Shown: positions 1 through 20,783 of the stretch, one piece after another
Layout: each line of letters opens with the position of its first letter
Position numbering within the stretch: position 1 is the stretch's first letter
Virus genome (UHGV): UHGV-0270338
Strand: one strand, 5' to 3'
From: a virus
Length of the DNA: 20,783 bases
The notes under the pieces: model-generated
Database searches by the model: none
Told to the model about the DNA's origin: nothing
The model's input: the letters and a program-made list of their open reading frames with translations, nothing else
Made by a program: the position numbers and the translations under genes

Positions 1-244
1 CTGATGTCCGGCGGTGCTTTTGCCGTTACGCACCACCCCGTCAGTAGCTGAACAGGAGGGACAGCTGATAGAAACAGAAGCCACTGGAGCACCTCAAAAA
101 CACCATCATACACTAAATCAGTAAGTTGGCAGCATCACCCCCTGATTGTGTTCCCTTCAATTGATCTATTATTTTTATCAGTTATTTAGTATGCTTACCT
201 TATCAATTAAAGTTTCATAATTACAAAATTGGGTCAGTATATAA

Positions 245-1336
245 ATGAATAAAAGAAAAACGCTTTTCAATATACAAGCACTAAGGTTTATTGCTGCAGC
301 CATGGTGGTTTTGGCACATGCCGAACTTGGACAATATGGCATTGGGAATATCGAAATCCTTGCATCTCTGGGAGGATTTGGCGTTATTATATTTTTCATA
401 ATTAGTGGGTTTATTATACCTTACGTAGCATATGGTGGCTCTCAATCAGAAGGAGAATTCAAAATATCTGCAGGGAACTTTTTTATGCGAAGAGTAATAA
501 GAATAATCCCGGTATATGCTTTAATTACCGCCCTTTGCGTTCTATCAGCCTTCATAGTAAAACATTATATATCTTCCCCAACTCCACCTATTGCTTATTG
601 GTGGCCCGAAACAAAAATCAGTCTTCAATGGTATCTTGAGAGTATTACATTTACTCACTGGCATCGCGATGCAATTCTAAGTATAGGTTGGACATTACAA
701 CTTGAATTTTTGTTTTATACTTCTTTTGCATTTTTTATTGCTATCAAATTATCAAGGTTAGAGTATATAGAGATCTTATTTTTAACTATATCCATAGTAG
801 CTAATATTTTAACTTATCAAAATAACAGCATCATATTCGAAATTCTTCCGTTCATGAAAACACTGGCAAGACCAGAAATGGTCGTATTTGCTATGGGTAT
901 GTTTATGTATCGATTATACTTACTGGGCGCTATGTTAAAAAAAACAATTGCGCTTACAATATTAATTTTGTTTATTCCCACATTCTTATTATGTGAATAC
1001 TTTAATATTACAACAAACATGGGGGGGGAATGGCATCGTCCTTTGATATGGGGGTTTTTCGCTTTTTATGGTGTCTGGGCAGCGTTGAGCCTTGAAGGTA
1101 AAATAAAACCGGCTAAACTTATTATTTTCCTCGGTGATGCTTCATATAGTATATATTTGACGCATGGTTTGATTACAGCTTGGGTATCATATATGTTTGT
1201 GTCTTTCGGACTTATTGATTATTCCAATGTATTTCTATATATTGGAATATACTTTATAATAAGTTGTGCGCTTGGCAGCGTCATTCATATGTACATAGAA
1301 AAACCCATCGCAGAATTTTTAAAACGTTTTGTTTGA
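245..1336 (+). CDS. Acyltransferase family 3 integral membrane protein (O-antigen/LPS O-acetyltransferase-like cargo gene)
   Basis: 363 aa; N-terminus LRFIAAAMVVLAHA typical of acyltransferase-3; multiple hydrophobic segments; strongly AT-rich relative to flanking prophage DNA; sits distal to the tail-fibre genes where serotype-conversion cargo genes usually sit. Confidence 0.7.
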   Translation: MNKRKTLFNIQALRFIAAAMVVLAHAELGQYGIGNIEILASLGGFGVIIFFIISGFIIPYVAYGGSQSEGEFKISAGNFFMRRVIRIIPVYALITALCVLSAFIVKHYISSPTPPIAYWWPETKISLQWYLESITFTHWHRDAILSIGWTLQLEFLFYTSFAFFIAIKLSRLEYIEILFLTISIVANILTYQNNSIIFEILPFMKTLARPEMVVFAMGMFMYRLYLLGAMLKKTIALTILILFIPTFLLCEYFNITTNMGGEWHRPLIWGFFAFYGVWAALSLEGKIKPAKLIIFLGDASYSIYLTHGLITAWVSYMFVSFGLIDYSNVFLYIGIYFIISCALGSVIHMYIEKPIAEFLKRFV

Positions 1337-1388
1337 CCAAATGGTCATAACTACCCCCCTTAAAATACGAAAGTAAATAATTAGAACA

Positions 1389-1417
1389 TGTGCTTTGAGT
1401 TAAACACTCAAAGCACA
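1389..1417 (-). terminator. Perfect 11-bp stem hairpin (tgtgctttgag / ctcaaagcaca), probable terminator in convergent intergenic region
   Basis: Inverted repeat read directly; the T-rich run is on the minus-strand side, so more likely terminates the Tfa transcript than the acyltransferase. Confidence 0.35.
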
Positions 1418-1564
1418 AAATAAAAAGCGCTGCCATTGTCTATTTTGCCCCTTCTCACGCTCGTTTTTTATTTTATAATAATACACCTCCAGTTACACTT
1501 TTGTAATTAAAAGCATGAATCATCAATTAGTTCATCCCTTAATCTAACTCTTCCCCAAACGTTC

Positions 1565-2152
1565 CTATTCTGGTTCGGTGGGCCAGTTGATATTTGGCGC
1601 AGATGAAGTATCTATAGCCTGAATGGCTTTTATGTACTGCACCCACGCAATCAGACTTTCCTTATCCCCATCACTGATGATGTCCAGTCGCAATTCTGTC
1701 TGCCAGAGACTTATTTTCTCCTGCGCTTCAGCCAGTAACGCAGCCTTCTTCTGTTCAGCGGCTTCTACCTCGGCAACGTGCTGCGCGTCAGTATCTGTTA
1801 CCCACTTTTTGCCGTCCCACTTTTGATATGGTCCTGATGGCGCAACAGTTGTGTACCCCTTCCTGACTGGGCCGATATAATCTATAGTGGAAGATGAGGT
1901 ATCATCGGTAGAATATACCGTTTCACCACGATGATCTTCATCCTGTCGCCATCCGGTGCCCGTGAACATAAAAACCTTTCCAGCAACCATTTCACCTGGA
2001 TCAACATCTGTTGAATTACCCGGCATACTGACGCCAGCGTTAATATATTCATCTGACCAGCCAGCATATTCCATGGTCACTGCATCGTAATAAAAACAAC
2101 GAATATCACCGGCCTGCGTTGCCAGACCATTTTCATCAAAGACAGGTTTCAT
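1565..2152 (-). CDS. Phage tail fibre assembly protein (Tfa)
   Basis: 195 aa; EDHRGETVY, YQKWDGKKWV and C-terminal DTSSAPNINWPTEPE motifs match the Tfa family; start overlaps tail fibre stop by 1 nt. Confidence 0.7.
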   Translation of the reverse strand: MKPVFDENGLATQAGDIRCFYYDAVTMEYAGWSDEYINAGVSMPGNSTDVDPGEMVAGKVFMFTGTGWRQDEDHRGETVYSTDDTSSSTIDYIGPVRKGYTTVAPSGPYQKWDGKKWVTDTDAQHVAEVEAAEQKKAALLAEAQEKISLWQTELRLDIISDGDKESLIAWVQYIKAIQAIDTSSAPNINWPTEPE

Positions 2153-3234
2153 TACTTTGCCCTCACCAAGAAATTGAATGCGATGTTGCGCGGTCGGTTC
2201 TCGTTTGCAATTGATACCGATGGGTCTTTTCCAGCGCTGAAGAGAATACTTTGAGCAACAGTGCTTCCGCCTGGCTGGAGGTTCGTTAAGTTTTGTGCCC
2301 CCCCAGAATAAAGCGCACCAGAATTTGTAGTATTCCCAAAATATTGAACAAAACCGACTTCACCAGTGATATTTCGGATGGCATCCACCTGAGTACTCAG
2401 CAATGCCCTTCCTGAATCGACCCCACGACCATCATCCCAGATACGCGGGAATTCGCCTCGAGCTTCGGGAAGTGTAAGTCCAGGGAACACCTGTGCAAGT
2501 TTGGGGTATACCGCAGCAGAAAATGACGCGCCGTTAAATTTTAAAAACACCATGTCAGACCATTCGCTTATGACCGTATTCGGCATTGCTGCGGAGGGCC
2601 AGAAGAATGGGACACCGATAGCTGGCGCACCAGACCCCATCCCCACATCTGCTGGCGTTGGCTTATATTTTTCAGAAAAGAGCTTATACTTCCAAATCGT
2701 AGTGTTGCCGGTTACAGCACGAATGATTGGTGTTGCTCCAGCAGAATTTACTAGCGGAAGATAAATCTGCACTCGTTGTTTTGATACGGAATCATACAAC
2801 AACGTTAGCACCATTCCGTAATCAATCCCAAAATCCGGGTCTGTATTACCGCCGTATGCATAAAAACCAGAACTTGTTGCGCTCGAAAGCAAGTTAATGT
2901 TAGAACCAGCGATATTTATACCGATACCCAGGTCCGTTAAATCAAGGTTTTCGAGAGCCGTTTTCACCGTGCCATCCGATTTGATATCGCCAAATGGATT
3001 TTTGCGGCTTAACAGCAGAGCACGAAGCGCGGTAAGCAGCTGGTCGTGCCGCTCCTTCTCCAGGCTGGCACCGGATGCCTCCACCACGCTGCAAAGCTCT
3101 TCCTGCAACATGTCAAAGTAGTCATCATCCAGATCGGTGGCTGGCGTGCCGGTCTGGGGGTTACCACGGGTAAAACCGTTCTTACCCGCGCCGAACTTAT
3201 CCTTCTGCGCGGTTTTCGTGTCTATACGATGCAT
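2152..3234 (-). CDS. Phage tail fibre protein
   Basis: 360 aa; conserved tail-fibre N-terminal region and C-terminal ...[18 protein letters not shown] typical of side tail fibre tips; immediately upstream of Tfa. Confidence 0.65.
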
Positions 3235-3237
3235 GGA

Positions 3238-3822
3238 TTACTCCGGATATTTAAAAATTACGTAGGTATGCGACGGGCAGAGTTTGTTAAGCACACATTC
3301 GACAACGGTGTCGCCCCAGATACGCAGTGCGGAATCACAGGGATCGCCACATGTCATCCAGGTGGTGTTGGTGGCGGCTGGCATGTTGATCTGCCAGTAA
3401 TACCGCCATTCCGGCGCATTCACCGCGTCAGTACAGGCCGATGAGCAGGTGAACGTGCTTTTGTCGTATCGCGTGATGGTGGCATCTGGTCTGCCCAGGG
3501 CAGCAAGCTGTGCAAGATAAAAATCCTCGTTGATGCCACCCGACAGGTTAACCTTCGCATCCAGCCGTTGCTGGCGCTGGCGAAGGGTCTGTGTCCCTGT
3601 AGGAATACATTCATCCGGCAGGCCGCACAGACACTCCCAGCGGTTTATCAGTTCGGTGGTGGTGCGCGGATCCAGCTCCCGCATCAGGGCATCCGCACGC
3701 TGATGAACACGGGTTAATGACGGTGCCGCACCGGCAATCGCCGGATCGCTGGCTGACCACGCCGGACCGGGCGGCAGCAGTGCCGACAACAGACGGATGT
3801 AATCATCGTTTGTCACGTCCAT
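3238..3822 (-). CDS. YmfQ-like phage tail protein (DUF2313-type)
   Basis: 194 aa; position between baseplate J-like fragment and tail fibre as in e14/Mu-like tail modules. Confidence 0.55.
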
Positions 3823-4208
3823 GAAATCGTCCCCAGAACCGCCAGTTCATTTTTTGCAATGGAGATATTGTCCGCCGGTGCAAGCAACTGATGGCTGTAT
3901 TCCCCGTTCGCACCGGAAATCGCCTCACTGATACGCGATACCTTCAGTTCTCCCTGCGGATAACCATCACGCAGCAGGAACGAACGCAACTCCGCGGTAA
4001 TGGCAGCCCGTATTTCCGGTGTGTCCGGCGTCACGCGGATATGAAAATCCACTTTATGCGCCACCGGCCTGAATACATACAAATCAGAGCCTGCCACCGG
4101 GGCCAGTGGCTCAATGTGTTGTCTTGCCGCCGTTTCCGTTGATTCTTCCGGAATGGGATTAATCAGGTCACTGCTGGCAATCATCACACCGACAGTCCCC
4201 GTTCCCAT
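3813..4208 (-). pseudogene. Baseplate J-like protein, C-terminal fragment only (5'-truncated)
   Basis: 131 aa ORF resembling only the C-terminal part of baseplate J proteins; no upstream baseplate, tube or sheath genes; the upstream space is occupied by opposite-strand genes. Confidence 0.45.
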
Positions 4209-4258
4209 CCAGTGGCGGTAACCGACCTTGCAGGGTCGATATGATGAGGAGCAGCAAA

Positions 4259-4622
4259 ATGGCTAGCGAACGCAGTACTGATGTGCAGGCATTTATCGGG
4301 GAGCTGGACGGCGGCGTATTTGAAACCAAAAATCGGCGCAGTTCTCAGTGAAGTCGCTTCCGGTGTGATGAACACGAAAACCAAAGGTAAGGTCTCGCTC
4401 AACCTAGAAATCGAACCGTTTGATGAGAACCGAGTGAAAATCAAACACAAACTCTCATATGTTCGCCCGACTAACCGCGGGAAAATTTCCGAAGAAGACA
4501 CCACCGAAACGCCGATGTATGTCAATCGCGGTGGTCGCCTGACTATTCTGCAGGAAGACCAGGGACAGTTGCTGACTCTTGCCGGTGAACCTGACGGAAA
4601 ACTCCGCGCAGCAGGTCGTTAA
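4259..4622 (+). pseudogene. yfdP: yfdP-like gene interrupted by a frameshift in an A5 tract
   Basis: ATG at 4259 with strong SD (gaggag) opens a frame that stops after 30 codons; the 4281..4622 ORF continues in the adjacent frame; deleting one A from aaaaa (4328..4332) fuses them into about 120 aa. Confidence 0.45.
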
Positions 4623-4687
4623 TATCGTTTTTAATTAACTGATTATTTATCTCATCACTGAATATCTTTATATAGTGAGGACTTATT

Positions 4688-5512
4688 ATGTCTCAGAACT
4701 TAGACGCAACCGCAATTAATCAAATCCATGCCCTTATTTCTGCTCAGGGTGTTAATGAAATTATCAGTAAGATTGGTGCCGATGCTGTGGCATTGCCTGA
4801 GAATTTCCGCATTCATGATCTGGAAAAATTTAATTTAAATCGCTTCCGTTTCCGTGGTGCGCTTTCCACTGCCAGCATCGATGATTTTACCCGTTATTCT
4901 AAAGATCTTGCAGATGAAGGCACCCGCTGCTTTATCGATGCTGATAATATGCGTGCCGTCAGTGTGCTTAACCTAGGTACTATTGATGAACCAGGTCACG
5001 CAGATAACACCGCCACACTCAAACTGAAAAAGACAGCACCGTTCTCTGCTCTGTTGTCTGTTAACGGCGAGCGTAACTCCCAGAAGTCACTAGCAGAATG
5101 GATTGAAGACTGGGCCGACTATCTTGTGGGCTTTGATGCTAATGGTGACGCTATTCAGGCAACAAAAGCGGCTGCGGCTGTCCGTAAAATCACGATTGAA
5201 GCAAACCAGACCGCTGATTTTGAAGATAATGACTTCAGCGGCAAACGCTCCCTGATGGAGTCTGTCGAAGCGAAGACCAAAGACATTATGCCAGTGGCAT
5301 TTGAATTTAAATGCGTTCCGTTTGAAGGTCTGAAAGAACGTCCGTTTAAATTACGCCTCAGTATTATCACTGGCGATCGTCCTGTACTGGTTCTGCGCAT
5401 TATTCAGCTGGAGGCGGTGCAGGAAGAAATGGCTAACGAATTTCGTGATCTGCTTGTTGAGAAATTCAAGGACAGCAAAGTAGAAACCTTTATTGGTACT
5501 TTCACCGCCTGA
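4688..5512 (+). CDS. yfdQ: YfdQ-like DUF2303 prophage protein
   Basis: 274 aa, same length as KplE1 (CPS-53) YfdQ as I recall it; followed by yfdR/S/T-like genes in the same order. Confidence 0.65.
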
Positions 5513-5639
5513 TTTCATTACTGCAAATGCCCCTGCGGGGGCATTTATGGAAACGTAATTTACTCAATAATCGCCGGATGGTGAGGGATTCTTTTTACCA
5601 GAATTCAGCGCGGTGCAGCGCATATACGTGGAGAACAAA

Positions 5640-6176
5640 ATGTCATTTATTAAAACTTTTTCCGGGAAGCATTTTTATTATGACAGGATAAATAAAGACG
5701 ACATCGATATTAACGATATCGCGGTTTCCCTTTCAAATATCTGTCGCTTTGCCGGTCATCTTTCGCACTTCTACAGCGTCGCCCAACATGCGGTTCTTTG
5801 CAGCCAGCTGGTGCCGCAGGAATTTGCTTTTGAAGCGTTAATGCATGATGCAACAGAAGCGTATTGCCAGGACATTCCCGCACCACTGAAACGCCTTCTT
5901 CCTGACTATAAACAAATGGAAGAAAAAATAGACGCCGTAATCCGTGAGAAATACGGGTTACCCCCAGTTATGAGTACGCCCGTGAAATATGCCGATCTCA
6001 TCATGCTGGCAACCGAACGCCGCGATCTCGGGCTTGATGATGGCTCTTTCTGGCCTGTACTGGAAGGTATCCCGGCAACAGAGATGTTCAACGTGATTCC
6101 ACTGGCACCGGGCCATGCCTACGGGATGTTTATGGAACGCTTTAACGAGTTATCGGAGTTACGCAAATGCGCATGA
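5640..6176 (+). CDS. yfdR: YfdR-like HD-domain phosphohydrolase (5'-deoxynucleotidase family)
   Basis: Start moved to ATG 5640 (SD ggaga 5 nt upstream) giving 178 aa; HD-type motifs (HFYSVAQHA, LMHDATEAY). Confidence 0.65.
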   Translation: MSFIKTFSGKHFYYDRINKDDIDINDIAVSLSNICRFAGHLSHFYSVAQHAVLCSQLVPQEFAFEALMHDATEAYCQDIPAPLKRLLPDYKQMEEKIDAVIREKYGLPPVMSTPVKYADLIMLATERRDLGLDDGSFWPVLEGIPATEMFNVIPLAPGHAYGMFMERFNELSELRKCA

Positions 6177-6529
6177 ATGTTTTCGAAATGGAAGGGTTTC
6201 TTCGTGGGAGATGTGTACCGCGAGATCTGAAAGTAAATGAAACAGATGCTGAATACCTGGTGCGTAAATTCGATGCGCTTGAAGCTAAATGTGCAGCACA
6301 GGAAAACAAAGTAATACCAGTGTCAACTGAACTGCCACCAGCAAATGAAAGTGTTTTGTTATTCGATGCTAACGGAGAAGGCTGGCTAATTGGCTGGCGT
6401 TCTCTCTGGTACACCTGGGGACAAAAAGAAACCGGAGAATGGCAGTGGACATTTCAGGTCGGGGACCTTGAAAACGTCAATATCACTCACTGGGCAGTAA
6501 TGCCAAAAGCACCGGAGGCTGGAGCATAA
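6167..6529 (+). CDS. yfdS: YfdS-like (DUF551) prophage protein
   Basis: 120 aa; synteny after yfdR-like; start overlaps yfdR stop. Confidence 0.5.
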   Translation: MRMNVFEMEGFLRGRCVPRDLKVNETDAEYLVRKFDALEAKCAAQENKVIPVSTELPPANESVLLFDANGEGWLIGWRSLWYTWGQKETGEWQWTFQVGDLENVNITHWAVMPKAPEAGA

Positions 6530-6834
6530 TGACCACTTTTACCGACAAAGAACTGATTAAAGAAATTAAAGAGCGTATCAGCAGCCTTGACGTGCGAGAC
6601 GATATTGAGCGCCGTGCTTATGAAATCGCACTCCTATCTCTGGAAGTAGAACCAGATGAACGCGAAGCTTATGAATTATTCATGGAAAAGCGTTTCGGTG
6701 ACTTAGTAGATCGTCGGAGAGCAAAAAACGGCAATAACGAATACATGGCATGGGATATGACTCTCGGTTGGATCGTCTGGCAGCAACGAGCTGGTATCCA
6801 TTTTTCAACAATGTCACAGCAAGAGGTGAAATAA
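6529..6834 (+). CDS. yfdT: YfdT-like prophage protein
   Basis: 101 aa; synteny; overlaps neighbours by 1 nt on each side. Confidence 0.45.
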   Translation: MTTFTDKELIKEIKERISSLDVRDDIERRAYEIALLSLEVEPDEREAYELFMEKRFGDLVDRRRAKNGNNEYMAWDMTLGWIVWQQRAGIHFSTMSQQEVK

Positions 6835-7184
6835 TGGAGCCATACAGCCTCACACTCGATGAGGCCTGTCATTTTCTCAAGATATCCAGACCGACTGCCA
6901 TTAACTGGATACGCACAGGGCGTCTTCAGGCAACACGCAAAGATCCCACTAAGAATAAATCTCCTTACCTCACAACACGACAAGCCTGCATTGCGGCTCT
7001 TCAGTCTCCGCTGCATACTGTCCAGGTGAGCGCGGGTGATGGCATAACAGAGGAAAGAAAATGTCACTCTTCCGCAGAGGTGAAATATGGTACGCCAGTT
7101 TCACATTGCCGAACGGTAAAAGATTTAAACAGTCTCTTGGAACAAAGGACAAAAGGCAGGCGACAGAACTCCATGACAAGCTAA
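6834..7184 (+). CDS. xis: Excisionase (Xis), P22-type
   Basis: 116 aa from ATG 6834 (SD gaggtg upstream; TAATG overlap with yfdT stop); HTH-like [26 protein letters not shown]; 3' end overlaps int start as in lambdoid int-xis modules. Confidence 0.6.
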
Positions 7185-8224
7185 AGGCTGAAGCATGGCG
7201 GGTCAGCAAACTTGGTGAAATACCTGATATAACGTTCGAGGAAGCGTGTGTCAGGTGGCTTGAAGAGAAAGCACATAAAAAATCACTGGACGATGACAAA
7301 AGCCGGATCGGATTCTGGCTTCAACATTTCGCAGGAATGCAACTAAGAGACATTACTGAATCAAAAATTTATTCAGCAATGCAGAAAATGACGAACCGGC
7401 GTCATGAGGAAAACTGGAAACTCAGGGCAGAAGCATGCAGAAAAAAAGGGAAACCTGTTCCAGAATACACGCCAAAACCAGCGTCCGTTGCAACGAAGGC
7501 TACGCATCTTTCATTTATAAAGGCCCTACTAAGAGCCGCAGAGCGTGAATGGAAAATGCTGGATAAGGCACCAATTATTAAAGTGCCTCAACCAAAGAAT
7601 AAACGGATCCGCTGGCTGGAGCCCCATGAAGCACAAAGGCTGATTGATGAATGTCCGGAGCCATTAAAGTCTGTTGTTGAATTTGCACTGGCAACAGGCT
7701 TAAGACGCTCGAACATCATCAACCTTGAATGGCAACAAATAGATATGCAGCGCCGGGTGGCATGGATAAACCCGGAAGAGAGTAAATCAAACCGCGCAAT
7801 TGGCGTTGCGCTGAATGATACTGCATGTCGCGTATTGAAAAAACAAATCGGGAATCATCACCGTTGGGTATTTGTGTACAAGGAAAGCTGTACCAAACCA
7901 GACGGAACGAAAGCGCCAACAGTAAGGAAGATGCGGTATGACGCAAACACAGCCTGGAAAGCGGCGCTGAGACGGGCTGGTATTGATGATTTCAGATTTC
8001 ACGACTTGAGACACACCTGGGCAAGTTGGCTGGTTCAAGCCGGAGTCCCGTTGTCAGTTTTACAGGAAATGGGAGGCTGGGAGTCTATCGAAATGGTTCG
8101 TCGATATGCTCACCTTGCACCTAATCACCTTACCGAACACGCACGGCAAATAGACTCGATCCTGAATCCATCGGTCCCAAATTTGTCCCAGTCAAGAAAT
8201 AAGGAAGGTACTAATGATGTGTAA
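7061..8224 (+). CDS. int: Tyrosine integrase, P22-family-like
   Basis: 387 aa; catalytic signature ATGLRRSN (R), FHDLRHTWA (HxxR), VRRYAHL (Y); stop codon 2 nt before the tRNA-Thr-derived att repeat. Confidence 0.85.
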
Positions 8225-8225
8225 C

Positions 8226-8257
8226 TTATTGATTTTAATGGTGCCGATAATAGGAGT
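8226..8257. repeat. att repeat: displaced copy of the tRNA-Thr 3' end (19 nt) plus 11 nt of downstream flank
   Basis: ttattgatttt-aa-tggtgccgataataggagt matches 20628..20662 (ttattgatttt-cttga-tggtgccgataataggagt); the 19-nt part is the reverse complement of the tRNA 3' end ACTCCTATTATCGGCACCA. Confidence 0.85.
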
Positions 8258-8343
8258 AAAACACTCGATTAATCTCGTGTTAATGCCATCACCTACGACC
8301 ATTACTAATTGATTGAATCTTATAGAAAAAATTATCATTTTCT

Positions 8344-9678
8344 ATGCGTTACAATCAATTTTCACATTACAAACGCTCCGACACTTTAGCCGGGGAGTTT
8401 ATGAGATACAAGCCCAATCAATACATAATCTGTGATTCTTACGGTAACTACTATTTACGGATCACGCTGCCTGTGTATATGCAGCCCTTTTTTGAAGGAA
8501 AAAGGACGTTTGTCAGGAGTCTGCACACAAGTAATCTTCGTGTTGCACGTAGAAAGCGTGATCAGATTGCAGATGAATACCATTGCTTACGGGAGAGTGT
8601 TGCCCCTGTAAACAGCACAATAGAGAACACGCTGGAACTGTTACGCAGTAAGGCTAAATACGCCAAAACAGCTACCAGAATGCAAGATACAGCGTCTTCG
8701 TGTCCGTCATTGCTTAAAATTCTTGAAATCTACCTGACAATTAACAGCACGAAGAAGAAGCCAGCCACTTTAGCTAAGGCAAGAAAAGCGGTAGAGATGT
8801 TTCTCTCCTACCGTAAAAAGCCTGATATTGCATTGCAAGATGTAAGCCGCACCACTGTTACAGGCTGGATTGAACACATGCAAAAAACCCTTTCACAACA
8901 ATCAATTGCAAATTATATCAGCCCAATGGCCCAGCTATGGGAGTTAGCTTCATCACGTTACCACGATGCGCCAGAAAGGGCGCTCTCCCCCTGGCGAGGG
9001 CATAGGCTTGATGTGGCACAAAGTAGAGAGAGCTACGAGGCATTTTCTAACAAAGAGCTATTGCAGGTGTTGCAAGTATTTTCCGGTAATTCAGCAGAAA
9101 ACAAAGAAATGATGGCTTTGTGTCTTATCGGTGCTTATACAGGTATGCGGATCAATGAGATAGCAAGTCTCACAATAGACGATGTGAAAGAGATCGAAGG
9201 TGTGCTGTGTTTTGAAATCACACAGGGAAAAACGAAAGCTGCGGCGCGTGTTGTGCCTGTACATAGCCTTATCACTCCGTTGGTGTTGTCGCTGCGTGAA
9301 AAGCCTCATAATGGCTTTTTGTTCTATCACGCCAGCATCACAGAACGTGCTGATGGTAAACGTTCCACGTGGCACACGCAGAGATTTACAAGAGCTAAAC
9401 GAAAGGCTTTAGGGGAAAAGGGAACAGAAAGGAAAGTGTTTCATTCTCTGAGACACGGAGTAGCACAGCTTCTTGATCGAAATCAAATTCCAGAAGACAG
9501 GATCGCCCTTCTCCTGGGCCATACACGCGGCAATACAGAGACATTCCGCACATATAGCAAGAATGCAGCTTCTCCAGTAGAGCTTAAAAAATATATTGAG
9601 CTTCTACGCTACCCTGAAATAGAGAAAGGCTTATCAATCAATAAAAAATCAAATTTAAGGCGTAAAACAACGCCATAG
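8344..9678 (+). CDS. Tyrosine integrase of the second element
   Basis: 444 aa (alternative start ATG 8401 with ggggag SD gives 425 aa); motifs TGMRINEIASL (R), FHSLRHGVAQLL (HxxR), LLGHTRGN...FRTYSK (H, Y); unrelated in sequence to the upstream int. Confidence 0.8.
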   Translation: MRYNQFSHYKRSDTLAGEFMRYKPNQYIICDSYGNYYLRITLPVYMQPFFEGKRTFVRSLHTSNLRVARRKRDQIADEYHCLRESVAPVNSTIENTLELLRSKAKYAKTATRMQDTASSCPSLLKILEIYLTINSTKKKPATLAKARKAVEMFLSYRKKPDIALQDVSRTTVTGWIEHMQKTLSQQSIANYISPMAQLWELASSRYHDAPERALSPWRGHRLDVAQSRESYEAFSNKELLQVLQVFSGNSAENKEMMALCLIGAYTGMRINEIASLTIDDVKEIEGVLCFEITQGKTKAAARVVPVHSLITPLVLSLREKPHNGFLFYHASITERADGKRSTWHTQRFTRAKRKALGEKGTERKVFHSLRHGVAQLLDRNQIPEDRIALLLGHTRGNTETFRTYSKNAASPVELKKYIELLRYPEIEKGLSINKKSNLRRKTTP

Positions 9679-9686
9679 ACGCAATA

Positions 9687-9720
9687 AAGAGGCTTCAACA
9701 TAGATTGGTAGCCTCTTTTA
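9687..9720. terminator. Bidirectional hairpin terminator between int2 and the convergent minus-strand operon
   Basis: aagaggct ... agcctctt 8-bp stem followed by tttta on plus strand and preceded by aataaa. Confidence 0.45.
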
Positions 9721-9759
9721 TAATTACATCGTTACAGAGCGTTTTAGAGGCATTTACGG

Positions 9760-10473
9760 CTATTCCTGTTTAAAGGCAGGAGTAATAGTGTCTTCACCTT
9801 CACTACTTGATTTTTCAGTGTTAACACGTTTTTTCATATTAGCCCCGATGTTCTTAGATGGCTGTGTTTTGATAGCTACAGTGTTTACAGTGCCATAAGA
9901 AACGAGCCTGATCTGCTCAAAGCTAAGATCAAATACTAGGGATTCGCTTGCCTCTTCTGTGTATTCGATGCCTGTTAAAACAACGTTCTCAAAAGTTTTA
10001 TTTTCTGTAACAAGAAGAAAAGGCTGTCTACTGTCCATAATCTGATTCAGATAATCAATCGCTAATGATCTTCTGTTCCCGTTCACCCCTGCACTCTTTA
10101 ACAAGCCAGGATCGCTTTTAATCGGTGTTTCAGTGATCCTTCCTTTAAGAGAAAACTTATTGTTTTTAATTTGAACGTGATCCGATACATTAGCACCATT
10201 TTCTACGGGGTAGCTTGTAACATCTGCCGAACGTCTCACGTTCACATCGTCAACACTGTCAAAGGCCAGTGCCATATAATTTTCATAAACGTCATTACCA
10301 GAAGATGCCAGCCCACTGGTAACAATAGCAAATCCATTTTCTCCTTTTGTTTTATTGGCTTTGCTATTTTCGTTTTTTGTAGAGTTTATATCTTGTTCTG
10401 CTTTGTAAACAGCCTGAACGTGTTGTTCTGGAGTATTTGCTGCACGTATGGTTAAAATCCCGGCGGTCGCCAT
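9760..10473 (-). CDS. Hypothetical protein, last gene of the structural-like operon
   Basis: 237 aa ORF, Ser/Thr/Asn-rich; no recognisable motif. Confidence 0.45.
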   Translation of the reverse strand: MATAGILTIRAANTPEQHVQAVYKAEQDINSTKNENSKANKTKGENGFAIVTSGLASSGNDVYENYMALAFDSVDDVNVRRSADVTSYPVENGANVSDHVQIKNNKFSLKGRITETPIKSDPGLLKSAGVNGNRRSLAIDYLNQIMDSRQPFLLVTENKTFENVVLTGIEYTEEASESLVFDLSFEQIRLVSYGTVNTVAIKTQPSKNIGANMKKRVNTEKSSSEGEDTITPAFKQE

Positions 10474-10506
10474 AATAATAATTTCCTTGTAATGTTATGG
10501 CGGGAA

Positions 10507-12345
10507 TTACCCGCCGTTGGATTGTCCTGATAAGCTGGTTAATGTTAATGATTTCAAGAAGCTATCCCGACTTGCTCTCGCTGTAAAATCCACATAATCG
10601 CTTAATCTGGATGTGTCAGAATTAATAGTAAGAGGAACTTCTGTTACCACTTCAAATGTAGGATTCAGATTAAACACAGGAGATAAATTATAAGCCGGAG
10701 TTGTCATTGCAAGATTATTTAAAGCACCCTGTTTGAGATTGGTTATCGGTGCTTCGCTGACTGACATTTTTACATCTGACACAGAAGAAGCATTATCATC
10801 GAAAAGCAATCCCTTAAGAGTGTTAAAGAAAGAATGACTATTATCAGGTGTAGTTGTTGCAGTGCCAGCGCCTTTATATTGGTCAGGAACGAGCTTAGAA
10901 AGATGCTGTTTCATCCCTTCATTGCTTAATGGCGGTGCATCTCCCATATTTTTCTGAATAGCATCTGTCTTATCATCATTACGATTAAACCAGTTTACAA
11001 TCTTCATAATGGCTTCAAAAAGACTTCCTGACGCTTCTCCTAGCCTTGTAAAATACGGAGTGAGATTAGAAAGGTTTTTCATAAACTCTTCCGTTACTTT
11101 TGGATCGAGAGATTTCATAAAGCCGTCTACGAATGCTACTTGTCTTGCATCAGAAAGCTGTGAAAGCTGTCTGTTTAGTTCTCTGAATTTAACAATAGAG
11201 TCTTGCTGTGTTTCTGTTAGCCATTTTCCAGAGGCTTTTTGCTGATTAATACTTTCTTGTACATCTTTAACGGAACGTTGCCAATATTTTGACGTAAGCA
11301 TCAAATCATCGCCCAGGTCTTCTAAACGTTGTCCAATTTGGGAGTCTGAAAACCCTTTTTTCATCATTCCATTAACAGCCTTAGAAATTAATCCGGCTGG
11401 ATTATCAGCAAATTTTTTAAGGTCGCTCTTGTTAATAACACCGATGTTTAGAAGTTCATTAATAGCGTTATCACCGCCTTTCCATTCGCCGCCTTTACCA
11501 GTTTTTTTATCGACTACATATTCAGCTTCACTATAGGATTTTGCGGCACGTTCCCTAACATCTTTCATCTGATCCAGGTATTTCCTAGCCCCTTGATCAC
11601 CCATCATAGAGTCAACGCCGTTTCTATAGGCCCATTCTGTAATGTTGTACATCTGGTTAACGTCTACACCGCCAAGCCTTGCACGTTGAATTAGCTCACC
11701 TTGTGTCTCTGCGTTAGCGAAACTGTTACTAACAAACTCCGACGCTTTACTAACAGCCATCACGCCAGCAGCCGCTGTAGCGCCTCCAAATAACAGAGCA
11801 CCCATCGTGGCGGAATTCCCTGATCCTCCTCCCTTAACGGGGGCTAATTGAGCTTTTCTGTTGCCATTAATCTTACGTTGTTGCTGTTGTAGGCGTTTCA
11901 TCTGACTATTCATACGTGCAAGCGAGATAGCCCCTTGCTCATATTGTTTTGCTATCTCTCTAGCCTGTGCAATAGCTTTGTATTGTTCCGCTACAGAGAG
12001 GCGGTGCATTGCACTGATAGAGCTTGACACATCAAGGAGTTTTAATTCTGCTTTCTCTTTACGTGCTGCTATTTGTTGCTGTTGCCTTGCCTGTGCTCTT
12101 GCTGCGGCAGCTTGTGCTCTTTGATTTTGTTTTTCGGTTTTAGCTTTCTGTTGAGCAATCTTATCTACTTCACTTTGTGCTTTCTTATAGCCTTTAGTGA
12201 CATTATCAAACCTTAATTTAGCGGGCTTGATGTTTTCTGCGAATTCCTTTAAGCCTGTAATAGAGTCTTTCGCTTTTTTCAAGCTGTCTTTATCTACACT
12301 AAATGTTACTGTGTTCTTAATTTTAGAAGTGTTAATTTCTAACAT
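10507..12345 (-). CDS. Coiled-coil protein with Gly/Ala-rich hydrophobic segment (tape-measure-like or scaffold-like)
   Basis: 612 aa; N-terminal Q/A/K/R-rich helical region (AQAAAARAQARQQQQIAARKEKAELK), then GGGSGNSATMGALLFGGATAAAGVMAV; no Walker A or other catalytic motif seen. Confidence 0.5.
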   Translation of the reverse strand: MLEINTSKIKNTVTFSVDKDSLKKAKDSITGLKEFAENIKPAKLRFDNVTKGYKKAQSEVDKIAQQKAKTEKQNQRAQAAAARAQARQQQQIAARKEKAELKLLDVSSSISAMHRLSVAEQYKAIAQAREIAKQYEQGAISLARMNSQMKRLQQQQRKINGNRKAQLAPVKGGGSGNSATMGALLFGGATAAAGVMAVSKASEFVSNSFANAETQGELIQRARLGGVDVNQMYNITEWAYRNGVDSMMGDQGARKYLDQMKDVRERAAKSYSEAEYVVDKKTGKGGEWKGGDNAINELLNIGVINKSDLKKFADNPAGLISKAVNGMMKKGFSDSQIGQRLEDLGDDLMLTSKYWQRSVKDVQESINQQKASGKWLTETQQDSIVKFRELNRQLSQLSDARQVAFVDGFMKSLDPKVTEEFMKNLSNLTPYFTRLGEASGSLFEAIMKIVNWFNRNDDKTDAIQKNMGDAPPLSNEGMKQHLSKLVPDQYKGAGTATTTPDNSHSFFNTLKGLLFDDNASSVSDVKMSVSEAPITNLKQGALNNLAMTTPAYNLSPVFNLNPTFEVVTEVPLTINSDTSRLSDYVDFTARASRDSFLKSLTLTSLSGQSNGG

Positions 12346-12359
12346 TTAAAATCCCCTTA

Positions 12360-12563
12360 TTAATCATTTTTACCACCTTCTTTACTTAAGAAATGGTGTA
12401 GAGCCTGATCAATACTCTCGTTTAGTCTGAACATACGGGCTTTTACTCCTTCATATGGAACATCTAAGAGAGAACATAGATATTTCAGATTTAACAAGCC
12501 TCTTGAATCATTAGCATCTAAATGTACGTGTACACCATTTTTTGATTTCAAAATCACTTCCAT
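12360..12563 (-). CDS. Hypothetical small protein
   Basis: 67 aa; SD gaggtga upstream of ATG; directly follows an internal terminator. Confidence 0.4.
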   Translation of the reverse strand: MEVILKSKNGVHVHLDANDSRGLLNLKYLCSLLDVPYEGVKARMFRLNESIDQALHHFLSKEGGKND

Positions 12564-12587
12564 ATTTTAATCACCTCTCAAAATTTA

Positions 12588-12632
12588 AAAAATAAATAAA
12601 AAAAAGGCGAAGCGTGAATACACGCCACGCCT
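12588..12632 (-). terminator. Rho-independent terminator immediately after the capsid-like gene
   Basis: Minus-strand RNA forms aggcguggcgug-uauu-cacgcuucgccu followed by an 8-U run (plus-strand A-run 12590..12604). Confidence 0.6.
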
Positions 12633-12649
12633 CTATTACACGTTAAATA

Positions 12650-13678
12650 TTATTTAACAGTGATTTGAACGGAGAAGCCTACACCGTGGTTTACAACCAT
12701 CTGGCTATTCTCTGTAACAACGTTAACAGCATCACCACGAGAAGATTCATAGCTATAGCTGTACACCTCAGCAGGAGCGGCATTAATCAGTTCAAAGGTG
12801 CTGGAAGCAGCCCCGTAGATGTTCTGATATACATTAGAGCCTTTAGCAAACTTCGGAACCGCTACAGCGTCTGCGGTCATATGTGCAAGGTGTAGCGGAT
12901 CTACCAGTTTAATAACATCAATGTTAGTTCCTGGAATAGTGAACGCTGTCACCCCCGGTAGCAGGTCACGACGCTGGTACACAACATTTCCCTCTTCCAG
13001 TGGGCTTACATACTGGAATGCGTTTGCCATACCCGCAGAGAATCGAATTGCAGAGAAGGCTTCCGGCTTACAGAAAACAACAATACGCTCTACAGCAGCC
13101 GCCTGGCTTTGTGCTTTCTCGATAATGTCAGTAGCAATCTGATCAAATTCTTTAAAAATCTTCGTGGTGTCAGTGCTGGAGGCGTTAACAGTGGCTTTCA
13201 TAGGTGTCACATTAAACAGCTTGCCCCACTCGATAAGAACATCATCAGTTTTCGGGGTGTAGGTGCGACCACTAAACAGAGAAGCAGCCAATACGCTCTC
13301 TTTTGTACGCTGATACGCTACGTGGTGTTTAGCAACATAGTCAGCATAGATATCAGTGAGTGTTTCCTGAAAATCAGTGCCAGGCTTACGCTTGCCTTGC
13401 ACGTCCTGCGGTTTGATCAGGTCTTGCCTTAAAAAGTACGGGATTTCAATAAGATATTCTTTACCTTGTTCTCGCTTAGTAACGTTGTGTTCAGAAGAGA
13501 AACGAGAGGTTTCTTTGTTGAACAGAGATTCGTTGCTTTCGACAAGCTGGGAAACAGCTACTTTATGAGATGTAACCCCTACAGAATCCGTAAAATCAAG
13601 AGTAGAGAGCAGATAGTTTCTAGTGCTATGAGCCTGGAAAAGCGGAGCTAAATCAACGTAATCATTACCTAGAATCAT
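12650..13678 (-). CDS. Putative HK97-fold major capsid-like protein
   Basis: 342 aa; segment RIVVFCKPEAFSAI...MANAFQYVSPLEEGN resembles, from memory, the conserved region of podovirus T7 gp10-type capsid proteins; followed by a strong terminator as is typical for a major structural gene; no signal peptide. Confidence 0.45.
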   Translation of the reverse strand: MILGNDYVDLAPLFQAHSTRNYLLSTLDFTDSVGVTSHKVAVSQLVESNESLFNKETSRFSSEHNVTKREQGKEYLIEIPYFLRQDLIKPQDVQGKRKPGTDFQETLTDIYADYVAKHHVAYQRTKESVLAASLFSGRTYTPKTDDVLIEWGKLFNVTPMKATVNASSTDTTKIFKEFDQIATDIIEKAQSQAAAVERIVVFCKPEAFSAIRFSAGMANAFQYVSPLEEGNVVYQRRDLLPGVTAFTIPGTNIDVIKLVDPLHLAHMTADAVAVPKFAKGSNVYQNIYGAASSTFELINAAPAEVYSYSYESSRGDAVNVVTENSQMVVNHGVGFSVQITVK

Positions 13679-13696
13679 TTATTATTATTCCTTTTA

Positions 13697-14059
13697 TTAA
13701 GAAGTGAAAACAGAGTGGAACCCTTCAAGCTGGAAGCCTTTTTTAATTAATGCTGTTTTTGCTGCTTCACTTACAGCATTCAGCGCATCAGCTTTGATGC
13801 AGACAAGGCCAGCATTGCTACGTAGCACATCTACAGGCTTGTTGTCTCCAGCCGTTAAAAACTCACTCATAACAACATAGATATCATCTCCTGATACATA
13901 TTTAGCGCCAGTGCTGGTGATCAAGTCGCCGCATTCAACATCAGCAGGAAGAGAAGCAAAAACCTTGCTTTCTACAGAGGCAAACGGATCAGTACAATAA
14001 CTTACAATATCTGTGAAAGTCTTTCGAACTGGAAATAGAGTGTCTAAATCAATAATCAT
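13697..14059 (-). CDS. Hypothetical protein (possible head accessory, decoration or scaffold protein)
   Basis: 120 aa; immediately upstream of the capsid-like gene, start overlaps stop of preceding ORF. Confidence 0.35.
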   Translation of the reverse strand: MIIDLDTLFPVRKTFTDIVSYCTDPFASVESKVFASLPADVECGDLITSTGAKYVSGDDIYVVMSEFLTAGDNKPVDVLRSNAGLVCIKADALNAVSEAAKTALIKKGFQLEGFHSVFTS

Positions 14060-14268
14060 TTAGTAATCTCCTTAGCTTTTAATTTGATTAATTCATTAAG
14101 GGAAGGTGTAGACGGAGAAGAAGGAGAAAAATATTTTTCAACACAACGTTCCACTTCTTCGACAGAACACCCAGCGTATTTAGCTACCATTTCGGTAATT
14201 TGTGGATTGATCTTTAGCATTTCATCGCGATACTTGATGATTTGCTCTTTATCATTTAAAAACAACAT
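14056..14268 (-). CDS. Hypothetical small protein, first gene of operon B
   Basis: 70 aa; translationally coupled (ATGA overlap) with the next gene. Confidence 0.35.
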   Translation of the reverse strand: MLFLNDKEQIIKYRDEMLKINPQITEMVAKYAGCSVEEVERCVEKYFSPSSPSTPSLNELIKLKAKEITK

Positions 14269-14303
14269 TTATATAAACCTTGTTACCTTGTTTAAAGTAA
14301 GAA

Positions 14304-14323
14304 ATACAACTTTTAAGTTGTAT
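14304..14323. promoter_or_regulatory. Perfect palindrome ATACAACTT-TT-AAGTTGTAT, candidate operator at the operon B promoter
   Basis: 9-bp inverted repeat with 2-bp spacer between the upstream terminator and the first ORF of operon B. Confidence 0.4.
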
Positions 14324-14335
14324 AACGGGCAAAAT

Positions 14336-14365
14336 AAAAGGCAGCATTTAGAGCCGCCTTTTATT
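14336..14365. terminator. Bidirectional hairpin terminator separating operon A from operon B
   Basis: aaaaggcagc-atttaga-gccgcctttt, flanked by A-run and T-run. Confidence 0.5.
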
Positions 14366-14392
14366 AACTTGTACCTATGTAATTACCCTATG

Positions 14393-14420
14393 TTATGCAT
14401 ACTCCAAGATGTATGCATAA
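14393..14420. promoter_or_regulatory. Two copies of palindromic octamer TATGCATA (ttatgcatac ... gtatgcataa), candidate operator
   Basis: Inverted pair of 10-mers, each containing a self-complementary TATGCATA. Confidence 0.35.
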
Positions 14421-14611
14421 CAAAGGAAAAAAGAGGTAATAATGACACTTAAGGAGGAGGAGAAGCGGGGAGCGGAGATTTTACTCCCCTTTAACGACAA
14501 GAAGAATTTTTAATATCGAACCAATAAAGGAAAAATAATCACCCTATATAATTATATTAACATACAATAGATGAAATGTCAAGATATTTTACAACTTTTT
14601 TGTTGCTTTTT

Positions 14612-14974
14612 TTATTCTTCTGTGATAACGGCTAAGCGTTGAGCGAGTTCGATAAGGCCATCTCCCACATAGCGAACATCAGATTCAATATCTTCTATCC
14701 AGTTTGATAGCTCCCATATCTGATCGGCTGTCAGGTATGCGTTCTCACGCTTACAGAGCATCTCTACACGCTTAGAGAGGTGCTCAAAGGCATTTACAGC
14801 TAAATCCCAGTGTTTAAACGCCTCATTAAGTGCCGCTGGCGTATTTTCTTTATATGCATCAAGTTCAGCGCGGTTTAAAGGCAGGAGGTAATCATCCTCA
14901 TAATAATTAATTAGTGAGTAAATTGTATCATACGTGTTTTTGTTCATATTAAAAGTCTCCATAGTGATCATCAT
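14612..14974 (-). CDS. Hypothetical helical protein
   Basis: 120 aa ORF; likely true start at internal ATG (MNKNTYD..., ggag 9 nt upstream). Confidence 0.4.
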   Translation of the reverse strand: MMITMETFNMNKNTYDTIYSLINYYEDDYLLPLNRAELDAYKENTPAALNEAFKHWDLAVNAFEHLSKRVEMLCKRENAYLTADQIWELSNWIEDIESDVRYVGDGLIELAQRLAVITEE

Positions 14975-15356
14975 TATCTAAATGGAATTCAGGAACTAAA
15001 TTATTTAGGCCATTGGTGGCGAGATAACCAACGTAGTGGTTATAGTCTTCAAATCCTAAAATCTGGTATTTGCGTAAATCAGAGCTGTCAACGATATACT
15101 CTTTTCTTTTTCTAGGTTTCCAGAACACGCCAGGTGTTGAAGATAAGATTTCTTGTAATGCGATATATTCATCTCCACAAGGCACAGAGGGAGAATGTTC
15201 TATGATCTCTGTTTTCCATTCGCCAGGGGCGCTATTTTGCTTGGAGAGCGTAACTAGCTCTTTAAAGTCTTTGCGTCTTAGAATAGATTTAGGTTTACTT
15301 AGAAGAGAAGCTGAATCACCGATTTTCTTAACAACGTTGTTTTTTCTTTTTGCCAT
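14949..15356 (-). CDS. Hypothetical protein with basic N-terminus and acidic C-terminus
   Basis: 135 aa; MAKRKNNVVKK N-terminus; ends ...HLDNDDHYGDF. Confidence 0.4.
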   Translation of the reverse strand: MAKRKNNVVKKIGDSASLLSKPKSILRRKDFKELVTLSKQNSAPGEWKTEIIEHSPSVPCGDEYIALQEILSSTPGVFWKPRKRKEYIVDSSDLRKYQILGFEDYNHYVGYLATNGLNNLVPEFHLDNDDHYGDF

Positions 15357-15485
15357 TTATTTTTCCTTTTCTTTTAAAGGAAAACACCCCGAAGTATGTT
15401 TCTAACGTGAGAAAGAACAATAACCAATACATAGCTACTATCATAATAATGTTTTCCTTTTATATTTTAATTACATAGAGAGATT

Positions 15486-15761
15486 TTAGAGAGTGGAATA
15501 GATGAATTCTACTTTACCCAGTCTTTTGAGATTGAATGTAGAGAAAGATAATTCTTTAATCTCTATAACACCGAAATTTGATAGCTGTCTAAGCCAGAAT
15601 TTTAAACCATCTTCAGAGCAAGCTGCTCGATGTAACACATCGCTATATTTTAGCGGTGTTGGCTTTCCTTTATAGAGGTAAGCAAGTGTCTCGTAGATGC
15701 GTTTTCCTGTGTCATTACACTGAATTCTGTCTACTTGATTTTTTACTAAATATTGAATCAT
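15486..15761 (-). CDS. Hypothetical small protein
   Basis: 91 aa ORF in operon A. Confidence 0.4.
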   Translation of the reverse strand: MIQYLVKNQVDRIQCNDTGKRIYETLAYLYKGKPTPLKYSDVLHRAACSEDGLKFWLRQLSNFGVIEIKELSFSTFNLKRLGKVEFIYSTL

Positions 15762-15772
15762 AACCCTCCTTA

Positions 15773-16429
15773 TTAAAATGGAATATCAAAGTCATCATAC
15801 ACATTTGGGTAATGCTTAGAAAAATATGCCTCAATACCATTTGGTAGCTTTAACCTGTGCTTATAGGCTAACGATGTTGCAAATTCTATAAATGATGCTC
15901 CTCCTGTTCTTTTGTCTTTCTTCTGGATGATAAGAGAGGCAAAATTCTCTAACACATCCTCCTCATTATCATTAGCTACCTTTTCACTTGATGAAACAGG
16001 TGTTTCTTCCGTCTCCCACGGTAAAGGCGTATCCCAATCATCATCAAGAACATCAAAAGAAGACTCTTTATTATCTTCCGTAGGGGGAAGCTGATCAGGA
16101 ACAGCTTTAACAGTAGCTTCTTGTTGTGTCTGGGCTTCTTGTCTAGCTTCTTCTTGTGGAATATCTACCACTTGATAGACATTAGAACTTCCTGGTCGTG
16201 CATCTTTTATAATTAATCCCATTTCGAGCAATTTCTTAACCCTTTCCTCTGCTGCTCTTGGTGTTATGCCAAAAACATCGCCTATCTTAGCGTAAGAGGG
16301 AAATGCACGATCAAACCCTTTCAGATAGCAGTAAAGGTTTTTAGCACTATCTGTAAATTTATGCCCGTTTACTTGGCTTATTTTTAGAATCCACATAGGA
16401 ACTTTTACAAATTGTTCTTCATTAATCAT
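15773..16429 (-). CDS. Winged-helix DNA-binding protein with acidic linker and SSB-C-terminal-tip-like tail (candidate replication initiator / host replisome recruiter)
   Basis: 218 aa; N-terminal HTH-like segment (FPSYAKIGDVFGITPRAAEERVKKLLEMGLI); long D/E/Q-rich linker; C-terminus ...YDDFDIPF, close to the E. coli SSB tip DDDIPF. Confidence 0.55.
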   Translation of the reverse strand: MINEEQFVKVPMWILKISQVNGHKFTDSAKNLYCYLKGFDRAFPSYAKIGDVFGITPRAAEERVKKLLEMGLIIKDARPGSSNVYQVVDIPQEEARQEAQTQQEATVKAVPDQLPPTEDNKESSFDVLDDDWDTPLPWETEETPVSSSEKVANDNEEDVLENFASLIIQKKDKRTGGASFIEFATSLAYKHRLKLPNGIEAYFSKHYPNVYDDFDIPF

Positions 16430-16480
16430 TAAAAATCTCCTTATAAATCACGCTTAATGCGCTACTAAAGTGAATGAGGA

Positions 16481-16648
16481 TCACTTACCCTTTTTTTGTT
16501 TGATGTTCTCTGCTGCTTCAGTAATGATTTCTAACATCAAATCACTGACCATAATTTGCCTTTTCTTGGCTTCAGCAAATAAAACCTTGAAGATTTCAGG
16601 GTCAACGTGTAGGTAAGTGCGCGGAATTGGTTTCTTAGTTTCGCTCAT
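16481..16648 (-). CDS. Ribbon-helix-helix (RHH) DNA-binding protein
   Basis: 55 aa from ATG 16648 with excellent SD (aagaggaggag); beta-strand RTYLHV followed by two helices (PEIFKVLFAEAKKRQ, MVSDLMLEIITEA) typical of Arc/CopG/Omega fold. Confidence 0.55.
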   Translation of the reverse strand: MSETKKPIPRTYLHVDPEIFKVLFAEAKKRQIMVSDLMLEIITEAAENIKQKKGK

Positions 16649-16670
16649 AGTTTTCTCCTCCTCTTGTCTA

Positions 16671-16853
16671 TTATTCTTTCTCTGCTTCTTTCTTACGCAG
16701 TTCATCAATAATTTTCAGTGCATCGTCAAAACATTTTTCACGCTCTGGATAACCTCGACTCCTTGCCATATTACGGTTCATTACTACTTGGTGGCGTGTA
16801 AGCTCACCTTTTTTAAATGCCTGGACGACGTGCTCAGATGTAAACCATTTCAT
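16671..16853 (-). CDS. Small hypothetical protein, first gene of operon A (possible regulator or directionality factor)
   Basis: 60 aa; SD aaggag upstream; immediately upstream of the RHH gene. Confidence 0.4.
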   Translation of the reverse strand: MKWFTSEHVVQAFKKGELTRHQVVMNRNMARSRGYPEREKCFDDALKIIDELRKKEAEKE

Positions 16854-17616
16854 AAAAAACTCCTTATTCAGTTAAAAGAAATAAAACACCTTGCAAGCCT
16901 GACGGCTTCAAAGTGCATTGATTTTGATTATTTAGAGAAGAATGTTTTTCTGTCCCTCTAATACCTATTATTACATATAAAGAAACATTTGTCAATACCT
17001 TTTCATAAAAAATCTGATCTTTTTCATGCACTTACATTTTTTCTTAGCTATTCGTGCTCTTCTGTGTAGTGCTATTCTTCATTATCCGCTAAAACGCTCT
17101 AAAACGCGTTCTAACGAGATTTTGATAAAAGCAATACATTGCCTTATCTAATGGCTGTTTAGCTCGCCAGAGGCTTATTTAAGGGGCTTATTTTGTATTT
17201 GTTAGGTATATGAAAAGGTAATGGTAAATATAAAACAGAGAGTCACTTTATAAAACGCTCTGTAAAGACCTGTAGTGAGCTTATTATATGTAGGCAATGC
17301 GTTTCCATTCCCTACCCTGCTTAATGCTGTTAGAGAAGCATTTAGACCCCTTATTTTTAATTACCTAAAGTATCCTCTATACATCTCTGTTATGAAACAC
17401 CTCTGAATCCTTCATAAAACACATTATGACGCAAAGAACACTTTTCTAAGGTGATTCCCTTCCTGAACTCTGTTTCTTGCGTCAGAGAGCTACAGAGAGC
17501 TTATAAAGCTATTATTAATAATAAAGTAGATAAAGTAAGTAAGATAACTAAGATAGATAAGATTAATAAGATCAGAATTCTCTTTCGGTGTCGCCTCTGG
17601 CTTTTCCACCGAAAAC

Positions 17617-17740
17617 AATTACACGACTACAGAATGTGGAAGTGGAATTGTATTGAGGCTTAGTGAAATTACACGAGGAAAGCAGAGTGTAATTGAGCTT
17701 TAGCCGCTCTCTCTTCGAGTAATTACACAACTACAGAGAA
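17617..17740. repeat. Array of AATTACAC-containing repeats, including palindrome AATTACAC-N12-GTGTAATT (17667..17694)
   Basis: aattacacgactacaga (17617) and aattacacaactacaga (17721) are near-identical 17-mers; perfect 8-bp inverted repeat between them. Confidence 0.5.
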
Positions 17741-17995
17741 TAACGAGAGTTATTAAATGTAGGAGGGTAATTAAGAGTTAGAGAGAGTTAACACGTAAGC
17801 AATCAGTATGATTGGTTAGGTGATTACTCTTCTGCGCACAGCGCAATAGTATTTCTTCGTGGGCGTTACCGCCACGATAGTTACACGAAGAAAGTAACGC
17901 TTTGCTTTCGGTGTGAGCGGAACGGGCCAGCCAACGTAGCCCGAAAGGTAGCGGAGTAAGGCTGCTTGCCAGAGAGTGAAGCTAACGCCGGAAGG

Positions 17996-18180
17996 CAAAA
18001 GATCATATAAATAAATATATAATATTATAATTTAATAAGTAATTTAATAAATGATCTAATAGGTAACAGAATTCTGTGGGGGTGTCTAACAGAATTCTGT
18101 TAGGGTGGGGTAACAGAATTTTGTTAGGGTACAAATCTCTTTAAAAGTTAAGATTAACAGAATTCTGTGGGGGTAGCTCA
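17996..18180. promoter_or_regulatory. Origin-like region: roughly 65 bp of almost pure A/T followed by four iterons TAACAGAATT(C/T)TGTnnGGGT
   Basis: Iterons at 18064, 18087, 18111, 18155 (spacing 23, 24, 44 bp); each contains the palindrome ACAGAATTCTGT; no ORF support. Confidence 0.55.
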
Positions 18181-18224
18181 CAGTGACCTACCGTTACTAC
18201 CAATCATCACATAGCACTCACTCT

Positions 18225-18700
18225 GTGTAATGCCTTTCTATGTGTGTGCCATAATCCCCTATATTCCCTGTGTAAATCATAGAATAATGCTCTCTATTCC
18301 CTGTGTAATTCCCTACTAAAAAATCCAATGAAAAATGGCTTCAAAGTGCAATGTTAGCTTTCTTCACTTTTACATCACTTTCGCAAAGCCTTGTGTAATG
18401 CGGTTTACAGAGCACCATCAGAAATTGTTGGCTAAAAATTGTTCTGCTTGTTTCTGAACGAGTTTTCTCGTTTGTGCAAATTTTAAAATTTATTTTGTTT
18501 TTACAGCCTTATTTCGTGTAATGCGTGGCATAGCAAGCCCTTTTCTTGTGTTGTCAAGACATTTGGCAACGTTCAAACATCTGTTTAGAAATGCCAAATT
18601 GTTGATCTAACAAATAAACCTGTATAAACAGAACACCATTTAATCTATCCCCCTGTGTATCCATTAGGCATACCAAATGAATACATCTAAATCGTGTAAT
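18225..18700. repeat. Dispersed same-orientation GTGTAAT heptad motifs (about 6 copies) upstream of the serine recombinase gene
   Basis: Copies near 18225, 18269, 18302, 18392, 18517, 18694; two share the longer context tattccctgtgtaa(a)t; opposite orientation to the ATTACAC copies left of the iterons. Confidence 0.45.
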
Positions 18701-18793
18701 ATTCCGTACCCATAAGGCTTGAAACAGACCAAATGAATACGATATACTCATTTGCATTGAAGTAGTGCCAAATCGATACATTAAGAGGATTTT

Positions 18794-19333
18794 ATGAGCA
18801 ATATCGGCTATAAGCGTGTGAGCACTGTAGATCAGAACACTGATCGCCAGCTTGCAGGAGTAACGCTTGATAAAGTCTTTGAAGATAAGCTGTCAGGTAA
18901 AGACACTAACCGTCCAGGATTGCAGGCGTGTTTATCCTATCTGAGAGAAGGCGACACCTTACACGTGCACTCTCTCGACCGTTTAGGACGTAACACCTTA
19001 GACATCCTTGCTTTAGTTGAACAACTTAATAATCGAGGTGTGATTGTTCGATTTCACAAAGAAGGAATCATTGCAGACATTACAAGCGCGATGGGAAAAA
19101 TGATGCTTACTATGTTGTCGGCAGTTGCAACGTGTGAACGTGAACTGATGTTAGAGCGTAAACGAGAAGCGCAAGCCGTCAATCCTACAAAGCGTGGTAA
19201 AGGTAAAGCAGTAGATAGGGAAGGTATAAAGAAAGCCCTTTCCGCTGGCGTGTCAGTGCGTAAAACCGCCGAGAGCTTTAATGTTGCTCCTTCAACGGTG
19301 CAACGTATCAAGAAGGAAGAAGAGGAGGCGTAA
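18794..19333 (+). CDS. Small serine recombinase (resolvase/invertase family)
   Basis: 179 aa; N-terminal YKRVSTVDQNTDRQ with catalytic Ser; GKMMLTMLSAVATCERE resolvase core; C-terminal HTH (VSVRKTAESFNVAPSTVQRIKK). Confidence 0.8.
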   Translation: MSNIGYKRVSTVDQNTDRQLAGVTLDKVFEDKLSGKDTNRPGLQACLSYLREGDTLHVHSLDRLGRNTLDILALVEQLNNRGVIVRFHKEGIIADITSAMGKMMLTMLSAVATCERELMLERKREAQAVNPTKRGKGKAVDREGIKKALSAGVSVRKTAESFNVAPSTVQRIKKEEEEA

Positions 19334-19349
19334 TGCCTCCTTGATATTT
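19324..19349 (+). terminator. Hairpin terminator overlapping the recombinase stop codon
   Basis: ggaggc-gtaat-gcctcc followed by ttgatattt. Confidence 0.4.
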
Positions 19350-19660
19350 GGGGATTCTGGATTTTCCAGATCGGGGGGCGCTGATCTTCGCGTTAAACAT
19401 TGATCACGTTTGCGCCGATTTCAGATAAAAAGGCAGCTATTAAGCAATACGTAACTTTTACAATTAGTGAAATTATCTAAAACACAAGTTATATAGATGA
19501 GAAAATGAAATATTATCTTGAACAAATCAAACAAAACAACACATCATCTTGTTGACACCATGCAAAGTGAATAGTAAGCTATTATATGTGAAAATTTGCA
19601 CATTGCATGCAATAAAAAATAAATGATACCTTGTTGTTGTTAAATCAATAGGGGGTATCT

Positions 19661-19819
19661 ATGCGCTTTATCTTATCCATTTTAAAAACCTGCAGAACCA
19701 CAATTACTTTAGCTGTAATTGTTACCATCATATACCTCATCTATTTTACCCCTCGAGATAAAATCGATTCACTAGCGATCATCGTTCATGCAATGGCTAC
19801 ATTAACTAAAAAACTTTAA
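19661..19819 (+). CDS. Small hydrophobic single-TM peptide (candidate type I toxin-like or membrane peptide)
   Basis: 52 aa MRFILSILKTCRTTITLAVIVTIIYLIYFTPRDKIDSLAIIVHAMATLTKKL; SD ggggg 5 nt upstream; below the 60-aa cutoff of the ORF track. Confidence 0.4.
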   Translation: MRFILSILKTCRTTITLAVIVTIIYLIYFTPRDKIDSLAIIVHAMATLTKKL

Positions 19820-19885
19820 TAATTTCACTATCAGGCGCACAAACACATCTTTGATTGCTGGATGTGTTATGCGCCTACTGGTGAT

Positions 19886-20038
19886 TCAATCCTTAAGCCA
19901 TTTCAACTCACTAAGGAGTTTTCTTTCTTCGTTCTCTCGCTGTTTACGCTCTAGCCAGGCTTTTCCCTCTGGCGTAGACAGGAACTTACGAGCGTGAATC
20001 TTGCGGTTATTACGTTTTATAGCTGCAATGTTTTTCAT
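19886..20038 (-). CDS. Small basic protein, convergent with the hydrophobic peptide gene
   Basis: 51 aa MKNIAAIKRNNRKIHARKFLSTPEGKAWLERKQRENEERKLLSELKWLKD; SD agagg 7 nt upstream of ATG. Confidence 0.3.
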   Translation of the reverse strand: MKNIAAIKRNNRKIHARKFLSTPEGKAWLERKQRENEERKLLSELKWLKD

Positions 20039-20627
20039 CGTGTTGCCTCTGTATTCATATGAAAATTAACAAGTTACATACTACACAGGGAGACTACGCA
20101 TAAAACACAATACAAGTAAAGATACATTTTCAAGACAATAGGAGCCATAAAGCGCCTTTGATGGTTATACCAAAAAATAAGCGCCGTAGGCGTATCCACT
20201 AAAAGGGCTTTTTCACAAAAGCTATGAAGTCTTAGCAGTTCTTCTCTTATCAGGCACCCGTTGTACTCCGGTGGACGAAACCGTGCTAGAGCTTGATTCT
20301 TTCCCGATCAAGTTAGGTTTTGAAGAGGTGGGCTTTAATCCACTATTGCACTTAAAACTCTTCCCATCATTTAGCCTGTTTATCCTCTGCAACGTCTCAC
20401 GACGTGTGGCATCATTGGACACCGCGCCAGGTGTGGAACATCTTGCTAAGAGTTTTGGTAGAAGGTTTAGAGACGGTGGCACGTCTTCCAGCTTCAAAGG
20501 AACTTGTTACGAGGTTGAGCCTGGGAACTACTCGCCCATACGTGTTACACTACCAAAGCCCATAACAACGTATAGGCGTTTGTAAGTGATAACAGAAGAT
20601 ACAATTTCTTAGAGAAGTTAAGCTAAG

Positions 20628-20662
20628 TTATTGATTTTCTTGATGGTGCCGATAATAGGAGT
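20628..20662. repeat. att repeat at the intact tRNA-Thr 3' end (right boundary of the second element)
   Basis: Matches 8226..8257 apart from a 2 vs 5 nt spacer difference. Confidence 0.85.
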
Positions 20663-20719
20663 CGAACCTACGACCTTCGCATTACGAATGCGCTGCTCTA
20701 CCAACTGAGCTATATCGGC
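20644..20719 (-). tRNA. thrW: tRNA-Thr (anticodon CGU)
   Basis: Reverse complement reads GCCGATATAGCTCAGTTGGTAGAGCAGCGCATTCGTAATGCGAAGGTCGTAGGTTCGACTCCTATTATCGGCACCA: 76 nt, cloverleaf-compatible, anticodon loop CGT, encoded CCA. Confidence 0.9.
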
Positions 20720-20783
20720 CCTGAAAGGACATGTTCACGAACGTGAATCACGGTGGACAAGGTTAAAACTAACCGGGCGATGC

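Follow-up and report, generated by a model that had tools for sequence, protein, structure and literature searches.

An ordinary IS1 end at a contig break, upstream of a predicted acyltransferase in the cargo slot of an SfV-like prophage remnant of Escherichia coli

IS1 (IS1A/IS1B-type) is a 768-bp insertion sequence of E. coli and Shigella, and Tn9 is a composite transposon of the form IS1-cat-IS1, with cat as the cargo of the two IS1 copies. The cat gene of the vector pACYC184 derives from Tn9 (PMC4574204). Shigella phage SfV carries cargo of another kind, gtrV-gtrB-gtrA, next to attP, with int on the far side; serotype-conversion genes adjoin int-attP in phages of this group, and the site is the classical O-antigen-modification locus (PMC3851460). 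Shigella phage Sf6, which uses argW, likewise carries Oac, an O-antigen O-acetyltransferase of the AT3 family, by int/attP. The DNA that we analysed, UHGV virus genome UHGV-0270338 (20,783 nt; the whole of this stretch is called the window here), touches on all of these systems. A preliminary description had noted that its first ~140 bp appear identical to the segment upstream of cat in Tn9 and pACYC184, with an unrelated acyltransferase following where Tn9 has cat, and had suggested either a recurrent point of cargo insertion or a contig end that is chimeric or derived from a vector. The features at this end of the window are as follows.

1..84, minus strand: first 28 codons of insA, with a GTG start at 84..82, covering the first half of the InsA zinc ribbon (from translation)
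105..132, minus strand: promoter-like site pointing into IS1, CTGCCA-16-TATGAT (consensus scan)
117..139, minus strand: left terminal inverted repeat (IRL) of IS1, 23 bp, GGTGATGCTGCCAACTTACTGAT, with 0 mismatches (0.00 expected by chance)
140..148, plus strand: flank abutting the IRL, CCCTGATTG, which, had this been the first insertion site of IS1, would represent the 9-bp target copy; IS1-free relatives read GGCACAA followed by CCCTGATTG
140..244, plus strand: AT-rich leader of the acyltransferase gene, 105 bp, 27% GC, native to the cargo cassette and identical in loci L003, L004, L006, L007 and L008
245..1336, plus strand: membrane acyltransferase, Acyl_transf_3 (AT3; OafA/ExoZ/Oac-type), 363 aa, 34% GC (Pfam PF01757, E 8e-26)

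Window 1..139, read on the minus strand, is 100% identical to IS1 nt 1-139, the left (insA-proximal) end of the element, and is truncated by the start of the window, which is also the contig start. As in the described element, the 23-bp IRL is exact and insA starts at nt 56; the copy in the window differs in being limited to the first 139 of the 768 bp. The IRL GGTGATGCTGCCAACTTACTGAT has a single match in the whole window at up to 3 mismatches, and the promoter-like site at 105..132, which lies partly within it, is placed where we take the known insA promoter of IS1 to sit. A search with bases 1..139 returned 100% matches in phages and plasmids; the IS1 copies of phage P1 and of SfIV are among them, at E about 1e-66, and so are upwards of 5000 plasmid records labelled "IS1-like element IS1A family transposase".

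For comparison we used related loci (numbered with an L); the window's junction was located among them by looking up contigs that encode the exact 363-aa acyltransferase protein. Relatives that are free of IS1 read ...GGCACAA directly followed by CCCTGATTGTG... across the junction, and homology between them and the window stops exactly between bases 139 and 140, which is the element boundary. One locus, L005, comes from a complete E. coli chromosome (GCA_052767485.1) and is 100.000% identical to window 1..11336 (11,336 nt); at the window's junction it has a complete 768-bp IS1, with IRR at 9128..9150, IRL at 9873..9895 and the InsA and InsB' frames intact. The full InsA of L005 matches Pfam Zn_ribbon_InsA and HTH_Tnp_IS1, and its InsB' matches DDE_Tnp_IS1. 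The left side of this IS1 lies outside the window and is therefore read from L005, which is another assembly, identical over the shared 11.3 kb. Bases 1..139 belong to a chromosomal IS1 copy, of which they form the left end, with the inverted repeat, the insA promoter and the start of insA.

The match to Tn9 and pACYC184 arises because Tn9 is built as IS1-cat-IS1 and the cat fragment of the vector retains IS1 nt 1-142. We represented pACYC184 by two stand-ins, R100, which has a Tn9-like IS1-catA1 region, and the vector-type cat plasmid pFL129. When the reverse complement of window 1..170 is aligned with both, identity covers IS1 nt 1-139 and one flanking G, and beyond window base 140 the flanks of the window and of R100 and pFL129 differ. 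This alignment bears out the identity of the first ~140 bp and the end of the match at about base 140, with the refinement that the true boundary lies between 139 and 140 and that the agreement at base 140 is a chance match. We also used as a query a 95-nt cat-upstream/IS1 junction, which R100, pHCM1 (of S. Typhi CT18) and no fewer than 677 plasmids contain at 100%. R100 has this junction between catA1 and an IS1 transposase gene; about 223 bp separate the start of catA1 from IS1 nt 1, and insA and cat are divergent.

The two loci thus have in common the same IS1 left end and a geometry in which the IRL faces the 5' side of a divergent acyl- or acetyltransferase gene, the two genes being unrelated. 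By contrast, the gene here encodes a membrane AT3 acyltransferase and not CatA1, its spacer of 105 bp is shorter than the one of about 223 bp in R100 and unrelated to it in sequence, and the second IS1 of Tn9 is absent. Were the local geometry to reflect a Tn9-like composite transposon, flanking IS1 copies would mobilise the acyltransferase as they do cat in Tn9. We consider this highly improbable, since there is one IS1 end only in the 20,783-nt window and one IS1 within the 21-kb locus of L005, since IS1-free relatives at both thrW and argW hold the same gene with the same flanks, and since the cassette reaches about 90 bp past the IS1 junction, where its left edge meets the remnant of a DNA-invertase gene. 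A Tn9-type transposon was accordingly rejected as a candidate: two bracketing IS1 copies were not found, and the gene at 245..1336 matches Pfam Acyl_transf_3 only, not catA1.

The suggestion of a vector-derived end had drawn on the apparent start of the window exactly at the boundary of the pACYC184 segment. That start is close to the boundary but does not coincide with it: the window begins at IS1 nt 139, whereas the IS1 homology of pFL129 ends 3 nt away, at ...CATCAGCGC, a HaeII site at IS1 nt 142, after which vector DNA follows. If bases 1..139 came from a pACYC184-type vector, with its IS1 fragment beside cat, and had been misjoined to prophage DNA, both this closeness and the identity of the segment to that of the vector would be explained. 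In vectors and in Tn9, however, the IS1 terminus is flanked by ...GTGCGTCG, the cat upstream region, and a vector fragment would show the cat upstream sequence ...GCGCAAAGTGCGTCG outside the IRL; the flank in the window is instead prophage DNA, which has 1 base in common with that sequence and begins exactly at the IS1 terminus, as in real transposition. Furthermore, a pACYC184-type fragment stops at HaeII (nt 142) and abuts vector DNA, whereas the L005 locus runs on through a full-length IS1, and the identical junction is found not only in this complete chromosome with its 768-bp IS1 but in at least three other independent assemblies. L009, L010 and L011 show this junction too, their contigs ending after 127, 53 and 52 nt of IS1, and L012 and L013 begin 2-3 nt after it. 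Contigs break inside IS1 because it is a multi-copy repeat.

The other end of the window also lies 141 nt inside an ambiguous stretch, which points to ordinary breaks in the assembly graph: the last 141 nt (20643..20783; thrW and DNA downstream) are exactly the part common to thrW alleles that lack a second island. The 20,611-nt length of L010 fits about 86 nt less than the window at both ends. At the left end the corresponding stretch is 139 nt of IS1 plus 1. We infer that both window ends are branch points of a de Bruijn graph built with a k near 141; for L010, k would be about 55. The closeness of 139 to 142 is uncomfortable, but is probably a coincidence that is explained by k=141 being close to 142. 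A vector-derived or chimeric contig end is ruled out by the full IS1 that a complete chromosome has at this very junction and by independent assemblies that break inside IS1, and we give a vector origin next to no credence. The exact 34-mer spanning the IS1/prophage junction had 0 matches in GTDB representative genomes and IMG/VR viral contigs; a megablast search with the window found no copy of the junction in complete E. coli RefSeq genomes, six of which have the module free of IS1.

This part of the result is genuine but unremarkable: an ordinary IS1 end at a contig break induced by a repeat. Its value lies in clearing up the record, since the striking match to vectors is to a piece of IS1 that came into them with Tn9 DNA, and signals neither contamination nor a new point of cargo insertion in phages. 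Nor does the match mark a recurrent cargo-insertion point, as had been suggested; the shared segment is an IS1 end, found in thousands of plasmids and chromosomes, and the cargo did not come with IS1. The locus does have a cargo slot, namely the known gtr/oac (O-antigen-modification) slot of SfV-like phages, which is not implied by the IS1 match.

The acyltransferase itself has homologues named acyltransferase family protein, OafA/YrhL or ExoZ in their source records, and its nearest relatives outside E. coli are from Morganella and Proteus, at 57-60% identity. No NCBIfam model matches it. A tblastn search of 50,697 phage records gave no close homologue, with no match to Sf6 Oac, OacB or a Shigella phage. 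It resembles the Oac of Sf6 in belonging to the same Pfam family and in having the same kind of position, but it is a distant AT3 member without detectable similarity to phage Oac. We predict that the protein is a surface-polysaccharide O-acetyltransferase. The otherwise AT-rich coding sequence contains a run of eight G at window 1021..1028; the run has this length in all 12 loci (12/12), a set biased against variants by its retrieval through exact protein identity, and shows no sign of slipped-strand variation.

Downstream of the acyltransferase the window has the following features of the prophage remnant and its attachment site.

1389..1417, minus strand: terminator-like hairpin between the convergent acyltransferase and tail-fibre-assembly genes (consensus scan)
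1565..2152, minus strand: tail fibre assembly protein (Pfam Caudo_TAP, E 5e-33)
2152..3234, minus strand: tail fibre protein, named StfP or phage tail protein in relatives; the N-terminal part is SfV-like, and the C-terminal part falls in the cassette common to the argW prophages
3238..3822, minus strand: Mu gp48-like baseplate protein (Pfam Phage_Mu_Gp48)
3813..4208, minus strand: C-terminal fragment of baseplate J (Pfam Baseplate_J, profile positions 158-255 only)
7061..8224, plus strand: SfV-type integrase at the thrW-proximal end of the remnant (Pfam Phage_integrase; the int regions of SfV, SfIV and SfII match it at 98-99.6% DNA identity)
20644..20719, minus strand: tRNA-Thr (CGU), thrW, the attachment site (ARAGORN)

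Window 2939..8257 matches Shigella phage SfV at 98.4% identity in two pieces, which in SfV flank gtrV-gtrB-gtrA and attP; within the tail fibre gene, identity to SfV starts at about window 2939. The integrase, early and baseplate genes are 98-99% identical to those of SfV, and the tRNA-Thr attachment site is the same. The SfV-type int adjoins thrW/proA in L006, L007, L008 and L011, and in the IS1-free loci L006 and L007 a 48-bp att repeat derived from thrW occurs twice, 1.7 kb upstream of the acyltransferase and once more beyond int. This region is a heavily deleted and decayed SfV-like prophage at thrW, and the acyltransferase is its cargo (a moron). The tail genes, on the minus strand, have 51% GC, against 34% for the acyltransferase.

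Comparison with SfV shows that the predicted acyltransferase occupies the position that gtrA-gtrB-gtrV have in that phage, with the tail-fibre-assembly gene on one side and attP/int on the other. As in SfV, the cargo is convergent with the tail-fibre-assembly gene and a terminator-like hairpin lies between the two; in SfV a terminator is annotated at the corresponding point, between gtrV and the tail-fibre-assembly gene orf22. The locus differs from SfV in that its cargo is one AT3 acyltransferase, with a predicted role in O-antigen modification, rather than gtrABV, in that most of the prophage has been deleted, and in that the cassette adjoins the remnant of a Pin-like invertase gene. The fragment of baseplate J, which ends at 4208, is directly followed by early-region genes of the YfdP, YfdQ (DUF2303) and YfdR type (3813..4600), a large internal deletion; from this direct join it follows that almost all morphogenesis, lysis and regulatory genes are gone.

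The order in which cargo and IS1 arrived can be read from the related loci. L003, L004, L006 and L007 have no IS1 in the region, and L008 has one 121 bp further upstream; between base 140 and the ATG all five (5/5) agree with the window at every position, and they read ...GGCACAA directly before CCCTGATTG. Because IS1-free relatives hold the same gene, identical upstream as far as base 140, the cargo is older than the IS1. In L005 the flanks of IS1 are CATTATGTT and CCCTGATTG, and there is no 9-bp target duplication. In strain GF4, which is free of IS1, the left flank, CATTATGTT, falls within a DUF262 gene, beside a HEPN nuclease gene and paoD, and on a map of the L006 type the two junction points are 10,957 bp apart (positions compared: L005 9128..9895 with its flanks, L016 15990 and L006 1..9895). 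The missing DNA, about 11 kb, takes in the remainder of the DUF262 gene, a gene for a DNA methyltransferase, the prophage copy of attR and a P4-like island, the last with genes for PerC, a ProQ-like protein, a primase and a truncated integrase. Given the missing target duplication and junction points about 11 kb apart, IS1 marks a deletion.

We propose that IS1 landed upstream of the acyltransferase after the cargo was already present, and that either an adjacent deletion promoted by IS1 or recombination between two directly repeated IS1 copies would then have removed the attR copy and the neighbouring P4-like island, joining the acyltransferase leader to the truncated DUF262 gene. One or other of these events is the simplest and most likely cause of the deletion. 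The absence of a target duplication is expected after such a deletion or recombination, and does not count against the identification as IS1. We are highly confident in the combined explanation: an IS1 end at a repeat-induced break, upstream of a moron acyltransferase in the SfV slot, with IS1 arriving later than the cargo and marking a deletion.

A further question is whether IS1 was selected here for changing expression of the acyltransferase, either by relieving the silencing of AT-rich DNA or by uncoupling the gene from upstream control, as at bgl and acrEF (for the activation of acrEF by IS1, PMC4574204 cites its reference 26). Two independent IS1 insertions in the same orientation lie within 121 bp of each other upstream of the gene, at -105 in the window lineage and at -226 in L008, and gene and leader are AT-rich (27-34% GC), both of which favour such a role. 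These are two events only, however, and IS1 prefers AT-rich targets, a preference that alone explains the clustering; IS1 also interrupts tail-fibre genes of related prophages. Moreover, a consensus scan for a hybrid promoter found no promoter-like site across the IS1 junction, the outward TTGGCA in the IRL being followed at 16-18 nt by GTGTTC, TGTTCC or GTTCCC. A regulatory role for IS1 at this locus is possible but unsupported, and we think selection for altered expression unlikely. It is similarly doubtful that the IS1 insertions and the 11-kb deletion (attR, the P4-like island and the DUF262/HEPN/methylase defence cluster) were together selected for fixing the cargo and changing the expression of a silenced gene; if they were, the locus would represent IS1-driven domestication of a serotype-conversion gene in E. 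coli.

The preferred reading, in which IS1 arrived after the cargo, brings with it two modest by-products: an uncharacterised AT3 acyltransferase in the gtr/oac slot of an E. coli SfV-like remnant, with the same cassette at argW, and a locus remodelled by IS1 through deletion. From base 140 on, the cassette is found at 99% identity beside intS at argW in E. coli C7, C3, ERP001 and others, a position that corresponds to yfdGHI of K-12 CPS-53. L003 (C7) and L004 (ERP001) have the module of acyltransferase, tail-fibre-assembly and tail-fibre genes from 8001 onward; ERP001 has a different baseplate set, and its identity to the window ends at window 3009. Because of the argW copies and the baseplate switch in ERP001, we conclude that the module moves between unrelated prophage backbones and attachment sites.

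The left edge of the cassette has a history of its own. In IS1-free relatives it abuts the C-terminal remnant of a Pin-like invertase gene (L003 7694..8105, L004 7694..8105, L006 9555..9805), which ends about 90 bp to the left of the window junction, and in LR-06 (L017 1189..1443) the invertase gene is intact and neighbours an invertible segment of tail-fibre DNA. Half of this segment, together with most of the invertase gene, seems to have given way to the cassette, a replacement that would lock the orientation of the tail fibre. The IS1 end of L008 (GCA_003301875.1; 1..230), which is independent of that in the window, sits inside the remnant of the invertase gene, with IS1 followed directly by CGTTCGCTC at its junction. 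IS1 also interrupts or abuts tail-fibre genes of related prophages with Mu-type baseplates in several complete E. coli genomes, for example in LR-06 (L017 3387..4084), and the tail-fibre part of these prophages seems to be a frequent target of IS1.

Between the SfV-type int and the tRNA gene, at window 8344..20640, lies a second integrative element, in tandem at thrW, with the following genes.

8344..9678: integrase of the DUF6538 type
9760..10473: Dit-like protein
10507..12345: 612-aa protein

This second element is missing from L006, L007, L008 and L011; related E. coli loci match it at about 95% identity and are annotated with major capsid and baseplate proteins.

Follow-up and report, generated by a model that had tools for sequence, protein, structure and literature searches.

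A prophage-borne membrane O-acyltransferase gene of Escherichia coli carries a G8 tract that is an indel hot spot and plausibly a low-frequency ON/OFF switch

The window analysed here, a stretch of 20,783 nt, is identical to sequence in the 4.84-Mb E. coli chromosome CM127689.1. Located near its left end is a prophage remnant in which a gene for an AT3 O-acyltransferase faces a tail fibre assembly gene, with tail fibre and baseplate genes beyond it (Table 1). The baseplate J fragment is the point at which the prophage is cut off; the same gene is full length in two other E. coli genomes, L001 and L002. The hairpin between the convergent genes is terminator-like on the minus strand. A second mobile element occupies positions 7061-20783 and includes, besides the genes listed in Table 1, several ORFs to which no function was assigned. 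From about 8.1 kb to the end of the window, sequence of ~95% identity was found in many E. coli genomes, and this element may be a capsid-encoding phage satellite.

Table 1. Features of the window; positions are counted from its first nucleotide.
Feature	Position	Strand	Basis
IS1 copy, end part, with terminal inverted repeat ending ...GGCAGCATCACC	1..139		matches in E. coli genomes
Upstream region common to all related loci, with one GATC	140..244	+	locus comparison
AT3 integral membrane O-acyltransferase, prophage cargo gene, 363 aa, ATG start	245..1336	+	PF01757, PHROG 3333
A8 tract, TTA AAA AAA ACA = L231 K K T, in frame	937..944	+	
G8 tract, ATG GGG GGG GAA TGG = M259 G G E W, in frame	1021..1028	+	
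Perfect 12-bp-stem hairpin between the convergent acyltransferase and tail fibre assembly genes	1389..1417		
Tail fibre assembly protein (Caudo_TAP)	1565..2152	-	PF02413, E 5e-33; so annotated in six E. coli genomes
Tail fibre protein	2152..3234	-	PHROG 1858/3100, E 4.5e-74 and 8e-64
Mu gp48-like baseplate protein (YmfQ family)	3238..3822	-	PF10076, E 9e-26
Baseplate J, C-terminal 131-aa fragment	3813..4208	-	PF04865, profile positions 158-255 only
Tyrosine integrases (two), second mobile element	7061-8224, 8344-9678		
Dit-like tail protein, second mobile element	9760-10473	-	
Phage_cap_E capsid protein, second mobile element	12650-13678	-	
Serine resolvase, second mobile element	18794-19333		

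The acyltransferase matched the PF01757 profile (Acyl_transf_3) with an E value of 8e-26 and a score of 91.3 bits against a gathering cut-off of 31. Residues 9-347 aligned to profile positions 3-324 of 326, so that the whole protein is covered, and the match of the 363-aa protein to PHROG 3333, 'O-acetyltransferase', reached an E value of 9e-82. The AT3 motifs are present as R14-X10-H25, F50-F-I-I-S-G55 and R83-V-I-R86, and R14, H25, F50, F51, S54, G55, R83 and R86 were invariant in a 78-sequence alignment of homologues. Functional AT3 carbohydrate acetyltransferases are defined by an R/K-X10-H motif in helix 1 together with FFXISG and RXXR (PMC7448272). The AlphaFold model of the protein (pLDDT 95.1, pTM 0.93) contained ten long helices in its 363 residues and no SGNH or other extra domain, which is the stand-alone AT3-only type. 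A PDB sequence search and a fold search with the acyltransferase matched no solved AT3 structure.

The original prediction had placed the gene in a family that includes O-antigen acetylases of temperate phages, and the PF01757 and PHROG 3333 matches bear this out. When the protein was compared by tblastn with 50,697 phage records at a cut-off of E 1e-5, Sf6 Oac was not detected, nor was recognisable homology to any characterised O-antigen acetylase; the sole match was to a Psychrobacillus phage, at 26% identity. Kinship with the O-antigen acetylases therefore holds at the family level only. Similarity to PHROG 6705, 'O-antigen acetylase', was likewise of family level (E 1e-9, residues 9-104 only), and the phage GenBank collection contained no DNA match to the gene. 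A protein-profile scan of species-representative genomes returned only relatives of ≤38% identity, mostly from soil- or plant-associated Proteobacteria such as Rhizobium and Pseudomonas, which places the close relatives among accessory or prophage genes. The ExoZ-like names found among the relatives came from the protein search. In public data, alleles of the gene were carried by E. coli, Citrobacter and Salmonella. Judged from its sequence, the 363-aa protein most likely O-acetylates a surface polysaccharide, and because of the position of the gene the O-antigen would be the leading candidate for the acceptor. O-acetylation of the O-antigen or capsule alters serotype, vaccine epitopes and phage receptors.

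The GC content of the acyltransferase gene is 34% and that of the tail genes at 1.5-4.2 kb is 47-57%, as expected from the earlier statement that the gene is the more AT-rich. Its proposed origin as separately acquired cargo is upheld by this AT-richness together with a slot between integrase and tail fibre. The gene was present in 6 of 5,426 complete E. coli genomes, at 99.6-99.9% identity. Gene order was read over the full flank in L001-L003, with 1-kb flanks only for the other three complete genomes. In L001 and L003 the order is yfdC, tRNA-Arg (argW), intS, a decayed HTH gene and the acyltransferase, followed by the convergent tail fibre assembly gene, the tail fibre gene and the baseplate genes. 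L002 carries the same prophage module with a different left flank. The slot between the integrase/attachment site and the tail fibre, which the gene occupies in L001 and L003, is the usual place of serotype-converting cargo; in the window the integrase side is taken by IS1. The IntS/argW recombination module is common to Sf6, HK620 and CUS-3 (PMC2951348).

The module formed by the acyltransferase and tail fibre assembly genes is 99.7-99.9% identical between L001/L002 and L003, and its partners are unrelated, being a Mu-like gp45-48 baseplate in L001/L002 versus one of the DUF2612 type in L003. One module thus stands on two unrelated baseplates, which means that recombination carries the cargo from one prophage backbone to another. 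Orthologues of 57-65% identity adjoin tailspikes of other prophages. Those of 57-61% identity, from E. coli and Proteus (P0004, P0006 and P0007; L012-L016, L114 and L115), are convergent with the gene for an 860-aa tailspike that consists of Tail_spike_N and a GDSL/SGNH esterase domain, and the P0004 copies also lie at argW-intS. The 65% orthologue adjoins a pectate-lyase-type tailspike and a lysis cassette instead. In the neighbourhoods of the 57-61% orthologues, a membrane O-acyltransferase is thus found time and again beside a probable deacetylating tailspike.

The IS1 sequence of the window had thousands of matches among E. coli genomes. The element is inserted 105 nt before the start codon of the acyltransferase gene and replaces the integrase-side flank; from window position 140 onward the sequence aligns with loci that have no IS1. 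Most copies of the locus are without IS1, and the insertion was polymorphic in otherwise identical remnants (present in L018 and L021, absent from L017, L019 and L020). The same remnant, with or without IS1, was found again in many assemblies, and the acyltransferase ORF was intact in all of them, which suggests that the cargo is retained while the phage decays. No consensus sigma-70 promoter was detected in the region 140..244.

A G8 and an A8 tract had been predicted within the coding sequence, and both coordinates and codons confirmed that they are present and in frame (Table 1). The 20.8-kb window held no other G or C run of eight or more, and two A runs of that length including the one in the gene. 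Mononucleotide shuffling of the gene gave a G8 or C8 run in 0.1% of cases, and shuffling that preserved both the protein and the codon usage of the gene gave one in 5.1%; the latter figure reflects the fact that Met-Gly-Gly-Glu requires only two GGG codons. For A8, the corresponding figures were 22% and 43%. Over the whole window G8 was expected 0.12 times, and at least one such run was found in 9 of 100 shuffles. The G8 tract is mildly unusual, and the A8 tract is at chance expectation. The tract is written GGG GGG in a gene in which GGG is no more common than GGT or GGA.

In the AlphaFold model both tracts encode loops, A8 between helices 6 and 7 and G8 between helices 7 and 8. The length of either tract sets the reading frame, and any change that is not a multiple of three truncates the protein at 239-283 aa, with the shifted frames ending after 5-24 codons. 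The predicted products were 239 aa for A7, 266 aa for G7, 283 aa for G9 and 282 aa for G6. By the model, the G6, G7 and G9 products are without helices 8-10 and the A7 product is without helices 7-10. Truncation removes G297, S300, Y304, L305, H307 and E352, which are invariant or near-invariant, and the truncated forms would be expected to have lost activity.

Expression of the gene could in principle be switched by another route, either through Dam/OxyR as in Salmonella gtr/oafB, through the upstream IS1, or through transcriptional or ribosomal slippage on A_AAA_AAA. Phage-borne O-antigen modifiers of Salmonella are phase variable via GATC/OxyR sites (PMC9558356). The 105-nt conserved upstream region contains a single GATC, and paired GATC sites in OxyR half-sites of the gtr/oafB type were not found there; gtr-like epigenetic switching was thus not supported. 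IS1 does lie close upstream in the window but is missing from most copies of the locus. The codons TTA AAA AAA at 935-943 form an in-frame slippery heptamer, A_AAA_AAA, but a -1 shift at this site leads only to a 250-aa dead-end product. Programmed -1 frameshifting was rejected, as the shifted frame ends after 17 codons and yields no conserved product. Taken together, switching by any of these routes is very improbable. Through transcriptional slippage on A8, a certain amount of full-length protein could still be made from A7 alleles.

Tract lengths were G8/A8 in all 19 copies that could be read as DNA, namely the window, six complete genomes, eight contigs with the window allele and four IMG/VR contigs. 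Eight of these copies were retrieved by exact full-length protein match and are necessarily in frame, which makes the uniformity of the 19 a weak test. The flexible-length pattern ACAACAAACAT N{5,12} AATGGCATCGTCC identified the four copies in IMG/VR, all of them G8, and gave no matches in JGI metagenome contigs. Two of the copies, L111 and L112, lie on two viral contigs of a single IMG/VR genome (2526164662) and contain additional single-base indels outside the tracts, with G8 and A8 unchanged; these indels probably reflect a low-quality assembly.

Copies of the gene also differ at codon 241 (window position 966), which is tri-allelic, with ATT (Ile), ACT (Thr) or AGT (Ser) among L001-L006 and other copies and Met in the Salmonella allele (P0127). 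Copies that differ at this codon otherwise differ at only 1-3 sites. Residue 241 belongs to helix 7 and is flanked by the two tracts; diversifying selection may act on the codon, or the residue may determine specificity.

In a protein cluster built at 90% identity, one of the 142 members was a 266-aa protein ending ...NMGGNGIVL, which is exactly the product predicted for G7. The predicted products of tract variants were generated on backgrounds with I, T or S at residue 241 and looked up as exact matches among ~15 billion proteins. The G7 product was found in 6 contigs on the T241 background and 2 on S241, the G9 product in 4 on T241 and 1 on S241, the G6 product in 1 on T241, and the A7 product in 4. 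This amounts to 18 contigs with six distinct alleles on at least two allelic backgrounds, counted as protein matches and not as reads. Absent from the same ~15 billion proteins were both variants of the A9 product, G10 on T241, and G7 and G9 on I241, the background of the window itself. In-frame alleles accounted for 251 (T241), 40 (I241), 23 (Citrobacter), 7, 4 and 4 contigs, or ~330 altogether. OFF alleles therefore make up ~5% of contigs, with G-tract variants on T241 at 11 of 262, and ~95% of copies are in frame.

As controls, ten one-base frameshift products at six shorter runs (G5, two T5, two T6 and A5) were looked up in the same way on the commonest background, and none of the ten was found. 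Set against the 18 contigs with tract variants, this result indicates that indels are concentrated at the two 8-mers, chiefly at G8, and that these tracts are, as judged from exact protein matches, genuine hot spots for indels. G-tract indels run in both directions. The expectation that the tracts are prone to slip was thereby borne out, and the G6, G7, G9 and A7 alleles indicate at the protein level that tract length is not invariant across public isolates, invariance being the first outcome by which the original prediction would have fallen.

Such variants might instead be sequencing or assembly errors, or mutations of laboratory passage, in which case the tracts would be irrelevant and the gene constitutive cargo. 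Every copy that could be read as DNA was G8/A8, and homopolymers are error-prone on some sequencing platforms, including 454, Ion Torrent and Nanopore. Of the variant accessions, EHW95390.1 presumably comes from a 454-era genome set and XIX57913.1 lies on a contig of 5.28 Mb, possibly assembled from long reads alone; database copies with stray indels exist. Some of the variants may accordingly be homopolymer errors, or one isolate assembled by several pipelines. Against error as a general explanation, the variants came from several sources and pipelines (NCBI, ENA and Logan), comprised six distinct alleles and lay on contigs of up to 500 kb. Pure error should also strike T6 runs, yet the controls gave 0/10. 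Like tracts are experimentally unstable in other mismatch-repair-proficient bacteria (PMC3441752, PMC10330708). Error or passage as the source of the length variants is improbable on this evidence.

To place the tracts in the history of the gene, orthologues were compared at the same codons. The 86% orthologue has ATG GGA GGT or ATG GGG GGT at the G8 codons and TTA AAG AAA at the A8 site, the 65% orthologue keeps A8 and has only G6, and both tracts are missing from the orthologues of E. coli (60%) and Proteus (57%). The original prediction had held that orthologues lacking the tracts would speak against it, and on this point it fared badly, in that G8 is missing from relatives at ≤86% identity. 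The codons of the 86% orthologue imply a stepwise synonymous path from GGA GGT through GGG GGT to GGG GGG, and by this comparison G8 seems to have arisen recently as a side effect of two synonymous changes in Gly codons, and not to be an old conserved device. In E. coli the indel rate grows exponentially as runs lengthen, and G.C runs of 8 bp stand out in its genome as outliers and hot spots (PMC8510543).

These findings bear on the view that G8 is a selected contingency locus, maintained for frequent and reversible switching of O-acetylation in evasion of phages or immunity, in the manner of neuO on CUS-3 or of the AT3 gene oafA of H. influenzae. In its favour, two backgrounds carry variants in both directions, the variants cluster at the tracts, and the tracts encode loops, a setting that leaves codon choice free; GGG GGG was chosen though GGT and GGA are no rarer in the gene. 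The class and location of the gene also fit known phase-variable surface modifiers (PMC3046976, PMC2951348, PMC9558356). Speaking against it are the ~95% of copies at one length, without the broad length spectrum typical of contingency loci, the absence of G8 from the 86%, 65%, 60% and 57% relatives, and the slow rate expected of an 8-mer in mismatch-repair-proficient E. coli. In such a host, 8-mer switching would be far slower than in Neisseria or Campylobacter, and the conventional threshold for high-frequency reversible switching is above ~1e-5 per generation. These data gave no second, independent sign of selection for mutability. The evidence leans against a selected device, and we regard a contingency locus of this kind as rather unlikely.

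The broader notion of a homopolymer-driven mobile contingency locus, in which reversible G8 slippage toggles the AT3 enzyme and leaves a mixture of acetylated and non-acetylated surface polysaccharide, is possible but doubtful. If it were true, phage receptor and antigen would both be varied by G8 toggling, and E. coli, in which repeat-mediated phase variation is considered rare, would have a second 'mobile contingency locus' with a mechanism distinct from that of neuO. If the tract is merely an accidental hot spot, the practical lesson is that database entries for 'acyltransferases' of 266 and 283 aa represent frameshifted versions of the gene.

The reading we favour, with moderate confidence, is that the gene is lysogenic-conversion cargo, a stand-alone AT3 enzyme borne by an argW prophage, whose G8 tract is a slippage hot spot that gives rise to a heritable OFF minority. 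An argW-integrating prophage would have delivered the acyltransferase gene, which would have stayed intact while the prophage of the window decayed to a tail-fibre stub bounded by IS1. Replication slippage at G8, and to a lesser extent at A8, would occur in a segment that codes for a loop. A change of one base, or the loss of two, would shift the frame and bring in a stop before helices 8-10; the truncated enzyme would constitute a heritable OFF state, and a second slip could restore the frame. Populations would then contain a minority of OFF cells or lineages, corresponding to the ~5% seen among sequenced isolates, beside a favoured ON state. It is plausible, then, that G8 acts as a low-frequency mutational ON/OFF switch for surface-sugar modification. 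The proposal that slippage switches the gene on and off consequently stands in part: natural frame-shifting alleles occur at the tracts, but most copies are in frame at G8/A8 and A8 does not exceed chance expectation.

Were G8 to toggle the acetylase, E. coli, Citrobacter and Salmonella carriers would be phenotypically mixed, and such a mixture would be missed by serotyping and by phage-therapy matching. It would also mean that modest homopolymers can be switches in mismatch-repair-proficient enterobacteria.

Among known systems, several share either the enzyme or the type of repeat. Sf6 Oac and other stand-alone AT3 acetylases resemble the present protein in their length of ~330-360 aa, their 10 helices and their FFXISG and RXXR motifs, and Sf6 Oac is likewise phage-borne and adjoins integrase and tail genes; repeat-tract switching of Sf6 Oac is not described in the literature consulted (review PMC9558356). 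The oafA gene of Haemophilus influenzae is also an AT3 acyltransferase gene with repeats inside the gene, and its product acts on surface glycans and is expressed in a phase-variable manner through those repeats (PMC9558356). It differs in having tetranucleotide repeats and in belonging to a host-restricted mucosal pathogen with many contingency loci. The oafA product and PglI are AT3-SGNH fusions, unlike the AT3-only protein described here. In Neisseria, lot3 and pglI are further AT3 genes and are phase variable through poly-G tracts.

Within E. coli, the neuO gene of prophage CUS-3 in K1 strains offers a prophage-borne O-acetyltransferase with slippage at a tract inside the coding sequence (PMC3046976). 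CUS-3 has an IntS-type recombination module in common with the argW prophage KplE1 (PMC2951348). NeuO differs from the present enzyme in being a soluble left-handed beta-helix protein and not an AT3, and it acetylates the K1 capsule. Switching is of high frequency and depends on a 7-nt unit, repeated 2-93 times, at the 5' end of the gene.

In V. cholerae O1, the homopolymers of wbeL (A8) and manA (A9) act as switches, and 2 of 37 strains, ~5%, were OFF; both are LPS O-antigen genes in which switching is linked to a change of phage receptor (Seed et al. 2012, PMC3441752). As in the present gene, an in-frame homopolymer of 8-9 nt lies in a mismatch-repair-proficient gamma-proteobacterium, a one-base slip truncates the product, and OFF alleles stand at ~5%. 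The V. cholerae genes are chromosomal biosynthesis genes and their tracts are conserved in all O1 strains, whereas the tract described here belongs to prophage cargo and to one lineage. Phage resistance was demonstrated for wbeL and manA, and reversion for manA only. The mga gene of Streptococcus pyogenes carries a C8 tract that was at C8 in 150 of 158 genomes and at 7 or 6 in a few per cent (PMC10330708). It shares with the acyltransferase gene an 8-mer G.C tract that is ~95% at length 8 and confined to one gene lineage. Unlike the acyltransferase gene, mga is a regulator gene of a Gram-positive organism; its reversibility was demonstrated in mice, and its 6-mer allele is functional. Since 8-mers with similar OFF frequencies have been accepted as switches (PMC3441752, PMC10330708), the ~5% of OFF alleles observed here resembles published cases. 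The systems closest in working principle are the 8-mer switches of V. cholerae and mga and, within E. coli, neuO.

Follow-up and report, generated by a model that had tools for sequence, protein, structure and literature searches.

How did two integrase genes come to lie in tandem beside a single threonine tRNA gene, and what kinds of element do they mark? The question is raised by a 20,783-nucleotide stretch of DNA from the virus genome UHGV-0270338 (hereafter the window), for which a preliminary description had proposed that a second integrative element inserted at an attachment site already occupied by a prophage. Tandem arrays of elements at tRNA genes are textbook knowledge. We put a probability of roughly 88% on the reading that successive site-specific integrations built a tandem array at thrW, the SfV-type element arriving first and a second element, El2, later. 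Such stacking is ordinary and well documented, a consequence of att sites being regenerated at a hotspot already known in E. coli; El2, whose capsid and tail genes resemble those of phi92-type virulent phages, is the more interesting part.

The duplicated tRNA end and the elements it bounds

Both ARAGORN and Rfam made one tRNA-Thr(CGU) call in the window, and proA lies beyond thrW in related loci, in a proA/proB context. Read as its reverse complement, the 19-nt 3' end of the tRNA gives the 19-mer TGGTGCCGATAATAGGAGT, which has exactly two copies (8239-8257 and 20644-20662), the second of them within the intact tRNA and forming its 3' end. Each copy has on its left an 11-nt flank, TTATTGATTTT (8226-8236 and 20628-20638), separated from the 19-mer by AA in the left copy and CTTGA in the right, a 3-nt indel. 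The repeats are 12,405 bp apart, and the left one begins 2 nt beyond the int1 stop codon (TAA, 8222-8224). Across 100 dinucleotide shuffles the 19-mer found no match, even with three mismatches allowed, confirming that the duplication is real, with no copy expected by chance. The preliminary description had placed these repeats exactly, including their relation to the int stop and to the tRNA, and the copies align beyond the tRNA-derived 19 nt, as it had asked to be checked. The attP arms of the two elements are both similar to the chromosomal flank native to thrW (GGGGTAACTCTTTGATTTTAA).

Table 1. Features of the window, with coordinates and supporting evidence.
Feature	Position	Strand	Evidence
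End of IS1 copy, cut by window edge; truncates SfV-type remnant upstream of O-acetyltransferase gene	1-139	minus	database matches, terminal inverted repeat
O-antigen O-acetyltransferase (Acyl_transf_3), cargo of the remnant, in gtrABC position	245-1336	plus	phrog_3333 E 9e-82; Pfam PF01757
Tail end of remnant, four genes	1565-4208	minus	phrog_105 E 4e-76; 98% nt identity to SfV orf19-21
Tail-fibre assembly gene	1565-2152	minus	
Tail fibre gene	2152-3234	minus	
Mu gp48-like gene	3238-3822	minus	
Truncated baseplate J gene, only C-terminal 96 residues of domain	3813-4208	minus	Baseplate_J profile positions 158-255 of 255
Early-left genes: YfdP, YfdQ/DUF2303, three small ORFs, then Xis	4219-7184	plus	comparison with SfV, SfII, SfIV
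Xis	6750-7184	plus	HTH_17 E 3e-8
Int1, SfV/P22-type tyrosine integrase, full length, 387 aa	7061-8224	plus	Phage_integrase E 3e-48
Hybrid att junction: SfV int-side arm TTATTGATTTTAA and 19-nt thrW 3' end (8239-8257), El2 arm directly after	8226-8257		
El2, 12.4-kb integrative element	8258-20627		absence from relatives with same remnant; same ends elsewhere
Int2, tyrosine integrase, 444 aa from 8344; DUF6538, SAM-like and catalytic domains	8344-9678	plus	Pfam
Tail tube initiator (Dit-like) homologue	9760-10473	minus	PF21821 E 1.5e-29; Phi92_gp135 E 3e-79
Tape-measure-like protein, 612 aa	10507-12345	minus	phrog_16051 E 1e-53; Phi92_gp134 E 2e-38
Major capsid protein, 342 aa	12650-13678	minus	Phage_cap_E E 2e-14 over full length; Phi92_gp124 E 3e-7
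Rep-like HTH protein, 218 aa	15773-16429	minus	PHROG replication initiation O-like families
Four iterons, core TAACAGAATTCTGTTA, preceded by AT-rich tract	18062-18174		repeat search and sequence view
Serine recombinase (Hin/Pin-like invertase or resolvase)	18794-19333	plus	Resolvase E 1e-33 and HTH_7; phrog_125 E 6e-55
Att junction at thrW: El2 arm TTATTGATTTTCTTGA and 19-nt core forming intact tRNA 3' end	20628-20662		
Intact tRNA-Thr(CGU) gene thrW	20644-20719	minus	ARAGORN; Rfam tRNA 71.8 bits

Each of the two elements encodes its own integrase (Phage_integrase domains in Int1 and Int2), a tRNA-derived core stands at every junction with an intact tRNA at one end, and each element occurs alone elsewhere with the same boundaries. 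El2 occupies thrW in 216 of 5,426 complete E. coli genomes (~4%) with identical ends in every copy examined, 19 nt followed by AAAACACTCG on the left and TTATTGATTTTCTTRA followed by 19 nt on the right. In four loci (L003, L004, L009 and L011) it stands beside the native chromosomal flank with no remnant, and several of the El2 genomes examined have no SfV-type neighbour; in L001 a P4-like element adjoins it, and in L007 a CP4-6-like island. In four other loci (L016, L017, L018 and L021) the same deleted remnant, at 99.96-99.99% identity to window positions 140-8257 or 88-8257, is joined straight to thrW-proA with El2 absent, and the 45 nt to the left at the 8226-8257 junction are identical to those that abut the intact tRNA in these El2-free loci. 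The comparison with isolates carrying one element, which had been suggested earlier, was in this way obtained for both; likewise, the segment between the repeats, rather than being contiguous core chromosome in relatives, is absent from near-identical ones.

Arrays of two to four elements at thrW are common. As in the tRNA-gene tandem arrays that Mageeney et al. (2020, PMC7192596) describe for integrative genetic elements, elements entered one after another at att copies that their predecessors had regenerated, diverse neighbours have integrases of their own, and an intact tRNA stands at one end with partial copies at internal junctions. There is no essential difference, although here the identity blocks are nested but unequal (46 versus 19-21 bp), which makes the internal junction a truncated form of the older element's site. 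Could positions 140-20662 instead be a single composite mobile unit with two integrases? The same array is present in several assemblies, the int1-att-int2 junction recurring in at least three complete E. coli genomes and some 20 draft assemblies, and in L012 the El2 next to a fuller SfV-like prophage matches that of the window at 99.6% identity, against 95-96% for El2-only copies. However, elsewhere each half stands alone at thrW and is precisely bounded at the internal att, the window's lineage lacks the outer distal 46-bp att, and clonal descent explains the co-occurrence, which together make such a unit very improbable.

A deleted SfV-type remnant

The left element had been described as a prophage, but is instead an internally deleted SfV-type remnant of ~8.1 kb, truncated by IS1. 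A complete phage genome with head, tail, lysis, replication and immunity genes was not found there; the ~8 kb left keeps the O-acetyltransferase (whose gene has a low GC content, 0.33), tail-fibre genes, a truncated baseplate J gene, and an SfV/P22-type Int and Xis that adjoin attP. From orf32 through xis, and likewise in int1, nucleotide identity to SfV, SfII and SfIV is 98-99.9%. The tail block and the early-left block flank attP on opposite sides of the circular SfV map, and deletion of the entire head, lysis, replication and immunity region has fused the tail genes to the yfdP region. With the Shigella flexneri serotype-converting phages SfV, SfI, SfII and SfIV, which occupy thrW, and with P22, the remnant shares its Int, Xis and early-left genes at this level of identity, the order int, attP, O-antigen-modification gene, and the 46-bp core (PMC3636060). 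It differs from them in its size, with only ~8 kb surviving, in having an acyltransferase in place of gtrABC, in the fusion of its truncated baseplate J gene with the early region, and in both att sites, the distal one lost to IS1 and the proximal one split by El2.

Thousands of E. coli records contain IS1 family transposase regions that match positions 1-187 at 92-97%, the IS1 terminal inverted repeat GGTGATGCTGCCAACTTAC lies at 122-140 on the minus strand, and homology to the acyltransferase region begins at 140. A 46-bp att core at both ends of the remnant was absent, the int-side junction retaining 19 bp only. No distal 46-bp copy was found in the 10 kb to the left in L015, an identical chromosome, where, beyond the window, the native flank adjoins a third, degenerate core copy. 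The El2-free loci L016 and L017 do have 46-bp repeats, the distal copy being followed by the SfV gtrA-side arm; in the window's lineage, IS1 removed the remnant's distal 46-bp att.

Nested att cores and the proposed order of arrival

The attP of SfV holds 46 bp of thrW, the same 46-bp core as in P22 (PMC3636060), and the SfV-type identity block with thrW is 46 bp here as well, starting at the anticodon loop; the earlier suggestion that the P22-like int fits thrW as its attB was therefore sound. The accompanying claim that El2 used the same core stands for the 19 nt common to both elements and not for the extent of the site: El2 shares with thrW only the 3'-terminal 19-21 bp, nested inside the 46 bp, and of the 46-bp SfV core the copy at 8226-8257 has just 19 bp. 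Because elements lying between El2 and thrW in L007 and L008 have left partial tRNA copies of 49 and 46 bp, and the K-12 prophage CP4-6 one of 49 bp, against the 19 bp of El2, thrW has two att classes, one at the anticodon loop (46-49 bp) and one at the 3' end (19-21 bp). Judging from the extent of the identity blocks, crossover by SfV/P22-type integrases would take place at the anticodon loop, for which work by Williams in 2002 (Nucleic Acids Res 30:866) reportedly offers support. The two thrW targets are nested, and therefore the repeat lengths and the order of elements in an array record the order of arrival. El2 resembles cryptic CP4-6 (IntF) in its thrW hotspot, native flank (yagP-paoD side) and integrase at the tRNA-distal end, but identity between IntF and Int2 is just 24% over 136 aa, and the partial tRNA copies differ in length as above.

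We propose that an SfV/P22-type phage would first have integrated through the 46-bp attP/attB identity block and then decayed to the 8-kb remnant with its Int, Xis, tail-fibre genes and O-acetyltransferase. El2 would have recombined later through the 19-21 bp common to its attP and the extreme 3' end of thrW, probably by catalysis of Int2, which is unrelated to Int1, and would have inserted exactly between the int stop codon of the remnant and the tRNA body. El2 supplies a new tRNA 3' end, so that thrW stays intact and 19-nt direct repeats flank El2. The tRNA-proximal att of the remnant is split as well: the int-side arm and 19 bp of core are left at 8226-8257, and the remaining 27 bp of the SfV core, the presumed crossover region among them, are in thrW at a distance of 12.4 kb. 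With its att so divided, the remnant should be blocked from normal Int1/Xis excision while El2 is present, and precise excision of El2 would restore the site. The earlier claim of a second insertion at a prophage-occupied att site agrees with the two integrase-bearing elements in tandem and with the relatives in which the remnant lies on thrW without El2. These relatives support a later arrival of El2 than of the SfV/P22-type element, or an ability of El2 to leave precisely: they could descend from El2 carriers by loss, still via site-specific recombination at the same sites. The whole array could also have been imported by homologous recombination, in which case the assembly event would have occurred in another strain, its nature unchanged.

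In principle either att copy of a resident element can take a second one (PMC7192596), and the SfV arm and the native flank are alike at 17 of 21 nt, as would suit a reverse order in which El2 came first and an SfV-type phage later entered its tRNA-distal 19-nt att copy. That copy, however, is without 27 of the 46 bp of the SfV attP/thrW block, including the anticodon-loop end, and the remnant, as a deletion derivative, could not have infected. Moreover, an identical remnant lies directly on thrW in El2-free relatives, of which L021 has the same IS1 junction as the window, and elements of the anticodon-loop type that arrived after El2 sit between El2 and thrW, with copies of 46-49 bp. We consider the reverse order extremely unlikely and retain SfV-type first, El2 later.

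The preliminary description had also raised the possibility that either integrase, or the prophage Xis, acts on the att sites of the other element. Action of Int1 and/or the SfV Xis on the El2 sites, or of Int2 on those of SfV, could supply an excisionase that El2 seems to be missing (none was recognised in it with Pfam and PHROGs, as had been noted before), Xis and Int1 are intact, and the 19-nt core and 11-nt flank are common to both sites. Against this, Int1 and Int2 align over 67 aa only, at 28% identity, and are essentially unrelated outside the catalytic motif; the attP regions have no common motif above chance beyond the core and 10-11 nt of flank; and identity blocks of such different extent imply that crossover positions differ too. 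With unrelated integrases and unrelated attP arms, it is improbable that either Int, or the SfV Xis, recognises the sites of the other element, and since El2 stands without an SfV-type neighbour in several examined genomes, its genes there being under selection, it cannot depend on the SfV Xis.

Bellanger and colleagues reportedly described site-specific accretion and cis-mobilisation of ICEs and CIMEs, in which one integrase recognises all att sites. The thrW array likewise has internal and external att sites common to two elements, from which separate or joint excision would be possible in principle, whereas its integrases, by sequence comparison, are neither one nor closely related, its identity blocks differ (46 versus 19-21 bp) and its outer distal site is gone. 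Interplay between the two elements is structural, El2 parting the SfV int-side arm from the rest of its core by 12.4 kb. An element with a short target that cuts the att of a long-target neighbour predicts a hierarchical dependency in excision, which matters where that neighbour is a more complete serotype-converting prophage, as is apparently so in L012.

Gene content and possible nature of El2

Purifying selection acts on Int2 and all El2 genes, with dN/dS of 0.00-0.2 for most (0.00-0.10 for Int2, whose RefSeq start is at 8401, giving 425 aa, and 0.09-0.14 for the major capsid protein). The tube initiator homologue is 61% identical to both muut_230 and the 'tail tube initiator' of EmilieFrey, and the tape-measure-like protein is 28-53% identical to muut_231, which adjoins muut_230 in phage muut. 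The N-terminal domain of the Rep-like protein and an upstream 55-aa ORF (16481-16648) form mosaics with genes of virulent Justusliebigvirus and Phapecoctavirus: the ORF equals muut_153 at 100% identity, and window positions 16422-16659 and 16076-16142 are 99.6% and 98.5% identical to muut. The first three iterons are 23-24 bp apart and the fourth lies 44 bp beyond; they are not present in muut, and their region is a candidate origin for El2.

Known satellite types were weighed as places for El2. Of the PICI set (int, an Stl-type repressor, pri-rep with ori, terS or another packaging module, and genes for capsid-size redirection), El2 was seen to have int along with a Rep-like HTH protein and iterons, and no terS, primase, AlpA or repressor was recognised with Pfam, PHROGs and PADLOC; as a capsid-forming PICI, which would need major capsid protein, portal, protease, head-tail connectors and terminase, it was rejected, the major capsid protein alone being found, with no portal, protease or terminase in Pfam and PHROGs. 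Nor is it a P4-like satellite, having no P4-type integrase, alpha primase-helicase, Psu, Sid or Delta/Ogr, markers that do occur in the P4-like neighbours of L001 and L005. A search of El2 for terminase, portal, primase, AlpA, Sid and Psu markers together found none.

Hints of a satellite come from the homologues of phi92 gp124, gp134 and gp135 and from patches 99-100% identical to virulent phages, including those of Justusliebigvirus. El2, itself uncharacterised, may represent a new satellite family. More specifically, though with the odds somewhat against it, El2 could be the Escherichia member of an undescribed family of ~10-12-kb integrative satellites or phage-targeting parasites across Enterobacterales. 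In E. coli it would exploit or interfere with virulent phi92/phAPEC8-type myophages (Stephanstirmvirinae), swap DNA with them during infection, encode its own versions of the capsid, tape-measure and tube-initiator proteins, and immobilise prophages of the P22/SfV and CP4-6 types by splitting their longer-core att at the 3' tip of thrW. El2 is where the greater potential value lies: it is a conserved 12-kb element under purifying selection, present in ~4% of complete E. coli genomes. Should it prove to be a satellite, or a defence island that poisons assembly, it would join the small number of known parasites that attack large virulent coliphages used in phage therapy.

El2 is like the satellites of virulent phages, PLE (with ICP1) and PICMI, in being an integrase-bearing island of ~12 kb with its own Rep-like protein and iterons, in its mosaicism with a virulent myophage group and in having genes related to that phage's virion proteins; it differs from them in encoding its own major capsid protein, tape-measure-like and tube-initiator homologues. 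The IMG/VR matches appear, by their contig names, to be provirus calls from isolate genomes rather than virome particles. The conserved core of the proposed family comprises the Rep-like gene with iterons, a small recombinase, the major capsid protein and the tape-measure-like protein, and in relatives from other genera the position of the serine recombinase is taken by a small tyrosine recombinase.

Stacked elements at the thrW gene

The stacking of two integrative elements at thrW, the main reading of the preliminary description, is real. The left element is a remnant of an SfV/P22-type prophage with its integrase, Int1, and the right one, hereafter El2, is a 12.4-kb element (window 8258-20627) with its own tyrosine integrase, Int2. 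The 3'-terminal 19 nt of the tRNA gene, TGGTGCCGATAATAGGAGT on the plus strand, occur exactly twice in the window, at 8239-8257 and 20644-20662, and this 19-mer had no match in 100 dinucleotide-preserving shuffles with three mismatches permitted. Directly to the left of both copies lies TTATTGATTTT (8226-8236 and 20628-20638), the intervening spacer being AA in the left copy and CTTGA in the right, and the int ORF stops 2 nt short of the left copy. The repeat had therefore been described correctly, both copies and their flank being found where they were placed. The 11-nt flank is common to the two copies because the SfV arm, which matches the native thrW flank at 17 of 21 nt, and the El2 arm, which is also similar, both resemble that flank.

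Principal features of the window
Feature	Position	Strand	Remark
End of IS1	1-139		
O-acetyltransferase, acyltransferase-3 family	245-1336		GC 0.33
Tail-fibre assembly gene, tail-fibre gene, Mu gp48-like gene, baseplate J end	1565-4208	minus	
SfV-type early-left genes: yfdP, yfdQ, three small ORFs	from 4219		
HTH_17 excisionase	6750-7184		
Int1	7061-8224		full-length integrase
Int2	8344-9678		second tyrosine integrase
Long operon, 16.9 to 9.8 kb: small ORFs, Rep-like HTH protein, several unknown ORFs, MCP, 612-aa tape-measure-like protein, Dit-like tube initiator		minus	
AT-rich tract with four iterons	18062-18174		
Serine recombinase	in El2		
tRNA-Thr(CGU)	20644-20719	minus	sole tRNA gene in window

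The left element had been taken for a prophage. An SfV/P22-type int is indeed present, but only two fused ends of the phage are left. The SfV genome runs in the order early genes, xis, int, attP, O-antigen genes and tail genes; the window therefore holds both ends of an integrated SfV-type phage from which everything between baseplate J, reduced to the C-terminal 96 residues of its domain, and yfdP has been deleted. The acyltransferase gene stands where SfV carries gtrABV, and was found at 99.7-99.8% identity in only 6 of the 5,426 complete E. coli genomes (at least 80% query coverage). IS1 cuts the remnant 105 nt upstream of this gene.

The same array is present in about 20 assemblies besides the complete chromosome L015 (CM127689.1), to which window 1-11336 is 100% identical, and the int1-att-int2 junction occurs in three further complete genomes. 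Proteins exactly matching the MCP and the tape-measure-like protein of the window are labelled E. coli, and a scan of GTDB representative genomes gave a single match, in Escherichia sp. A Shigella origin, which the IS1 and SfV-like genes could have suggested, was rejected on the strength of the match to CM127689.1 and these protein labels. Further out than the IS1, L015 has a gene for a HEPN-domain protein and, next to the native thrW flank, a degenerate copy of the att (TGGTGCGATAATAGGAGAAAAACAC; L015:7140-9840), and the array therefore holds the remnant of at least a third element, with an El2-type att.

Each element alone and the history of the array

Comparison with genomes having only one of the elements, a check proposed in the preliminary description, recovered both the remnant alone and El2 alone. 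With at least 80% coverage of window 8000-20783 as the basis for counting, El2 was found in 216 of 5,426 complete E. coli genomes; identity was about 95%, and thrW-proA adjoined it in every case. In three loci (L003, L004 and L011) it has thrW at one end and, on the yagP/paoD side, the native chromosomal flank at the other, without SfV genes; in a fourth (L009) the junction sequence is similar and the neighbouring genes are different. Elsewhere El2 adjoins a P4-like satellite (L001) or a CP4-6-like island (L007), or is followed by a P22-type remnant and then a P4-like remnant (L005); in L012 its neighbour appears to be an SfV-like prophage that is more complete than the remnant.

El2-free loci were reached through the exact O-acetyltransferase protein of the window. 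Four of them (L016, L017, L018 and L021) have the remnant with the same deletion (99.96-99.99% identity over window 140-8257 or 88-8257), one (L021) with the same IS1 junction as well, and in all four the position corresponding to 8257 runs straight into the tRNA body and proA. These are precise El2 empty sites in essentially the same background. They could also be read as relatives that have lost El2, but such a loss needs the same site-specific recombination, reversed.

To compare the att sites, all copies of the 19-mer were extracted from 22 loci. The 19-mer on the integrase side leads into AAAACACTCGATT in all El2 copies; at the other end, all of them have AAGTTATTGATTTTCTT(A/G)A, then the 19-mer, then the rest of the tRNA. 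What stands to the left of the integrase-side 19-mer is the prior occupant of the site: a P4-like end, the flank with the stop codon of the SfV int, or a native-type flank such as GGGGTAACTCTTTGATTTTAA, a sequence that K-12 has beyond CP4-6 as well. Since the ends of El2 are constant across copies, its attP has only 19-21 bp in common with thrW, from the last three bases of the T-loop through the CCA end and a further one or two bases. The SfV attP shares 46 bp with thrW, beginning one base before the anticodon loop (see also PMC3636060); the remnants in L016 and L017 retain a distal 46-bp copy followed by the SfV gtrA-side arm, and K-12 CP4-6 leaves 49 bp at thrW. The gene thus offers two nested classes of target, and the "same core" formerly assigned to both elements applies to the 19 nt that they have in common, but not to the full blocks, 46 bp for SfV and 19-21 bp for El2.

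Some smaller observations concern these sites. In L007 and L008, thrW and El2 are separated by integrase-bearing elements of two further kinds, which leave partial tRNA copies of 49 bp (L007:15503-15660) and 46 bp (L008:15752-15980) by the right end of El2; the copy in L007 is mis-annotated as a 112-nt tRNA-Ser. Several genomes, E. coli AR_0128 among them, have an SfV-type int and att core followed by only the first ~24 nt of the El2 arm, which suggests other elements, or El2 remnants, with El2-type att arms. In the El2 arm itself (window 8258-8320), 31 nt after the core, ACCTACGACC...ATTAC resembles the next segment of thrW (ACCTACGACCTTCGCATTAC), and may be a relic of an identity block that was once longer, or a chance match (blastn-short E 0.35).

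The left copy in the window has the SfV arm on one side and just 19 of the 46 SfV bp before the El2 arm, and the deleted remnant could not have come in as a phage. In the simplest history of the array, an SfV-type phage would have integrated into thrW and decayed to the remnant, El2 would then have integrated through the 3'-terminal 19-21 bp, between the int1 stop codon and the tRNA body, and the distal att of the remnant would have been lost in an IS1-associated event. According to the usual rule, reportedly set out by Williams in 2002, a phage copy must cover the tRNA gene from the point of crossover to its 3' end. Strand exchange by the SfV/P22-type phage would accordingly fall at the anticodon-loop end of its block; that of El2 lies somewhere within the 19-21-bp block. 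El2 puts 12.4 kb between the SfV int-side arm and the remaining 27 bp of SfV core, and we therefore infer that no normal Int1/Xis excisive complex forms, and excision of the remnant by this route is blocked, until El2 leaves. The predicted junction of the El2 circle is ...AAGTTATTGATTTTCTTGA-TGGTGCCGATAATAGGAGT-AAAACACTCGATT..., and the site repaired by its exit would read ...GTGTAACTTATTGATTTTAA-TGGTGCCGATAATAGGAGT-CGAACC....

That integrative elements line up in tandem where att sites are regenerated is well established (PMC7192596), and thrW, the known site of SfV, SfI, SfII and P22 (PMC3636060), is listed among the hotspots of E. coli (PMC7545054); the stacking is therefore an ordinary instance of a known process. 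To this the present analysis adds the nested geometry of the cores and what it entails for the older element, natural empty sites as proof, and the recognition that El2 is an uncharacterised element, one that probably interacts with phages and merits attention apart from the stacking.

Probable independence of the two recombination systems

It had been proposed that Int1, Int2 or the SfV Xis might act on the att sites of the other element. Several results argue against such cross-talk. Int1 and Int2 could be aligned over 67 residues only, with 28% identity, and the two reconstructed attP regions have nothing above chance in common apart from the core and flank. El2 has candidate arm motifs of its own, an inverted GCGTTTGTAA and ATTGATT-type repeats. 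Finally, in examined genomes without an SfV neighbour, El2 persists under purifying selection (dN/dS 0.00-0.2 for Int2, the MCP, the tape-measure-like gene and the Dit-like gene).

Counted from the core of the reconstructed El2 attP, the two GCGTTTGTAA copies stand at -68 and +128 (window 20575-20585 and 8385-8395), and a 23-nt inverted repeat (window 8307-8360) lies just upstream of, and overlaps, the int2 start; both are candidate regulatory or arm-type sites. Identity of Int2 with IntF, the K-12 CP4-6 integrase, was rejected at 24% identity. As the preliminary description had remarked, El2 has no recognisable excisionase, searches of its small ORFs against Pfam and PHROGs being negative.

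El2 and phi92-like phages

The AT-rich tract, its iterons (TAACAGAATTCTGTTA, the first three at 23-24 bp spacing and the fourth 44 bp further) and two nearby 28-nt repeats (18251-18311) fall within the gene-poor 1.8 kb that separate the Rep-like operon from the serine recombinase, and window 17990-18340, which contains them, is a probable El2 origin. The iterons are absent from muut, a virulent Justusliebigvirus phage (Stephanstirmvirinae), and the idea that they mimic its origin was rejected. A search of the whole window against Rfam returned the tRNA only, the gene-poor stretch at 16.9-18.8 kb matching no known RNA family. El2 also contains a 22-nt inverted repeat (16856/19901); no invertible segment was found for the serine recombinase, all alignments of El2 copies being colinear, without inversion.

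The late genes of El2 (window 9760-13678) are homologues of solved phi92 virion proteins: the tube initiator matches gp135 (E 3e-79), the tape-measure-like protein gp134 (E 2e-38) and the MCP the capsid protein gp124 (E 3e-7). In muut, the gp135- and gp134-type homologues are encoded by adjacent genes, with 61% and 28-53% identity to those of El2, and the best phage matches are all virulent E. coli or Klebsiella myophages of 145-151 kb. Window 16422-16659 has 99.6% nucleotide identity to muut and includes a 55-aa ORF whose product is 100% identical to muut_153; window 16076-16142 has 98.5% nucleotide identity to muut, and identity to Mt1B1_P17 is 90% over the N-terminal part of the Rep-like gene. 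The near-identical patches are shared with strictly virulent Justusliebigvirus and Phapecoctavirus phages and imply that recombination took place recently, during infection.

Neither a terminase nor a portal was found in El2, and its assignment as a P4-like element or as a capsid-forming PICI was rejected on gene content. Of the genes expected of PICIs in general, El2 has an integrase and, with its iterons, a Rep-like HTH protein; Pfam, PHROGs and PADLOC recognised no terS, primase, AlpA or repressor. PADLOC found no defence-system match in El2. Together, the sequence comparisons suggest that El2 stands in a satellite or anti-phage relationship to phi92-like phages, and that it may be a functional, widespread element that acts on them as a satellite or as a defence island interfering with assembly. 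A scan of IMG/VR with the MCP matched only contigs that seem, by name, to be provirus calls from isolate genomes, and is uninformative on packaging. The literature searched, with incomplete coverage, held no description of an El2-like element or of a satellite of Stephanstirmvirinae, phi92 or Phapecoctavirus.

The MCP family reaches Enterobacter, Citrobacter, Klebsiella, Cronobacter, Sodalis and Serratia (38-64% identity). In the loci read from Enterobacter, Serratia and metagenome contigs (L040-L045), the MCP lies in elements with the El2 layout, in the order small ORFs, HTH_36 Rep-like gene, ~74- and ~122-aa ORFs, MCP, 63-aa ORF and ~615-aa protein. These elements are bounded by an integrase, and their sites and integrases differ from those of El2; two of the metagenome contigs are approximately element-sized (12.3 and 9.6 kb). 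In the loci read outside Escherichia, a tyrosine recombinase of 183-193 aa occupies the position of the serine recombinase, and the Dit-like gene is absent.

Within E. coli, an El2-like variant is located at leuX, the tRNA-Leu(CAA) gene (L014:3896-15232). The C-terminal ~183 aa of its integrase are 100% identical to those of Int2, whereas identity is only ~45% over the N-terminal ~260 aa, the DNA-recognition half. Here a change in the tRNA gene targeted goes together with a natural swap of integrase domains.

Follow-up and report, generated by a model that had tools for sequence, protein, structure and literature searches.

cf-PICIs carry a full head module (portal, protease, head-tail connectors and small terminase), have temperate helpers and, to our knowledge, lack tail genes. 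PLEs carry genes for a tail chaperone, a TMP and a baseplate hub; the resulting chimeric tails are 10 nm shorter than those of ICP1 (PMC11838301). ICP1 in turn encodes Odn, in which T5orf172 is joined to a RepA-like DNA-binding domain and which cuts the PLE origin (PMC8263062). EPIPs of Mycolicibacterium aichiense, ~11-kb satellites with a temperate siphophage helper and an actinobacterial host, encode an MCP and a TMP, to which they add a small terminase, head-tail adaptor, stopper, scaffold and serine integrase (bioRxiv 10.64898/2025.12.02.691453).

Here we analysed the UHGV virus genome UHGV-0270338, a DNA stretch of 20,783 nucleotides (the window), in which a compact integrative element carrying a capsid gene had been predicted to be an undescribed phage satellite (the original prediction). 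No description of such an element was found in the literature searched.

Results

The ends of the element, with its recombinases, contain the following features.

8235..8262, no strand assigned: distal att repeat, with a 20-nt exact core at 8237-8256 that copies the tRNA-Thr 3′ end
8344..9678, plus strand: tyrosine integrase, 444 aa (PF00589; DUF6538, SAM-like and catalytic domains)
18794..19333, plus strand: small serine recombinase of the resolvase/invertase type, 179 aa (PF00239, E 1e-33; phrog_125, E 6e-55)
19661..20038: two small conserved ORFs of unknown function, one of 52 aa, hydrophobic (plus strand), and one of 50 aa, basic (minus strand)
20640..20719, minus strand: proximal att core, within the 3′ end of tRNA-Thr(CGT) (thrW)
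20644-20719, minus strand: tRNA-Thr(CGT), thrW, called by ARAGORN and Rfam

The element measures 12.4 kb between the att core copies at tRNA-Thr(CGT). The direct repeat bounding it (8235-8262 and 20640-20667) matches at 25 of 28 positions, and its exact 20-nt core, ATGGTGCCGATAATAGGAGT (8237-8256 and 20642-20661), is the 3′ end of the tRNA. In an independent E. coli copy with another left neighbour (L001), identity begins exactly at 8237; this alignment start, the att core and the tRNA call together indicate that the predicted limits of 8258-20627 were right to within ~20 nt. Positions 1-8224 of the window, to the left of the element, are a genuine prophage remnant, and this left neighbour varies among strains; in L001 it is a P4-like element. 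Possession of att sites and an integrase fulfils the integrative criterion of a generic phage satellite. The tyrosine integrase (pN/pS 0.03-0.12 among E. coli copies) and the serine recombinase account for the integrase and resolvase claimed in the original prediction, and in Enterobacter and Serratia a ~186-aa tyrosine recombinase stands in place of the serine recombinase. No excisionase was recognisable in the element.

At least 80% of the element is present in 225 of 5426 complete E. coli genomes, and the E. coli copies compared (n=10-14) are all intact and under purifying selection (pN/pS 0.02-0.2). A search of other genomes for the gene set recovered the same layout in Enterobacter and Serratia, where a core of ~10 genes is syntenic at other integration sites. 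Matches in IMG/VR are provirus calls from isolate genomes rather than virome particles, and that database fuses the element with neighbouring prophages; a 12.3-kb metagenome contig is integrated, not circular, and no virome or circular-contig evidence for the element was found.

The element also has its own replication functions, encoded around an early operon and an origin region.

14612..14974, minus strand: acidic helical ORF, 120 aa, function unknown
14949..15356, minus strand: ORF with a basic N-terminus, 135 aa, function unknown
15486..15761, minus strand: ORF, 91 aa, function unknown
15773..16429, minus strand: Rep, 218 aa (phrog_270/391 replication initiator)
16481..16648, minus strand: RHH/Arc-like ORF upstream of rep, 55 aa (weak phrog_582 match)
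16671..16853, minus strand: first ORF of the early operon, 60 aa
16967..16995, minus strand: strong sigma-70-like promoter of the early/rep operon (11/12, extended -10)
17618..18700, no strand assigned: origin region, with an AT-rich block, four 22-nt iterons and flanking GTGTAAT arrays

As claimed, iterons (18062-18174) adjoin an AT-rich block (~17985-18055) and are accompanied by a winged-helix protein; GTGTAAT arrays flank them, with four copies to the left and five to the right. Rep matches phrog_270 (replication initiation; E 4e-11) and consists of an N-terminal wHTH, the putative iteron-binding domain (aa 1-118), an acidic linker and a C-terminal SSB-tip-like DFDIPF, so that the protein ends in ...YDDFDIPF. 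DFD(I/L)PF is terminal in 116 of 120 clusters of Rep homologues. The SSB-tip mimic that had been proposed is the C-terminus of Rep itself. The iteron sequence co-varies with the allele of the Rep DNA-binding domain. The family of the 135-aa ORF is confined to these elements, with 29 representatives among 1.84 billion proteins.

The structural operon, with its promoter and leader, contains the following features.

14269..14582, minus strand: promoter and leader, comprising a sigma-70-like promoter (14582-14554) and a ~290-nt structured leader with an intrinsic terminator
14056..14268, minus strand: first ORF of the operon, 70 aa, function unknown
13697..14059, minus strand: ORF just upstream of the MCP gene, 120 aa, function unknown
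12650..13678, minus strand: MCP, 342 aa, Phage_cap_E / HK97-type family (PF03864, full length, E 2e-14)
12609..12633, minus strand: intrinsic terminator-like hairpin 3′ of the capsid gene
12360..12563, minus strand: ORF just upstream of the TMP gene, 67 aa
10507..12345, minus strand: TMP, 612 aa (phrog_16051, E 1e-53)
9760..10473, minus strand: Dit-like tail-tube initiator / baseplate protein, 237 aa (PF21821, E 1.5e-29)

The promoter scores 10/12 with an extended -10, and the leader (folding z = -6.5) contains a GGCGGC...GCUGCC-U-run hairpin. Enterobacter retains both the promoter and the initial transcribed sequence; its leader is longer and, judged by eye on the alignment, also has a terminator-like hairpin. 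The PF03864 match confirms the protein that had been called capsid-like as an MCP, whose family was found only on Enterobacterales chromosomes. Its length is constant across relatives from 96% down to 38% identity, and its pN/pS is 0.09-0.18 among E. coli copies. It matches the EmilieFrey MCP over the full length at 22% identity, and its best phage matches reach 20-26% identity across rV5-, PAK_P1- and KIL-like phages.

The original prediction erred in recognising no tail genes, as its 612-aa coiled-coil protein proves to be a tape measure protein (TMP) and its 237-aa protein is Dit-like. Over its first 30 aa the TMP is 85% identical to its phage counterpart, with one difference in the first 25, and the two share a C-terminal LTLxxSGQS motif. 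The Dit-like protein is 61% identical to bas61_0019 of the virulent phage EmilieFrey (Justusliebigvirus) and 56% to gp134 of Mt1B1_P17 (Phapecoctavirus), and its gene matches many Stephanstirmvirinae at 85% across 104 nt of DNA. The 120-aa ORF upstream of the MCP gene, which had no family match in profile searches, occupies the position of the helper's decoration protein and is conserved in Enterobacter (62%) and Serratia (35%). The 67-aa ORF, conserved in Enterobacter at 35% identity (pN/pS 0-0.09), occupies the position of the phages' 72-75-aa ORF, to which it shows no similarity; that it is a tail-assembly chaperone is a guess.

Since the only ORFs of at least 200 aa encode the integrase, TMP, MCP, Dit-like protein and Rep, neither a portal nor a large terminase could be accommodated. 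Searches of the element ORFs against Pfam, PHROG, NCBIfam and PADLOC gave no match for terminase, portal, protease or lysis, which bears out their predicted absence, and no family match was found among these ORFs for sheath, tube or small terminase. Without a full virion gene set the element would need a helper, and thereby also meets the generic definition of a satellite in this respect. No pac or cos site was recognised in the element, and no motif of at least 15 nt is common to its non-coding DNA and the examined phage loci. Seven conserved small ORFs could be assigned no function from family searches, and no phage homologue was found for seven of the element's ORFs.

The phage homologues of the TMP all lie in ~134 records of the Stephanstirmvirinae type, which are virulent myophages of ~145-155 kb comprising Justusliebigvirus/phi92-like and Phapecoctavirus/phAPEC8-like phages. 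By sequence comparison, the TMP and tail-tube initiator are specific homologues of Stephanstirmvirinae proteins, and the satellite order (120-aa ORF)-MCP...(67-aa ORF)-TMP-Dit is a condensed form of the phage order decoration-MCP...(75-aa ORF)-TMP-initiator. Positions 16076-16659 of the window recur at 99-100% identity in phage muut and in metagenomic phage contigs of 150 kb, including an exact match of 542 nt, and the 55-aa RHH/Arc-like ORF is identical in amino acids to the phage gene muut_153 over 58 aligned residues. DNA tracts of 99-100% identity are common to the element and to Justusliebigvirus and Phapecoctavirus genomes. Judging from such tracts, up to 100% identical, the element exchanges DNA with Stephanstirmvirinae.

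Six of the ~134 phage records, plus metagenomic 150-kb contigs, carry a chimera of the satellite Rep DNA-binding domain, a second wHTH and a T5orf172-type endonuclease. The Rep DNA-binding domain of the element is 99% identical to the phage protein P0065 and 82% to Mt1B1_P17 gp053, while the N-terminus of muut_154 shows 97% identity to another satellite Rep allele (P0068, in L015); the two chimera alleles match the two satellite Rep/iteron alleles, between which the iterons differ. The endonuclease part matches phrog_681 (E 1.6e-18) and is 37-44% identical to T5-type homing endonucleases, including that of phage T5, and in Pfam the chimera scores 22.5 bits against MUG113 (cut-off 22.3) and E 0.03 against T5orf172. 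The origin region of the element occurs in no phage record. The chimera looks like a nuclease aimed at the satellite origin, for which the co-variation of iterons with Rep alleles and the lack of the origin region in phages count as supporting evidence only, with its nuclease fold and cleavage target inferred only from homology and from the analogy with ICP1.

Discussion

We consider it probable that the element is an integrative satellite of virulent Stephanstirmvirinae of the Justusliebigvirus/phi92-like and Phapecoctavirus/phAPEC8-like groups, its excision, packaging and transfer being inferred, with only the DNA exchange and the putative counter-nuclease in candidate helpers as indirect evidence for induction and transfer by a helper. 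Intact copies, purifying selection, a layout maintained across genera and an iteron replicon support the earlier preference for a helper-dependent satellite over a decayed prophage.

In the life cycle that we propose, infection would lead to excision of the satellite, and as no excisionase is recognisable, the phage might supply a directionality factor, as in PLE. Rep would then bind the iterons, and its SSB-tip-like DFDIPF tail may recruit host SSB-client replication proteins. Given the sigma-70-like promoter and the structured leader with its terminator, the structural operon would probably be opened by antitermination. Together with the portal, scaffold and protease of the helper, satellite MCP would form capsids of a size for 12 kb of DNA, a co-assembly that remains an assumption because the MCP shares only 22% identity with its helper counterpart. 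Satellite TMP and initiator would nucleate chimeric tails, the tube, sheath and baseplate parts coming from the helper, and with a TMP of 612 aa versus 659 aa in the helper, these tails are predicted to be ~7 nm shorter. The satellite DNA would finally be packaged by the helper terminase. Helper yield would drop, which would explain an origin-directed nuclease as a counter-measure in some phages.

The element could instead be a defence island only, whose decoy capsid, TMP and initiator poison Stephanstirmvirinae assembly and which is never packaged and spreads otherwise, although we regard this as unlikely. Such an element would be chromosomal or merely amplified. The lack of any recognised packaging function or signal is in keeping with this role, the phage counter-nuclease is equally compatible with a defence element, and assembly-interference defences have been reported (PMC11364771, PMC10884400). 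However, horizontal mobility is indicated by the integrase, the clean att sites, the autonomous iteron replicon and the occurrence in different genera at different sites, and the MCP, with its constant length (96% to 38% identity) and pN/pS of ~0.1, seems to be shell-forming rather than a poison and, at 22% identity, would be a poor mimic of the helper coat. In every characterised case of which we know (PLE, SaPI and P4), moreover, defence and transduction are coupled.

Still less likely is a satellite of a different, unsequenced helper, such as a temperate relative, with the similarity to Stephanstirmvirinae reflecting shared module ancestry. An MCP without a close phage relative (20-26% identity at best) and seven ORFs without a phage homologue would suit such a helper, but the near-identical DNA tracts shared with Justusliebigvirus and Phapecoctavirus, the nearly invariant TMP start, the 61% identical Dit-like protein and the Rep-domain nuclease chimeras, with two matched alleles, inside Stephanstirmvirinae would be unexpected without present-day co-infection. 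We practically discount the view that the element is what decay has left of a larger prophage, fixed at thrW, for although the element adjoins a prophage remnant and is fused with neighbouring prophages in IMG/VR, its left neighbour is strain-dependent with identity beginning exactly at the att core, all its genes are intact under purifying selection, its compact layout is repeated in other genera, and its structural genes have relatives only in phages that are strictly virulent and 145-155 kb in size, which leaves no larger prophage as a source.

The element fits none of the P4-like, PICI and cf-PICI types, failing the gene-content tests for all three as had been anticipated. P4-like elements, which occupy the neighbouring thrW slot in some strains, resemble it in their size of 10-12 kb, tRNA integration in E. 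coli and own replicon, but P4 encodes neither a capsid nor a tail protein and has the temperate P2 as helper. No psu, sid, delta or alpha primase-helicase domains were found in any element ORF, whereas these are present in the P4-like neighbour in L001. The PICI layout int-alpA/stl-pri-rep-terS/ppi is not met, with no AlpA, primase or TerS match in the element. With cf-PICIs it shares Enterobacterales hosts, its own HK97-type capsid protein and reliance on helper parts; unlike them, it has the MCP alone of the head module, plus tail-core genes. EPIPs likewise encode both MCP and TMP, but the element differs in lacking a recognisable small terminase and in its tyrosine integrase and Enterobacterales hosts.

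The claim that PLE layouts offered no match held for the integrase and Rep types; the resemblance to PLE in function had been missed. Like PLE, the element is, by inference, a satellite of a virulent myophage, has its own Rep and iteron origin with interchangeable alleles, and has no recognisable excisionase. It also satisfies the PLE criterion of an alternative TMP, a hub protein being optional, for what here would be chimeric tails, as its TMP and Dit-like genes are homologous to those of the presumed helper; the shared feature is an alternative, shorter TMP with a baseplate/hub-type protein, in only some family members (PMC11838301). The phage counters PLE, and by inference this element, with a chimera of the satellite Rep DNA-binding domain and T5orf172 (Odn; PMC8263062), the Stephanstirmvirinae protein resembling Odn in the origin of its N-terminal domain from the DNA-binding domain of the satellite initiator and, by homology, in its T5orf172 / GIY-YIG-superfamily nuclease domain. 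By contrast, PLE uses a large serine recombinase instead of a tyrosine integrase (PF00589), RepA_N instead of an HTH_36 / O-like wHTH with an SSB-tip tail, and TcaP to remodel the ICP1 coat protein instead of an MCP of its own, and the element differs further in its Enterobacterales hosts and Stephanstirmvirinae helpers. No Pfam or PHROG family or layout common to PLE indicates homology, PLE sequences not having been aligned. The best reading is a new satellite family, PLE-like in function but not a PLE homologue. With less assurance, we incline to the broader view that Enterobacterales hold a widespread, undescribed counterpart of the PLE-ICP1 system, in which 10-12-kb satellites with own-capsid/chimeric-tail virions and an SSB-tip-mimic initiator face phage origin-directed nucleases that acquire their DNA-binding domains from the satellite, allele by allele; if so, the Stephanstirmvirinae targeted include phage-therapy candidates.

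Boundaries and gene content of the element

A tRNA-Thr(CGT) gene (thrW) lies at the end of the window (20644-20719, minus strand), and its 3′ end is repeated at 8235-8262 with 25 of 28 positions identical, including an exact 20-nt core at 8237-8256, ATGGTGCCGATAATAGGAGT, which would be the core of the predicted attP and of the empty attB. In another E. coli genome, that of strain Res13-Lact-PEB08-01 (L001), a P4-like satellite instead of a prophage remnant lies on the left, and identity with the window starts precisely at the att core. From this change of neighbour and the start of identity, we delimited the element to about 8237-20661, and the originally predicted boundaries were borne out by both the att repeat and the L001 comparison. 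An Rfam scan of the window returned nothing beyond the tRNA.

To the left, at 1-8224, lie the remains of a distinct, decayed prophage, arranged in tandem on the shared thrW att core. They include a 387-aa integrase whose gene ends at 8224, and genes for an acyltransferase, a tail-fibre assembly protein, a Mu gp48-like protein, a truncated Baseplate_J, YfdQ/YfdR-like proteins and DUF551. The P4-like satellite that fills the slot of this remnant in Res13-Lact-PEB08-01 encodes an RNA-directed DNA polymerase, possibly retron-type. Identity of the element with Sp1 or Sp2 at thrW of O157 Sakai was rejected, as Sp1 is a degraded, unassignable prophage, called both lambdoid and chimeric within its own paper, and Sp2 is P4-like.

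Features of the element (window coordinates)
Tyrosine integrase, 444 aa
16995-16967, minus strand: early-operon promoter, strong, sigma-70-like
Early operon, minus strand: 60-aa ORF, 55-aa RHH-like ORF, Rep, then 91-, 135- and 120-aa ORFs
Rep, 218 aa: wHTH of the O/HTH_36 type
14582-14554, minus strand: second promoter, sigma-70-like, ahead of the structural operon
14269-14553, minus strand: leader of ~290 nt, strongly structured (z = -6.5), with an intrinsic terminator at its end
Structural operon, in order: 70-aa ORF, 120-aa ORF, major capsid protein (MCP), terminator, 67-aa ORF, tape measure protein (TMP), tail-tube-initiator-like protein (Dit-like)
MCP, 342 aa: full-length match to PF03864
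TMP, 612 aa: phrog_16051 (E 1e-53)
Dit-like tail protein, 237 aa: PF21821 (E 1.5e-29)
Right of the early promoter: non-coding region of 1.9 kb with an AT-rich block and four 22-nt iterons (18062-18174)
Serine recombinase, 179 aa, plus two small ORFs
19661-19819, plus strand: 52-aa hydrophobic ORF, 100% conserved in L001
19886-20038, minus strand: 50-aa highly basic ORF, 100% conserved in L001

No ORF in the element is large enough for a portal or large terminase, and none of its ORFs had a library match to a small terminase, protease, sheath, tube or lysis gene. The gene set and the lack of portal and terminase stand as originally predicted, except that tail genes, of which none had been called recognisable, are recognisable as the TMP and the Dit-like protein. 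Seven small ORFs had no homologue by tblastn among 50,697 phage records, and permissive searches of Pfam, NCBIfam and PADLOC produced nothing credible for them. For the 120- and 135-aa proteins, AF2 single-sequence models reached a pLDDT of only 39 and 36, respectively, and the 135-aa protein had just 29 relatives in an exhaustive search, all of them uninformative. The 52- and 50-aa ORFs could possibly represent a small membrane effector or a toxin-antitoxin pair.

The succession of promoter, structured leader and terminator ahead of the structural operon is like that of lambda PR′-tR′, suggesting by analogy that the operon may be under antitermination control. The structural-operon promoter and the first transcribed bases are kept in Enterobacter.

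The structural genes point to Stephanstirmvirinae as probable helpers

The element as a whole was present in no phage record, and its short DNA matches all fell in ~145-151 kb coliphages of Stephanstirmvirinae, a taxonomy taken from five records. The Dit-like protein is 61% identical to the tail tube initiator of EmilieFrey (Justusliebigvirus) and 56% identical to its homologue in Mt1B1_P17 (Phapecoctavirus). The TMP is 26-28% identical overall to the 659-aa TMP of EmilieFrey, with 85% identity over the first 30 residues and a C-terminal LTLxxSGQS motif common to both, and each of its 134 homologues among all phage records is Stephanstirmvirinae-type. The MCP aligns end-to-end with the 333-aa MCP of EmilieFrey at 22% identity; nothing closer was found in all phage records, where the best matches were 20-26% identical. 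In the phages, the gene order is decoration protein, MCP, neck, sheath and tube genes, 75-aa ORF, TMP and initiator, and the structural operon of the element resembles this module minus its middle. The origin and non-coding region had no real match among the 50,697 phage records, and a search for a shared pac site found 15-mers common to the element and the compared phage loci only within coding tracts. We propose Stephanstirmvirinae as the helper lineage with good confidence.

Four 146-kb records named as Campylobacter phages (A150, A145, C3 and A110a) match E. coli Stephanstirmvirinae tail genes, and their Campylobacter host label looks doubtful.

A conserved chromosomal family in enterobacteria

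Of 5426 complete E. coli genomes, 225 (~4%) contained at least 80% of the element and 769 (14%) parts of it or related sequence; APEC BEN2908 is one element-positive strain. Members of the MCP family, 38-96% identical and 341-348 aa long whenever complete, were exclusively chromosomal, in hosts including E. coli, Citrobacter, Klebsiella aerogenes, Enterobacter, Cronobacter, Dryocola, Sodalis and Serratia. Enterobacter and Serratia keep the gene order at different integration sites: small recombinase, ~1.6 kb of non-coding DNA, small ORFs, Rep, three ORFs and a gap, followed by two ORFs, MCP, a small ORF, TMP and the integrase, with about ten genes 30-63% identical to those of the window. The Dit gene was found in E. 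coli members only.

Across 10-14 E. coli copies, all full-length matches were intact ORFs, and pN/pS was 0.02-0.2 for the integrase, Dit, 67-aa ORF, MCP, 120- and 70-aa ORFs and the recombinase. A decayed prophage, the alternative reading of the element, was rejected on account of these intact, constrained ORFs together with the differing left neighbour in L001 and the identity beginning at the att core.

A second E. coli allele (L009, NZ_CP070115.1) keeps the layout, with a TMP and Dit 63% and 58% identical to those of the window. The 343-aa protein in its capsid position (7451-8482) is barely recognisable as an MCP, having no BLASTP match to the window MCP, no Pfam match and only 24% identity over 183 aa to a Phapecoctavirus MCP; the capsid gene thus diverges extremely within one species.

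A modular replicon with a second recombinase

Rep alleles of the family vary in their N-terminal wHTH, and the iterons vary along with them. Other family members carry unrelated replication modules.

Iteron types
Window: TAACAGAATTCTGT
L015 (a further family member) and L004 (Enterobacter): TACCCCTATCAA
L009: ATGTAACGnATCGTTAC

The C-terminus of E. coli SSB is DFDDDIPF, and a DFD(I/L)PF terminus was present in 116 of 120 Rep homologue clusters, with the divergent Reps of Enterobacter and L009 ending in TIPF and SLPF. We infer, from sequence alone, that this tail may recruit SSB-client replication proteins.

Nine of the 11 GTGTAAT heptamers in the window flank the iterons, where ~2.8 would be expected by chance window-wide.

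GTGTAAT arrays
17618-17728: left array, four copies, three on the minus strand
18225-18700: right array, five copies, all on the plus strand

Their positions are conserved in L001 and in L008 (NZ_CP050031.1), both of which have the Rep, origin and recombinase module of the window, and the arrays are absent from elements with other Rep alleles.

Elsewhere in the family, a ~186-aa tyrosine recombinase takes the position of the E. coli serine recombinase. An invertible switch operated by this second recombinase was considered, but no inversion was seen in L001, L008 or L009. In nearly all listed genomes the element matches at one place and on one strand, which is indirect evidence against such a switch and does not exclude it. 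We favour a role in multimer resolution.

At thiM, L008 carries an ~8.5-kb island (11400-20400) bounded by a duplicated TPP riboswitch, in which the module of 60-aa ORF, 55-aa ORF, Rep, origin and serine recombinase is 91% identical to the window at the DNA level. The island has GmrSD and its own integrase without a structural operon, and could be a relative that has lost genes or else another element sharing the replicon.

Some phages carry the Rep domain of the element fused to a predicted nuclease

The tract at 16076-16659, comprising the 55-aa ORF and Rep codons 1-118, is in parts 99% identical to phage muut and recurs as exact runs of 403-542 nt in 99-150-kb metagenomic phage contigs. In phages it forms the 5′ part of a gene for a 321-332-aa protein in which a satellite-type wHTH is joined to another wHTH and to an endonuclease domain at the C-terminus. 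The latter is supported by a match to phrog_681 'endonuclease' (E 1.6e-18), a borderline match to Pfam MUG113, a weak one to T5orf172 and 37-44% identity to T5-family homing endonucleases, that of phage T5 itself included; phmmer with the chimera against the PDB gave no match. The Rep domain of the window is 99% identical to the chimera P0065 and 82% to Mt1B1_P17 gp053. The N-terminal domain of the muut chimera (muut_154) is 46% identical to the window Rep and 97% to another satellite Rep allele, P0068, carried by L015, which is typical of the family in other respects and has the other iteron type. Only 6 of ~134 Stephanstirmvirinae records contain a chimera.

Directly upstream of the muut chimeric gene, muut_153 (6421-6588 of the muut locus) is a copy of the 55-aa RHH-like ORF (window 16481-16648), amino-acid identical over the aligned 58 residues. 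Co-option of a satellite regulator by the phage is a further possibility.

The ICP1 nuclease Odn combines a RepA-like N-terminus with T5orf172 and cuts the origin of PLE, the Vibrio satellite of phage ICP1, at the iterons (PMC8263062). The phage chimeras share this architecture and logic, and by analogy we infer that they are putative origin-directed anti-satellite nucleases, their cleavage being likewise inferred. Were this so, it would imply that the element replicates during infection by these phages and is harmful in the infected cells.

A probable new satellite family

Taking these observations together, the original interpretation of the element as a satellite is supported and the finding is real. 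We consider it probable that the element represents a new satellite family, PLE-like in its working although not a PLE. Excision, induction, packaging and transfer are inferred and not demonstrated. The element has no recognisable small terminase, pac site or excisionase, and IMG/VR and metagenome contigs gave no sign of encapsidated or circular forms.

If confirmed, this would be the first satellite of large virulent phages in E. coli, the best genetic model, and would offer both a minimal capsid-plus-tail-core set for studying how satellites redirect head and tail assembly and a compact initiator that may recruit the host replisome by SSB-tip mimicry. Phages like phi92 and phAPEC8 are in use against APEC, UPEC and ESBL E. 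coli, and carriage of the element at the frequencies observed here may then explain their strain-specific failure.

Comparison with known satellites

No description of this family was found in the literature, of which most subscription journals were not covered, so a prior description is not fully excluded. Judged by the gene sets generally understood to define these groups, the element is not a P4-like element, a PICI or a cf-PICI. EPIPs of Mycolicibacterium combine an MCP and a TMP as the element does, but differ in having a small terminase and connectors.

PLEs carry genes for a tail assembly chaperone and a shorter TMP, joined in only some of the variants by one for a baseplate hub, and their chimeric tails are 10 nm shorter than those of ICP1 (PMC11838301). 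The element carries the same kind of tail-core set, and its TMP is 47 aa shorter than that of the helper; at 1.6 Å per residue (PMC11838301), tails ~7 nm shorter are therefore predicted. Unlike PLEs, the element has a capsid protein gene of its own, a tyrosine recombinase as integrase and a Rep that is not a RepA_N protein, and at the level of domain content, without comparison to PLE sequences, there is no sign of shared ancestry. If the element is confirmed as a satellite, the chimeric tails, modular Rep/origin alleles and phage origin-directed nucleases of the PLE-ICP1 system would be convergent and general features and not a Vibrio oddity.

Follow-up and report, generated by a model that had tools for sequence, protein, structure and literature searches.

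By homology, the 612-aa protein encoded in the middle of the UHGV virus genome UHGV-0270338 (a 20,783-nt stretch of DNA, hereafter the window) is a tail tape measure protein (TMP), and its gene lies on an integrated element of approximately 12.4 kb. From the gene content of this element and by analogy with the PLE satellites of Vibrio cholerae, we consider it probable that the element is a PLE-like satellite of large virulent phi92-like myoviruses, with the TMP forming part of a chimeric tail. The proposed helpers are best read as Stephanstirmvirinae, namely Justusliebigvirus and Phapecoctavirus. The homologies, gene order, mosaic structure of the TMP, element boundaries, distribution, purifying selection, and terminal-repeat mimic described below were all obtained directly.

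Homology to phage tape measure proteins

The TMP matched PHROG 16051 in a PHROG scan (E=1.3e-53), and the profile of its family matched PDB entry 21vq_V, Phi92_gp134 (E=4.8e-75). The cryo-EM structure of the phi92 virion shows gp134 as a trimeric TMP with its C-terminus inside the baseplate (PMC13450770). In a pairwise alignment, residues 1-612 of the element TMP are collinear with residues 1-659 of gp134 at approximately 30% overall identity, with the hydrophobic Gly/Ala segment at the same position in both proteins. The alignment covers this segment and the motifs NGVDS, KDVRER, WKGGD, and LGDDL, and both proteins have a C-terminal LTL..SGQS..GG peptide. The conserved C-terminus of the element TMP is the counterpart of the baseplate-embedded part of gp134. 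When the TMP was used as a tblastn query, the phage matches read were solely to TMPs of approximately 145-150-kb Stephanstirmvirinae, and the phages closest to the element's tail proteins are Justusliebigvirus and Phapecoctavirus.

Compared to phi92 gp134 and to the TMP of the Phapecoctavirus phage phiWec188, the element TMP is shorter by 47 and 39 aa, respectively; the Gly-rich insert of gp134 and approximately 35 residues of its helical region are absent. TMPs of this kind that could be assigned to bacterial genomes by source name or Mb-scale contig are all 596-626 aa long, compared to 634, 651, and 659 aa for the three TMPs checked in a phage context. As in phi92, the TMP gene is followed by the gene for the tube initiator. 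However, the gp134 gene resides on a 148-kb virulent phage genome, whereas the TMP gene here resides on a 12.4-kb integrated element that, unlike phi92, has no tube, sheath, chaperone, hub, or fiber genes.

The initial annotation of the window had placed a 612-aa ORF at positions 10507-12345. These coordinates and this length were correct; the strand, however, is minus, and the plus-strand reading of the same region is riddled with stop codons. That annotation had also pointed to a Q/A/R/K-rich helical N-terminal part, to a Gly/Ala-rich hydrophobic segment and, as its first suggestion, to a resemblance to tape measure proteins. The resemblance is borne out by the PHROG match, the full-length alignment with gp134, and the PDB profile match, and the two sequence features are equally real. 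Residues 51-170 consist of 19% A, 17% Q, 12% K, and 8% R, with just three Gly or Pro in 115 residues of this part, and AlphaFold2 predicted long helices at residues 46-111, 118-136, and 142-167. The quoted hydrophobic segment was found at residues 172-198 and holds the sole hydrophobic window of the protein (Kyte-Doolittle 19-residue maximum of 1.6, at residues 180-198). As the AlphaFold2 model of the TMP was helical and of low confidence (overall pLDDT of 51), secondary structure alone was taken from it; a Foldseek comparison of the model to the PDB returned nothing at E<=0.001.

A mosaic gene under purifying selection

The N-terminal 45 aa of the TMP are 69% identical to phi92 and 44% identical to the related type B element, and at the nucleotide level the opening 87 nt of the gene match phi92 with 86% identity. 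Over the C-terminal 42 aa, identity is 64% with phiWec188, 74% with the type C element, and 38% with phi92. The body of the protein, in contrast, is 70-71% identical to type B and 19-31% identical to phages. The TMP is a mosaic, with termini that follow phage TMPs and a body that follows other elements of its family. Its dN/dS of 0.12-0.20 indicates purifying selection, and the gene is kept in hundreds of genomes; together, this conservation and selection argue that the ORF is more than a chance occurrence.

The integrated element and its structural genes

The element spans approximately positions 8222-20667 of the window, between attachment-site repeats at a tRNA-Thr gene (Table 1), and an Rfam scan found nothing but this tRNA. 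The tyrosine integrase is 98.6% identical in the type B element, the serine recombinase 63%. Against PF13730, the Rep-like protein gave E=6.5e-4, which is below the Pfam gathering score (19.9 vs. 25 bits). The iterons are a candidate origin or operator. Of the three small ORFs between the replication and structural modules, those of 135 and 91 aa are weakly matched in the type B element. No portal, terminase, tube, or sheath gene was detected in the element by Pfam and PHROG scans (Pfam alone for seven small ORFs of 52-91 aa), neither a small terminase nor a scaffold was found in it, and PADLOC matched no defense system there. The element adjoins another cryptic prophage-like region, at window positions 1-8224.

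Table 1. Features of the element and of its tape measure protein (window coordinates, or residues of the TMP where marked aa)
Feature	Position	Strand	Remarks
Left attachment-site repeat	8222..8262	+	direct repeats D4/D7
Tyrosine integrase, 444 aa	8344..9678	+	PF00589, E=3e-17
Tail tube initiator, Dit-like, 237 aa	9760..10473	-	phi92 gp135 homologue; PF21821, E=1.5e-29
Tape measure protein (TMP) gene	10507..12345	-	612 aa, uninterrupted ORF
TMP, helper-like N-terminus	aa 1-45		
TMP, helical, Q/A/K/R-rich part	aa 46-167		
TMP, Gly/Ala-rich hydrophobic segment	aa 172-198		GGGSGNSATMGALLFGGATAAAGVMAV
TMP, conserved helical domain	aa 213-390		
TMP, C-terminal baseplate-end peptide	aa 571-612		
67-aa ORF	12360..12563	-	directly upstream of TMP gene throughout element family
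Strong terminator-like hairpin	12609..12633	-	9 pairs + T-run; between capsid gene and tail module
Major capsid protein, lambda-E/HK97 type, 342 aa	12650..13678	-	Pfam PF03864 (Phage_cap_E), E=2e-14; phrog_29
120-aa ORF	13697..14059	-	position of phi92 cement/decoration protein gp123
70-aa ORF	14056..14268	-	first gene of capsid operon; position conserved across family
Putative sigma-70-like promoter	14554..14582	-	TTGACA-17-TAATAT, extended -10 TG; consensus match alone
Three small ORFs, 120, 135, and 91 aa	14612..15761	-	between replication and structural modules
Rep-like protein, HTH_36, 218 aa	15773..16429	-	phrog_270 (replication initiation / O-like), E=4e-11
Four 22-nt iterons	18062..18174	+	TAACAGAATTCTGTGGGGGT-like; within ~1.6-kb ORF-poor region
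Serine recombinase, 179 aa	18794..19333	+	resolvase/invertase family; PF00239, E=1e-33
57-nt non-coding site	19339..19395	+	resembles last 57 nt of phi92 direct terminal repeat
Right attachment-site repeat	20624..20667	+	overlaps 3' end of tRNA-Thr(CGT)
tRNA-Thr(CGT)	20644-20719	-	

The tube initiator gene lies directly downstream of the TMP gene. Residues 11-215 of its product are 61% identical to phi92 gp135 (E=2e-82), which the cryo-EM structure of phi92 shows as the hexamer that initiates the tube (PMC13450770), and the element protein also matches PDB tube initiators. On the other side of the TMP gene, the 67-aa ORF occupies the position of phi92 gp133 and has no detectable similarity to phi92 gp132 or gp133; more generally, no element ORF matches gp132/gp133 or the tail assembly chaperone profiles of Pfam and PHROG.

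The capsid gene lies upstream of the TMP gene in the direction of transcription, and the putative promoter is located approximately 285 nt upstream of the capsid operon. The capsid protein is distant from every phage capsid protein, being 22% identical to phi92 gp124. The 120-aa ORF is a candidate decoration protein, a label given by its position and by the C-terminal (V/F)FTS ending that it has in common with gp123; an hhalign comparison of its family to gp123 was not significant (probability 1.3%), and the family has no PDB sequence match. Overall, the element's order of decoration-like and major capsid genes, followed further on by a small ORF, the TMP, and the tube initiator, parallels phi92 gp123-124 and gp133-135, minus the genes for neck, sheath, tube, and chaperone.

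A mimic of the phi92 terminal-repeat end

The 57-nt non-coding site has 39 of 57 ungapped identities to the end of the phi92 direct terminal repeat, compared to a mean of 28.0 (sd 1.1, maximum 34) in 2000 shuffles of the comparison, giving a z of about 10. The similarity stops exactly at the end of the phage genome (...CGCGTTA). In database searches, 39 of 40 matches of the site were to Justusliebigvirus, each match having an E of about 0.8 database-wide. The right boundary of the repeat alone is copied; no mimic of the left boundary was found in the element, and the Klebsiella-type, type C, and Pantoea elements do not have an exact copy of the terminal-repeat-end motif. The site is a candidate packaging or terminase site copied from the helper.

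Distribution of the element family

Syntenic elements are present in 486-544 of 5426 complete E. coli genomes (approximately 9-10%). In strain NC101, the same cargo is accompanied by a different integrase with an attachment site at tRNA-Gly. Synteny holds for types A, B, and C and for the loci of Klebsiella type, to which the Klebsiella TMP P0122 led, although TMP identities are as low as 30-63%; type C elements have no tube initiator. Further TMPs, of 595-630 aa, have names or Mb-scale contigs that assign them to genomes of Kluyvera, Enterobacter, Raoultella, Cronobacter, Citrobacter, and Serratia; synteny was read for types A, B, C, and the Klebsiella-type, and the Kluyvera-to-Serratia set is known from the TMP alone. 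In Pantoea, a relative of 14,065 bp takes the form of a circular replicon and encodes ParA. In several E. coli copies, IS elements have inserted into the TMP gene or close to it, indicating that some copies are decaying, and a truncated copy is found on IncY and large conjugative plasmids.

A search of genome contigs with the tube-initiator alignment yielded a single MAG, which is phage-like; the taxonomic range given above derives from the membership of protein clusters and from a second protein search. Scans of viral contigs with the capsid protein of the window and the TMP returned solely near-identical E. coli prophage-type predictions. When metagenome and viral contigs were scanned by exact motif for a free or packaged form of the element, nothing but chromosomal fragments came up. 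Contigs of 10-13 kb from the protein search were considered as free forms and proved to be chromosomal fragments as well. In the literature, within an incomplete coverage of journals, we found neither a description of these elements as a family nor a satellite reported for Stephanstirmvirinae.

A model for the element as a satellite

Taking Vibrio cholerae PLE/ICP1 as the template, we infer dependence on a helper, incorporation of the TMP into tails, an effect on tail length, small capsids, and packaging. In this model, helper infection would trigger excision of the element and its replication via the Rep-like protein and iterons. The element would express its own capsid protein, presumably forming small heads fit for 12 kb, as well as its own tail-core proteins, with the satellite TMP trimer and tube-initiator hexamer nucleating on baseplate hubs made by the helper. 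Helper tube and sheath would then polymerize around the satellite TMP to form a chimeric tail. Since the TMP is 47 aa shorter than gp134, this tail is predicted to be slightly shorter than that of the helper, by roughly 5-8 nm or 1-2 of the 24 tube rings of the phi92 tail, provided that tail length depends in part on the Gly-rich insert of gp134. At its two ends, the TMP has helper-like peptides that may serve as adaptors to helper parts, while its divergent body may set satellite tails apart from helper tails, and the copied terminal-repeat end would allow the helper terminase to package the element. A difficulty for the satellite reading is that a capsid protein 22% identical to that of the helper would have to assemble on the helper portal. 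Also weighing against it are the failure to find a tail chaperone homologue, small terminase, portal, or scaffold, the copying of the right repeat boundary alone, the missing tube initiator of type C elements, the decaying E. coli copies, and the purely chromosomal matches in the contig scans.

More tentatively, and with slightly less confidence than doubt, we extend this picture to a widespread family of Enterobacterales satellites, in integrative and plasmid forms, that would prey on Stephanstirmvirinae, build their own small capsids and chimeric tails, and be packaged via the copied repeat end. The TMP termini would have been repeatedly exchanged with helpers, with the body marking satellite tails.

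Alternative explanations

The strongest alternative, although an unlikely one, is defense by assembly poisoning, in which the element is not transferred and its homologues of the TMP, tube initiator, and capsid protein are dominant-negative decoys. Assembled together with parts made by an infecting phi92-like phage, these decoys would yield dead tails and heads and thereby protect the bacterial population. Helper-matching TMP termini on a divergent body are what a poison subunit would need, packaging genes were not found on the element by Pfam and PHROG, and the element is common in E. coli. Tail assembly is also a known target of defense, as with Tai, which acts on the central tail fiber (PMC11364771), and the Rta of PLE11 (PMC12987554). 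However, the known tail-interference proteins are small inhibitors rather than full-length structural homologues. In addition, PADLOC defense models were unmatched, and a pure defense island would have no use for a Rep-like protein and iterons, nor for a full syntenic capsid gene, a ParA plasmid form, or a copy of the helper genome end. Poisoning is nevertheless compatible with the satellite model, as interference with the helper is usual among satellites.

We regard it as very unlikely that the element is the decaying remnant of a temperate phi92-like relative, with the TMP gene a functionless leftover. Only a subset of virion genes is present, some copies are broken by IS elements, another is truncated and carried by IncY and large conjugative plasmids, and the cryptic prophage-like region at window positions 1-8224 is next door, all of which a remnant would explain. 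Yet the same compact gene set and order recurs at 30-63% TMP identity in several genera, whether the element is integrated or a plasmid, and independent random decay would not be expected to join capsid and TMP genes repeatedly. The ORFs are intact with a dN/dS of 0.12-0.20, and the phage relatives of the TMP, among the PHROG scan and tblastn matches read, are Stephanstirmvirinae of approximately 145-150 kb. Recurrent synteny, intact ORFs, and purifying selection led us to reject random prophage decay.

The initial annotation had proposed, as one hypothesis, a capsid size-determining scaffold, an analogue of P4 Sid that remodels helper capsids, in a helper-dependent element with a capsid-like gene upstream and no tail genes. 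The capsid gene is indeed where it was placed (12650-13678, Phage_cap_E, E=2e-14), and a helper-dependent element carrying such a gene fits the evidence. The absence of tail genes, on which the scaffold idea rested, is a false premise, as the neighboring gene at 9760-10473 encodes a tube initiator and the 612-aa protein is itself a tail protein. We found no evidence tying the TMP to capsid size control. The nearby capsid gene, the long helical region of the TMP, and the small capsid that a 12.4-kb element would need all speak for a scaffold; against it stands homology over the full length, including the baseplate-end peptide, to a structurally verified tape measure. A strong terminator also divides the TMP gene from the capsid gene, the tube initiator gene comes next, and an element with its own capsid protein has no need to remodel that of the helper, leaving a Sid-like role highly improbable.

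Finally, the name given by NCBI to type C relatives (cluster P0127 is annotated as "cell envelope integrity protein TolA") would make the TMP a TolA-like membrane protein of the cell envelope, in keeping with its single hydrophobic segment and Ala/Lys/Gln-rich helix, but this likeness is one of composition alone, no Pfam TolA match was found, and the same type C protein matches the PHROG TMP family with E=9e-98, so that we rejected this identity on homology and give it a negligible chance.

Comparison with known satellites

The satellite reading draws on the PLEs, which encode their own TMP, chaperone, and baseplate hub with 20%, 20%, and 41% identity, respectively, to the helper proteins, and whose chimeric tails are 10 nm shorter than those of ICP1 (PMC12987554). 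Both the PLE and the element are small, integrated, and directed (here by proposal) at a large virulent myovirus. Both have a TMP of their own that is shorter than that of the helper, with the gene for a baseplate-core protein adjoining the TMP gene, and in both the remaining tail genes are absent. The core protein is also the more helper-like of the two, at 61% vs. approximately 30% for the element and 41% vs. 20% for the PLE. This likeness is drawn from descriptions, not from sequence alignment, and the host and helper lineage differ. The element has its own major capsid protein, whereas the PLE takes that of ICP1 and remodels it with TcaP. The PLE in turn has its own chaperone, TerS, and Rta, for which no homologue or gene was identified in the element, and some relatives of the element are plasmids, unlike the PLE. 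PLE tails have been demonstrated, whereas the element is known here from its genes alone.

Satellite tape measures and chimeric tails were first demonstrated in 2026 and in one system, Vibrio PLE/ICP1. If the satellite reading is true, this strategy extends to E. coli, where about one genome in ten has such an element, and to Klebsiella, Enterobacter, and their relatives. Its targets would be phi92-like and Phapecoctavirus phages, popular candidates in phage therapy and biocontrol. The element would then offer a tractable system in E. coli in which to ask why a satellite brings a tape measure of its own, as well as a way into tail-length and tail-identity discrimination. It may also help explain the unexplained resistance of clinical strains to phi92-like and Phapecoctavirus phages.

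Like the element, cf-PICIs are integrative, enterobacterial, and equipped with their own HK97-fold capsid protein, and they depend on helper tails, as is proposed here. Some cf-PICIs have been reported with putative tmp genes (PMC12987554, Extended Data Fig. 10). The 11 core components of cf-PICIs include terS, terL, portal, protease, and HNH, along with head-tail adaptor, connector, alpA, and pri-rep (PMC10085698). From this core set, Pfam and PHROG identified an integrase and a capsid gene alone in the element, next to the Rep-like HTH protein. With a capsid gene and a tail core of its own and no recognizable packaging genes, the family has a gene set that falls outside all current satellite definitions. 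The PICI and cfPICI models of SatelliteFinder forbid tail genes (PMC10085698) and would therefore reject the element, which may be how the family was overlooked.

P4 Sid and the TMP both come from an E. coli element of approximately 12 kb that depends on a helper (by proposal in our case). Sid is an external capsid scaffold and is unrelated to tail proteins. No P4-like sid, psu, delta, epsilon, alpA, or alpha primase-helicase was detected in the element by Pfam and PHROG.

The EPIPs, satellites of Mycolicibacterium, are TMP-encoding satellites with altered tail length (bioRxiv 2025, PMC12822802), and like the element they carry genes for both a capsid protein and a TMP. Unlike the element, they are actinobacterial, have siphovirus helpers and a serine integrase, and also encode TerS, a scaffold, and head-tail adaptors. 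EPIP tails are longer, whereas the tails of the element are predicted to be shorter.

Identity of the 612-aa protein as a tape measure protein

The 612-codon ORF described in the initial annotation occupies exactly 10507-12345 on the minus strand, and the plus-strand translation is full of stops. Its product has the reported Q/A/R/K-rich N-terminal region (residues 51-170 are 19% Ala, 17% Gln, 12% Lys and 8% Arg, with a Gly/Pro count of 3 per 115 residues) and the reported Gly/Ala hydrophobic segment, GGGSGNSATMGALLFGGATAAAGVMAV, at residues 172-198, the protein's sole hydrophobic window (maximum Kyte-Doolittle value over 19 residues, 1.6). AlphaFold2, run with a 38-sequence alignment, predicted long helices at residues 46-111, 118-136 and 142-167; as the mean pLDDT of the model was 51, its secondary structure alone was used.

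A Pfam scan of the protein gave no match, and the PHROG search retrieved family 16051, "tail length tape measure protein", with E=1.3e-53. Among 50,697 phage records searched, its only matches are the tape measure protein (TMP) genes of ~145-150-kb virulent Stephanstirmvirinae myoviruses, in the genera Justusliebigvirus, including the E. coli phage phi92, and Phapecoctavirus, such as phiWec188. The profile of the TMP family matches chain V of PDB entry 21vq, "Phi92_gp134" (E=4.8e-75). The 2026 cryo-EM structure of phi92 (PMC13450770) assigns the tape measure to gp134, a trimer of which residues 631-656 could be resolved within the baseplate, and the hexameric tube initiator to gp135. In a pairwise alignment, the 612-aa protein and gp134 (659 aa) match over their entire lengths; the two agree at the N-terminus, in the placement of the Gly/Ala hydrophobic segment, in the central motifs (NGVDS, KDVRER, WKGGD and LGDDL) and in a C-terminal LTL..SGQS..GG peptide. 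The family is a small one, comprising 73 clusters (50% identity) out of 1.84 billion representatives; its TMPs placed in bacterial genomes, by source names or Mb-scale contigs, are 596-626 aa long, and the three checkable in a phage context are 634, 651 and 659 aa. The 612-aa protein is probably a satellite-borne TMP, a kind of protein already known from PLE, the Vibrio cholerae satellite of phage ICP1, with a passing mention for some capsid-forming PICIs (PMC12987554), and noted for the mycobacterial EPIPs (PMC12822802).

The element and its genes

The TMP gene is carried not by a phage but by a 12.4-kb mobile element bounded by imperfect direct repeats, which we call type A.

Features of the type A element and adjoining DNA in the window
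Feature	Coordinates	Position	Evidence or content
Second, unrelated prophage-like block	1-8224	left of element	acyltransferase, tail-fibre, tail-fibre-assembly, baseplate and integrase (7061-8224) genes
Left direct repeat	8222-8262		
Tyrosine integrase	8344-9678		
Tube initiator	9760-10473	downstream of TMP	PF21821 E=1.5e-29; 61% to gp135 over 205 residues, E=2e-82
TMP	10507-12345		PHROG 16051
67-aa ORF	12360-12563 (-)	directly upstream of TMP gene	
Strong terminator-like hairpin	12609-12633 (-)	directly after capsid gene, ahead of tail module	
Capsid protein	12650-13678		Pfam Phage_cap_E E=2e-14
120-aa ORF	13697-14059 (-)	upstream of capsid gene	
Intergenic leader, 344 nt	14268-14612 (-)	before capsid operon	promoter TTGACA-17-TAATAT (14582-14554); GC hairpin with T-run (near 14330-14360)
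Rep-like HTH protein	15773-16429		
ORF-poor stretch, ~1.6 kb	16961-18554		near-consensus sigma-70 promoter, minus strand (16995-16967)
Four 22-nt iterons	18062-18174	in ORF-poor stretch	TAACAGAATTCTGTGGGGGT-like
Resolvase-type serine recombinase	18794-19333		
Terminal-repeat-like segment	19339-19395 (+)	just 3' of resolvase gene	non-coding
Right direct repeat	20624-20667	overlaps 3' end of tRNA-Thr(CGT)	

The capsid gene that the initial annotation noted upstream is indeed upstream in the direction of transcription; the accompanying statement that tail genes are missing was wrong, as the adjoining downstream gene encodes a Dit-like tail domain. The structural block reads 70-aa ORF, 120-aa ORF, capsid protein, hairpin, 67-aa ORF, TMP and tube initiator, paralleling phi92 gp123 (cement), gp124 (capsid) and, further on, gp133, gp134 and gp135, with the eight intervening phi92 genes (neck, sheath, tube, chaperone) missing. 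Pfam and PHROG scans of the ORFs examined in the element (Pfam only for seven small ORFs of 52-91 aa) detected no portal, terminase, protease, tube, sheath, hub or fibre gene, and no tail chaperone homologue was found among them. The location of the hairpin suggests that the capsid gene is strongly expressed and that reduced transcription continues into the 67-aa ORF, TMP and tube initiator genes.

The 120-aa ORF holds the position of the cement protein and ends in VFTS, as gp123 ends in VVFTS (relatives end in FFTS or FYTS); an hhalign profile comparison with gp123 was not significant, and a PDB search gave no match. The 67-aa ORF has no similarity to phi92 gp132 or gp133. An ORF of 60-67 aa always lies directly 5' of the TMP gene, both in the window and in the fetched relative loci L035 and L039-L051, with the consensus ..ILKS..GLH..L......LLNL...C.LL......R...FRG.S...A.., and could encode a small DNA-binding protein, a private chaperone or an Rta-like inhibitor.

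The ORF-poor stretch, whose counterparts in E. coli NC101 and in the related type B element are without annotation, is probably the origin and control region and might also encode a regulatory RNA; Rfam gave no hit there. The leader before the capsid operon, where type B has a gap of ~1 kb, may be a regulated leader or a small RNA. As the integrase gene of the block to the left ends at the common att repeat, both elements are integrated in tandem at tRNA-Thr. That block presumably resembles the CPS-53/KpLE1 cryptic prophage.

A search of the literature found no account of this element family or of any Stephanstirmvirinae satellite. The element falls outside the definitions of cf-PICIs, PICIs and P4 alike, and SatelliteFinder, which counts tail genes as forbidden (PMC10085698), would discard it. 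It probably represents an undescribed satellite family.

Links to phi92-like phages

Three independent features of the sequence, namely the tube initiator, the mosaic TMP and a mimic of the phage terminal repeat, point to a link between the element and phi92-like phages. The closest relatives of the tube initiator are those of Justusliebigvirus (61%) and Phapecoctavirus (52-56%), with rV5-like phages far lower (27%).

Identity of the type A TMP, by region, to phage TMPs and to those of related elements
Region	phi92	phiWec188	Type B	Type C
N-terminal 45 aa	69%	58%	44%	44%
Body, aa 46-170	19%	22%	70%	29%
Body, aa 201-460	31%	30%	71%	25%
C-terminal 42 aa	38%	64%	52%	74%

Judged from these identities, the type A TMP is a mosaic whose ends are like those of phage TMPs and whose middle tracks the element lineage; the first 87 nt of its gene are 86% identical to phi92. 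The N-terminus of a TMP lies at the head-proximal end of the tail. The ends that resemble phage TMPs are those that contact other tail parts in the virion, the phi92 TMP C-terminus sitting in the baseplate (PMC13450770).

The non-coding segment behind the resolvase gene resembles the final 57 nt of phi92's direct terminal repeat (343 bp), with 39 of 57 ungapped matches, including TGATATTTG, the 15-mer ATCGGGGGGCGCTGA and CGCGTTA, and the similarity breaks off where the phage genome physically ends. Across 2,000 Markov-shuffled versions of the element, the best score averaged 28.0 (sd 1.1) and never exceeded 34, which puts the observed match at z about 10; the spaced motif has a single occurrence in the window and was absent from all of 100 shuffles. 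The 15-mer is present in all fetched type A copies that cover the region, and type B keeps its flanks at the equivalent place. A search of 2.3 Gb of phage DNA with the 90-nt stretch gave 40 matches, 39 of them to Justusliebigvirus, at positions 318-347 in records starting at the physical end; each match has an E of about 0.8, so the terminal-repeat claim rests on the restricted comparison and not on the database search. The mimicry extends to the right boundary of the phi92 repeat alone. The segment is a candidate helper-terminase site, the alternative being a co-opted early regulatory site. A second non-coding similarity pairs 17089-17153 (+) with the reverse complement of phi92 12019-11955 (48/65 identities, blastn E=9e-4); the phi92 stretch lies immediately 3' of gp037's stop codon, at a point where transcription converges.

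Proposed role and alternatives

The nearest precedent is PLE, described in Nature in 2026 (PMC12987554), which supplies a TMP, a tail chaperone and a baseplate hub protein of its own. These are 20%, 20% and 41% identical to their counterparts in the helper ICP1, whose place they take in PLE particles; compared with ICP1, the PLE TMP is shortened by 95 aa and the tails by 10 nm. Like PLE, the type A element is small, is without the remaining tail genes and has a divergent, shorter TMP adjoining a far more helper-like baseplate-core protein. It is this pattern, together with the TMP lengths, that leads us to propose that the 612-aa protein would be the tail-core, length-setting subunit of chimeric tails, in which helper baseplate, tube and sheath would assemble around the satellite TMP and tube initiator. 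Such tails would be about 5-8 nm shorter than those of phi92, or one to two of its 24 tube rings. The element's own capsid protein would form heads sized for 12 kb, and the terminal-repeat mimic would recruit the helper terminase. We infer every step, and consider the proposal as a whole (chimeric tails, shortened length, own small heads and terminase recruitment) somewhat probable; the capsid protein, at only 22% identity to the helper's, leaves the use of the helper portal unexplained.

Assembly poisoning, purely for defence, would also account for the helper-like TMP termini, but it leaves the replication module, the plasmid form, the conserved capsid gene and the genome-end mimic unexplained and has no PADLOC match; we regard it as unlikely as the sole function, and it may well coexist with satellite behaviour. 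That the element is instead a functionless prophage relic is decidedly improbable, since recurrent synteny across divergent lineages, intact ORFs and purifying selection on the TMP (dN/dS 0.12-0.20) argue against a decaying prophage. The Sid-like capsid scaffold of the initial annotation can hardly be maintained given the TMP homology and the adjoining tail gene.

Distribution and relatives of the element

The element is present in 486-544 of 5,426 complete E. coli genomes, chromosomal throughout; in NC101, this cargo occupies a tRNA-Gly site and is paired with another integrase. Synteny is retained in type B (~181 genomes), whose identities to type A are 63% for the TMP, 59% for the tube initiator, 63% for the resolvase and 98.6% for the integrase; BLASTP finds nothing between the two capsid proteins, which are too divergent. 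More types were recovered among viral-contig predictions with the TMPs of clusters P0122 (Klebsiella) and P0127 (E. coli/Citrobacter/Serratia/Enterobacter) as queries, and TMPs of 595-630 aa, known from proteins alone, are also named from Kluyvera, Raoultella and Cronobacter genomes. Every locus read has a common core (~72 aa, ~120 aa, E-type capsid of ~343 aa, ~65 aa, TMP), and the replication genes differ among types (HTH Rep, DEAD-like helicase, DUF6945).

Type C (L044, L046, L049 and L050), from E. coli, Citrobacter, Enterobacter and Serratia by the source names in P0127, has an EAL-domain (c-di-GMP phosphodiesterase-like) gene in place of the tube initiator, at 11909-12580 (-) in L044. 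NCBI labels the type C TMPs "cell envelope integrity protein TolA", an artefact of composition that looks like a misannotation; the protein in question matches the TMP family at E=9e-98.

A Pantoea relative (L051) is circular, given the 30-nt terminal overlap on its 14,065-bp contig; its joined ends form one ORF, and it encodes ParA together with a 185-aa tyrosine recombinase but no large integrase. Contigs of ~14.1 kb were recovered from several independent samples. Searches of public assemblies did not reveal the E. coli element in a free or packaged form. IS3 or IS5 elements break up the TMP gene or its neighbours in several E. coli genomes (L033 8712-9985; H1-H3 and H7), and an IS-truncated copy (small ORF, TMP and integrase) is carried on IncY and large conjugative plasmids (L038).

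Follow-up and report, generated by a model that had tools for sequence, protein, structure and literature searches.

The 342-aa open reading frame at positions 12650-13678 of the window, the whole 20,783-nt stretch of DNA that was analysed, encodes an HK97-fold major capsid protein (MCP) of the lambda gpE and phi92 gp124 lineage, and a strong predicted Rho-independent terminator follows it. Both lie within an island of about 12 kb. With a little more belief than doubt, we read this island as a satellite of phi92-like myoviruses in which the MCP would be functional and expressed from a late operon, with a lifestyle like that of PLE/ICP1.

The capsid gene and its terminator

The features of the morphogenetic operon, all on the minus strand, are as follows.

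14554-14582, minus strand: predicted sigma70-type promoter with extended -10 (TTGACA-17-TAATAT), serving the morphogenetic operon
14331-14362, minus strand: leader terminator-like hairpin and U-run, upstream of p70
14056-14268, minus strand: p70, first gene of the operon, its stop overlapping the p120a start
13697-14059, minus strand: p120a, always immediately upstream of the capsid gene
12650-13678, minus strand: MCP gene, 342 aa, ATG start, HK97 fold, Phage_cap_E family
12598-12633, minus strand: intrinsic terminator, a 13-bp interrupted GC-rich hairpin (12604-12633) and U8 (12598-12605)
12360-12563, minus strand: p67, small island-specific protein encoded right before the tape-measure gene
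10507-12345, minus strand: tape-measure protein (TMP) homologue, 612 aa (phrog_16051, E 1.3e-53)
9760-10473, minus strand: Dit-like tail-tube initiator or baseplate protein, 237 aa (Pfam Dit_like, E 1.5e-29)

The MCP ATG is preceded by an AAGGA ribosome-binding site. Residues 14-341 of the 342 matched Pfam PF03864 (Phage_cap_E) with 53.6 bits (cut-off 22.9; E 2.3e-14), which was the sole Pfam match of the protein; PHROG 29, 'major head protein', was matched as well, and all 26 of the aligned family members were full length. The initial annotation had described this frame as capsid-like and had proposed a fold comparison. The AF2 model (pLDDT 73.8, pTM 0.73), which contained a long spine helix at residues 103-136, retrieved HK97-fold capsid proteins exclusively in Foldseek, with PhiTE, ICP1, Bas63, Sf14, YSD1, chi, and lambda gpE in the lead, and aligned with the PhiTE, ICP1, Sf14, chi, and lambda capsid chains at probability 1.00 and TM 0.52-0.66. 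The fold was that of HK97 and not an unrelated one and, together with the PF03864 match, it bore out the capsid assignment. In a profile search of PDB sequences the best match was Phi92_gp124 (E 8.5e-20), to which the island MCP is approximately 22% identical, and its best phage relatives generally were gp124-like. The narrower resemblance to T7 gp10-type proteins was not upheld: T7 (3j7w) ranked 35th in Foldseek with a TM of about 0.45, the family was Phage_cap_E, and the phage matches obtained by tblastn were to Pseudomonas, Escherichia, and other non-T7 phages, so that specific kinship with T7 gp10 beyond the HK97 fold was rejected. No close relative of the island MCP was present among the sequenced phages searched. 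In some strains the MCP gene carries IS insertions.

The terminator stem after the MCP gene pairs GAGGCG-U-GGCGUG with CACGCU-U-CGCCUU and is followed by a run of exactly eight U residues. The hairpin had a predicted energy of -19.5 kcal/mol and was the top-scoring site in a terminator scan; the 91-nt region around it folded at -28.1 kcal/mol (z = -5.2), and none of 200 shuffled sequences folded as well. The operon runs in the order p70, p120a, MCP, terminator, p67, TMP, tail-tube initiator, and thus the earlier description of a hairpin and eight-U run with the operon continuing beyond them was correct on both counts, p67 and the TMP and Dit-like genes lying distally on the MCP strand. A hairpin and U-run, with other sequence, occupied the same place in at least six diverged island lineages; in the Sodalis island the hairpin was present and the U-run absent. 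The phage phi92 has the same layout, in which a small gene and the capsid gene gp124 are followed directly by a strong hairpin and U-run and then by further structural genes. On this evidence, conservation of the terminator position is more than chance.

It is plausible that this terminator raises the amount of capsid protein over that of the distal gene products, and in favor of such a role its position has been kept in many lineages and in phi92. The hairpin would act by lowering transcription of the distal tail genes, of whose products few copies are needed, as in phi92. A rather unlikely alternative is that it is the plain end of a capsid transcription unit, with p67, TMP, and Dit expressed from an unseen promoter, for example a helper middle or late promoter, and with no stoichiometric attenuator. 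With a hairpin of this strength read-through may be low, as that alternative would have it, and the spacers 3' of the MCP gene, which range from 87 to 400 bp across lineages, leave room for a promoter; however, no sigma70-like promoter was predicted in the 86-nt spacer between terminator and p67 by a scan directed at sigma70-type promoters, a scope that itself leaves the alternative some ground. The tight packing of the genes on one strand argues against it, as does the phi92 arrangement, in which the same terminator-then-gene layout occurs without a recognisable promoter. This alternative concerns the role of the terminator only and is compatible with either the satellite reading or the defence reading considered below.

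The leader hairpin hints at antitermination control of the operon, which would weaken the simple attenuation model and might override the post-MCP terminator too. The islands of Enterobacter, Serratia, and Sodalis and the L028 island have a hairpin and T-run at the corresponding site. The -10 region of the predicted operon promoter is identical in the Sodalis island. A promoter motif common to the island and phi92 was considered and discarded, being merely the ordinary strong sigma70 consensus.

Structure, contents, and distribution of the island

Two 20-bp direct repeats at tRNA-Thr enclose the island, which is 12,425 bp long and contains, besides the operon, the following features.

8238-8257, no strand assigned: left boundary repeat, 20 bp, ATGGTGCCGATAATAGGAGT, copy of the tRNA-Thr 3' end and exact repeat of 20643-20662
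8344-9678, plus strand: tyrosine integrase, 444 aa (Pfam Phage_integrase, Phage_int_SAM_5, DUF6538)
14612-15761, minus strand: p120b, p135, and p91, three island-specific frames
15773-16429, minus strand: Rep-like initiator, 218 aa, N-terminal winged HTH (wHTH) (phrog_270, phrog_391, replication initiation)
16484-16648, minus strand: 55-aa protein upstream of rep
18064-18183, no strand assigned: four iterons, TAACAGAATTCTGTGGGGGT-like, the first three spaced 23-24 bp, beside an AT-rich stretch
18794-19333, plus strand: small serine recombinase of the resolvase/invertase type, 179 aa (Pfam Resolvase, E 1.1e-33)
20643-20662, minus strand: right boundary repeat, inside tRNA-Thr(CGT) (20644-20719)

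The iterons and the adjoining AT-rich stretch form a putative replication origin, and the 55-aa protein looks, by eye, like a ribbon-helix-helix protein. Rep alleles have been swapped among islands, and in strain NC101 the same island core lies at tRNA-Gly with a different integrase. At 612 and 444 aa, respectively, the TMP and integrase frames are the largest of the island, and the MCP frame comes next. No island frame matched portal, terminase, protease, or scaffold families, which agreed with the initial view of a 12-kb element lacking packaging machinery; likewise it yielded no packaging signal, no small terminase, and no gene for redirecting packaging. The island thus presents the combination by which satellites are recognised: a small integrative element with an integrase, att sites, a replication module, and an incomplete set of virion genes. 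When the ten island proteins encoded on the minus strand, Dit through Rep, were scanned with PADLOC and NCBIfam, nothing meaningful was returned, and an Rfam scan returned the tRNA alone. The window lies in a prophage-rich site, where a further integrase and degraded tail genes flank the island on its left; the CP4-6 prophage of K-12, at the same thrW site, has no obviously matching genes as judged from its annotation.

Among the small proteins, p120a was conserved together with the MCP in lineages whose MCP identity was as low as 34%, and hhalign matched it to its L033 neighbour with a probability of 93.8%. A role in the capsid, accessory or decorative, is possible. With the phi92 decoration protein gp123 it shared a C-terminal ...AAL..GF...FTS motif only; hhalign comparisons of the two, both profile-to-sequence and profile-to-profile, gave probabilities of 1.5-7.7%, and BLASTP found nothing. 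A profile search of the PDB with p120a was empty, and its AF2 model was of low confidence (pLDDT 56), too poor for a fold search. p67 was partly conserved across the island family and had no similarity to phi92 gp133. For p67, p120b, p135, and p91 there was neither a family match nor a phage homologue, and the eight small island proteins, concatenated, had no tblastn match among 50,697 phage genomes. A distant island lineage also carries a homologue of the PhiTE-type head-tail adaptor; p135 showed no similarity to the PhiTE-adaptor-like protein of L033. Precomputed PF26075 and PF26210 matches in L033 were not reproduced with our local copy of Pfam.

A search of 5426 complete E. coli genomes found the MCP gene in 385 of them, with at most three copies per genome; NC101, BEN2908, and 89-3156 are examples of strains that carry the island. 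Full-length orthologues, down to 34-38% identity, occurred in Escherichia, Citrobacter, Enterobacter, Klebsiella, Cronobacter, Kluyvera, Buttiauxella, Serratia, and Sodalis, and the order rep ... p120a-MCP-terminator-TMP-(Dit)-integrase was kept across the Enterobacterales, the Dit-like gene being missing from several island lineages. Values of dN/dS were 0.08-0.15 for MCP, 0.1-0.2 for TMP, and 0.02-0.15 for Dit, and these three genes are all under purifying selection; the values were about 0.1 for p70 and 0.08-0.48 for p120b and p135. Plasmids contained island fragments only. No 12-kb circular or virion-derived contig of the island was found, the IMG/VR matches being provirus calls within longer contigs, and no match of island length was present in the phage collection.

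Relationship to phi92-like phages and described satellites

By sequence comparison, the closest phage homologues of MCP, TMP, and Dit are those of the phi92-like virulent myoviruses (Stephanstirmvirinae), and the gene order of the island mirrors that of phi92, down to the terminator directly after the capsid gene. The Dit-like protein was 61% identical to phi92 gp135. The TMP aligned along most of phi92 gp134 (the N terminus and residues 86-612), its first 23 residues being nearly identical to those of gp134 despite synonymous changes; both TMP termini were phage-like despite synonymous differences, and the middle was diverged. The Enterobacter and Serratia island TMPs, too, matched phi92-like phages almost exclusively. 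In the related phage phiTE the tape-measure ends are located at the connector and the baseplate hub. Unlike phi92 gp124 and lambda gpE, the island gene is chromosomal and lies in a 12-kb element without the rest of a head module.

A second link to these phages was provided by the rep region, which was 90-99% identical in nucleotide sequence to regions of phages muut, inny, Mt1B1_P17, and BI-EHEC. Positions 16076-16659 of the window were 99.3% identical to muut over the matched segments, the 55-aa protein was 100% identical in amino-acid sequence to muut gp095, and the N-terminal 119 aa of Rep were 82% identical to Mt1B1_P17 gp053. In muut and Mt1B1_P17 the phage protein is a chimera whose two wHTH domains correspond to separate Rep alleles of the islands; amino-acid identity was 82-99% in three of four comparisons, whereas the first domain of muut gp094 reached 64-66%. 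It also has a MUG113/T5orf172 (GIY-YIG) nuclease domain, an assignment that rests on a borderline Pfam score (22.5 bits; cut-off 22.3) and on 40-47% identity to annotated endonucleases. This architecture is shared with Odn of ICP1, an anti-PLE nuclease that cuts the PLE origin (PMC8263062). The Odn-PLE pair differs in degree of match, Odn and RepA being 42% identical, whereas the chimera has two tandem Rep-type domains at 82-99% to island alleles. The Rep-domain/nuclease chimeras suggest that counter-defence of the Odn type arose independently.

Among satellites of virulent phages, the PLE-ICP1 pair of Vibrio cholerae is to date the best studied. Like PLE, the island is a small integrative element with its own Rep and iteron origin, tied to one virulent myovirus group, and, as in PLE-ICP1, some phages carry the DNA-binding domain of the island Rep joined to a T5orf172/GIY-YIG nuclease (PMC8263062). 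Unlike PLE, it shows no PLE-gene homology and belongs to a different host clade; the two are alike only in lifestyle and in the pattern of the arms race. Membership in PLE was rejected on its tyrosine integrase and wHTH/O-like Rep and on the absence of PLE-type matches (large serine recombinase, RepA_N, TcaP). According to PMC10945586, PLE remodels the helper coat protein by means of an external scaffold, TcaP, and no PLE capsid or tape-measure gene is described there, whereas the present island encodes both.

For the MCP itself the closest mechanistic precedent, by analogy, is Ccm of SaPIbov5, which takes up the pentamer positions and thereby imposes a small T=4 shell (PMC8569155). Both elements encode a homologue of the helper HK97-fold capsid protein and neither a portal nor a terminase; however, SaPIbov5 belongs to the PICIs and has temperate Staphylococcus siphoviruses as helpers, the present island has tail genes in addition, and incorporation of its MCP into capsids is putative. 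Island-encoded HK97-fold proteins also occur in the capsid-forming PICIs (cf-PICIs), such as EcCIEDL933, which are E. coli satellites that build capsids of their own. According to 10.1101/2022.09.08.507074, cf-PICIs encode all of the proteins for small capsids and exclusive packaging, and the helper gives only tails, whereas the present island has the MCP (and p120a) alone for the capsid, plus tail-interior genes. Assignment to the cf-PICIs was rejected on the absence of frames matching portal, protease, connectors, or a terminase subunit, and assignment to P4-like satellites on the absence of Psu, Delta, Sid, or alpha-primase matches when the island proteins were scanned against Pfam, PHROG, and NCBIfam.

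A satellite model and its alternatives

What we infer about induction by phage, packaging and transfer, capsid size change, and termination strength can be put together as follows. On infection by a phi92-like phage the island would be excised by its own integrase and replicated from the iteron origin by its own Rep. It would then express p70-p120a-MCP-[terminator]-p67-TMP-Dit, and the MCP, probably with p120a, would build or seed shells sized for a 12-kb genome, forming either the entire shell or, as Ccm does for SaPIbov5, selected capsomers. These shells would use the portal, scaffold/protease, and terminase of the helper, and the island TMP and tail-tube initiator would fit into the helper tail machine, the phage-like ends of the TMP corresponding to the connector and hub ends in phiTE. 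Because the MCP is only about one-fifth identical to gp124, co-assembly with the helper portal and scaffold is not obvious.

A fuller account, which we hold more tentatively and with slightly more doubt than belief, is that the island represents an undescribed Enterobacterales family of satellites of the Stephanstirmvirinae, with its own MCP and TMP and with portal, motor, and remaining tail from the helper, and that the phages counter it with a bivalent Odn-like nuclease made from captured Rep domains and with a stolen island regulator, in an arms race that would parallel, in E. coli, that of PLE and ICP1. In a literature search whose coverage left out most subscription journals, no description was found of the island or of satellites of phi92-, rV5-, or Phapecoctavirus-type phages. 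If the satellite reading is true, possession of both an MCP and a tape-measure protein would make the island unlike any described satellite, and a new kind of virion hijack would be involved in which the satellite gives shell protein and tail ruler and the helper gives portal, motor, and tail exterior. The island would also be a tractable E. coli model for a satellite of virulent phages. At least 7% of the complete E. coli genomes carry it, and, whether it interferes with these phages or rides on them, it would in practice help to determine both susceptibility to phages and gene transfer. Phages of the phi92, rV5, and Phapecoctavirus types are lytic coliphages with broad host ranges; they are often isolated and are under consideration for use in therapy and biocontrol. 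The phage Rep-domain/nuclease chimeras offer an immediate genetic handle for experiments.

The same structural genes might instead serve a defence island that poisons assembly, MCP, TMP, and Dit being dominant-negative decoys that abort phi92-like virions and protect the clone while the island itself stays unpackaged. We consider this distinctly unlikely. An island without portal, terminase, or recognisable packaging function is in keeping with it, and a TMP with phage-like termini and a diverged middle is what would be expected of a subunit that docks and then misfunctions; but a full-length MCP, long kept under strong purifying selection along with a co-conserved neighbour, fits shell-building better, and an adaptor homologue in one lineage points the same way. 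A block to tail assembly is a known defence strategy, that of the Tai systems (PMC11364771), yet the island had no PADLOC match. An Odn-like gene would be selected equally against a pure defence island that needed replication; against this reading, the full excision and amplification kit (integrase, att sites, Rep, iterons) and the spread of the island among genera, with exchange of integrases, speak for the satellite interpretation.

That the capsid and tail genes are functionless leftovers of a larger phage in a decayed prophage is highly improbable: although the site is rich in prophage material, with another integrase and degraded tail genes beside the island, and although IS elements interrupt the MCP gene of some strains, the att repeats are undamaged, dN/dS for each of the three structural genes falls far below 1, neither the MCP nor any small protein has a close counterpart among sequenced phages, the phage relatives that do exist are virulent 145-150-kb myoviruses that do not lysogenise, and many genera, at MCP identities of 34-98%, share the compact gene set and its order.

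An integrative element of 12,425 bp with a capsid gene

The initial annotation had placed a capsid-like gene, with a segment resembling a conserved region of T7 gp10-type capsid proteins, in an element of about 12 kb without packaging machinery. The following features define this element, an integrative island at tRNA-Thr, and the gene in question.

8238-8257 and 20643-20662: direct repeat of 20 bp, a copy of the tRNA-Thr(CGT) 3' end; island boundaries
12650-13678, minus strand: gene for the major capsid protein (MCP), 342 aa, with an ATG start and a ribosome-binding site
18794-19333, plus strand: small serine recombinase, at the tRNA-proximal end of the island

The 12,425 bp between the repeats hold a tyrosine integrase gene and, on the opposite strand, a promoter, small genes, a replication-initiator-like wHTH protein (Rep) and three unknown genes. 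The morphogenetic operon, preceded by a sigma70 promoter and a leader terminator, has the order p70-p120a-MCP-terminator-p67-TMP-Dit, where TMP is the tape-measure protein, Dit a Dit-like tail-tube initiator, and the others small genes. A 1.8-kb non-coding stretch carries four iterons beside AT-rich DNA, with the small serine recombinase beyond it; the Enterobacter, Serratia, Sodalis and L033 (a distant island) lineages have at the corresponding end a gene of about 185 aa resembling tyrosine recombinases. No gene in the island resembled those for a portal, terminase, protease or scaffold, and no ORF was large enough to be one, in agreement with the proposed size and lack of packaging functions. 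To the left of the island (1-8224) lies an unrelated prophage end with DUF2303, HD, DUF551, an excisionase-like HTH protein (xis) and a 387-aa integrase ending 14 bp short of the att repeat; beyond it are tail-gene fragments (Baseplate_J fragment, Mu gp48-like, fibre and tail-fibre assembly) and an acyltransferase. The two elements together look like a tandem occupation of thrW.

Full-length MCP scored above the curated threshold of the Pfam family Phage_cap_E (lambda gpE family) and also matched PHROG 29, 'major head protein'. With a profile built from 26 family members, its best solved relative was Phi92_gp124 (E 8.5e-20), the pairwise identity to phi92 gp124 being 22% over the whole length. 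The AF2 model (pLDDT 73.8) displayed the expected spine helix and beta-rich domains and, in the fold comparison that the initial annotation had called for, matched HK97-fold capsid chains only: PhiTE, the ICP1 coat (PLE complex), Bas63, Sf14, YSD1, chi and lambda gpE. T7 gp10 ranked only 35 among these structural matches; the fold prediction thus supports a capsid protein, and the specific likeness to T7 gp10 does not hold. In some strains (CH4804, OkiPb01677) an IS3-family element or IS600 has split the gene, which then appears in RefSeq as two 'major capsid protein' pieces.

The terminator behind the capsid gene

Two regions bear on transcription of the operon.

12604-12633, minus strand: hairpin GAGGCG-U-GGCGUG/UAUU/CACGCU-U-CGCCUU, nineteen bases past the MCP stop codon
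14331-14582, minus strand: strong sigma70 promoter of the MCP operon with an extended -10, structured leader, and terminator-like leader hairpin before the first gene

The hairpin behind MCP is followed by exactly eight U and then further U-rich sequence, and it was the top match of a terminator scan. The 91-nt region folds at -28.1 kcal/mol, relative to -13.8 +/- 2.8 for shuffled sequences (z = -5.2; 0 of 200 shuffles as good). Downstream on the same strand lie p67, a 612-aa ORF and a 237-aa ORF, so that the hairpin and U-run originally noted behind the 342-aa ORF, with the operon continuing past them, proved correct. Throughout the main E. coli clade the stem was identical, with the loop differing in one copy, and hairpins of different sequence with a U-run occupied the same position in a 74% clade, three 64-65% clades, Enterobacter and Serratia, the U-run being absent only in the Sodalis copy. 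Because this position is conserved across island lineages, and because phi92 has its own strong terminator directly 3' of gp124, the comparison supports a function of the terminator tied to the capsid gene.

A terminator behind a capsid gene is classically read as giving much capsid protein and little product from the distal genes; how efficient this one is, we infer. Within the 86-nt spacer after MCP no sigma70-type promoter was predicted, and p67, TMP and Dit may be expressed by read-through of the terminator or from an unseen promoter. The operon leader (220 nt) is itself structured (z = -6.1), its hairpin and U-run (a T-run in the DNA) lie 3' of the promoter at the same place in every lineage, and E. 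coli and Sodalis islands do not differ in the -10 region. As this layout resembles that of lambda PR'-tR', it suggests, by analogy, that the operon is under antitermination control. Antitermination, if processive, would act on the post-MCP terminator too, which is a caveat to the reading of high capsid and low distal expression.

Conservation and kinship with phi92-like phages

Of 5426 complete E. coli genomes, 717 contained the 7.3-kb island core, 285 of these with 80% cover or more; the MCP-plus-terminator segment occurred in 385, in up to 3 copies per genome and always on the chromosome. In strain 89-3156 the core occupies thrW, with the pao genes on one side and proA on the other. NC101 (L001 6746-19084) has the same core as window 8238-20719 at tRNA-Gly with a different integrase; from this, and from the multiple copies per genome, we conclude that otherwise near-identical islands exchange integrase modules. 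MCP orthologues of 341-349 aa, with identities down to 34-38%, occurred in Citrobacter, Enterobacter, Klebsiella, Cronobacter, Kluyvera, Buttiauxella, Scandinavium, Serratia and Sodalis, and their neighbourhood was kept (rep ... p120a-MCP-gap-small ORF-TMP-(variable)-integrase). Across the island family conservation is strongest for MCP together with p120a; TMP is fast-evolving, Dit is dispensable, and the islands have exchanged alleles of rep. Pairwise dN/dS was 0.08-0.15 for MCP, 0.1-0.2 for TMP, 0.02-0.15 for Dit and 0.02-0.2 for p120a. The island is a conserved mobile element, not debris. A distant lineage (L033/L034, 7100-13800; MCP 34% identical) has the same layout and, in precomputed Pfam matches that a local Pfam copy did not reproduce, a PhiTE head-tail adaptor (PF26075) and phiTE_211 (PF26210); such an adaptor homologue, if those precomputed matches are right, fits with virion building.

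By sequence, all three structural proteins point to Stephanstirmvirinae (phi92/Justusliebigvirus, Phapecoctavirus), virulent myoviruses of 145-155 kb, and their relatives. Dit is 61% identical to phi92 gp135. TMP (10507-12345, minus strand) aligns with phi92 gp134 (L008:16605-18584) over most of its length: besides the start codon one of the first 23 residues differs, despite several synonymous differences, and the last 14 or so residues are almost as in gp134 (both have a C-terminal ...LTL..SGQS..GG), with a diverged middle at about 26% identity. The C terminus of the Enterobacter island TMP is almost identical to that of phi92. In the related phage phiTE the connector houses the TMP N terminus, and the baseplate hub is also bound by the TMP (PMC11972413); by analogy, the conserved ends are likely contact surfaces. 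MCP relatives in the phage collection were at best 22-26% identical and included Pseudomonas myoviruses and the phiWec phages of E. coli, the tape-measure genes of the latter also being the best TMP matches; the Enterobacter and Serratia TMPs matched almost exclusively the phi92-type group. With the phi92 order being scaffold-decoration-MCP-terminator ... gp133-TMP-gp135, the island module looks like a condensed version of the phi92 scaffold-to-gp135 module. The eight small island proteins had no homologue among 50,697 phage genomes.

Phage proteins with island Rep domains

When the island was compared with the phage collection by megablast, window 16076-16659, comprising the 5' half of rep and the gene for a 55-aa protein, was 90-99% identical in nucleotides to phages muut, inny, Mt1B1_P17 and BI-EHEC. 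The matched phage gene was examined in the Stephanstirmvirinae phages muut and Mt1B1_P17.

16484-16648, minus strand: 55-aa protein gene, upstream of rep
L031:2371-3369: muut gp094, chimera gene
L032:2371-3357: Mt1B1_P17 gp053, chimera gene

The encoded proteins (328-332 aa) carry HTH_36 twice in tandem and, at the C terminus, a MUG113/T5orf172 domain with 40-47% identity to proteins of other phages that are annotated as GIY-YIG or homing endonucleases. Each wHTH domain matched the N terminus of a different island Rep allele: domain 1 of gp053 is 99% identical to that of islands L023 and L024 and 82% to that of the window, domain 1 of gp094 is 64-66% identical to the Enterobacter type, and domain 2 of both is 85-93% identical to those of islands L015 and L021. 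The 55-aa protein, which looks ribbon-helix-helix-like in sequence, is 100% identical in amino acids to muut gp095 (L031:3421-3588), adjoining the chimera gene, so that muut seems to have captured this island regulator as well. The full chimera is accessory in phages, since only about six phage records have it; the Rep-like gene is regular in islands, with alleles swapped among them. The architecture is that of ICP1 Odn, whose N-terminal domain is 42% identical to PLE RepA_N and whose fused T5orf172 nuclease cleaves the origin of PLE at the iterons (PMC8263062). Because the phage chimeras share this architecture and carry island Rep domains, they provide strong circumstantial evidence that island replication harms these phages.

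On the best-supported reading of these results, the island is a phage satellite that has phi92-like phages as helpers and brings its own capsid protein. Its gene content is unusual, and its relation to these phages strikingly parallels the arms race between PLE and ICP1; its induction, packaging and capsid size we infer. The closest precedent for a satellite-borne capsid-protein homologue is Ccm of SaPIbov5, which takes pentamer positions and forces T=4 shells (PMC8569155). The cf-PICIs are described as E. coli satellites making their own heads with a complete head and packaging module (10.1101/2022.09.08.507074), unlike this island. The chief alternative is a role in defence, in which the structural homologues would poison phage assembly without transfer of the island itself. 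A decayed prophage is very unlikely, given an element so conserved and mobile. A full-text literature search of incomplete coverage, such that an earlier description is possible, yielded no account of the island and none of a satellite for phi92-, rV5- or Phapecoctavirus-type phages. RefSeq lists the island genes mostly as hypothetical and gives a few of them generic names only ('major capsid protein', 'phage baseplate protein', integrase/recombinase).

The iterons of the non-coding stretch have the following position.

18064-18183: four iterons (TAACAGAATTCTGTGGGGGT-like, 23-24 bp spacing for the first three), adjoining AT-rich DNA at 18010-18060

This region is likely the replication origin, on which both Rep and the chimeric nuclease of the phages probably act. 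The surrounding non-coding region (16850-18800) had no match in Rfam; besides several families of repeats (ATTACAC boxes) it contains a structured, GC-rich segment at 17816-18012 and, at 18561-18597, a 37-nt block that is 86-94% conserved even among islands whose MCPs are only about 64% identical.

Follow-up and report, generated by a model that had tools for sequence, protein, structure and literature searches.

A putative terminator-gated leader with a two-site dyad precedes the capsid/tail operon of a satellite-like island in Escherichia coli

The control regions that come closest to the locus described here are the late region of lambdoid phages (Q, PR', 6S RNA and tR'), the immunity leader of P4, the operators of the 434 type and the RNA-based antitermination systems (HK022 put, Bacillus EAR and conAn2/ConAn1). 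In the lambdoid late region, a strong sigma-70 promoter located right after a small regulatory-region gene yields a non-coding transcript of about 200 nt, and the intrinsic terminator that stops it lies immediately ahead of the late operon. The elements bound by Q are asymmetric and occur only at the promoter. In P4, a phage satellite of E. coli, termination within a leader controls the downstream genes, and the leader yields a small stable RNA. Operators of the 434 type (ACAA-N6-TTGT) are 14-bp dyads with 4-bp half-sites and a non-conserved 6-bp spacer. In RNA-based antitermination, a large structured leader starts a long multi-terminator operon. In the conAn systems of Gram-positive conjugative plasmids, DNA looping is among the means by which the promoter is kept under strict control, and the terminators shield the operon from spurious upstream transcription (PMC8191782).

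We analyzed an intergenic region of a phage-satellite-like island in the virus genome UHGV-0270338; the window is the whole stretch of 20,783 nt. About 6% of complete E. coli genomes carry the island, and the intergenic region is present in 308 of 5426 of them with 89–100% identity. We found no description of this island in the literature, and nothing relevant on satellites of phi92/rV5/Vequintavirus/Stephanstirmvirinae phages or on satellites at thrW. An earlier note on this DNA had described positions 14280–14430 as a control region between two operons with a bidirectional terminator, a perfect 9-bp inverted repeat at the promoter of the downstream operon (operon B) and a pair of TATGCATA palindromes. 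These three sequence features are present where the note had placed them and exceed chance expectation. That a conserved control region lies before the capsid/tail operon is also borne out. In our best reading, 14280–14430 is the 3' half of a small minus-strand transcription unit between the early (replication) and the capsid/tail operons. From upstream to downstream, the unit and its neighbors comprise the following features.

14612–14974, minus strand: gene for an all-helical 120-aa protein, last gene of the upstream replication/regulatory operon (open reading frame list)
14592–14605, no strand assigned: upstream copy of a 14-bp dyad, CAACAAAAAAGTTG on the minus strand, ending 9 nt before the P_L -35 and centred near -51
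14554–14582, minus strand: promoter P_L, near-consensus sigma-70 (TTGACA, 17 nt, TAATAT, TG extended -10; consensus scan)
14333–14547, minus strand: predicted leader RNA, non-coding and about 215 nt long, with AUAGGGU at its 5' end (folding, no conserved open reading frame)
14467–14489, minus strand: leader hairpin 1, GGGGAGU/GCUCCCC, then a CU-rich tract (fold z = -3.5)
14425–14466, minus strand: variable CU-rich/triplet-repeat tract (72% of columns vary)
14387–14426, minus strand: leader hairpin 2 with a 16-bp stem and an 8-nt loop (inverted-repeat search and folding)
14362–14378, minus strand: 17-nt segment, present or absent among haplotypes, with an ACATAGG direct repeat on both sides
14331–14365, minus strand: intrinsic terminator t_L with a GGCGGC/GCUGCC core (one G-U) and an A-U extension, then UUUUAUUUU (inverted repeat and folding)
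14304–14323, no strand assigned: post-terminator dyad, a perfect 9-bp inverted repeat (arms 14304–14312 and 14315–14323, 2-nt spacer)
14266–14281, minus strand: start codon (14268–14266) and weak ribosome-binding site AAGG (14278–14281), invariant
14056–14268, minus strand: gene for a 70-aa protein, first of the structural operon, with no function assigned (open reading frame list, domain searches)

An equivalent layout is found in relatives from Citrobacter, Enterobacter, Klebsiella, Cronobacter and other genera. The structural operon, which reaches position 9760, encodes in order a 70-aa protein, a 120-aa protein, the major capsid protein, a 67-aa protein, a tape-measure-like and a Dit-like protein, and this gene order is kept in all relatives. 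Homologues of the 70-aa and 120-aa proteins are limited to E. coli and Shigella, which leaves no deep alignments, and a scan of the genome contigs with the capsid protein returned a single locus. Adjacent coding sequences vary in 10–24% of columns, hairpin 2 and the stretch from the terminator to the ATG in about 3%. The 120-aa protein encoded upstream of the region has orthologues with 24–34% identity at the equivalent position in the relatives. Its AF2 model (p120a) is a helical bundle with a pLDDT of 74.5, for which Foldseek returned nothing below E = 0.3 and only generic helical bundles, none of them Q-like. Pfam matches none of the 120-aa, 135-aa and 91-aa proteins, and searches with the small regulatory-region proteins against Pfam and PHROGs at relaxed thresholds and against PDB sequences gave no match.

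The promoter P_L begins about 29–31 nt past the stop codon of the upstream 120-aa gene, reaches 10/12 matches plus the TG in the consensus scan and is predicted to start transcription near 14547. Twelve E. coli loci have identical -35 and -10 hexamers, and a few additional haplotypes carry single substitutions there. In all relatives inspected by eye, a promoter of this type likewise comes after the stop codon of the gene before it, and a strict pattern scored its equivalent in 70 of the 93 family loci. P_L is the only conserved promoter and precedes the terminator; it falls outside the coordinates of the earlier note and was missed there. In the relatives, a conserved TA(T/A)GGG(T) is located 4–8 nt after the -10, at the predicted RNA 5' end; this motif fits a paired RNA 5' end and a sigma-dependent promoter-proximal pause element equally well.

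The terminator t_L is built from two 13-nt arms (14333–14345 and 14353–14365) that are 92% complementary and enclose a 7-nt loop, and its U-tract follows on the minus strand. Across 33 haplotypes the stem does not vary, and all differences fall in the loop. The consensus scan did not list t_L, perhaps because the A-U extension of the stem consumes part of the counted T-run, which is our guess. In the relatives, terminators with different self-complementary stems (GGGGC/GCCCC, GGCGAC/GUCGCC, GGGGCUAC/GUAGCCCC, GCGGC/GCCGC and AAGCCCC/GGGGCUU) are found at the equivalent place, 45–90 nt before the ATG. With its GC stem-loop, its U-tract and a place kept in the relatives, t_L appears by sequence to be a genuine intrinsic terminator, as had been claimed. 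The proposal that it acts in both directions, in contrast, finds no footing in the locus. All flanking genes lie on the minus strand and none is convergent, and the upstream A-tract is absent in the relatives. Furthermore, the G-U pair of the minus strand becomes an A.C mismatch on the plus strand, where the folding energy of -13.7 kcal/mol is weaker than the -17.8 kcal/mol (z = -6.6) of the minus-strand fold. A second strong terminator (12633–12609) lies after the capsid gene and is not followed by a promoter, which fits an operon that depends on read-through.

Taken part by part, the island resembles the lambdoid late region in having a strong sigma-70 promoter right after a small regulatory-region gene, a predicted non-coding transcript of about 200 nt, an intrinsic terminator directly before the late operon, a DNA element at the promoter and a late operon with further terminators but without internal promoters. 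The place of the lambdoid pause element, at about +2 to +7, is taken by a -10-like TAGGGT, whose conserved GGG could more simply mark the paired RNA 5' end. Unlike the lambdoid region, the island carries no Q-family protein detectable by Pfam or fold search, and its promoter element is a symmetric dyad with a second copy after the terminator. It is also satellite-like, and its structural genes resemble those of lytic phi92-like myoviruses and not those of lambdoid phages.

The predicted leader RNA folds with a minimum free energy of -61.5 kcal/mol (z = -5.1, window sequence). It contains no open reading frame conserved in the E. coli haplotypes, and none is common to the long leaders of the relatives. 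A 23-codon micro-ORF on the plus strand (14443–14514) has a good Shine-Dalgarno sequence but is frameshifted or start-less in 5 of 21 haplotypes and is probably spurious and non-coding; its in-frame indels looked suggestive but fall in a CTC triplet repeat. The homologous leaders of the relatives are 390–960 nt long and strongly structured. In all 12 relatives compared, the sense strand folds better than the antisense strand, and in the six that were shuffle-tested the z-scores ranged from -5.2 to -10.6 for the sense and from -4.2 to -5.9 for the antisense strand, with similar shuffle means. One hairpin of the long leaders shows compensatory changes at 5 of 9 pairs. The family thereby displays the generic properties of structured RNA: stability beyond that of shuffled sequences, strand specificity and compensatory changes. 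Among the E. coli haplotypes, changes in stems are one-sided (wobble) only, with no double compensatory change, and on the minus strand all three polymorphic stem positions of the E. coli type keep a G-U or U-G pair. Hairpin 1 is invariant across the 33 haplotypes; by eye, the relatives have a GC-rich hairpin with other stem sequences after a common UUCUUCUUGUCGUU block.

In Rfam 15, which includes C4/CI, EAR, sRNAs and riboswitches, the leader has no match (best E = 0.35, below threshold). Only a tRNA reaches the gathering score in the window, and four relatives gave no match at E <= 0.1. The island is similar to P4 in that it also has a proposed termination in a leader and a short RNA before downstream genes. 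It differs from P4 in lacking a C4/CI match in Rfam and a clear complementarity of the seqA/seqB/seqC type in its leader, and in that this leader precedes structural genes whereas that of P4 controls early (replication) genes. With the RNA-based antitermination systems, the island shares a large structured leader at the start of a long multi-terminator operon and a small protein gene just upstream. Here the differences are that the leader matches no Rfam family, that the hosts are Enterobacterales and that the first terminator follows immediately after an RNA with its own promoter; antitermination is, moreover, our proposal for this locus.

These properties also bear on two further readings. 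In the first, the unit is a stand-alone sRNA gene whose product uses the CU-rich, anti-Shine-Dalgarno-like tract to act in trans, for example on mRNAs of the helper phage or of the island. The place of this gene before the structural operon would be incidental, or its terminator would serve only to insulate that operon. The consensus promoter, the efficient-looking terminator and the compact structured RNA are in line with such a gene. The CUCCUCCUCC tract could pair with ribosome-binding sites of the AGGAGG type, which are common in the helper-like phage, and in EHEC, short terminated transcripts from lambdoid late promoters act as regulatory RNAs. However, the tract is the most variable part of the leader, and it is mostly unpaired in the minimum free energy fold, where only its 3' end pairs with the RNA 5' end. 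The phage collection contains nothing similar to the leader. Length and sequence of the leader vary about fourfold while its place before the structural operon is invariant, which argues for a role in cis, and the structural operon would still need a promoter. We regard an independent sRNA gene as unlikely.

In the second of these readings, the inverted repeats are DNA-level packaging (pac/cos) or replication signals of the island. Satellites need a packaging site compatible with their helper, usually intergenic and repeat-rich, and the region is among the largest conserved intergenic regions of the island. However, the intergenic region had no meaningful BLAST match among 50,697 phage records, phi92-like relatives included, and thus no sequence shared with a helper. 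The strand asymmetry of folding and the G-U pairs point to RNA, the promoter and the terminator are conserved as such, and an origin might rather lie in or beside the replication initiator gene (15773–16429), as in lambda O. A packaging or replication signal is the most improbable of the readings considered here, and we give it very little weight.

The two TATGCATA palindromes, which the earlier note took for operator sequence, turned out to be located within the arms of one predicted RNA hairpin. Hairpin 2 consists of arms of 16 nt (14387–14402 and 14411–14426) with 94% complementarity and folds with -21.3 kcal/mol (z = -6.5), and the two octamers (14394–14401 and 14412–14419) lie inside these arms. 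The complementarity runs 8 bp past the two octamers, as expected for one hairpin. Across haplotypes, 99.8% of the pair-by-haplotype cells of hairpin 2 hold a standard pair. The second copy reads TGTGCATA in 15 of 33 haplotypes, a change that keeps the pairing, with U-G in place of U-A, and breaks the palindrome. Selection on hairpin 2 at the RNA level may be read from these U-G haplotypes, which may descend from one mutation. Tandem RHH or MetJ-type boxes were considered for the pair and rejected, since the second box is not kept as a palindrome and the symmetry is not confined to the boxes but extends over the 16 nt of each arm. The octamer is not enriched in the helper-like phage fragment.

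The fate of this pair weighs on the model of the earlier note as a whole, in which the terminator serves only to end the upstream operon, a separate promoter controlled by the 9-bp operator drives the capsid/tail operon, and TATGCATA forms a second operator for another repressor such as an RHH protein. The over-representation of TATGCATA speaks for this model: the whole window contains three copies against 0.41 expected, and three were reached in none of 100 shuffles. Yet besides its broken symmetry in nearly half of the haplotypes, the octamer was not found in the corresponding regions of the relatives or in the rest of the island. The model also leaves the conserved P_L and the structured leader of 215–960 nt without explanation.

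What the model says about the 9-bp repeat has more in its favor. The conserved core of the repeat has the form CAAC-N6-GTTG (CAACTTAAAAGTTG at 14307–14320) and starts 52 nt before the ATG. A second copy of this dyad lies upstream of P_L; the distance between the copies is 285 bp in the window and reaches about 900 bp in the relatives, which carry a TAAC-N6-GTTA dyad at the equivalent two places. Directly after the terminator, 30–75 nt before the ATG, the dyad [TC]AAC-N6-GTT[AG] is present in 72 of the 93 family loci; it is found at P_L in 58 and at both places in 56 of them. Elsewhere in 19 representative loci (148 kb), it matched roughly a dozen times. The half-sites are conserved and the 6-nt spacer is variable. 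Lineage variants (CAAC, GTAAC and CTAAC) appear at both copies, and the half-sites change jointly at both, from TAAC to CAAC. The 9-bp repeat folds as RNA with z = -5.1. Of 33 distinct E. coli haplotypes, just 2 have it in perfect form, and ATGCAAC...GTTGTAT is the sequence in the remaining 31. A few relatives (L030, L032, L038, L071 and L104) lack this dyad and have other inverted repeats instead. In a 42-kb Paula fragment, the dyad matched nine times; not all of these matches were mapped, and the promoter-bearing intergenic sequences inspected there do not contain it.

Measured from the start of the -35, the dyad at P_L begins at precisely -23 or +11/+12. The first spacing is that of the E. 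coli type and of L036, L086, L092, L100 and L102, while in other lineages the dyad lies within the -35/-10 spacer with its right half overlapping the -10. A dyad within a promoter is thus natural in the family, which the model of the earlier note can count as support. A single simple repressor or activator geometry is hard to fit to a dyad that lies at about -51 in one case and in the promoter spacer in the other. Since the copy at P_L lies outside the P_L transcript, a role at the DNA level fits better than an RNA hairpin. By its sequence, the dyad is best read as a putative two-site operator of a dimeric regulator. Consensus sites of IHF, CRP, FNR and TyrR, compared by eye, do not fit it. 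It shares with 434-type operators the 14-bp length, the 4-bp half-sites, the non-conserved 6-bp spacer and the occurrence in more than one copy with one at the promoter. Unlike these, it has a different half-site sequence, and its copies are 285 to about 900 bp apart instead of adjacent. The 91-aa protein of the island (p91) is one candidate binder: its AF2 model suggests a winged-helix-like topology, at a pLDDT of 56 that is too weak for a structure search. Some relatives encode HTH_36/MarR-like proteins at the corresponding position after the replication gene, and BLAST found no match between these and p91.

The claim that the 9-bp repeat marks the promoter of operon B therefore divides. Its operator-like character stands, with a core that recurs by a promoter and both places kept across genera, whereas no recognisable sigma-70-like site separates the terminator from the ATG. 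The consensus scan of 14269–14335 found no sigma-70 site with 9/12 matches, and downstream of the terminator, neither a -35 nor an extended -10 recurs consistently in the relatives. A promoter with the geometry of P_L was rejected at this place, as it would start transcription inside the open reading frame. A weak match, TTGCCC, 18 nt, TGTATT, would by our reading place the window's dyad in its spacer, which again suits the model of the earlier note. Downstream of the terminator, a promoter that is weak, specific to the helper or dependent on an activator is conceivable, but a separately promoted capsid/tail operon with two distinct operators seems to us improbable overall.

The reading that we consider probable, from the arrangement of these elements, is a terminator-gated late-operon leader with a putative two-site operator for a dimeric regulator. 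Transcripts of the capsid/tail genes would originate at P_L or continue from the upstream operon, and in either case would have to pass the terminator. By default, the terminator would form, and the product would be a short, structured leader RNA with little mRNA for the structural genes. A dimeric protein of the helix-turn-helix type would bind both dyads and set the unit on or off, and helper-phage infection or induction of the island would cause the terminator to be read through. Read-through could be brought about either by a protein factor or by the leader RNA itself, which would render the polymerase terminator-resistant in the manner of the put, EAR and conAn2 RNAs. No antiterminator was identified, and the 120-aa protein encoded directly upstream is a featureless helical bundle. 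We know of no antiterminators in phi92-like lytic myoviruses, the likely helper lineage. The suggestion of the earlier note that a helper signal may be needed to release the structural operon is plausible.

We also put forward, tentatively and as a possibility that we would not yet bet on, a more far-reaching interpretation. The leader may represent an undescribed family of structured RNAs, whose length is about 215 nt in E. coli and reaches about 960 nt elsewhere in the Enterobacterales. Together with the dyad operator, this RNA would gate the capsid/tail genes of an undescribed family of satellite-like islands parasitising phi92/rV5-like lytic myoviruses, acting in cis as a processive antiterminator or as a sensor of helper infection.

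The island has its own homologues of the major capsid, tape-measure and tail-tube-initiator (Dit-like) proteins, which resemble those of phi92-like lytic coliphages. How structural genes are silenced and then switched on upon the arrival of a lytic helper is the central question for satellites and for defence islands that interfere with assembly. The module described here offers a concrete, testable answer that needs few parts: a single promoter, a single leader RNA, a single terminator and a pair of identical putative operators. Should the leader act in cis as an antiterminator or as a sensor RNA, it would be a new class of RNA in the Enterobacterales, and put, EAR or conAn would have a Gram-negative counterpart borne by a satellite. 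It would then also provide a handle for engineering or detecting the induction of satellites during phage therapy with phi92/rV5-like phages.

The window DNA is E. coli chromosome carrying an island of ~12 kb at thrW, which extends from a tyrosine integrase gene (8344-9678, plus strand) to tRNA-Thr(CGU) (20644-20719) and is adjoined by proA in strain NCCP12480. All island genes near the region 14280-14430 are on the minus strand, with one operon on either side:

16429 to 14612, minus strand: upstream operon, encoding an HTH replication initiator that resembles lambda O, plus three small orphan proteins (91, 135, and 120 aa)
14268 to 9760, minus strand: downstream operon, encoding proteins of 70, 120, and 67 aa (the last one after the capsid gene), the major capsid protein (PF03864), a tape-measure-like protein (phrog_16051), and a Dit-like tail-tube initiator (PF21821)

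At the DNA level, the last two of these genes are ~72% identical to phi92-like / Justusliebigvirus lytic myoviruses; compared with the proteins of these phages, Dit is 61% and the capsid protein only 22% identical in amino acids. None of the island proteins could be assigned to a portal, terminase, protease, or other virion-assembly family, and the island looks like a phage satellite or an assembly-interference island. Our literature search found no paper describing it, and to our knowledge its gene set is unlike the known sets of P4-like elements, PICI, cfPICI, and PLE. The adjoining stretch (1-8224) contains a prophage remnant with a tail-fibre assembly protein, a Mu gp48-like protein, a Baseplate_J fragment, DUF2303, and an acyltransferase. 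The stretch also carries another tyrosine integrase gene (7061-8224), arranged in tandem with that of the island. Since the exact-match strain carries paoCD there instead, tandem insertions are suggested for this stretch. Within 17000-19333, ~1.8 kb between the upstream-operon promoter and a resolvase-family recombinase (18794-19333) holds no convincing gene.

An earlier note had placed at 14280-14430 a bidirectional terminator, a perfect 9-bp inverted repeat (14304-14323) at the presumed promoter of the downstream operon, and a pair of TATGCATA palindromes as operators. All three features are real. The promoter scan revealed no sigma-70-like site between the terminator and the ATG (14268), and the 9-bp repeat coincides with no recognisable promoter of this type. 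The predicted promoter P_L (TTGACA, 17 nt, TAATAT with a TG extended -10; 14582-14554, minus strand) lies 31 nt past the stop codon of the upstream operon's 120-aa gene and is one of the top three promoter hits of the scan, which covered 8 kb. Neither hexamer varies among 12 E. coli loci; a few further haplotypes have single substitutions. Because P_L and its leader precede the predicted terminator t_L (14365-14333, minus strand) and no sigma-70-like site follows it before the ATG, the region first described represents the 3' half of a promoter-leader-terminator unit. A separate promoter after t_L that drives the structural operon would be compatible with a helper-specific promoter type but lacks sequence support, and we consider it unlikely. 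The ATGTTA extended -10 of P_L also occurs in several late-region promoters of the phi92-like phage Paula. The upstream-operon promoter (16967-16995, minus strand; TTGACA, 17 nt, AATAAT with TG; 11/12 matches) has the 14-nt string AGGTATTGACAAAT in common with the Paula structural-region promoter upstream of the gp121 homologue.

The predicted leader RNA starts near 14547, is ~215 nt long, and folds into a 5' stem, hairpin 1 (14467-14489), hairpin 2 (14387-14426), and the terminator (z = -5.1). It contains no conserved reading frame and has no Rfam match. The 343-bp intergenic region is present in 308 of the 5426 complete E. coli genomes with 89-100% identity. Among 25 loci, ~3% of the columns vary in hairpin 2 and the terminator-to-ATG stretch, and 10-24% in the flanking genes. 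Variation is concentrated in two tracts of an otherwise near-invariant leader:

14425-14469: hypervariable tract 1, CTC/CTT triplet repeats with 3-, 6-, and 9-nt indels
14362-14378: hypervariable tract 2, a 17-nt segment present or absent, with the direct repeat ACATAGG on both sides

Loss of the 17-nt segment, seen in 12 haplotypes, deprives the terminator stem of its outer A-U pairs. A 17-nt direct repeat, 82% identical, occupies 14536-14552 and 14380-14396; on the minus strand it reads ATTATATAGGGTGATTA at the predicted RNA 5' end and ATAACATAGGGTAATTA just past hairpin 2. A 23-codon ORF antisense to the leader (MTLKEEEKRGAEILLPFNDKKNF; 14443-14514, plus strand) has a good GAGG ribosome-binding site, and several haplotype indels are multiples of three; it was rejected as probably non-coding, being frameshifted or startless in 5 of 21 haplotypes.

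The island has relatives across Enterobacterales. Capsid homologues with 38-78% identity are encoded by genomes of Citrobacter, Enterobacter, Klebsiella, Cronobacter, Dryocola, Serratia, and Sodalis, and others come from metagenomes. Gene order is identical across the about 100 related loci retrieved. Every related locus has a gap of 355-880 nt between called genes before the first structural gene (68-75 aa). In the sequences inspected, each gap starts with a P_L-type promoter (TTGACA, 17-18 nt, TG-extended -10) with TA(T/A)GGG 4-8 nt downstream of its -10. Next come the leader (390-960 nt) and an intrinsic terminator whose stem differs between lineages; behind it, a short inverted repeat and a ribosome-binding site lead up to the ATG. 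When six of these leaders were compared with dinucleotide shuffles, z ranged from -5.2 to -10.6 for the sense strand versus -4.2 to -5.9 for the antisense strand, and the sense MFE was the lower one in 12 of 12 leaders. Their hairpins have conserved loops (UCGAAUC, CCCAUAG) and changed stems, with compensatory changes at 5 of 9 pairs of one hairpin; Rfam returned nothing for the four relatives searched. By comparison with these long leaders, that of E. coli appears to be a shortened form: both have the promoter, the GGG 5' end, the block UUCUUCUUGUCGUU with a GC-rich hairpin and a CU-rich strand behind it, the pre-terminator hairpin, and the terminator. The long leaders, found in L027, L028, L031, L033, L034, and ~25 further related loci within 600-800 nt before the 74-aa gene, have UCGAAUC, close to the 5' end, and UUCCCAUAG as conserved loop motifs, and look like an unannotated large structured RNA. 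It is unlikely, though conceivable, that the leader functions as a stand-alone trans-acting RNA, a role which may coexist with control of the structural genes from P_L. A packaging or origin signal is a very unlikely reading of the region.

The TATGCATA octamers (14394-14401, 14412-14419) are the arms of a single hairpin with 16 nt per arm. In 15 of 33 distinct E. coli haplotypes the second octamer is TGTGCATA, which turns a U-A into a U-G pair, so that the hairpin is kept and the palindrome lost. The motif is absent from relatives; L026, another E. coli-associated lineage, has a hairpin with a similar AU-rich sequence whose arms are not palindromic. We read the pair as a putative RNA hairpin and not as two operators. 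As judged from its pairing, t_L is a minus-strand terminator: a G-U pair in its GC core becomes an A.C mismatch in a plus-strand transcript, and no transcription is directed at it from the opposite side, all neighbouring genes being on the minus strand. Its variation among E. coli haplotypes is confined to the loop, apart from an A-rich 5' extension that accounts for the seeming bidirectionality and is missing in 12 haplotypes and all relatives.

The 9-bp repeat does hold up as a probable operator. Its core, CAACTTAAAAGTTG (14307-14320), has a second copy, CAACAAAAAAGTTG, at 14592-14605, ending 9 nt ahead of the P_L -35, and the equivalent dyad of relatives is TAAC-N6-GTTA. The outer base that gives the window repeat its "perfect" symmetry is G in 31 of 33 haplotypes, and thus only the core matters. 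Half-sites are conserved and the 6-nt spacer is variable (GCTTTC, AAATAA, AGAAAA, AAAAAA, GGAAAT, and others), and lineage variants affect both copies: CAAC (E. coli type), GTAAC (main group), and CTAAC (the related locus L064; imperfect in L026). Of 93 loci, 72 have the dyad 30-75 nt ahead of the ATG, 58 have it at P_L, and 56 have both copies; roughly a dozen matches fall elsewhere in the 148 kb of 19 representative loci. At P_L it starts exactly at -23 or +11/+12 relative to the -35 start, and is therefore centred near -51 or located in the spacer, where its right half doubles as the extended -10. This copy lies outside the P_L transcript, and at the RNA level a hairpin with a stem of 4 bp, rich in A/U, would have very little stability. 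The pattern points to a dimeric DNA-binding protein that would act at both dyads, which match a 434-type operator in geometry. The dyad is missing from the promoter region of the upstream operon. A 42-kb helper-like phage fragment contains nine matches, not all mapped; none is in its promoter-bearing intergenic sequences that were read.

The small upstream-operon proteins have orthologues across the whole family and no Pfam, PHROG, or PDB sequence match. The model of p91, the 91-aa protein, shows a winged-helix-like helix-helix-helix-hairpin arrangement with a pLDDT of only 56. Some relatives encode a 153-aa protein with HTH_36/MarR matches at the corresponding place after the replication gene; BLAST of p91 against it gave no match. 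The gene of the 120-aa protein directly precedes P_L, in the position that Q holds in lambda; the protein is modelled as a simple bundle of helices, for which the structure search gave no informative neighbour.

Together, the sequence features make it reasonably likely that P_L, structured leader, t_L, and the two dyads form one regulatory architecture. P_L would drive a leader RNA ending by default at t_L, and therefore structural-gene expression would need both P_L activity and passage through t_L. A single dimeric regulator on both dyads, flanking the unit, would set its state, possibly by repressing the promoter and, in combination, by looping to the post-terminator dyad or forming a roadblock there. 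More tentatively, t_L might be read through on induction with the help of a protein factor or the leader itself. A second strong terminator (12633-12609, minus strand; 9-bp stem, T8 tract) directly follows the capsid gene, with no promoter between it and the 67-aa, tape-measure, and Dit genes; processive antitermination and simple attenuation that sets stoichiometry are both consistent with this. In phage Paula, too, a terminator follows the capsid gene. By logic, the closest known systems are lambda PR'-6S-tR' and conAn of Gram-positive conjugative plasmids, an RNA-plus-protein system (PMC8191782); with neither a Q-family protein nor a match to a known RNA family, the module has no support for membership in either class. 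The reading in the earlier note is partly supported: the operator and the tight control of the structural operon stand, and the bidirectional terminator, the TATGCATA operators, and the promoter placement do not. As far as can be read from its sequence, the module is a variant of known regulatory logic with a leader RNA outside the Rfam families, and the satellite family harbouring it appears to be undescribed.

Follow-up and report, generated by a model that had tools for sequence, protein, structure and literature searches.

A probable replication initiator of a satellite-like E. coli island carries an SSB-type C-terminal tip

The analysed window, i.e. the whole stretch of 20,783 nucleotides of the virus genome UHGV-0270338, contains on its minus strand a gene (15773..16429) whose product is almost certainly the replication initiator of a satellite-like island of approximately 12 kb. 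The last eight residues of this protein, in the following called Rep, appear to form a genuine docking motif of the kind found at the C-terminus of E. coli SSB (SSB-Ct). We consider it probable, with moderate confidence, that Rep displays this tip at the island's origin and thereby recruits replication proteins with an SSB-Ct pocket. That the tip enters such a pocket, whose pocket this would be, and that recruitment would be the outcome, we infer from sequence comparisons.

The Rep gene was delimited with the help of the ORF listing, the sequence and matches to PHROG replication-initiator families. Its ORF starts with an ATG preceded by AAGGAG, codes for 218 amino acids that terminate in ...HYPNVYDDFDIPF, and closes with a TAA stop codon (15773-15775). 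In total, 558 homologues were found, nearly all of them in E. coli. Residues 1-92 (16154..16429; this and all following parts of Rep on the minus strand) make up a winged-helix DNA-binding domain, designated variant A, which seems to serve as an exchangeable specificity cassette, as other variants take its place in relatives. An N-terminal HTH-like domain had already been suggested in a preliminary description of this DNA, and this is backed by sub-threshold Pfam matches to HTH_36 (residues 26-73, 19.9 bits vs a cutoff of 25) and, weakly, HTH_24, by the PHROG matches (overall range 4e-11 to 1e-3, with phrog_270 at 3.8e-11 and phrog_391 at 2.4e-8), and by the AF2 model, in which residues 8-90 form a winged helix with an H-H-H-strand-strand layout and a pLDDT of 70-86. 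The acidic low-complexity linker proposed at the same time was confirmed as well: residues 93-155 (15965..16153) are predicted to be intrinsically disordered (pLDDT <50), and these 63 residues include 18 D/E vs 4 K/R, giving a net charge of -14, as well as the conserved DDDWDTPLPWETEE. The linker is followed by a small helical C-terminal domain (residues 156-210; 15800..15964), which is conserved in all DNA-binding-domain variants, and by the tip YDDFDIPF-COOH (residues 211-218; 15776..15799), which was assigned from the sequence and from homologue comparison.

Despite this ending, Rep is not an SSB: the Pfam search gave no match to the SSB family PF00436, and the AF2 model consists of a winged helix and a helical bundle, with no OB fold. 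Likewise, Pfam did not place Rep in the curated initiator families Phage_rep_O, Rep_3 or RepA_N, while the NCBIfam search was blank and the PDB sequence search with Rep returned nothing.

The tip had been described as almost identical to that of E. coli SSB, which is a fair statement, as the last four residues (DIPF) are the same and position -5 is a Phe and not an Asp; in full, the E. coli motif reads DFDDDIPF (PMC10164576). The core of the Rep tip consists of a Phe-COOH, a Pro at -2 and an Ile or Leu at -3, and three of the five residues that precede IPF in YDDFDIPF are Asp, with EDFD, DDFE and DYFDTS as the versions found in relatives. Among the 120 best homologues, 116 carry the tip in the form [YD/YE]DFD[IL]PF. 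Of the four others, two are phage chimeras, one has a frameshift and one is truncated, and every intact Rep homologue has the tip. It was also considered whether a sequencing error might have misplaced the stop codon. This is excluded, as 12 independent loci, which differ by synonymous codons, share both the end and the TAA. Relatives with 53% and 33% identity end in DDFEIPF and DYFDTSLPF, respectively, so that [IL]PF-COOH is kept over this range with different codons. With regards to the depth of this conservation, the family of the C-terminal module is narrow and comprises essentially one satellite lineage, and the conservation of the tip rests on three diverged clusters: a HMMER search for more distant relatives of the module in 1.84 billion representatives gave 9 matches only, and a profile search added only fragments. 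Based on composition, the chance of D-[IL]-P-F-COOH with at least two acidic residues just before is 6e-7 per protein, and no other such ending was found in 501 background ORFs. The tip is not a product of chance.

In the complexes of SSB-Ct with RecO and ExoI, order is seen only for Pro176, Phe177 and, weakly, Ile175, and binding is abolished or much weakened by deletion of the terminal Phe or by P176S, while the Asp residues work collectively (PMC10164576; PMC3152348). Rep likewise ends in I-P-F-COOH at its extreme C-terminus after acidic residues and would thus offer the residues that contact the partner pocket, whereas its carrier differs, being a duplex-DNA-binding winged-helix initiator. 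To see which other proteins share the ending, viral contigs were scanned for DFDIPF followed by a stop codon. The identical hexapeptide closes two PF00436 SSBs (NDFDIPF in L021, DDDFDIPF in L023), and together with the binding core known from the literature this argues for a genuine SSB-Ct-type motif in Rep. An E. coli-like, SSB-looking protein that was not Pfam-scanned (L029) ends in PPMDFDDDFDIPF. Two primase-DnaB helicase fusions (L039 and L040, both with DDFDIPF) and a Rep_trans initiator (L045) have DFDIPF-COOH as their ending, too, and the canonical DDDIPF ends phage SF2 helicases and an ERF annealase. This recurrence on SSBs, helicases, an initiator and an annealase suggests that the tip behaves as a portable docking motif of replication and recombination proteins. 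Where phage proteins have the DNA-binding domain in common with Rep, they lack both the C-terminal module and the tip, which indicates that the tip tracks the replication role and not DNA binding. A beta-clamp-binding motif, for which the consensus is QL[SD]LF-like with a Gln, was rejected as an explanation of the tip, since the sequence contains no Gln and no such pattern.

Rep is located on an island (8344..20719) that was defined by Pfam matches, a tRNA gene and the same gene order at other tRNA-side sites. It comprises an integrase (8344-9678, plus strand), a Dit-like gene (9760-10473), a gene for a 612-aa protein (10507-12345), a capsid-E-like gene (12650-13678), a 135-aa ORF (14949..15356), Rep and, in the operon of Rep and directly preceding it, a 55-aa ORF (16481..16648, annotated in L001), with all these genes from Dit to the 55-aa ORF on the minus strand, followed by the presumed origin, a resolvase (18794-19333, plus strand) and tRNA-Thr(CGT) (20644-20719, minus strand) at the island boundary. 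Small ORFs are present in addition, and Rfam reported only the tRNA for 16400-20783. The island was found in 723 of 5426 complete E. coli genomes (~13%). No helicase, primase, polymerase or loader was recognised among its products with Pfam, PHROGs and NCBIfam. As an integrase island at a tRNA gene, lacking replication enzymes and most virion genes but carrying homologues of a few structural genes of helpers, it looks like a satellite, i.e. a parasite of large lytic phages. The likely helpers are Stephanstirmvirinae phages, whose counterparts the capsid, 612-aa and Dit proteins resemble (22%, 26% and 56% identity, respectively, to phage Mt1B1_P17 in tblastn). Together with near-identical DNA segments shared with these phages, such genes are indirect evidence that induction, replication and packaging of the island may depend on a helper. 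In the library searched, nothing specific was found on the satellite, on satellites of Stephanstirmvirinae or on initiators that carry an SSB tip without being SSBs, and the island appears to represent a so far undescribed satellite family of E. coli that exploits these virulent phages.

Without a recognisable helicase, primase, polymerase or loader of its own, the island would depend on an initiator that brings in a foreign replisome. In the SSB-Ct pocket of partner proteins, the terminal Phe is accommodated by a hydrophobic hole, the carboxylate by a basic lip and the Asp residues by a basic ridge. We propose that the conserved C-terminal module, tethered by the acidic linker and ending in this natural variant of the SSB tip, would be displayed by origin-bound Rep, so that proteins with such a pocket could dock at the origin, whereupon replication would begin. 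Candidate host partners are PriA, PriC, DnaG and the chi subunit of Pol III. Since a polymerase, a helicase and an SSB with the E. coli tip are encoded by the likely helpers themselves, the partner may be a helper-phage protein and not a host protein, and the replication proteins of the helper are considered equally possible partners. The SSB of phage ESCO5 ends in PPMDFDDDIPF, while in the SSBs of Mt1B1_P17 and JohannJBalmer the tip DFDDDIPF is internal.

The same motif arguments would also fit a decoy, in which a functional SSB-Ct mimic competes with SSB and sequesters SSB-binding proteins rather than recruiting them, either to slow helper replication or to keep nucleases and helicases, e.g. 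ExoI, RecJ or RecQ, off the replicating satellite DNA. Precedents exist for such titration, as PLE, a satellite of a lytic phage, depresses the replication of ICP1 (PMC7145576), and a related phage SSB-like protein with FDDDIPF was proposed to interface or compete with host ExoI (bioRxiv 10.64898/2026.04.29.721553). However, titration requires a high copy number, whereas an initiator sitting on a handful of iterons is better suited to local recruitment, and the tip is fused to the sole replication-related protein of an element without means of loading a replisome. We regard titration as unlikely to be what the tip is for, but the two functions are compatible and not mutually exclusive.

The position of the tip raises a further alternative. 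For E. coli SSB to be fully functional, 11-20 linker residues are needed between fold and tip (PMC10164576). While the SSB tip closes a long disordered linker, the tip of Rep is predicted to follow its folded helical domain after approximately 5 residues: in the AF2 prediction, on which this comparison relies, the disordered linker sits upstream of the C-terminal domain, and the last helix (residues 208-213) leaves a free end of FDIPF, with a mean pLDDT of 61 in the final three-residue block. With such a short tether, access to the tip may be reduced, or the tip may act jointly with the C-terminal domain. It could even have an internal role, with the acidic aromatic end folding onto the basic DNA-binding domain of Rep itself or mediating oligomerisation and no partner in trans, similar to SSB-Ct with its OB fold and the tail of T7 gp2.5 with its own DNA-binding groove. 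The predicted direct attachment to a folded domain would suit this role, and so would the charges, as the N-terminal domain has a net charge of +3 and the remainder of the protein is strongly acidic. Against it, alignment of the relatives revealed at least five alternative, unrelated-looking N-terminal domains at this position, whereas the C-terminal module and the tip stay constant, which would hardly be expected if the tip had a specific partner in the DNA-binding domain of the same protein. Moreover, genuine SSBs and helicase-primases carry the exact hexapeptide too, which suggests that an external receptor is shared. An internal role is thus improbable, and docking of an external protein continues to be the preferred reading of the tip.

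The DNA-binding side of the proposal is based on the repeats of the island. The repeats reported earlier at 18064..18174 are real: four copies of the iteron TAACAGAATTCTGT with the palindromic core ACAGAATTCTGT were located by a repeat finder over 18064..18183 (starts at 18064, 18087, 18111 and 18155), and these are the presumed binding sites of Rep. They adjoin an AT-rich stretch (17998..18060), presumably the DNA-unwinding element, which in all variants has the iterons on one side and the conserved block TTTTGCCTTCCGGCG on the other. Across the loci examined, five DNA-binding-domain variants pair without exception with five iteron types: variant A with TAACAGAATTCTGT, B with TACCCCTATCAA, C with TAGKTCACTGTGARCTAGGGGG, D with GTAACGAnAnGTTACA and E with TAGGAARTGRKTTCC. 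The divergent satellite L016, which combines a C-terminal module of 33% identity with an A-like domain, has five A-like iterons (GGTAACAGwwyTCTGT). This covariation provides good, albeit indirect, support for the earlier suggestion of a sequence-specific DNA binder acting at the origin of the element, and we propose that the exchangeable winged-helix domain binds its four cognate iterons beside the AT-rich unwinding element. It is very unlikely that Rep is instead a repressor or activator of the island, with the palindromic repeats as operators and a tip unrelated to replication, as might be read from its RefSeq labels ('transcriptional regulator' or 'helix-turn-helix domain-containing protein') and from the generic MarR/ArsR-type winged helices returned by Foldseek for the whole model, because the repeats are 1.6 kb away from the gene and border on the ~60-bp AT-rich block, the best profile matches are replication-initiator families, the exchange of domain and repeats with a constant C-terminus mirrors the RepA/ori modules of PLE, which are experimentally shown replicons (PMC8263062), and the island holds no other candidate initiator.

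The closest parallel is RepA of PLE from Vibrio cholerae, which, like Rep, is a helicase-less initiator of a satellite of a large lytic phage. In PLE RepA, the N-terminal DNA-binding domain and the iterons are swapped jointly while the C-terminus is conserved (PMC8263062), and the same holds for Rep. How PLE RepA and the RepA_N family recruit the replisome is stated as unknown (PMC7145576); here Rep differs from PLE RepA in offering an explicit candidate recruitment motif at its C-terminus. With regards to RepA_N, Rep has no Pfam match, and the N-terminal domain of pSK41 RepA (4pql, 4pt7) appeared in Foldseek only with an E of ~0.1, among generic winged helices. With the lambdoid and plasmid iteron initiators (lambda O-like PHROG families), Rep shares a winged helix on repeats beside an AT-rich region and another end directed to the replisome, but it stays below the Pfam thresholds of these families. 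Lambda O recruits the lambda P-DnaB complex via its C-terminal domain, and the initiator TrfA of plasmid RK2, which has a beta-clamp-binding motif, is a precedent for a short linear motif addressing a replisome component. To our knowledge, neither lambda O nor TrfA carries an SSB-Ct. In phage T7, the tail of the helicase-primase gp4 docks, like that of gp2.5, on one site of the polymerase. The T7 SSB gp2.5 and gp4 both have acidic tails ending in Phe, which is a precedent for a non-SSB replication protein sharing the SSB type of tail (references listed in PMC10359462). The T7 tails, however, are longer and without the I-P-F core, and their carrier is a helicase and not an origin-binding protein as in Rep.

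Some Stephanstirmvirinae phages encode chimeras in which satellite-type DNA-binding domains are joined to a T5orf172/MUG113 nuclease-like domain. The variant A domain itself was found at 95.6% amino acid identity in the phages Mt1B1_P17 and BI-EHEC, and the point of recombination with the phage chimeras falls inside the Rep linker, at ...LPPTE|. A MAFFT alignment hinted at similarity between the C-terminal module and the C-terminus of the chimeras, but homology was rejected, as BLASTP gave nothing significant; a tblastn search for the module in 50,697 phage records gave no match even at E <= 1. In Mt1B1_P17, there were no exact 12-mers of the cognate iterons, one isolated near-match and no clusters of this sequence, so that the shared domain does not indicate a shared phage origin, and this led to a reading of the chimeras similar to Odn. 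In the PLE/ICP1 system, Odn of the Vibrio phage ICP1 likewise joins a satellite DNA-binding domain to a T5orf172-type nuclease (PMC8263062), while the chimeras found here differ from Odn in carrying two satellite-type domains in tandem. The phages may capture DNA-binding cassettes of the satellites into tandem-domain nucleases that would be aimed at the satellite origin, and the satellites might escape through a joint swap of cassette and iterons. More tentatively, and as a possibility that we rate below the recruitment reading itself, an enzyme-less initiator could nucleate a host or helper replisome by means of a tip on duplex DNA, within a three-way arms race and with such tips as a portable signal.

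Replisome loading by satellite and plasmid initiators that lack a helicase or primase is an acknowledged open question (PMC7145576), and an answer may be readable here. If the proposal is true, a satellite could use any replication machinery built around an SSB-Ct hub, host or helper, and SSB-Ct tips would represent a portable recruitment signal across phage initiators, primase-helicases, SF2 helicases and annealases. A well-understood docking motif of eight residues on an initiator in E. coli is also a convenient case, as all SSB partners have been cloned and the predictions for loss of the Phe and for a Pro-to-Ser exchange are clean. The presence of the island in about an eighth of the complete genomes, together with a phage counter-measure resembling that of ICP1, bears on the generality of arms races between satellites and phages. 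Since phage cocktails make use of phAPEC8- and phi92-like phages, the satellite may be of relevance to phage therapy, too.

Two neighbours of Rep deserve mention. The 135-aa protein does end in ...NDDHYGDF, as stated in the preliminary description, but the idea of a second tip in its ...HYGDF tail was rejected, since this tail is conserved only in close E. coli elements and absent from the divergent homologue in L016. On the other side of Rep, positions 16427-16659 of the window match the phages muut and inny in megablast, and the DNA of the 55-aa ORF is 98-99% identical.

The open reading frame at 15773–16429 (minus strand) is genuine, with 218 codons, an AAGGAG before the ATG and a TAA stop, and its product Rep closes with ...HYPNVYDDFDIPF. 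Downstream, 12 bases separate it from the start of the next gene, and the Rep reading frame therefore lies within an operon of small genes. The preliminary description of an HTH-like N-terminus and an acidic linker agrees with the predicted anatomy: residues 8–90 form a winged helix-turn-helix (AF2, pLDDT 70–86) that matches HTH_36 and HTH_24 of Pfam below threshold, while residues 93–155 contain 18 D/E versus 4 K/R and are predicted to be disordered. Residues 156–213 are modelled as a small four-helix domain (AF2, mean pLDDT of 84.8 when modelled alone), beyond which the five terminal residues, FDIPF, are free of predicted helix. Rep lacks an OB fold in the model and is therefore no SSB. Within the linker, an acidic-aromatic stretch, SFDVLDDDWDTPLPWETEETP (16016–16078, minus strand; residues ~118–138), is near-invariant among the E. 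coli variants and sits in the region predicted to be disordered; no conservation of it was found in Rep's two distant relatives. The stretch may act as a further short docking motif.

Rep is very probably the replication initiator of the satellite-like island that carries it. Its best family matches are the PHROG replication initiators phrog_270 (3.8e-11) and the O-like phrog_391 (2.4e-8). It resembles iteron-dependent initiators, yet it remains below the curated thresholds for the lambda O, Rep_3 and RepA_N families. The repeats named beforehand are real, with four copies of TAACAGAATTCTGT at 18064–18183 in the non-coding region of the island, and they abut a stretch of ~60 bp of near-pure A+T (17998–18060). 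The decisive evidence is a covariation between protein and origin. Rep homologues share a near-identical C-terminal module of ~110 residues, but are fitted with at least five different N-terminal winged-helix domains, and a particular repeat type, in a constant location beside the AT-rich block, corresponds to each domain variant: TAACAGAATTCTGT with variant A (the one in the window), TACCCCTATCAA with variant B, TAGKTCACTGTGARCTAGGGGG with variant C, GTAACGAnAnGTTACA with variant D and TAGGAARTGRKTTCC with variant E. No exception to this pairing was found in the loci examined. In the distant metagenome satellite L016, the C-module is only 33% identical, the N-domain is A-like, and five GGTAACAGwwyTCTGT repeats are present. 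The covariation strongly supports the earlier proposal of a sequence-specific DNA binder, with the N-domain recognizing the iterons and the C-module as the constant, non-DNA-binding end of Rep.

Some origins are mosaic. Upstream of the C-type set, loci with variant C (L007:6040–6500 and L009) keep three repeats of type B as well as some of type D, and in the window one C-type unit, GGTCACTGTGAGCTACCCCC, adjoins the A-type set (18155–18200). Directly beside the AT-rich element lies a G+C-rich block (17810–17997), the other strand of which begins with TTTTGCCTTCCGGCGTTAGC. Conservation across all origin variants extends over at least the first ~70 bases of this block, and no Rfam match was found for it; a structured RNA, a packaging site and a part of the origin are candidate roles.

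The E. coli SSB tip reads -DFDDDIPF, and partner pockets bury its terminal Phe, hold the carboxylate on a basic lip and contact the Asp residues on a basic ridge; binding is lost or much reduced when the Phe is deleted or the Pro is exchanged for Ser (PMC10164576). Order in the RecO and ExoI complexes is confined to Pro176, Phe177 and, weakly, Ile175, and the contribution of the Asp residues is collective (PMC3152348). The SSB-like tip reported for Rep is confirmed, as it has the same I-P-F-COOH core with D, F, D and D before it. A misplaced stop codon, raised as a possible error, is excluded by the same end in 12 independent loci with synonymous codon differences in the tip (CCA/CCC, ATT/ATA/CTT/TTA). 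The ending [YD/YE]DFD[IL]PF was found in 116 of the 120 best database homologues; the other four are two phage proteins of other architecture, one frameshift and one truncation. From composition, a D-[IL]-P-F end with two or more additional acidic residues should occur at a rate of about 6e-7 per protein, and such an end is absent from all 501 background ORFs, which were drawn from the window, from E. coli DNA flanking it and from a 150-kb phage. The C-module family is very small (nine representatives among 1.84 billion clustered proteins), and the tip is kept in the two diverged members, DDFEIPF at 53% and DYFDTSLPF at 33% identity. That its conservation rests on one narrow lineage is a weak point.

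The same ending also occurs outside this lineage. Across 2.9 million viral contigs, DFDIPF directly before a stop codon was found at 27 places, comprising 11 satellite initiators, about nine SSB-like proteins, two primase–DnaB helicase fusions (L039:906–2786, minus strand; L040:9944–12361, plus strand) and a Rep_trans initiator (L045:1077–2249, minus strand), these last three on IMG/VR viral contigs, as well as three other proteins and one obvious chance match. For two of the SSB-like proteins, L021 (...NDFDIPF) and L023 (...DDDFDIPF), PF00436 was confirmed, and another, L029, ends with ...PPMDFDDDFDIPF. Since DFDIPF ends SSBs, the Rep ending is a natural variant of the SSB tip, one that other replication proteins share. 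The canonical DDDIPF followed by a stop was found at at least 120 places in viral contigs, and the matches listed include, besides SSBs, SF2 (ResIII/DEAD) helicases, an ERF annealase and a CAP12/Pycsar-type TIR-domain protein. A Pam3_Gp34-like protein likewise has DFDIPF or DDDIPF at its very end. Besides L039, L040 and L045, the IMG/VR contigs with such tips on non-SSB proteins include L126, L087, L134, L067 and L077. Many phage proteins other than SSBs thus carry an SSB-type tip, which seems to be portable. The Rep tip is probably a working SSB-type docking motif.

In T7, a replication protein that is not an SSB, the helicase-primase, has a short replisome-docking motif in the form of an acidic tail ending in Phe, and the clamp-binding motif of TrfA from plasmid RK2 is a second precedent. 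The tip of Rep is a known docking motif; what is new is its carrier and its proposed role. References for the T7 tail are listed in the bibliography of PMC10359462. The 135-aa neighbour of Rep (14949–15356, minus strand) ends with ...NDDHYGDF, acidic and Phe-ended like the T7 gp2.5 tail; this tail, also noted previously, recurs in the closely related E. coli elements (DNADHYGDF, DNADYGDF) and is missing from the divergent L016 homologue (...DICLDILGE).

In the model we lean slightly towards, iteron-bound Rep would open or mark the AT-rich element, and its tethered C-module would display at the origin a number of tips of the SSB type. These would concentrate proteins that have an SSB-Ct pocket, possibly host PriA, PriC, DnaG and the chi subunit or alternatively replication proteins of the helper, which would then assemble a replisome. 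Only about five free residues follow the folded C-domain (AF2), whereas the SSB tip needs a spacer of 11–20 residues (PMC10164576), and therefore the C-domain may be part of the docking interface. Phage proteins with a Rep-type DNA-binding domain have neither C-module nor tip, an argument that the tip belongs to the replication function. Less likely, the tip serves as a decoy or titration device, which its SSB-like core would suit equally. Also less likely is that the tip acts within Rep or in its oligomerisation, against which speaks the same ending on SSBs and other replication proteins. That Rep is a plain transcriptional regulator, as its winged helix might suggest, fits poorly with the domain–repeat covariation.

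The window is E. coli chromosome, and the 4-kb region around Rep has matches in 723 of 5426 complete E. coli genomes, nearly always chromosomal (286 genomes with at least 80% of the length matched). The island of ~12 kb is bounded by a tyrosine integrase (8344–9678) and tRNA-Thr(CGT) (20644–20719); elsewhere on the chromosome, in some cases next to tRNA genes, the gene order is the same and the integrases differ (further representatives are L004–L012, L016 and L017). The order is resolvase, 1.7-kb non-coding region, two small ORFs, Rep, five small ORFs, capsid-E-like, 67-aa ORF, ~610-aa protein, Dit-like baseplate protein and integrase. The Dit-like protein is 56% identical to a protein of the virulent myovirus Mt1B1_P17 (Stephanstirmvirinae), the capsid protein is 22% identical to that of the same phage, and the 612-aa protein, which resembles a tail-region protein of these phages, is 26% identical to a counterpart adjoining the phage Dit gene. 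No helicase, primase, polymerase or loader was recognized among the island products with Pfam, PHROGs and NCBIfam. Taken together with the phage-like structural homologues, this gives the island the make-up of a phage satellite, with phAPEC8- and phi92-like phages as putative helpers. No published description was found in the searchable literature, and the island (~12 kb) appears to represent a family of E. coli satellites not described before.

Stephanstirmvirinae phages have genes of their own for a family-A polymerase, a UvrD-like helicase and an SSB. The ESCO5 SSB (L018:301–1188) ends with PPMDFDDDIPF, the E. coli tip, and the SSB-like protein of the BASEL-collection phage Bas52 has an FDDDIPF tip as a proposed interface for host ExoI (bioRxiv 10.64898/2026.04.29.721553). 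Such a tip on the SSB of likely helpers implies that the SSB-Ct hub is in use during their infection, and the Rep tip could therefore address host or phage proteins. In the SSBs of Mt1B1_P17 (L014:5862–6794) and JohannJBalmer (L019:301–1248), DFDDDIPF is internal and followed by 15 residues, APIGLQYGRNFLHCF; it would thus lack the free carboxylate normally held by partner pockets.

Several of these phages also encode a 328–332-aa chimera of two tandem winged helices and a C-terminal domain matching MUG113/T5orf172, both members of the GIY-YIG superfamily. Examples are QNJ49226 of Mt1B1_P17 (L003:1871–2857, minus strand), muut_154 of phage muut (L002:2371–3369, minus strand) and the chimera of phage inny (MN850601, 120157–120549). 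The first winged helix is a satellite cassette, namely variant A in Mt1B1_P17 and BI-EHEC (95.6% amino acid identity), variant B in muut and variant D in inny (95.4%), and the second matches the N-domain of satellite variant E (L027). The nuclease-like domain matches the "endonuclease" phrog_681 at 2e-18 and, in muut, MUG113 with 22.5 bits against a cutoff of 22.3. The cassettes of muut and inny differ, but their flanks, the 55-aa ORF upstream of Rep (16427–16659) and the linker-coding segment downstream (16076–16160), are 98–99% identical to satellite DNA; as homology arms, they would allow cassette exchange between phage and satellite by recombination. Variant C was found in no phage of the collection searched; of three variants looked up, it is the one recorded in the most database blocks. 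A matching iteron cluster was not found in the Mt1B1_P17 genome. Together with the cassettes and the nuclease-like domain, this mirrors Odn of phage ICP1, which cuts the origin of the Vibrio satellite PLE by means of a RepA-like domain (PMC8263062), and by this analogy the chimeras, as putative nucleases, are likely its coliphage counterpart. PLE RepA with Odn is the nearest system overall, having modular origin-domain swapping and a putative phage counter-measure in common with the island. The modular logic of RepA and its origin was demonstrated by experiment (PMC8263062), while its mode of replisome recruitment is stated as unknown (PMC7145576); neither paper reports an SSB tip on PLE RepA.

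The left third of the window (1–8224) is unrelated to the satellite and contains an acyltransferase, DUF2303 and tail-module remnants from a Mu/P2-like prophage (tail-fibre assembly, Mu gp48-like, baseplate J fragment). A second tyrosine integrase (7061–8224) directly adjoins that of the satellite, which suggests tandem islands at thrW.

Follow-up and report, generated by a model that had tools for sequence, protein, structure and literature searches.

A conserved, folded 414-nt element beside the predicted replication origin of a phage-satellite-like island of Escherichia coli

The locus described here raises the question of what a 1.9 kb region without genes (positions 16860–18790) does between two divergently transcribed parts of an integrated island. 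The window, i.e. the whole 20,783-nt stretch of UHGV virus genome UHGV-0270338 that was analyzed, contains a ∼12.4 kb E. coli island (8238–20662) that is integrated at a tRNA-Thr gene and encloses the region. The island is bounded at both ends by a 20-bp direct repeat, ATGGTGCCGATAATAGGAGT, with copies at 8238–8257 and 20643–20662, the right-hand copy being the 3′ end of tRNA-Thr. Its genes encode an integrase, capsid- (HK97-class), tape-measure- and Dit-like proteins, a λ-O-like Rep and a serine recombinase. Rep (218 aa; 15773–16429, − strand) was assigned as a λ-O-like/HTH_36 replication initiator from its HTH_36 domain and matches to phrog_270 and phrog_391 (‘replication initiation O-like’), and the recombinase (179 aa; 18794–19333, + strand) as a small enzyme of the resolvase/invertase type from domain and PHROG matches. 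Among the island genes, no helicase-loader-like gene and no protein repressor gene are recognizable, and a toxin gene is absent. The island, which has capsid-, tape-measure- and Dit-like genes of its own, is likely a phage-satellite-like replicon. No published description of the island family was found; a search of genome contigs with Rep led to two loci only, and a search of viral contigs with the capsid protein of a related copy, L004, gave zero matches.

An earlier note on this DNA had called the region a gene-free regulatory hub, and both parts of this description hold. Five ORFs can be delineated mechanically within 16860–18790. None of them is conserved, and most of the distinct homologues have them disrupted by a frameshift or a stop codon; the ORF at 17816–17998 (− strand) is intact in 4 of 20 distinct copies and the ORF at 17451–17663 (+ strand) in 2 of 24. 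A coding sequence was therefore rejected. Of 720 E. coli records in RefSeq that match the region, almost all leave it unannotated. The non-coding region, in parts, is present in 719 of 5426 complete E. coli genomes (∼13%); carrier strains include NC101, APEC O1, BEN2908 and O26:H11 11368. Flanked by the leftward replication operon and the rightward recombinase gene, this 1.9 kb is predicted to serve the phage-satellite-like island as its origin of replication and control region.

Within this region, the GC content rises to 0.515 at 17800–17999 (0.30–0.41 on either side), which confirms a GC-rich patch reported earlier. The patch itself occurs in 438 of the 5426 genomes (8%), and its identity is 95–99% across 423 genomes; approximately 150 of 175 motif matches in viral contigs were chance occurrences in GC-rich genomes. 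The inverted repeats listed for the patch (tcgtgggcg/cgccacga, gttac/gtaac, ctttcgg/ccgaaag and cgggc/gcccg) are all present. The structured extent had been given as 17840–18000. Structure there is indeed conserved, but the true element is ∼2.5 times larger and its 5′ 60% had been missed: the conserved folded element comprises ∼414 nt (17583–17996, + strand), with all pairs verified. The GC patch (17850–18002, + strand) is the 3′ half of the element and was matched by covariance model R1 with 56.7 bits (E = 4.9e-11).

Read on the + strand, the 5′ part of the element contains helices P0 (17583–90/17607–14), P1a (17615–20/17646–51) and P3 (17657–60/17702–05, with an inner part at 17667–74/17687–94), the long arm P4/P2 (17707–14/17780–87, 17720–26/17767–73 and 17731–35/17758–62), the tip of which (17739–44/17749–54) carries a GAGA loop, and helices P5 (17800–05/17809–14) and H1 (17833–37/17841–45). 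In the 3′ half, a stem (17855–61/17884–90) encloses the GGCG/CGCC pairing (17862–65/17870–73), and is followed by an invariant TGAGCGG (17914–20) and by helices Pa (17925–27/17968–70), Pb (17928–32/17960–64), Pc (17939–41/17947–49) and Pd (17987–89/17994–96), the last with a GGAA loop, for which one copy has GAAA. The pairings noted before are conserved with respect to the hairpin at 17855–17890, including GGCG/CGCC, but ctttcgg/ccgaaag is found only in this subtype, and cgggc/gcccg, while in the sequence, has a rival with better support in the long-range helix GGC-CAGCC/GGCTG-CTT-GCC. The hairpins are combined with multi-way junctions and with conserved internal loops, and arm modules are repeated within the element. 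One-nucleotide indels are present inside the conserved patch; the window's copy has a 1-nt deletion (cgccacg vs cgccaacg in most copies).

The fold was examined in alignments of homologous copies. Among 36 distinct sequences, 95.7% of cells are paired, compared with 26–42% in slid controls, and changes on both sides of the pair are seen in 17 of 25 pairs; with 10 sequences, 93% of cells are paired (30–46% when the partners are slid) and compensatory changes affect 7 of 25 pairs. These counts were taken from alignment A3 and the model-based alignment A6. MAFFT alignments A4 and A5, in which one subtype was displaced by one column, were left out of the counting, and subtypes B and E were missed by the model in the model-based sequence set. 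The RNAalifold consensus agrees with the hand-drawn structure, the polymorphisms of close copies sit in loops and linkers, and sub-domains are swapped for different sequences with the pairing retained. Folding of 17583–17996 gave z = −8.5 with RNA and −9.0 with DNA parameters, and folding of 17800–18010 (+ strand) gave z = −3.1. Judged from these comparisons of sequences, the pairing is kept by compensatory substitutions and the structure is real. The earlier note had made its candidate RNA depend on conservation of the pairing in homologues, and on this point, given the compensatory changes, it stands.

In every subtype, the folded element abuts, within a few bases, an AT-rich, GATC-bearing stretch (17998–18063), which, from its composition and a layout that is the same in all subtypes, is the presumed DNA unwinding element; the GC content at 18000–18199 is 0.305. 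It is adjoined by four iterons (18064–18183) with internal dyad symmetry and the core ACAGAATTCTGT (at 18066, 18089, 18113 and 18157), a count that was reached by none of 100 shuffles. The earlier note had overlooked this arrangement of iterons and AT-rich DNA. In related islands, the iteron sequence co-varies with the N-terminal domain of Rep, and the folded element is retained. Iterons fall into at least six families, each tracking one Rep N-terminal type, and Reps with 86–93% N-terminal identity have iterons in common. With an O/HTH initiator nearby, direct repeats beside an AT-rich region and co-variation of repeat and initiator, the iterons and the AT-rich stretch are a predicted λ-O-like iteron-type origin. 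No DnaA box was found in the region. The likeness to the λ origin extends to the O-like initiator, the four dyad-symmetric iterons beside an AT-rich stretch and an initiator N-terminus that determines iteron specificity. In contrast to λ, the island does not carry its origin within the initiator gene but upstream of an operon that is transcribed divergently, it has no P-like loader gene, and the 414-nt folded module has no counterpart in λ. The patch is linked to replication by its place next to iterons and AT-rich DNA, as the earlier suggestion of a replication-control RNA would have it; the other role suggested, that of an antitoxin RNA, has no support, as there is neither a toxin gene nor an antisense partner.

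The element persists while its surroundings change. Its 3′ domain is 88–95% identical between islands whose Reps are unrelated, the recombinase switches between serine and tyrosine types with the folded element retained, and the structure is kept in islands whose capsid proteins are merely 20% identical. To the left, a promoter-like site for the replication operon (TTGACA-17-AATAAT with TG upstream; 16967–16995, − strand) has 11/12 consensus matches, and equivalent 11/12 sites occupy the same position in L004 and L136. The leader then contains a 13-bp hairpin followed by UUUUAUUUCUUUU (16873–16916, − strand; z = −2.85), a terminator-like attenuator with one G-U pair on the − strand, ∼20 nt upstream of an AAGGAG ribosome-binding site, the ATG of the first gene being at 16853; the sequence shows conservation across subtypes A, B and E. 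Between leader and element, a repeat search detected TAAAACGCTCT boxes at 17090–17100 and 17251–17261, with a near copy at 17099–17108 (span 17089–17261, + strand), and related boxes occur on the same strand in every subtype. Tandem copies of ctaaaacgc, reported earlier, were located at 17089–17107, and a hairpin reported near 17437–17486 was found as the inverted repeat 17427–17440/17471–17484. The right arm (18225–18700, + strand) is characterized by GTGTAAT heptamers at 18225, 18303, 18393, 18516 and 18694 and GTGTAAA at 18271, oriented opposite to the ATTACAC copies in the folded element, and by two conserved blocks, ctgaacgagttttctcgttt (18454–18473) and tttggcaacgttcaaaca (18562–18579). 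It is followed by a promoter-like site for the recombinase gene (18719–18748, + strand) flanked by CCAAATGAATAC repeats (18669–84 and 18725–40). Antisense control of the leader through a 17-nt repeat (16904/18337) was rejected because the repeat is unconserved in other subtypes, and no conserved complementarity between the folded element and the leader was found. An invertible segment under the invertase-like recombinase was also rejected, as no homologue has the region inverted.

Comparison with known sequences did not assign the element to a described family. Rfam had no match in the region, either with the window (gathering threshold and E ≤ 10) or with nine subtypes (gathering threshold), and matched only a tRNA and a TPP riboswitch elsewhere; the covariance-model scan proposed in the earlier note was thus negative, and a known RNA family, including C4/CI, ROOL and GOLLD, was rejected. 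In blastn searches, no match was found in 50,697 phage records, which presumably include phiX174 and G4, or in 72,556 plasmid records. A copied helper-phage cos/pac site or plasmid element was rejected because neither megablast nor blastn gave a match in the phage and plasmid collections. The lack of similarity to phiX174, G4 and plasmid ssi sequences is a weak test, since single-strand initiation signals are not known to have much sequence in common. A shared TGAGCG...CAGCCAACG had pointed to an ERIC/IRU repeat, but a genuine ERIC copy shares only a 9-mer. Similarity to a ColE1 RNA II processing site was likewise rejected: ACGCCAGCAA, which we had taken to be the motif of that site, is absent from ColE1, and the alignment is not significant. 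The folded element is in no RNA database and is new.

Which strand acts, and as DNA or RNA, can be approached from the composition of the fold. The + strand, which reads toward the origin, folds more stably in terms of free energy than the − strand, with RNA and DNA parameter sets alike, so that structure prediction on both strands, another proposal of the earlier note, came out in its favor. Four tandem G-A mismatches occur on the + strand only, and unpaired positions are rich in A (34%) and G (28%) and contain 14% C; the flanks are T-rich. Energy, tandem G-A mismatches and purine-rich loops together indicate that the + strand is the probable functional strand. The pairs are nearly all Watson–Crick, so both strands are able to fold, and folding energies do not discriminate between DNA and RNA. 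G-U accounts for 3 of 791 cells in the 36-sequence alignment, and 337 curated pairs include six G-T and three A-C; G-U is therefore not in the excess that a structured RNA would predict, although the number of independent lineages is small. This scarcity fits RNA no better than it fits folded single-stranded DNA. Most hairpin loops are of 3 nt. No conserved sigma-70 promoter or terminator for the element was found in the window and the subtypes examined, and the window has no + strand promoter-like site upstream of the element. In L004 and L003, weak 9/12 rightward promoter candidates adjoin the leftward promoter, and some subtypes have candidate rightward −10 elements 150–200 nt upstream of the element. 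Of the candidate ncRNA in the earlier note, the conserved pairing is thus retained, but a match in Rfam, a conserved promoter or terminator and an appreciable number of G-U pairs are all missing.

The reading that we favor, with a probability of about 0.42, is that the folded module of this origin and control region is a putative single-strand DNA initiation signal. It is preferred because of the near absence of G-U pairs, the 3-nt loops, the contact with the unwinding region and the lack of a conserved promoter or terminator. Rep would be made leftward from the strong promoter via the terminator-like leader and would open the AT-rich region, upon which the + strand of the module, with the GC patch as its origin-proximal 3′ domain, could fold into hairpins and three-way junctions. 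On the folded strand, a helicase/primase system of the host or of a helper phage would be loaded or would start priming, and the module would thereby supply a step for which the island has no recognizable loader gene or DnaA box. The proposed analogues, known from E. coli plasmids, are primosome assembly sites and G-sites. The phiX174-type sites, the G-site (G4-type) of R1 and ssiA/ssiB of RSF1010 are strand-specific hairpins beside iterons or AT-rich DNA that act independently of Rep specificity; the likeness is one of general description, and the island element is larger and branched. The intergenic region of M13/f1 and Frpo single-stranded DNA promoters also comprise hundreds of non-coding bases with conserved hairpins that act on one strand as DNA. 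However, those replicons have an obligatory single-stranded stage, and none is implied by the theta-type initiator and HK97-class capsid gene of the island. Size also speaks against an initiation signal: known signals of this kind measure ∼70–150 nt, and the island element, which has multi-way junctions and conserved internal loops, is with its ∼400 nt several times as large. GNRA-type loops, tandem G-A mismatches and unpaired positions rich in purines are features that structured RNAs typically show. The lack of sequence similarity to the phages and plasmids searched, the small number of lineages behind the G-U count and the candidate rightward −10 elements of some subtypes likewise count against this reading.

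A structured RNA, acting in cis or in trans, is only a little less probable than the DNA signal, in view of the size of the element, its junctions and its purine-rich loops. A cis-acting RNA, transcribed rightward toward the origin and priming or activating it in the manner of ColE1 RNA II or of transcriptional activation of the λ origin, is in itself rather unlikely. The functional + strand reads originward, the element of every subtype reaches to within a few bases of the AT-rich DNA, its size and junctions resemble those of an RNA, as do its GNRA loops and the purines at unpaired positions, the weak divergent candidates in L004 and L003 could provide a promoter, and λ-type origins require transcription in cis. 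As in ColE1 RNA II, a long multi-hairpin strand has its 3′ end at the start of the origin, with mosaic conservation of domains. Against this, no promoter is conserved at a fixed distance and none lies upstream in the window, a terminator is absent, G-U pairs are almost lacking, there is neither sequence similarity to ColE1 nor an Rfam match, no counterpart of antisense RNA I was identified, and with Rep and iterons present an RNA primer is not required. A trans-acting large structured ncRNA of the satellite, of a new ‘ornate’ class, is unlikely. It could be an immunity factor like P4 CI RNA or could bind or titrate a protein of the helper phage or host, and its appeal lies in a structure that is strongly conserved where capsids have diverged, in repeated arm modules resembling multiple protein-binding sites, and in a strong leftward promoter and terminator-like leader that have no recognizable repressor gene to go with them. 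P4, too, is a ∼12 kb island at a tRNA gene without a protein repressor, and P4 CI, P1 C4, ROOL and GOLLD are ncRNAs of satellites or prophages. Unlike these, the island (window and eight subtypes) has no covariance-model match, to C4/CI or any other family, and no target complementarity; the complementarity to the leader and the 17-nt repeat are not conserved across subtypes, promoter and terminator were not found, G-U is depleted, and the constant linkage to the unwinding region points to action in cis.

Double-stranded DNA would be the functional form if the palindromes were protein-binding inverted repeats or cruciforms, a cos/pac site copied from a helper phage or recombination sites for the neighboring recombinase, which is quite improbable. 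Nearly pure Watson–Crick pairs that can fold on both strands, ATTACAC/GTGTAAT heptamers flanking the origin in opposite orientation, and a 3′ domain shared across unrelated Reps, as expected of a site read by a common helper, are in keeping with such a feature. However, a protein that reads the sequence of double-stranded DNA would not tolerate sequence swaps that keep only the pairing, and the tandem G-A mismatches, purine-rich loops and energies are asymmetric between the strands. Moreover, no collected phage has a similar sequence, the element persists while the recombinase type varies, and no homologue carries it in inverted orientation. That the patch has no function and is merely what is left of a decaying gene, or palindromes that arose by chance, is hardly credible: mechanical ORFs do overlap it, but they are broken in most copies, 1-nt indels occur inside it, and neither its near identity across 423 genomes nor the compensatory changes, with z values down to −9, would be expected.

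If the RNA reading were correct, which we regard as tenable but tentative, the element would represent a new class of large (∼370–500 nt), multi-arm structured RNA that is directed toward the origin and serves replication or exploitation of the helper in an undescribed enterobacterial satellite family; a new large structured RNA class would then have been found in a model organism. If the preferred reading as DNA is correct, it would be an unusually large and branched single-strand initiation signal and would reveal how helicase and primase reach the origin of a satellite that has an O-like initiator only. In either case, a 414-nt element with very clear compensatory support has been left unannotated in E. 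coli, the best annotated bacterium, and it belongs to a family of 12 kb, tRNA-integrated islands with exchangeable Rep/iteron cassettes and recombinases. Since compensatory mutants can be designed from the natural variants, the element provides a compact, testable handle on satellite replication.

The 1.9 kb gap at 16860–18790 contains, as judged from its sequence, a replication origin. To the right of a GC-rich patch (17840–18000), an AT-rich stretch with GATC sites (17998–18063) is followed by four iterons with internal dyad symmetry (18064–18183), an arrangement that is the layout of the lambda origin. The repeat family at the iteron position varies among related islands (e.g. ACAGAATTCTGT, TTGATAGGGGTA, CGGGTTTTTCCC, ACATCATTTTGATGT, GTGTGACATAACG), which were gathered from E. 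coli genomes (loci L001–L011), other genera (L002, L003), IMG/VR and metagenomes searched via the capsid protein. Each family follows the N-terminal domain of the adjacent replication initiator (Rep): Reps with 86–93% N-terminal identity have iterons in common despite different C-terminal parts, and the converse is also true. Such co-variation is a signature of initiator-binding sites and argues that the region is an origin. No DnaA box was found in the region. By those sequence-level features that could be tested, it would be a lambda-type iteron origin. The earlier note had described a regulatory hub and tied its structured feature to replication; both ideas agree with the origin elements adjoining the patch and with the promoter-like sites, but the origin itself had been missed.

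The gap is gene-free, as had been proposed: frameshifts or stop codons break each of the five mechanical ORFs in the majority of distinct homologous copies, and single-base indels occur within the GC patch among close relatives. The patch is GC-richer than its AT-rich setting (0.515 versus 0.30–0.41) and folds better than shuffled sequences (z = −3.1, + strand), and the inverted and tandem repeats previously listed are present. Of the pairings drawn from them, the hairpin at 17855–17890 is conserved, but ctttcgg/ccgaaag is subtype-specific, and cgggc/gcccg competes with a covarying helix (Pa/Pb). Near 17874, the window and E. coli CH4804 copies read cgccacg and lack one A of the cgccaacg found in most copies; the missing A sits in the linker of the 17855–17890 hairpin.

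The structured feature is real, but its extent had been underestimated. When all variants are aligned, a larger modular element emerges, 370–500 nt long and located at 17583–17996 in the window, with the patch as its 3′ domain. Besides several long hairpin arms, this element contains a hairpin of the form GCGC-NNN-GCGC, either a stem or a three-way junction and, 3′ of an invariant TGAGCGG, an irregular 60-nt arm with helices Pa (17925–27/17968–70), Pb (17928–32/17960–64) and Pc (17939–41/17947–49). Sub-domains are swapped among lineages, with pairing preserved in the replacements. The three-way-junction stem is GTGCAA/TTGCAC or GTGCC/GGCAC, the first junction hairpin CCGT/ACGG, TCGT/ACGA, TGAC/GTCA or GGCG/CGCC, and the second TGGC/GCCA, GGGC/GCCC or AGGC/GCCT. 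Pb occurs as CAGCC/GGCTG, TGTCC/GGACA or TGACC/GGTCA, the arm tip as GATAAC/GTTATC or AATAAC/GTTATT, and the outer arm stem as CTCTCTCT/AGAGAGAG or CTCTACCT/AGGTAGAG. All 17 helices listed for the window's element are perfectly paired, and folding of the element as a whole is much stronger than that of shuffled sequences (z = −8.5 with RNA and −9.0 with DNA parameters). The GC patch is kept beside the AT-rich stretch regardless of Rep or iteron type, with 88–95% identity between islands that have 20%-identical capsid proteins and a tyrosine instead of a serine recombinase. In some genomes, recombination has taken place between two similar arms at 17615–17790, both with AATTACAC...ACTACAGA: L002 has a single fused arm, and in another related-island locus, L196, the tips are swapped. 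Just 5′ of the element, 17494–17569 is AT-rich with imperfect taag/ataag repeats, found in subtype A only and differing in length among copies (extra units in L196).

For 10 sequences aligned with plain MAFFT, RNAalifold returned helices identical to those drawn by hand. In this alignment, 93.2% of cells are paired (30–46% with slid partners), both sides have changed in 7 of 25 pairs, and the covariation score was reached by no shuffle. A covariance model built from it matched the window at 17850–18002 on the + strand (56.7 bits, E = 4.9e-11) and found 46 further copies, the B and E subtypes being too divergent for it; the strand always points toward the iterons in loci whose layout was examined. 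In the resulting set of 36 distinct sequences, whose alignment was fitted to the model, 95.7% of cells are paired (26–42% when slid), with compensatory changes at 17 of 25 pairs; the sequences compared represent perhaps six to eight lineages.

The + strand is more stable both as RNA (−157.8 versus −124.8 kcal/mol for the − strand) and as DNA (−81.7 versus −66.1 kcal/mol). It has four tandem G-A/A-G mismatches within otherwise regular helices, which are pyrimidine mismatches on the − strand, and its unpaired positions are 34% A, 28% G, 25% U and 14% C, the remaining non-coding region being T-rich with C exceeding G. These properties indicate that the functional single strand is the predicted + strand fold, running 5′ to 3′ toward the origin.

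The folded module is a member of no known family. A conserved folded structure accords with the structured RNA of the earlier note, but its RNA nature had been assumed and is not established by the data; its antitoxin-RNA idea found no support. Our preferred reading, to which we give a probability of about 0.42, is a folded single-stranded DNA initiation signal: opening of the origin by Rep would expose the folded + strand, where a host or helper helicase/primase may then be loaded or primed. Plasmid single-strand initiation signals would be the closest likeness of its working, with no sequence in common. This reading draws on the scarcity of G-U pairs (3 of 791 cells), the 6 G-T against 3 A-C among 337 curated pairs, hairpin loops of mostly 3 nt and contact with the unwinding region in every case, together with the lack of a sigma-70 promoter conserved at a fixed distance, of a terminator and of an Rfam match for any subtype. 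Natural structured RNAs usually contain several per cent G-U, far above A-C.

The same pair counts and missing transcription signals weigh against a structured RNA, which we consider unlikely if acting in cis on the origin and somewhat less likely if acting in trans, even though the size of the element, its three-way junctions and conserved internal loops, its GNRA-type loops (GAGA, and a GGAA that one copy has as GAAA) and its purine-rich unpaired positions would all suit RNA. ColE1 primer RNA, again with no sequence in common, would be the corresponding likeness. Strand asymmetry and the replacement of sequences with pairing preserved make a double-stranded DNA site for protein binding, cruciform formation, packaging or recombination improbable, and we give hardly any credence to an element of no function.

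Putative control sites lie on both sides of the folded element and the iterons. To the left, the replication operon has a promoter-like site (16995 to 16967, − strand) that matches at 11 of 12 positions. It precedes a leader (within 16873–16995, − strand) in which a 13-bp hairpin and a U-run come just before the ribosome-binding site of the first gene. This terminator-like leader suggests that the operon may be under attenuation and off until some antitermination signal. The 11-mer TAAAACGCTCT occurs at 17090–17100 and 17251–17261 (+) and, just beyond the leftward operon's final gene, at 9736–9746 (−); related boxes (consensus about AAANCGCTCTRY) are found in all subtypes on the same strand, and their core presumably resembles boxA of the lambda nut sites. 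GTGTAAT heptamers occur 11 times in the window, a count reached by no shuffle, with nine copies in 17618–17728 or 18225–18700 and opposite orientation on either side of the origin; the left copies form helix strands of the folded element, and those on the right lack a local partner. The origin is bracketed by a 28-nt inverted repeat (71%; 17667–94/18283–310). Farther right, the blocks ctgaacgagttttctcgttt and tttggcaacgttcaaaca (18454–18473 and 18562–18579; 6590–6612 and 6864–6900 in locus L004), the latter inside a nested palindrome, are kept across unrelated Reps, iterons and recombinases; a shared host or helper factor presumably binds them. In the window, CCAAATGAATAC repeats flank the putative recombinase promoter. 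In most islands the next gene encodes a small serine recombinase; in the L004/L011/L136 type its place is taken by a tyrosine recombinase of 186 aa (L004 7105–7665), a swap that would fit an exchangeable multimer-resolution function.

The island itself (12.4 kb, 8238–20662) lies between 20-bp direct repeats of the tRNA-Thr 3′ end, at 8238 and 20643, with tRNA-Thr(CGU) at 20644–20719 (−) at the window end; integration sites of the islands and relatives are tRNA-Thr, tRNA-Leu or tRNA-Gly. Its gene order begins with a tyrosine integrase (8344–9678). On the − strand follow genes for Dit-like tail and tape-measure-like proteins, the lambda-E-type major capsid protein, a number of small ORFs and the O-like/HTH_36 Rep (218 aa), and beyond the gap comes the small serine recombinase (179 aa; 18794–19333, +). 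No portal or terminase is among these genes, and no helicase-loader or protein repressor gene is recognisable. To the left, 1–8224 carries a second tyrosine integrase (7061–8224) together with P2-like tail-fibre and baseplate genes and others that are phage-like, an arrangement of tandem mobile elements at the tRNA-Thr site. An IS3-family insertion splits the island capsid gene of E. coli CH4804 (L001 7104–8332), which matches the window's non-coding region at 99.3% identity. The capsid protein shows just 22–26% identity to any phage capsid of the collection, with best matches in large virulent myoviruses, and no published description of such an island type was found in the literature searched. 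The island looks like an apparently undescribed kind of phage satellite. Of 5426 complete E. coli genomes, 719 contain parts of its gap, which is hardly ever annotated.
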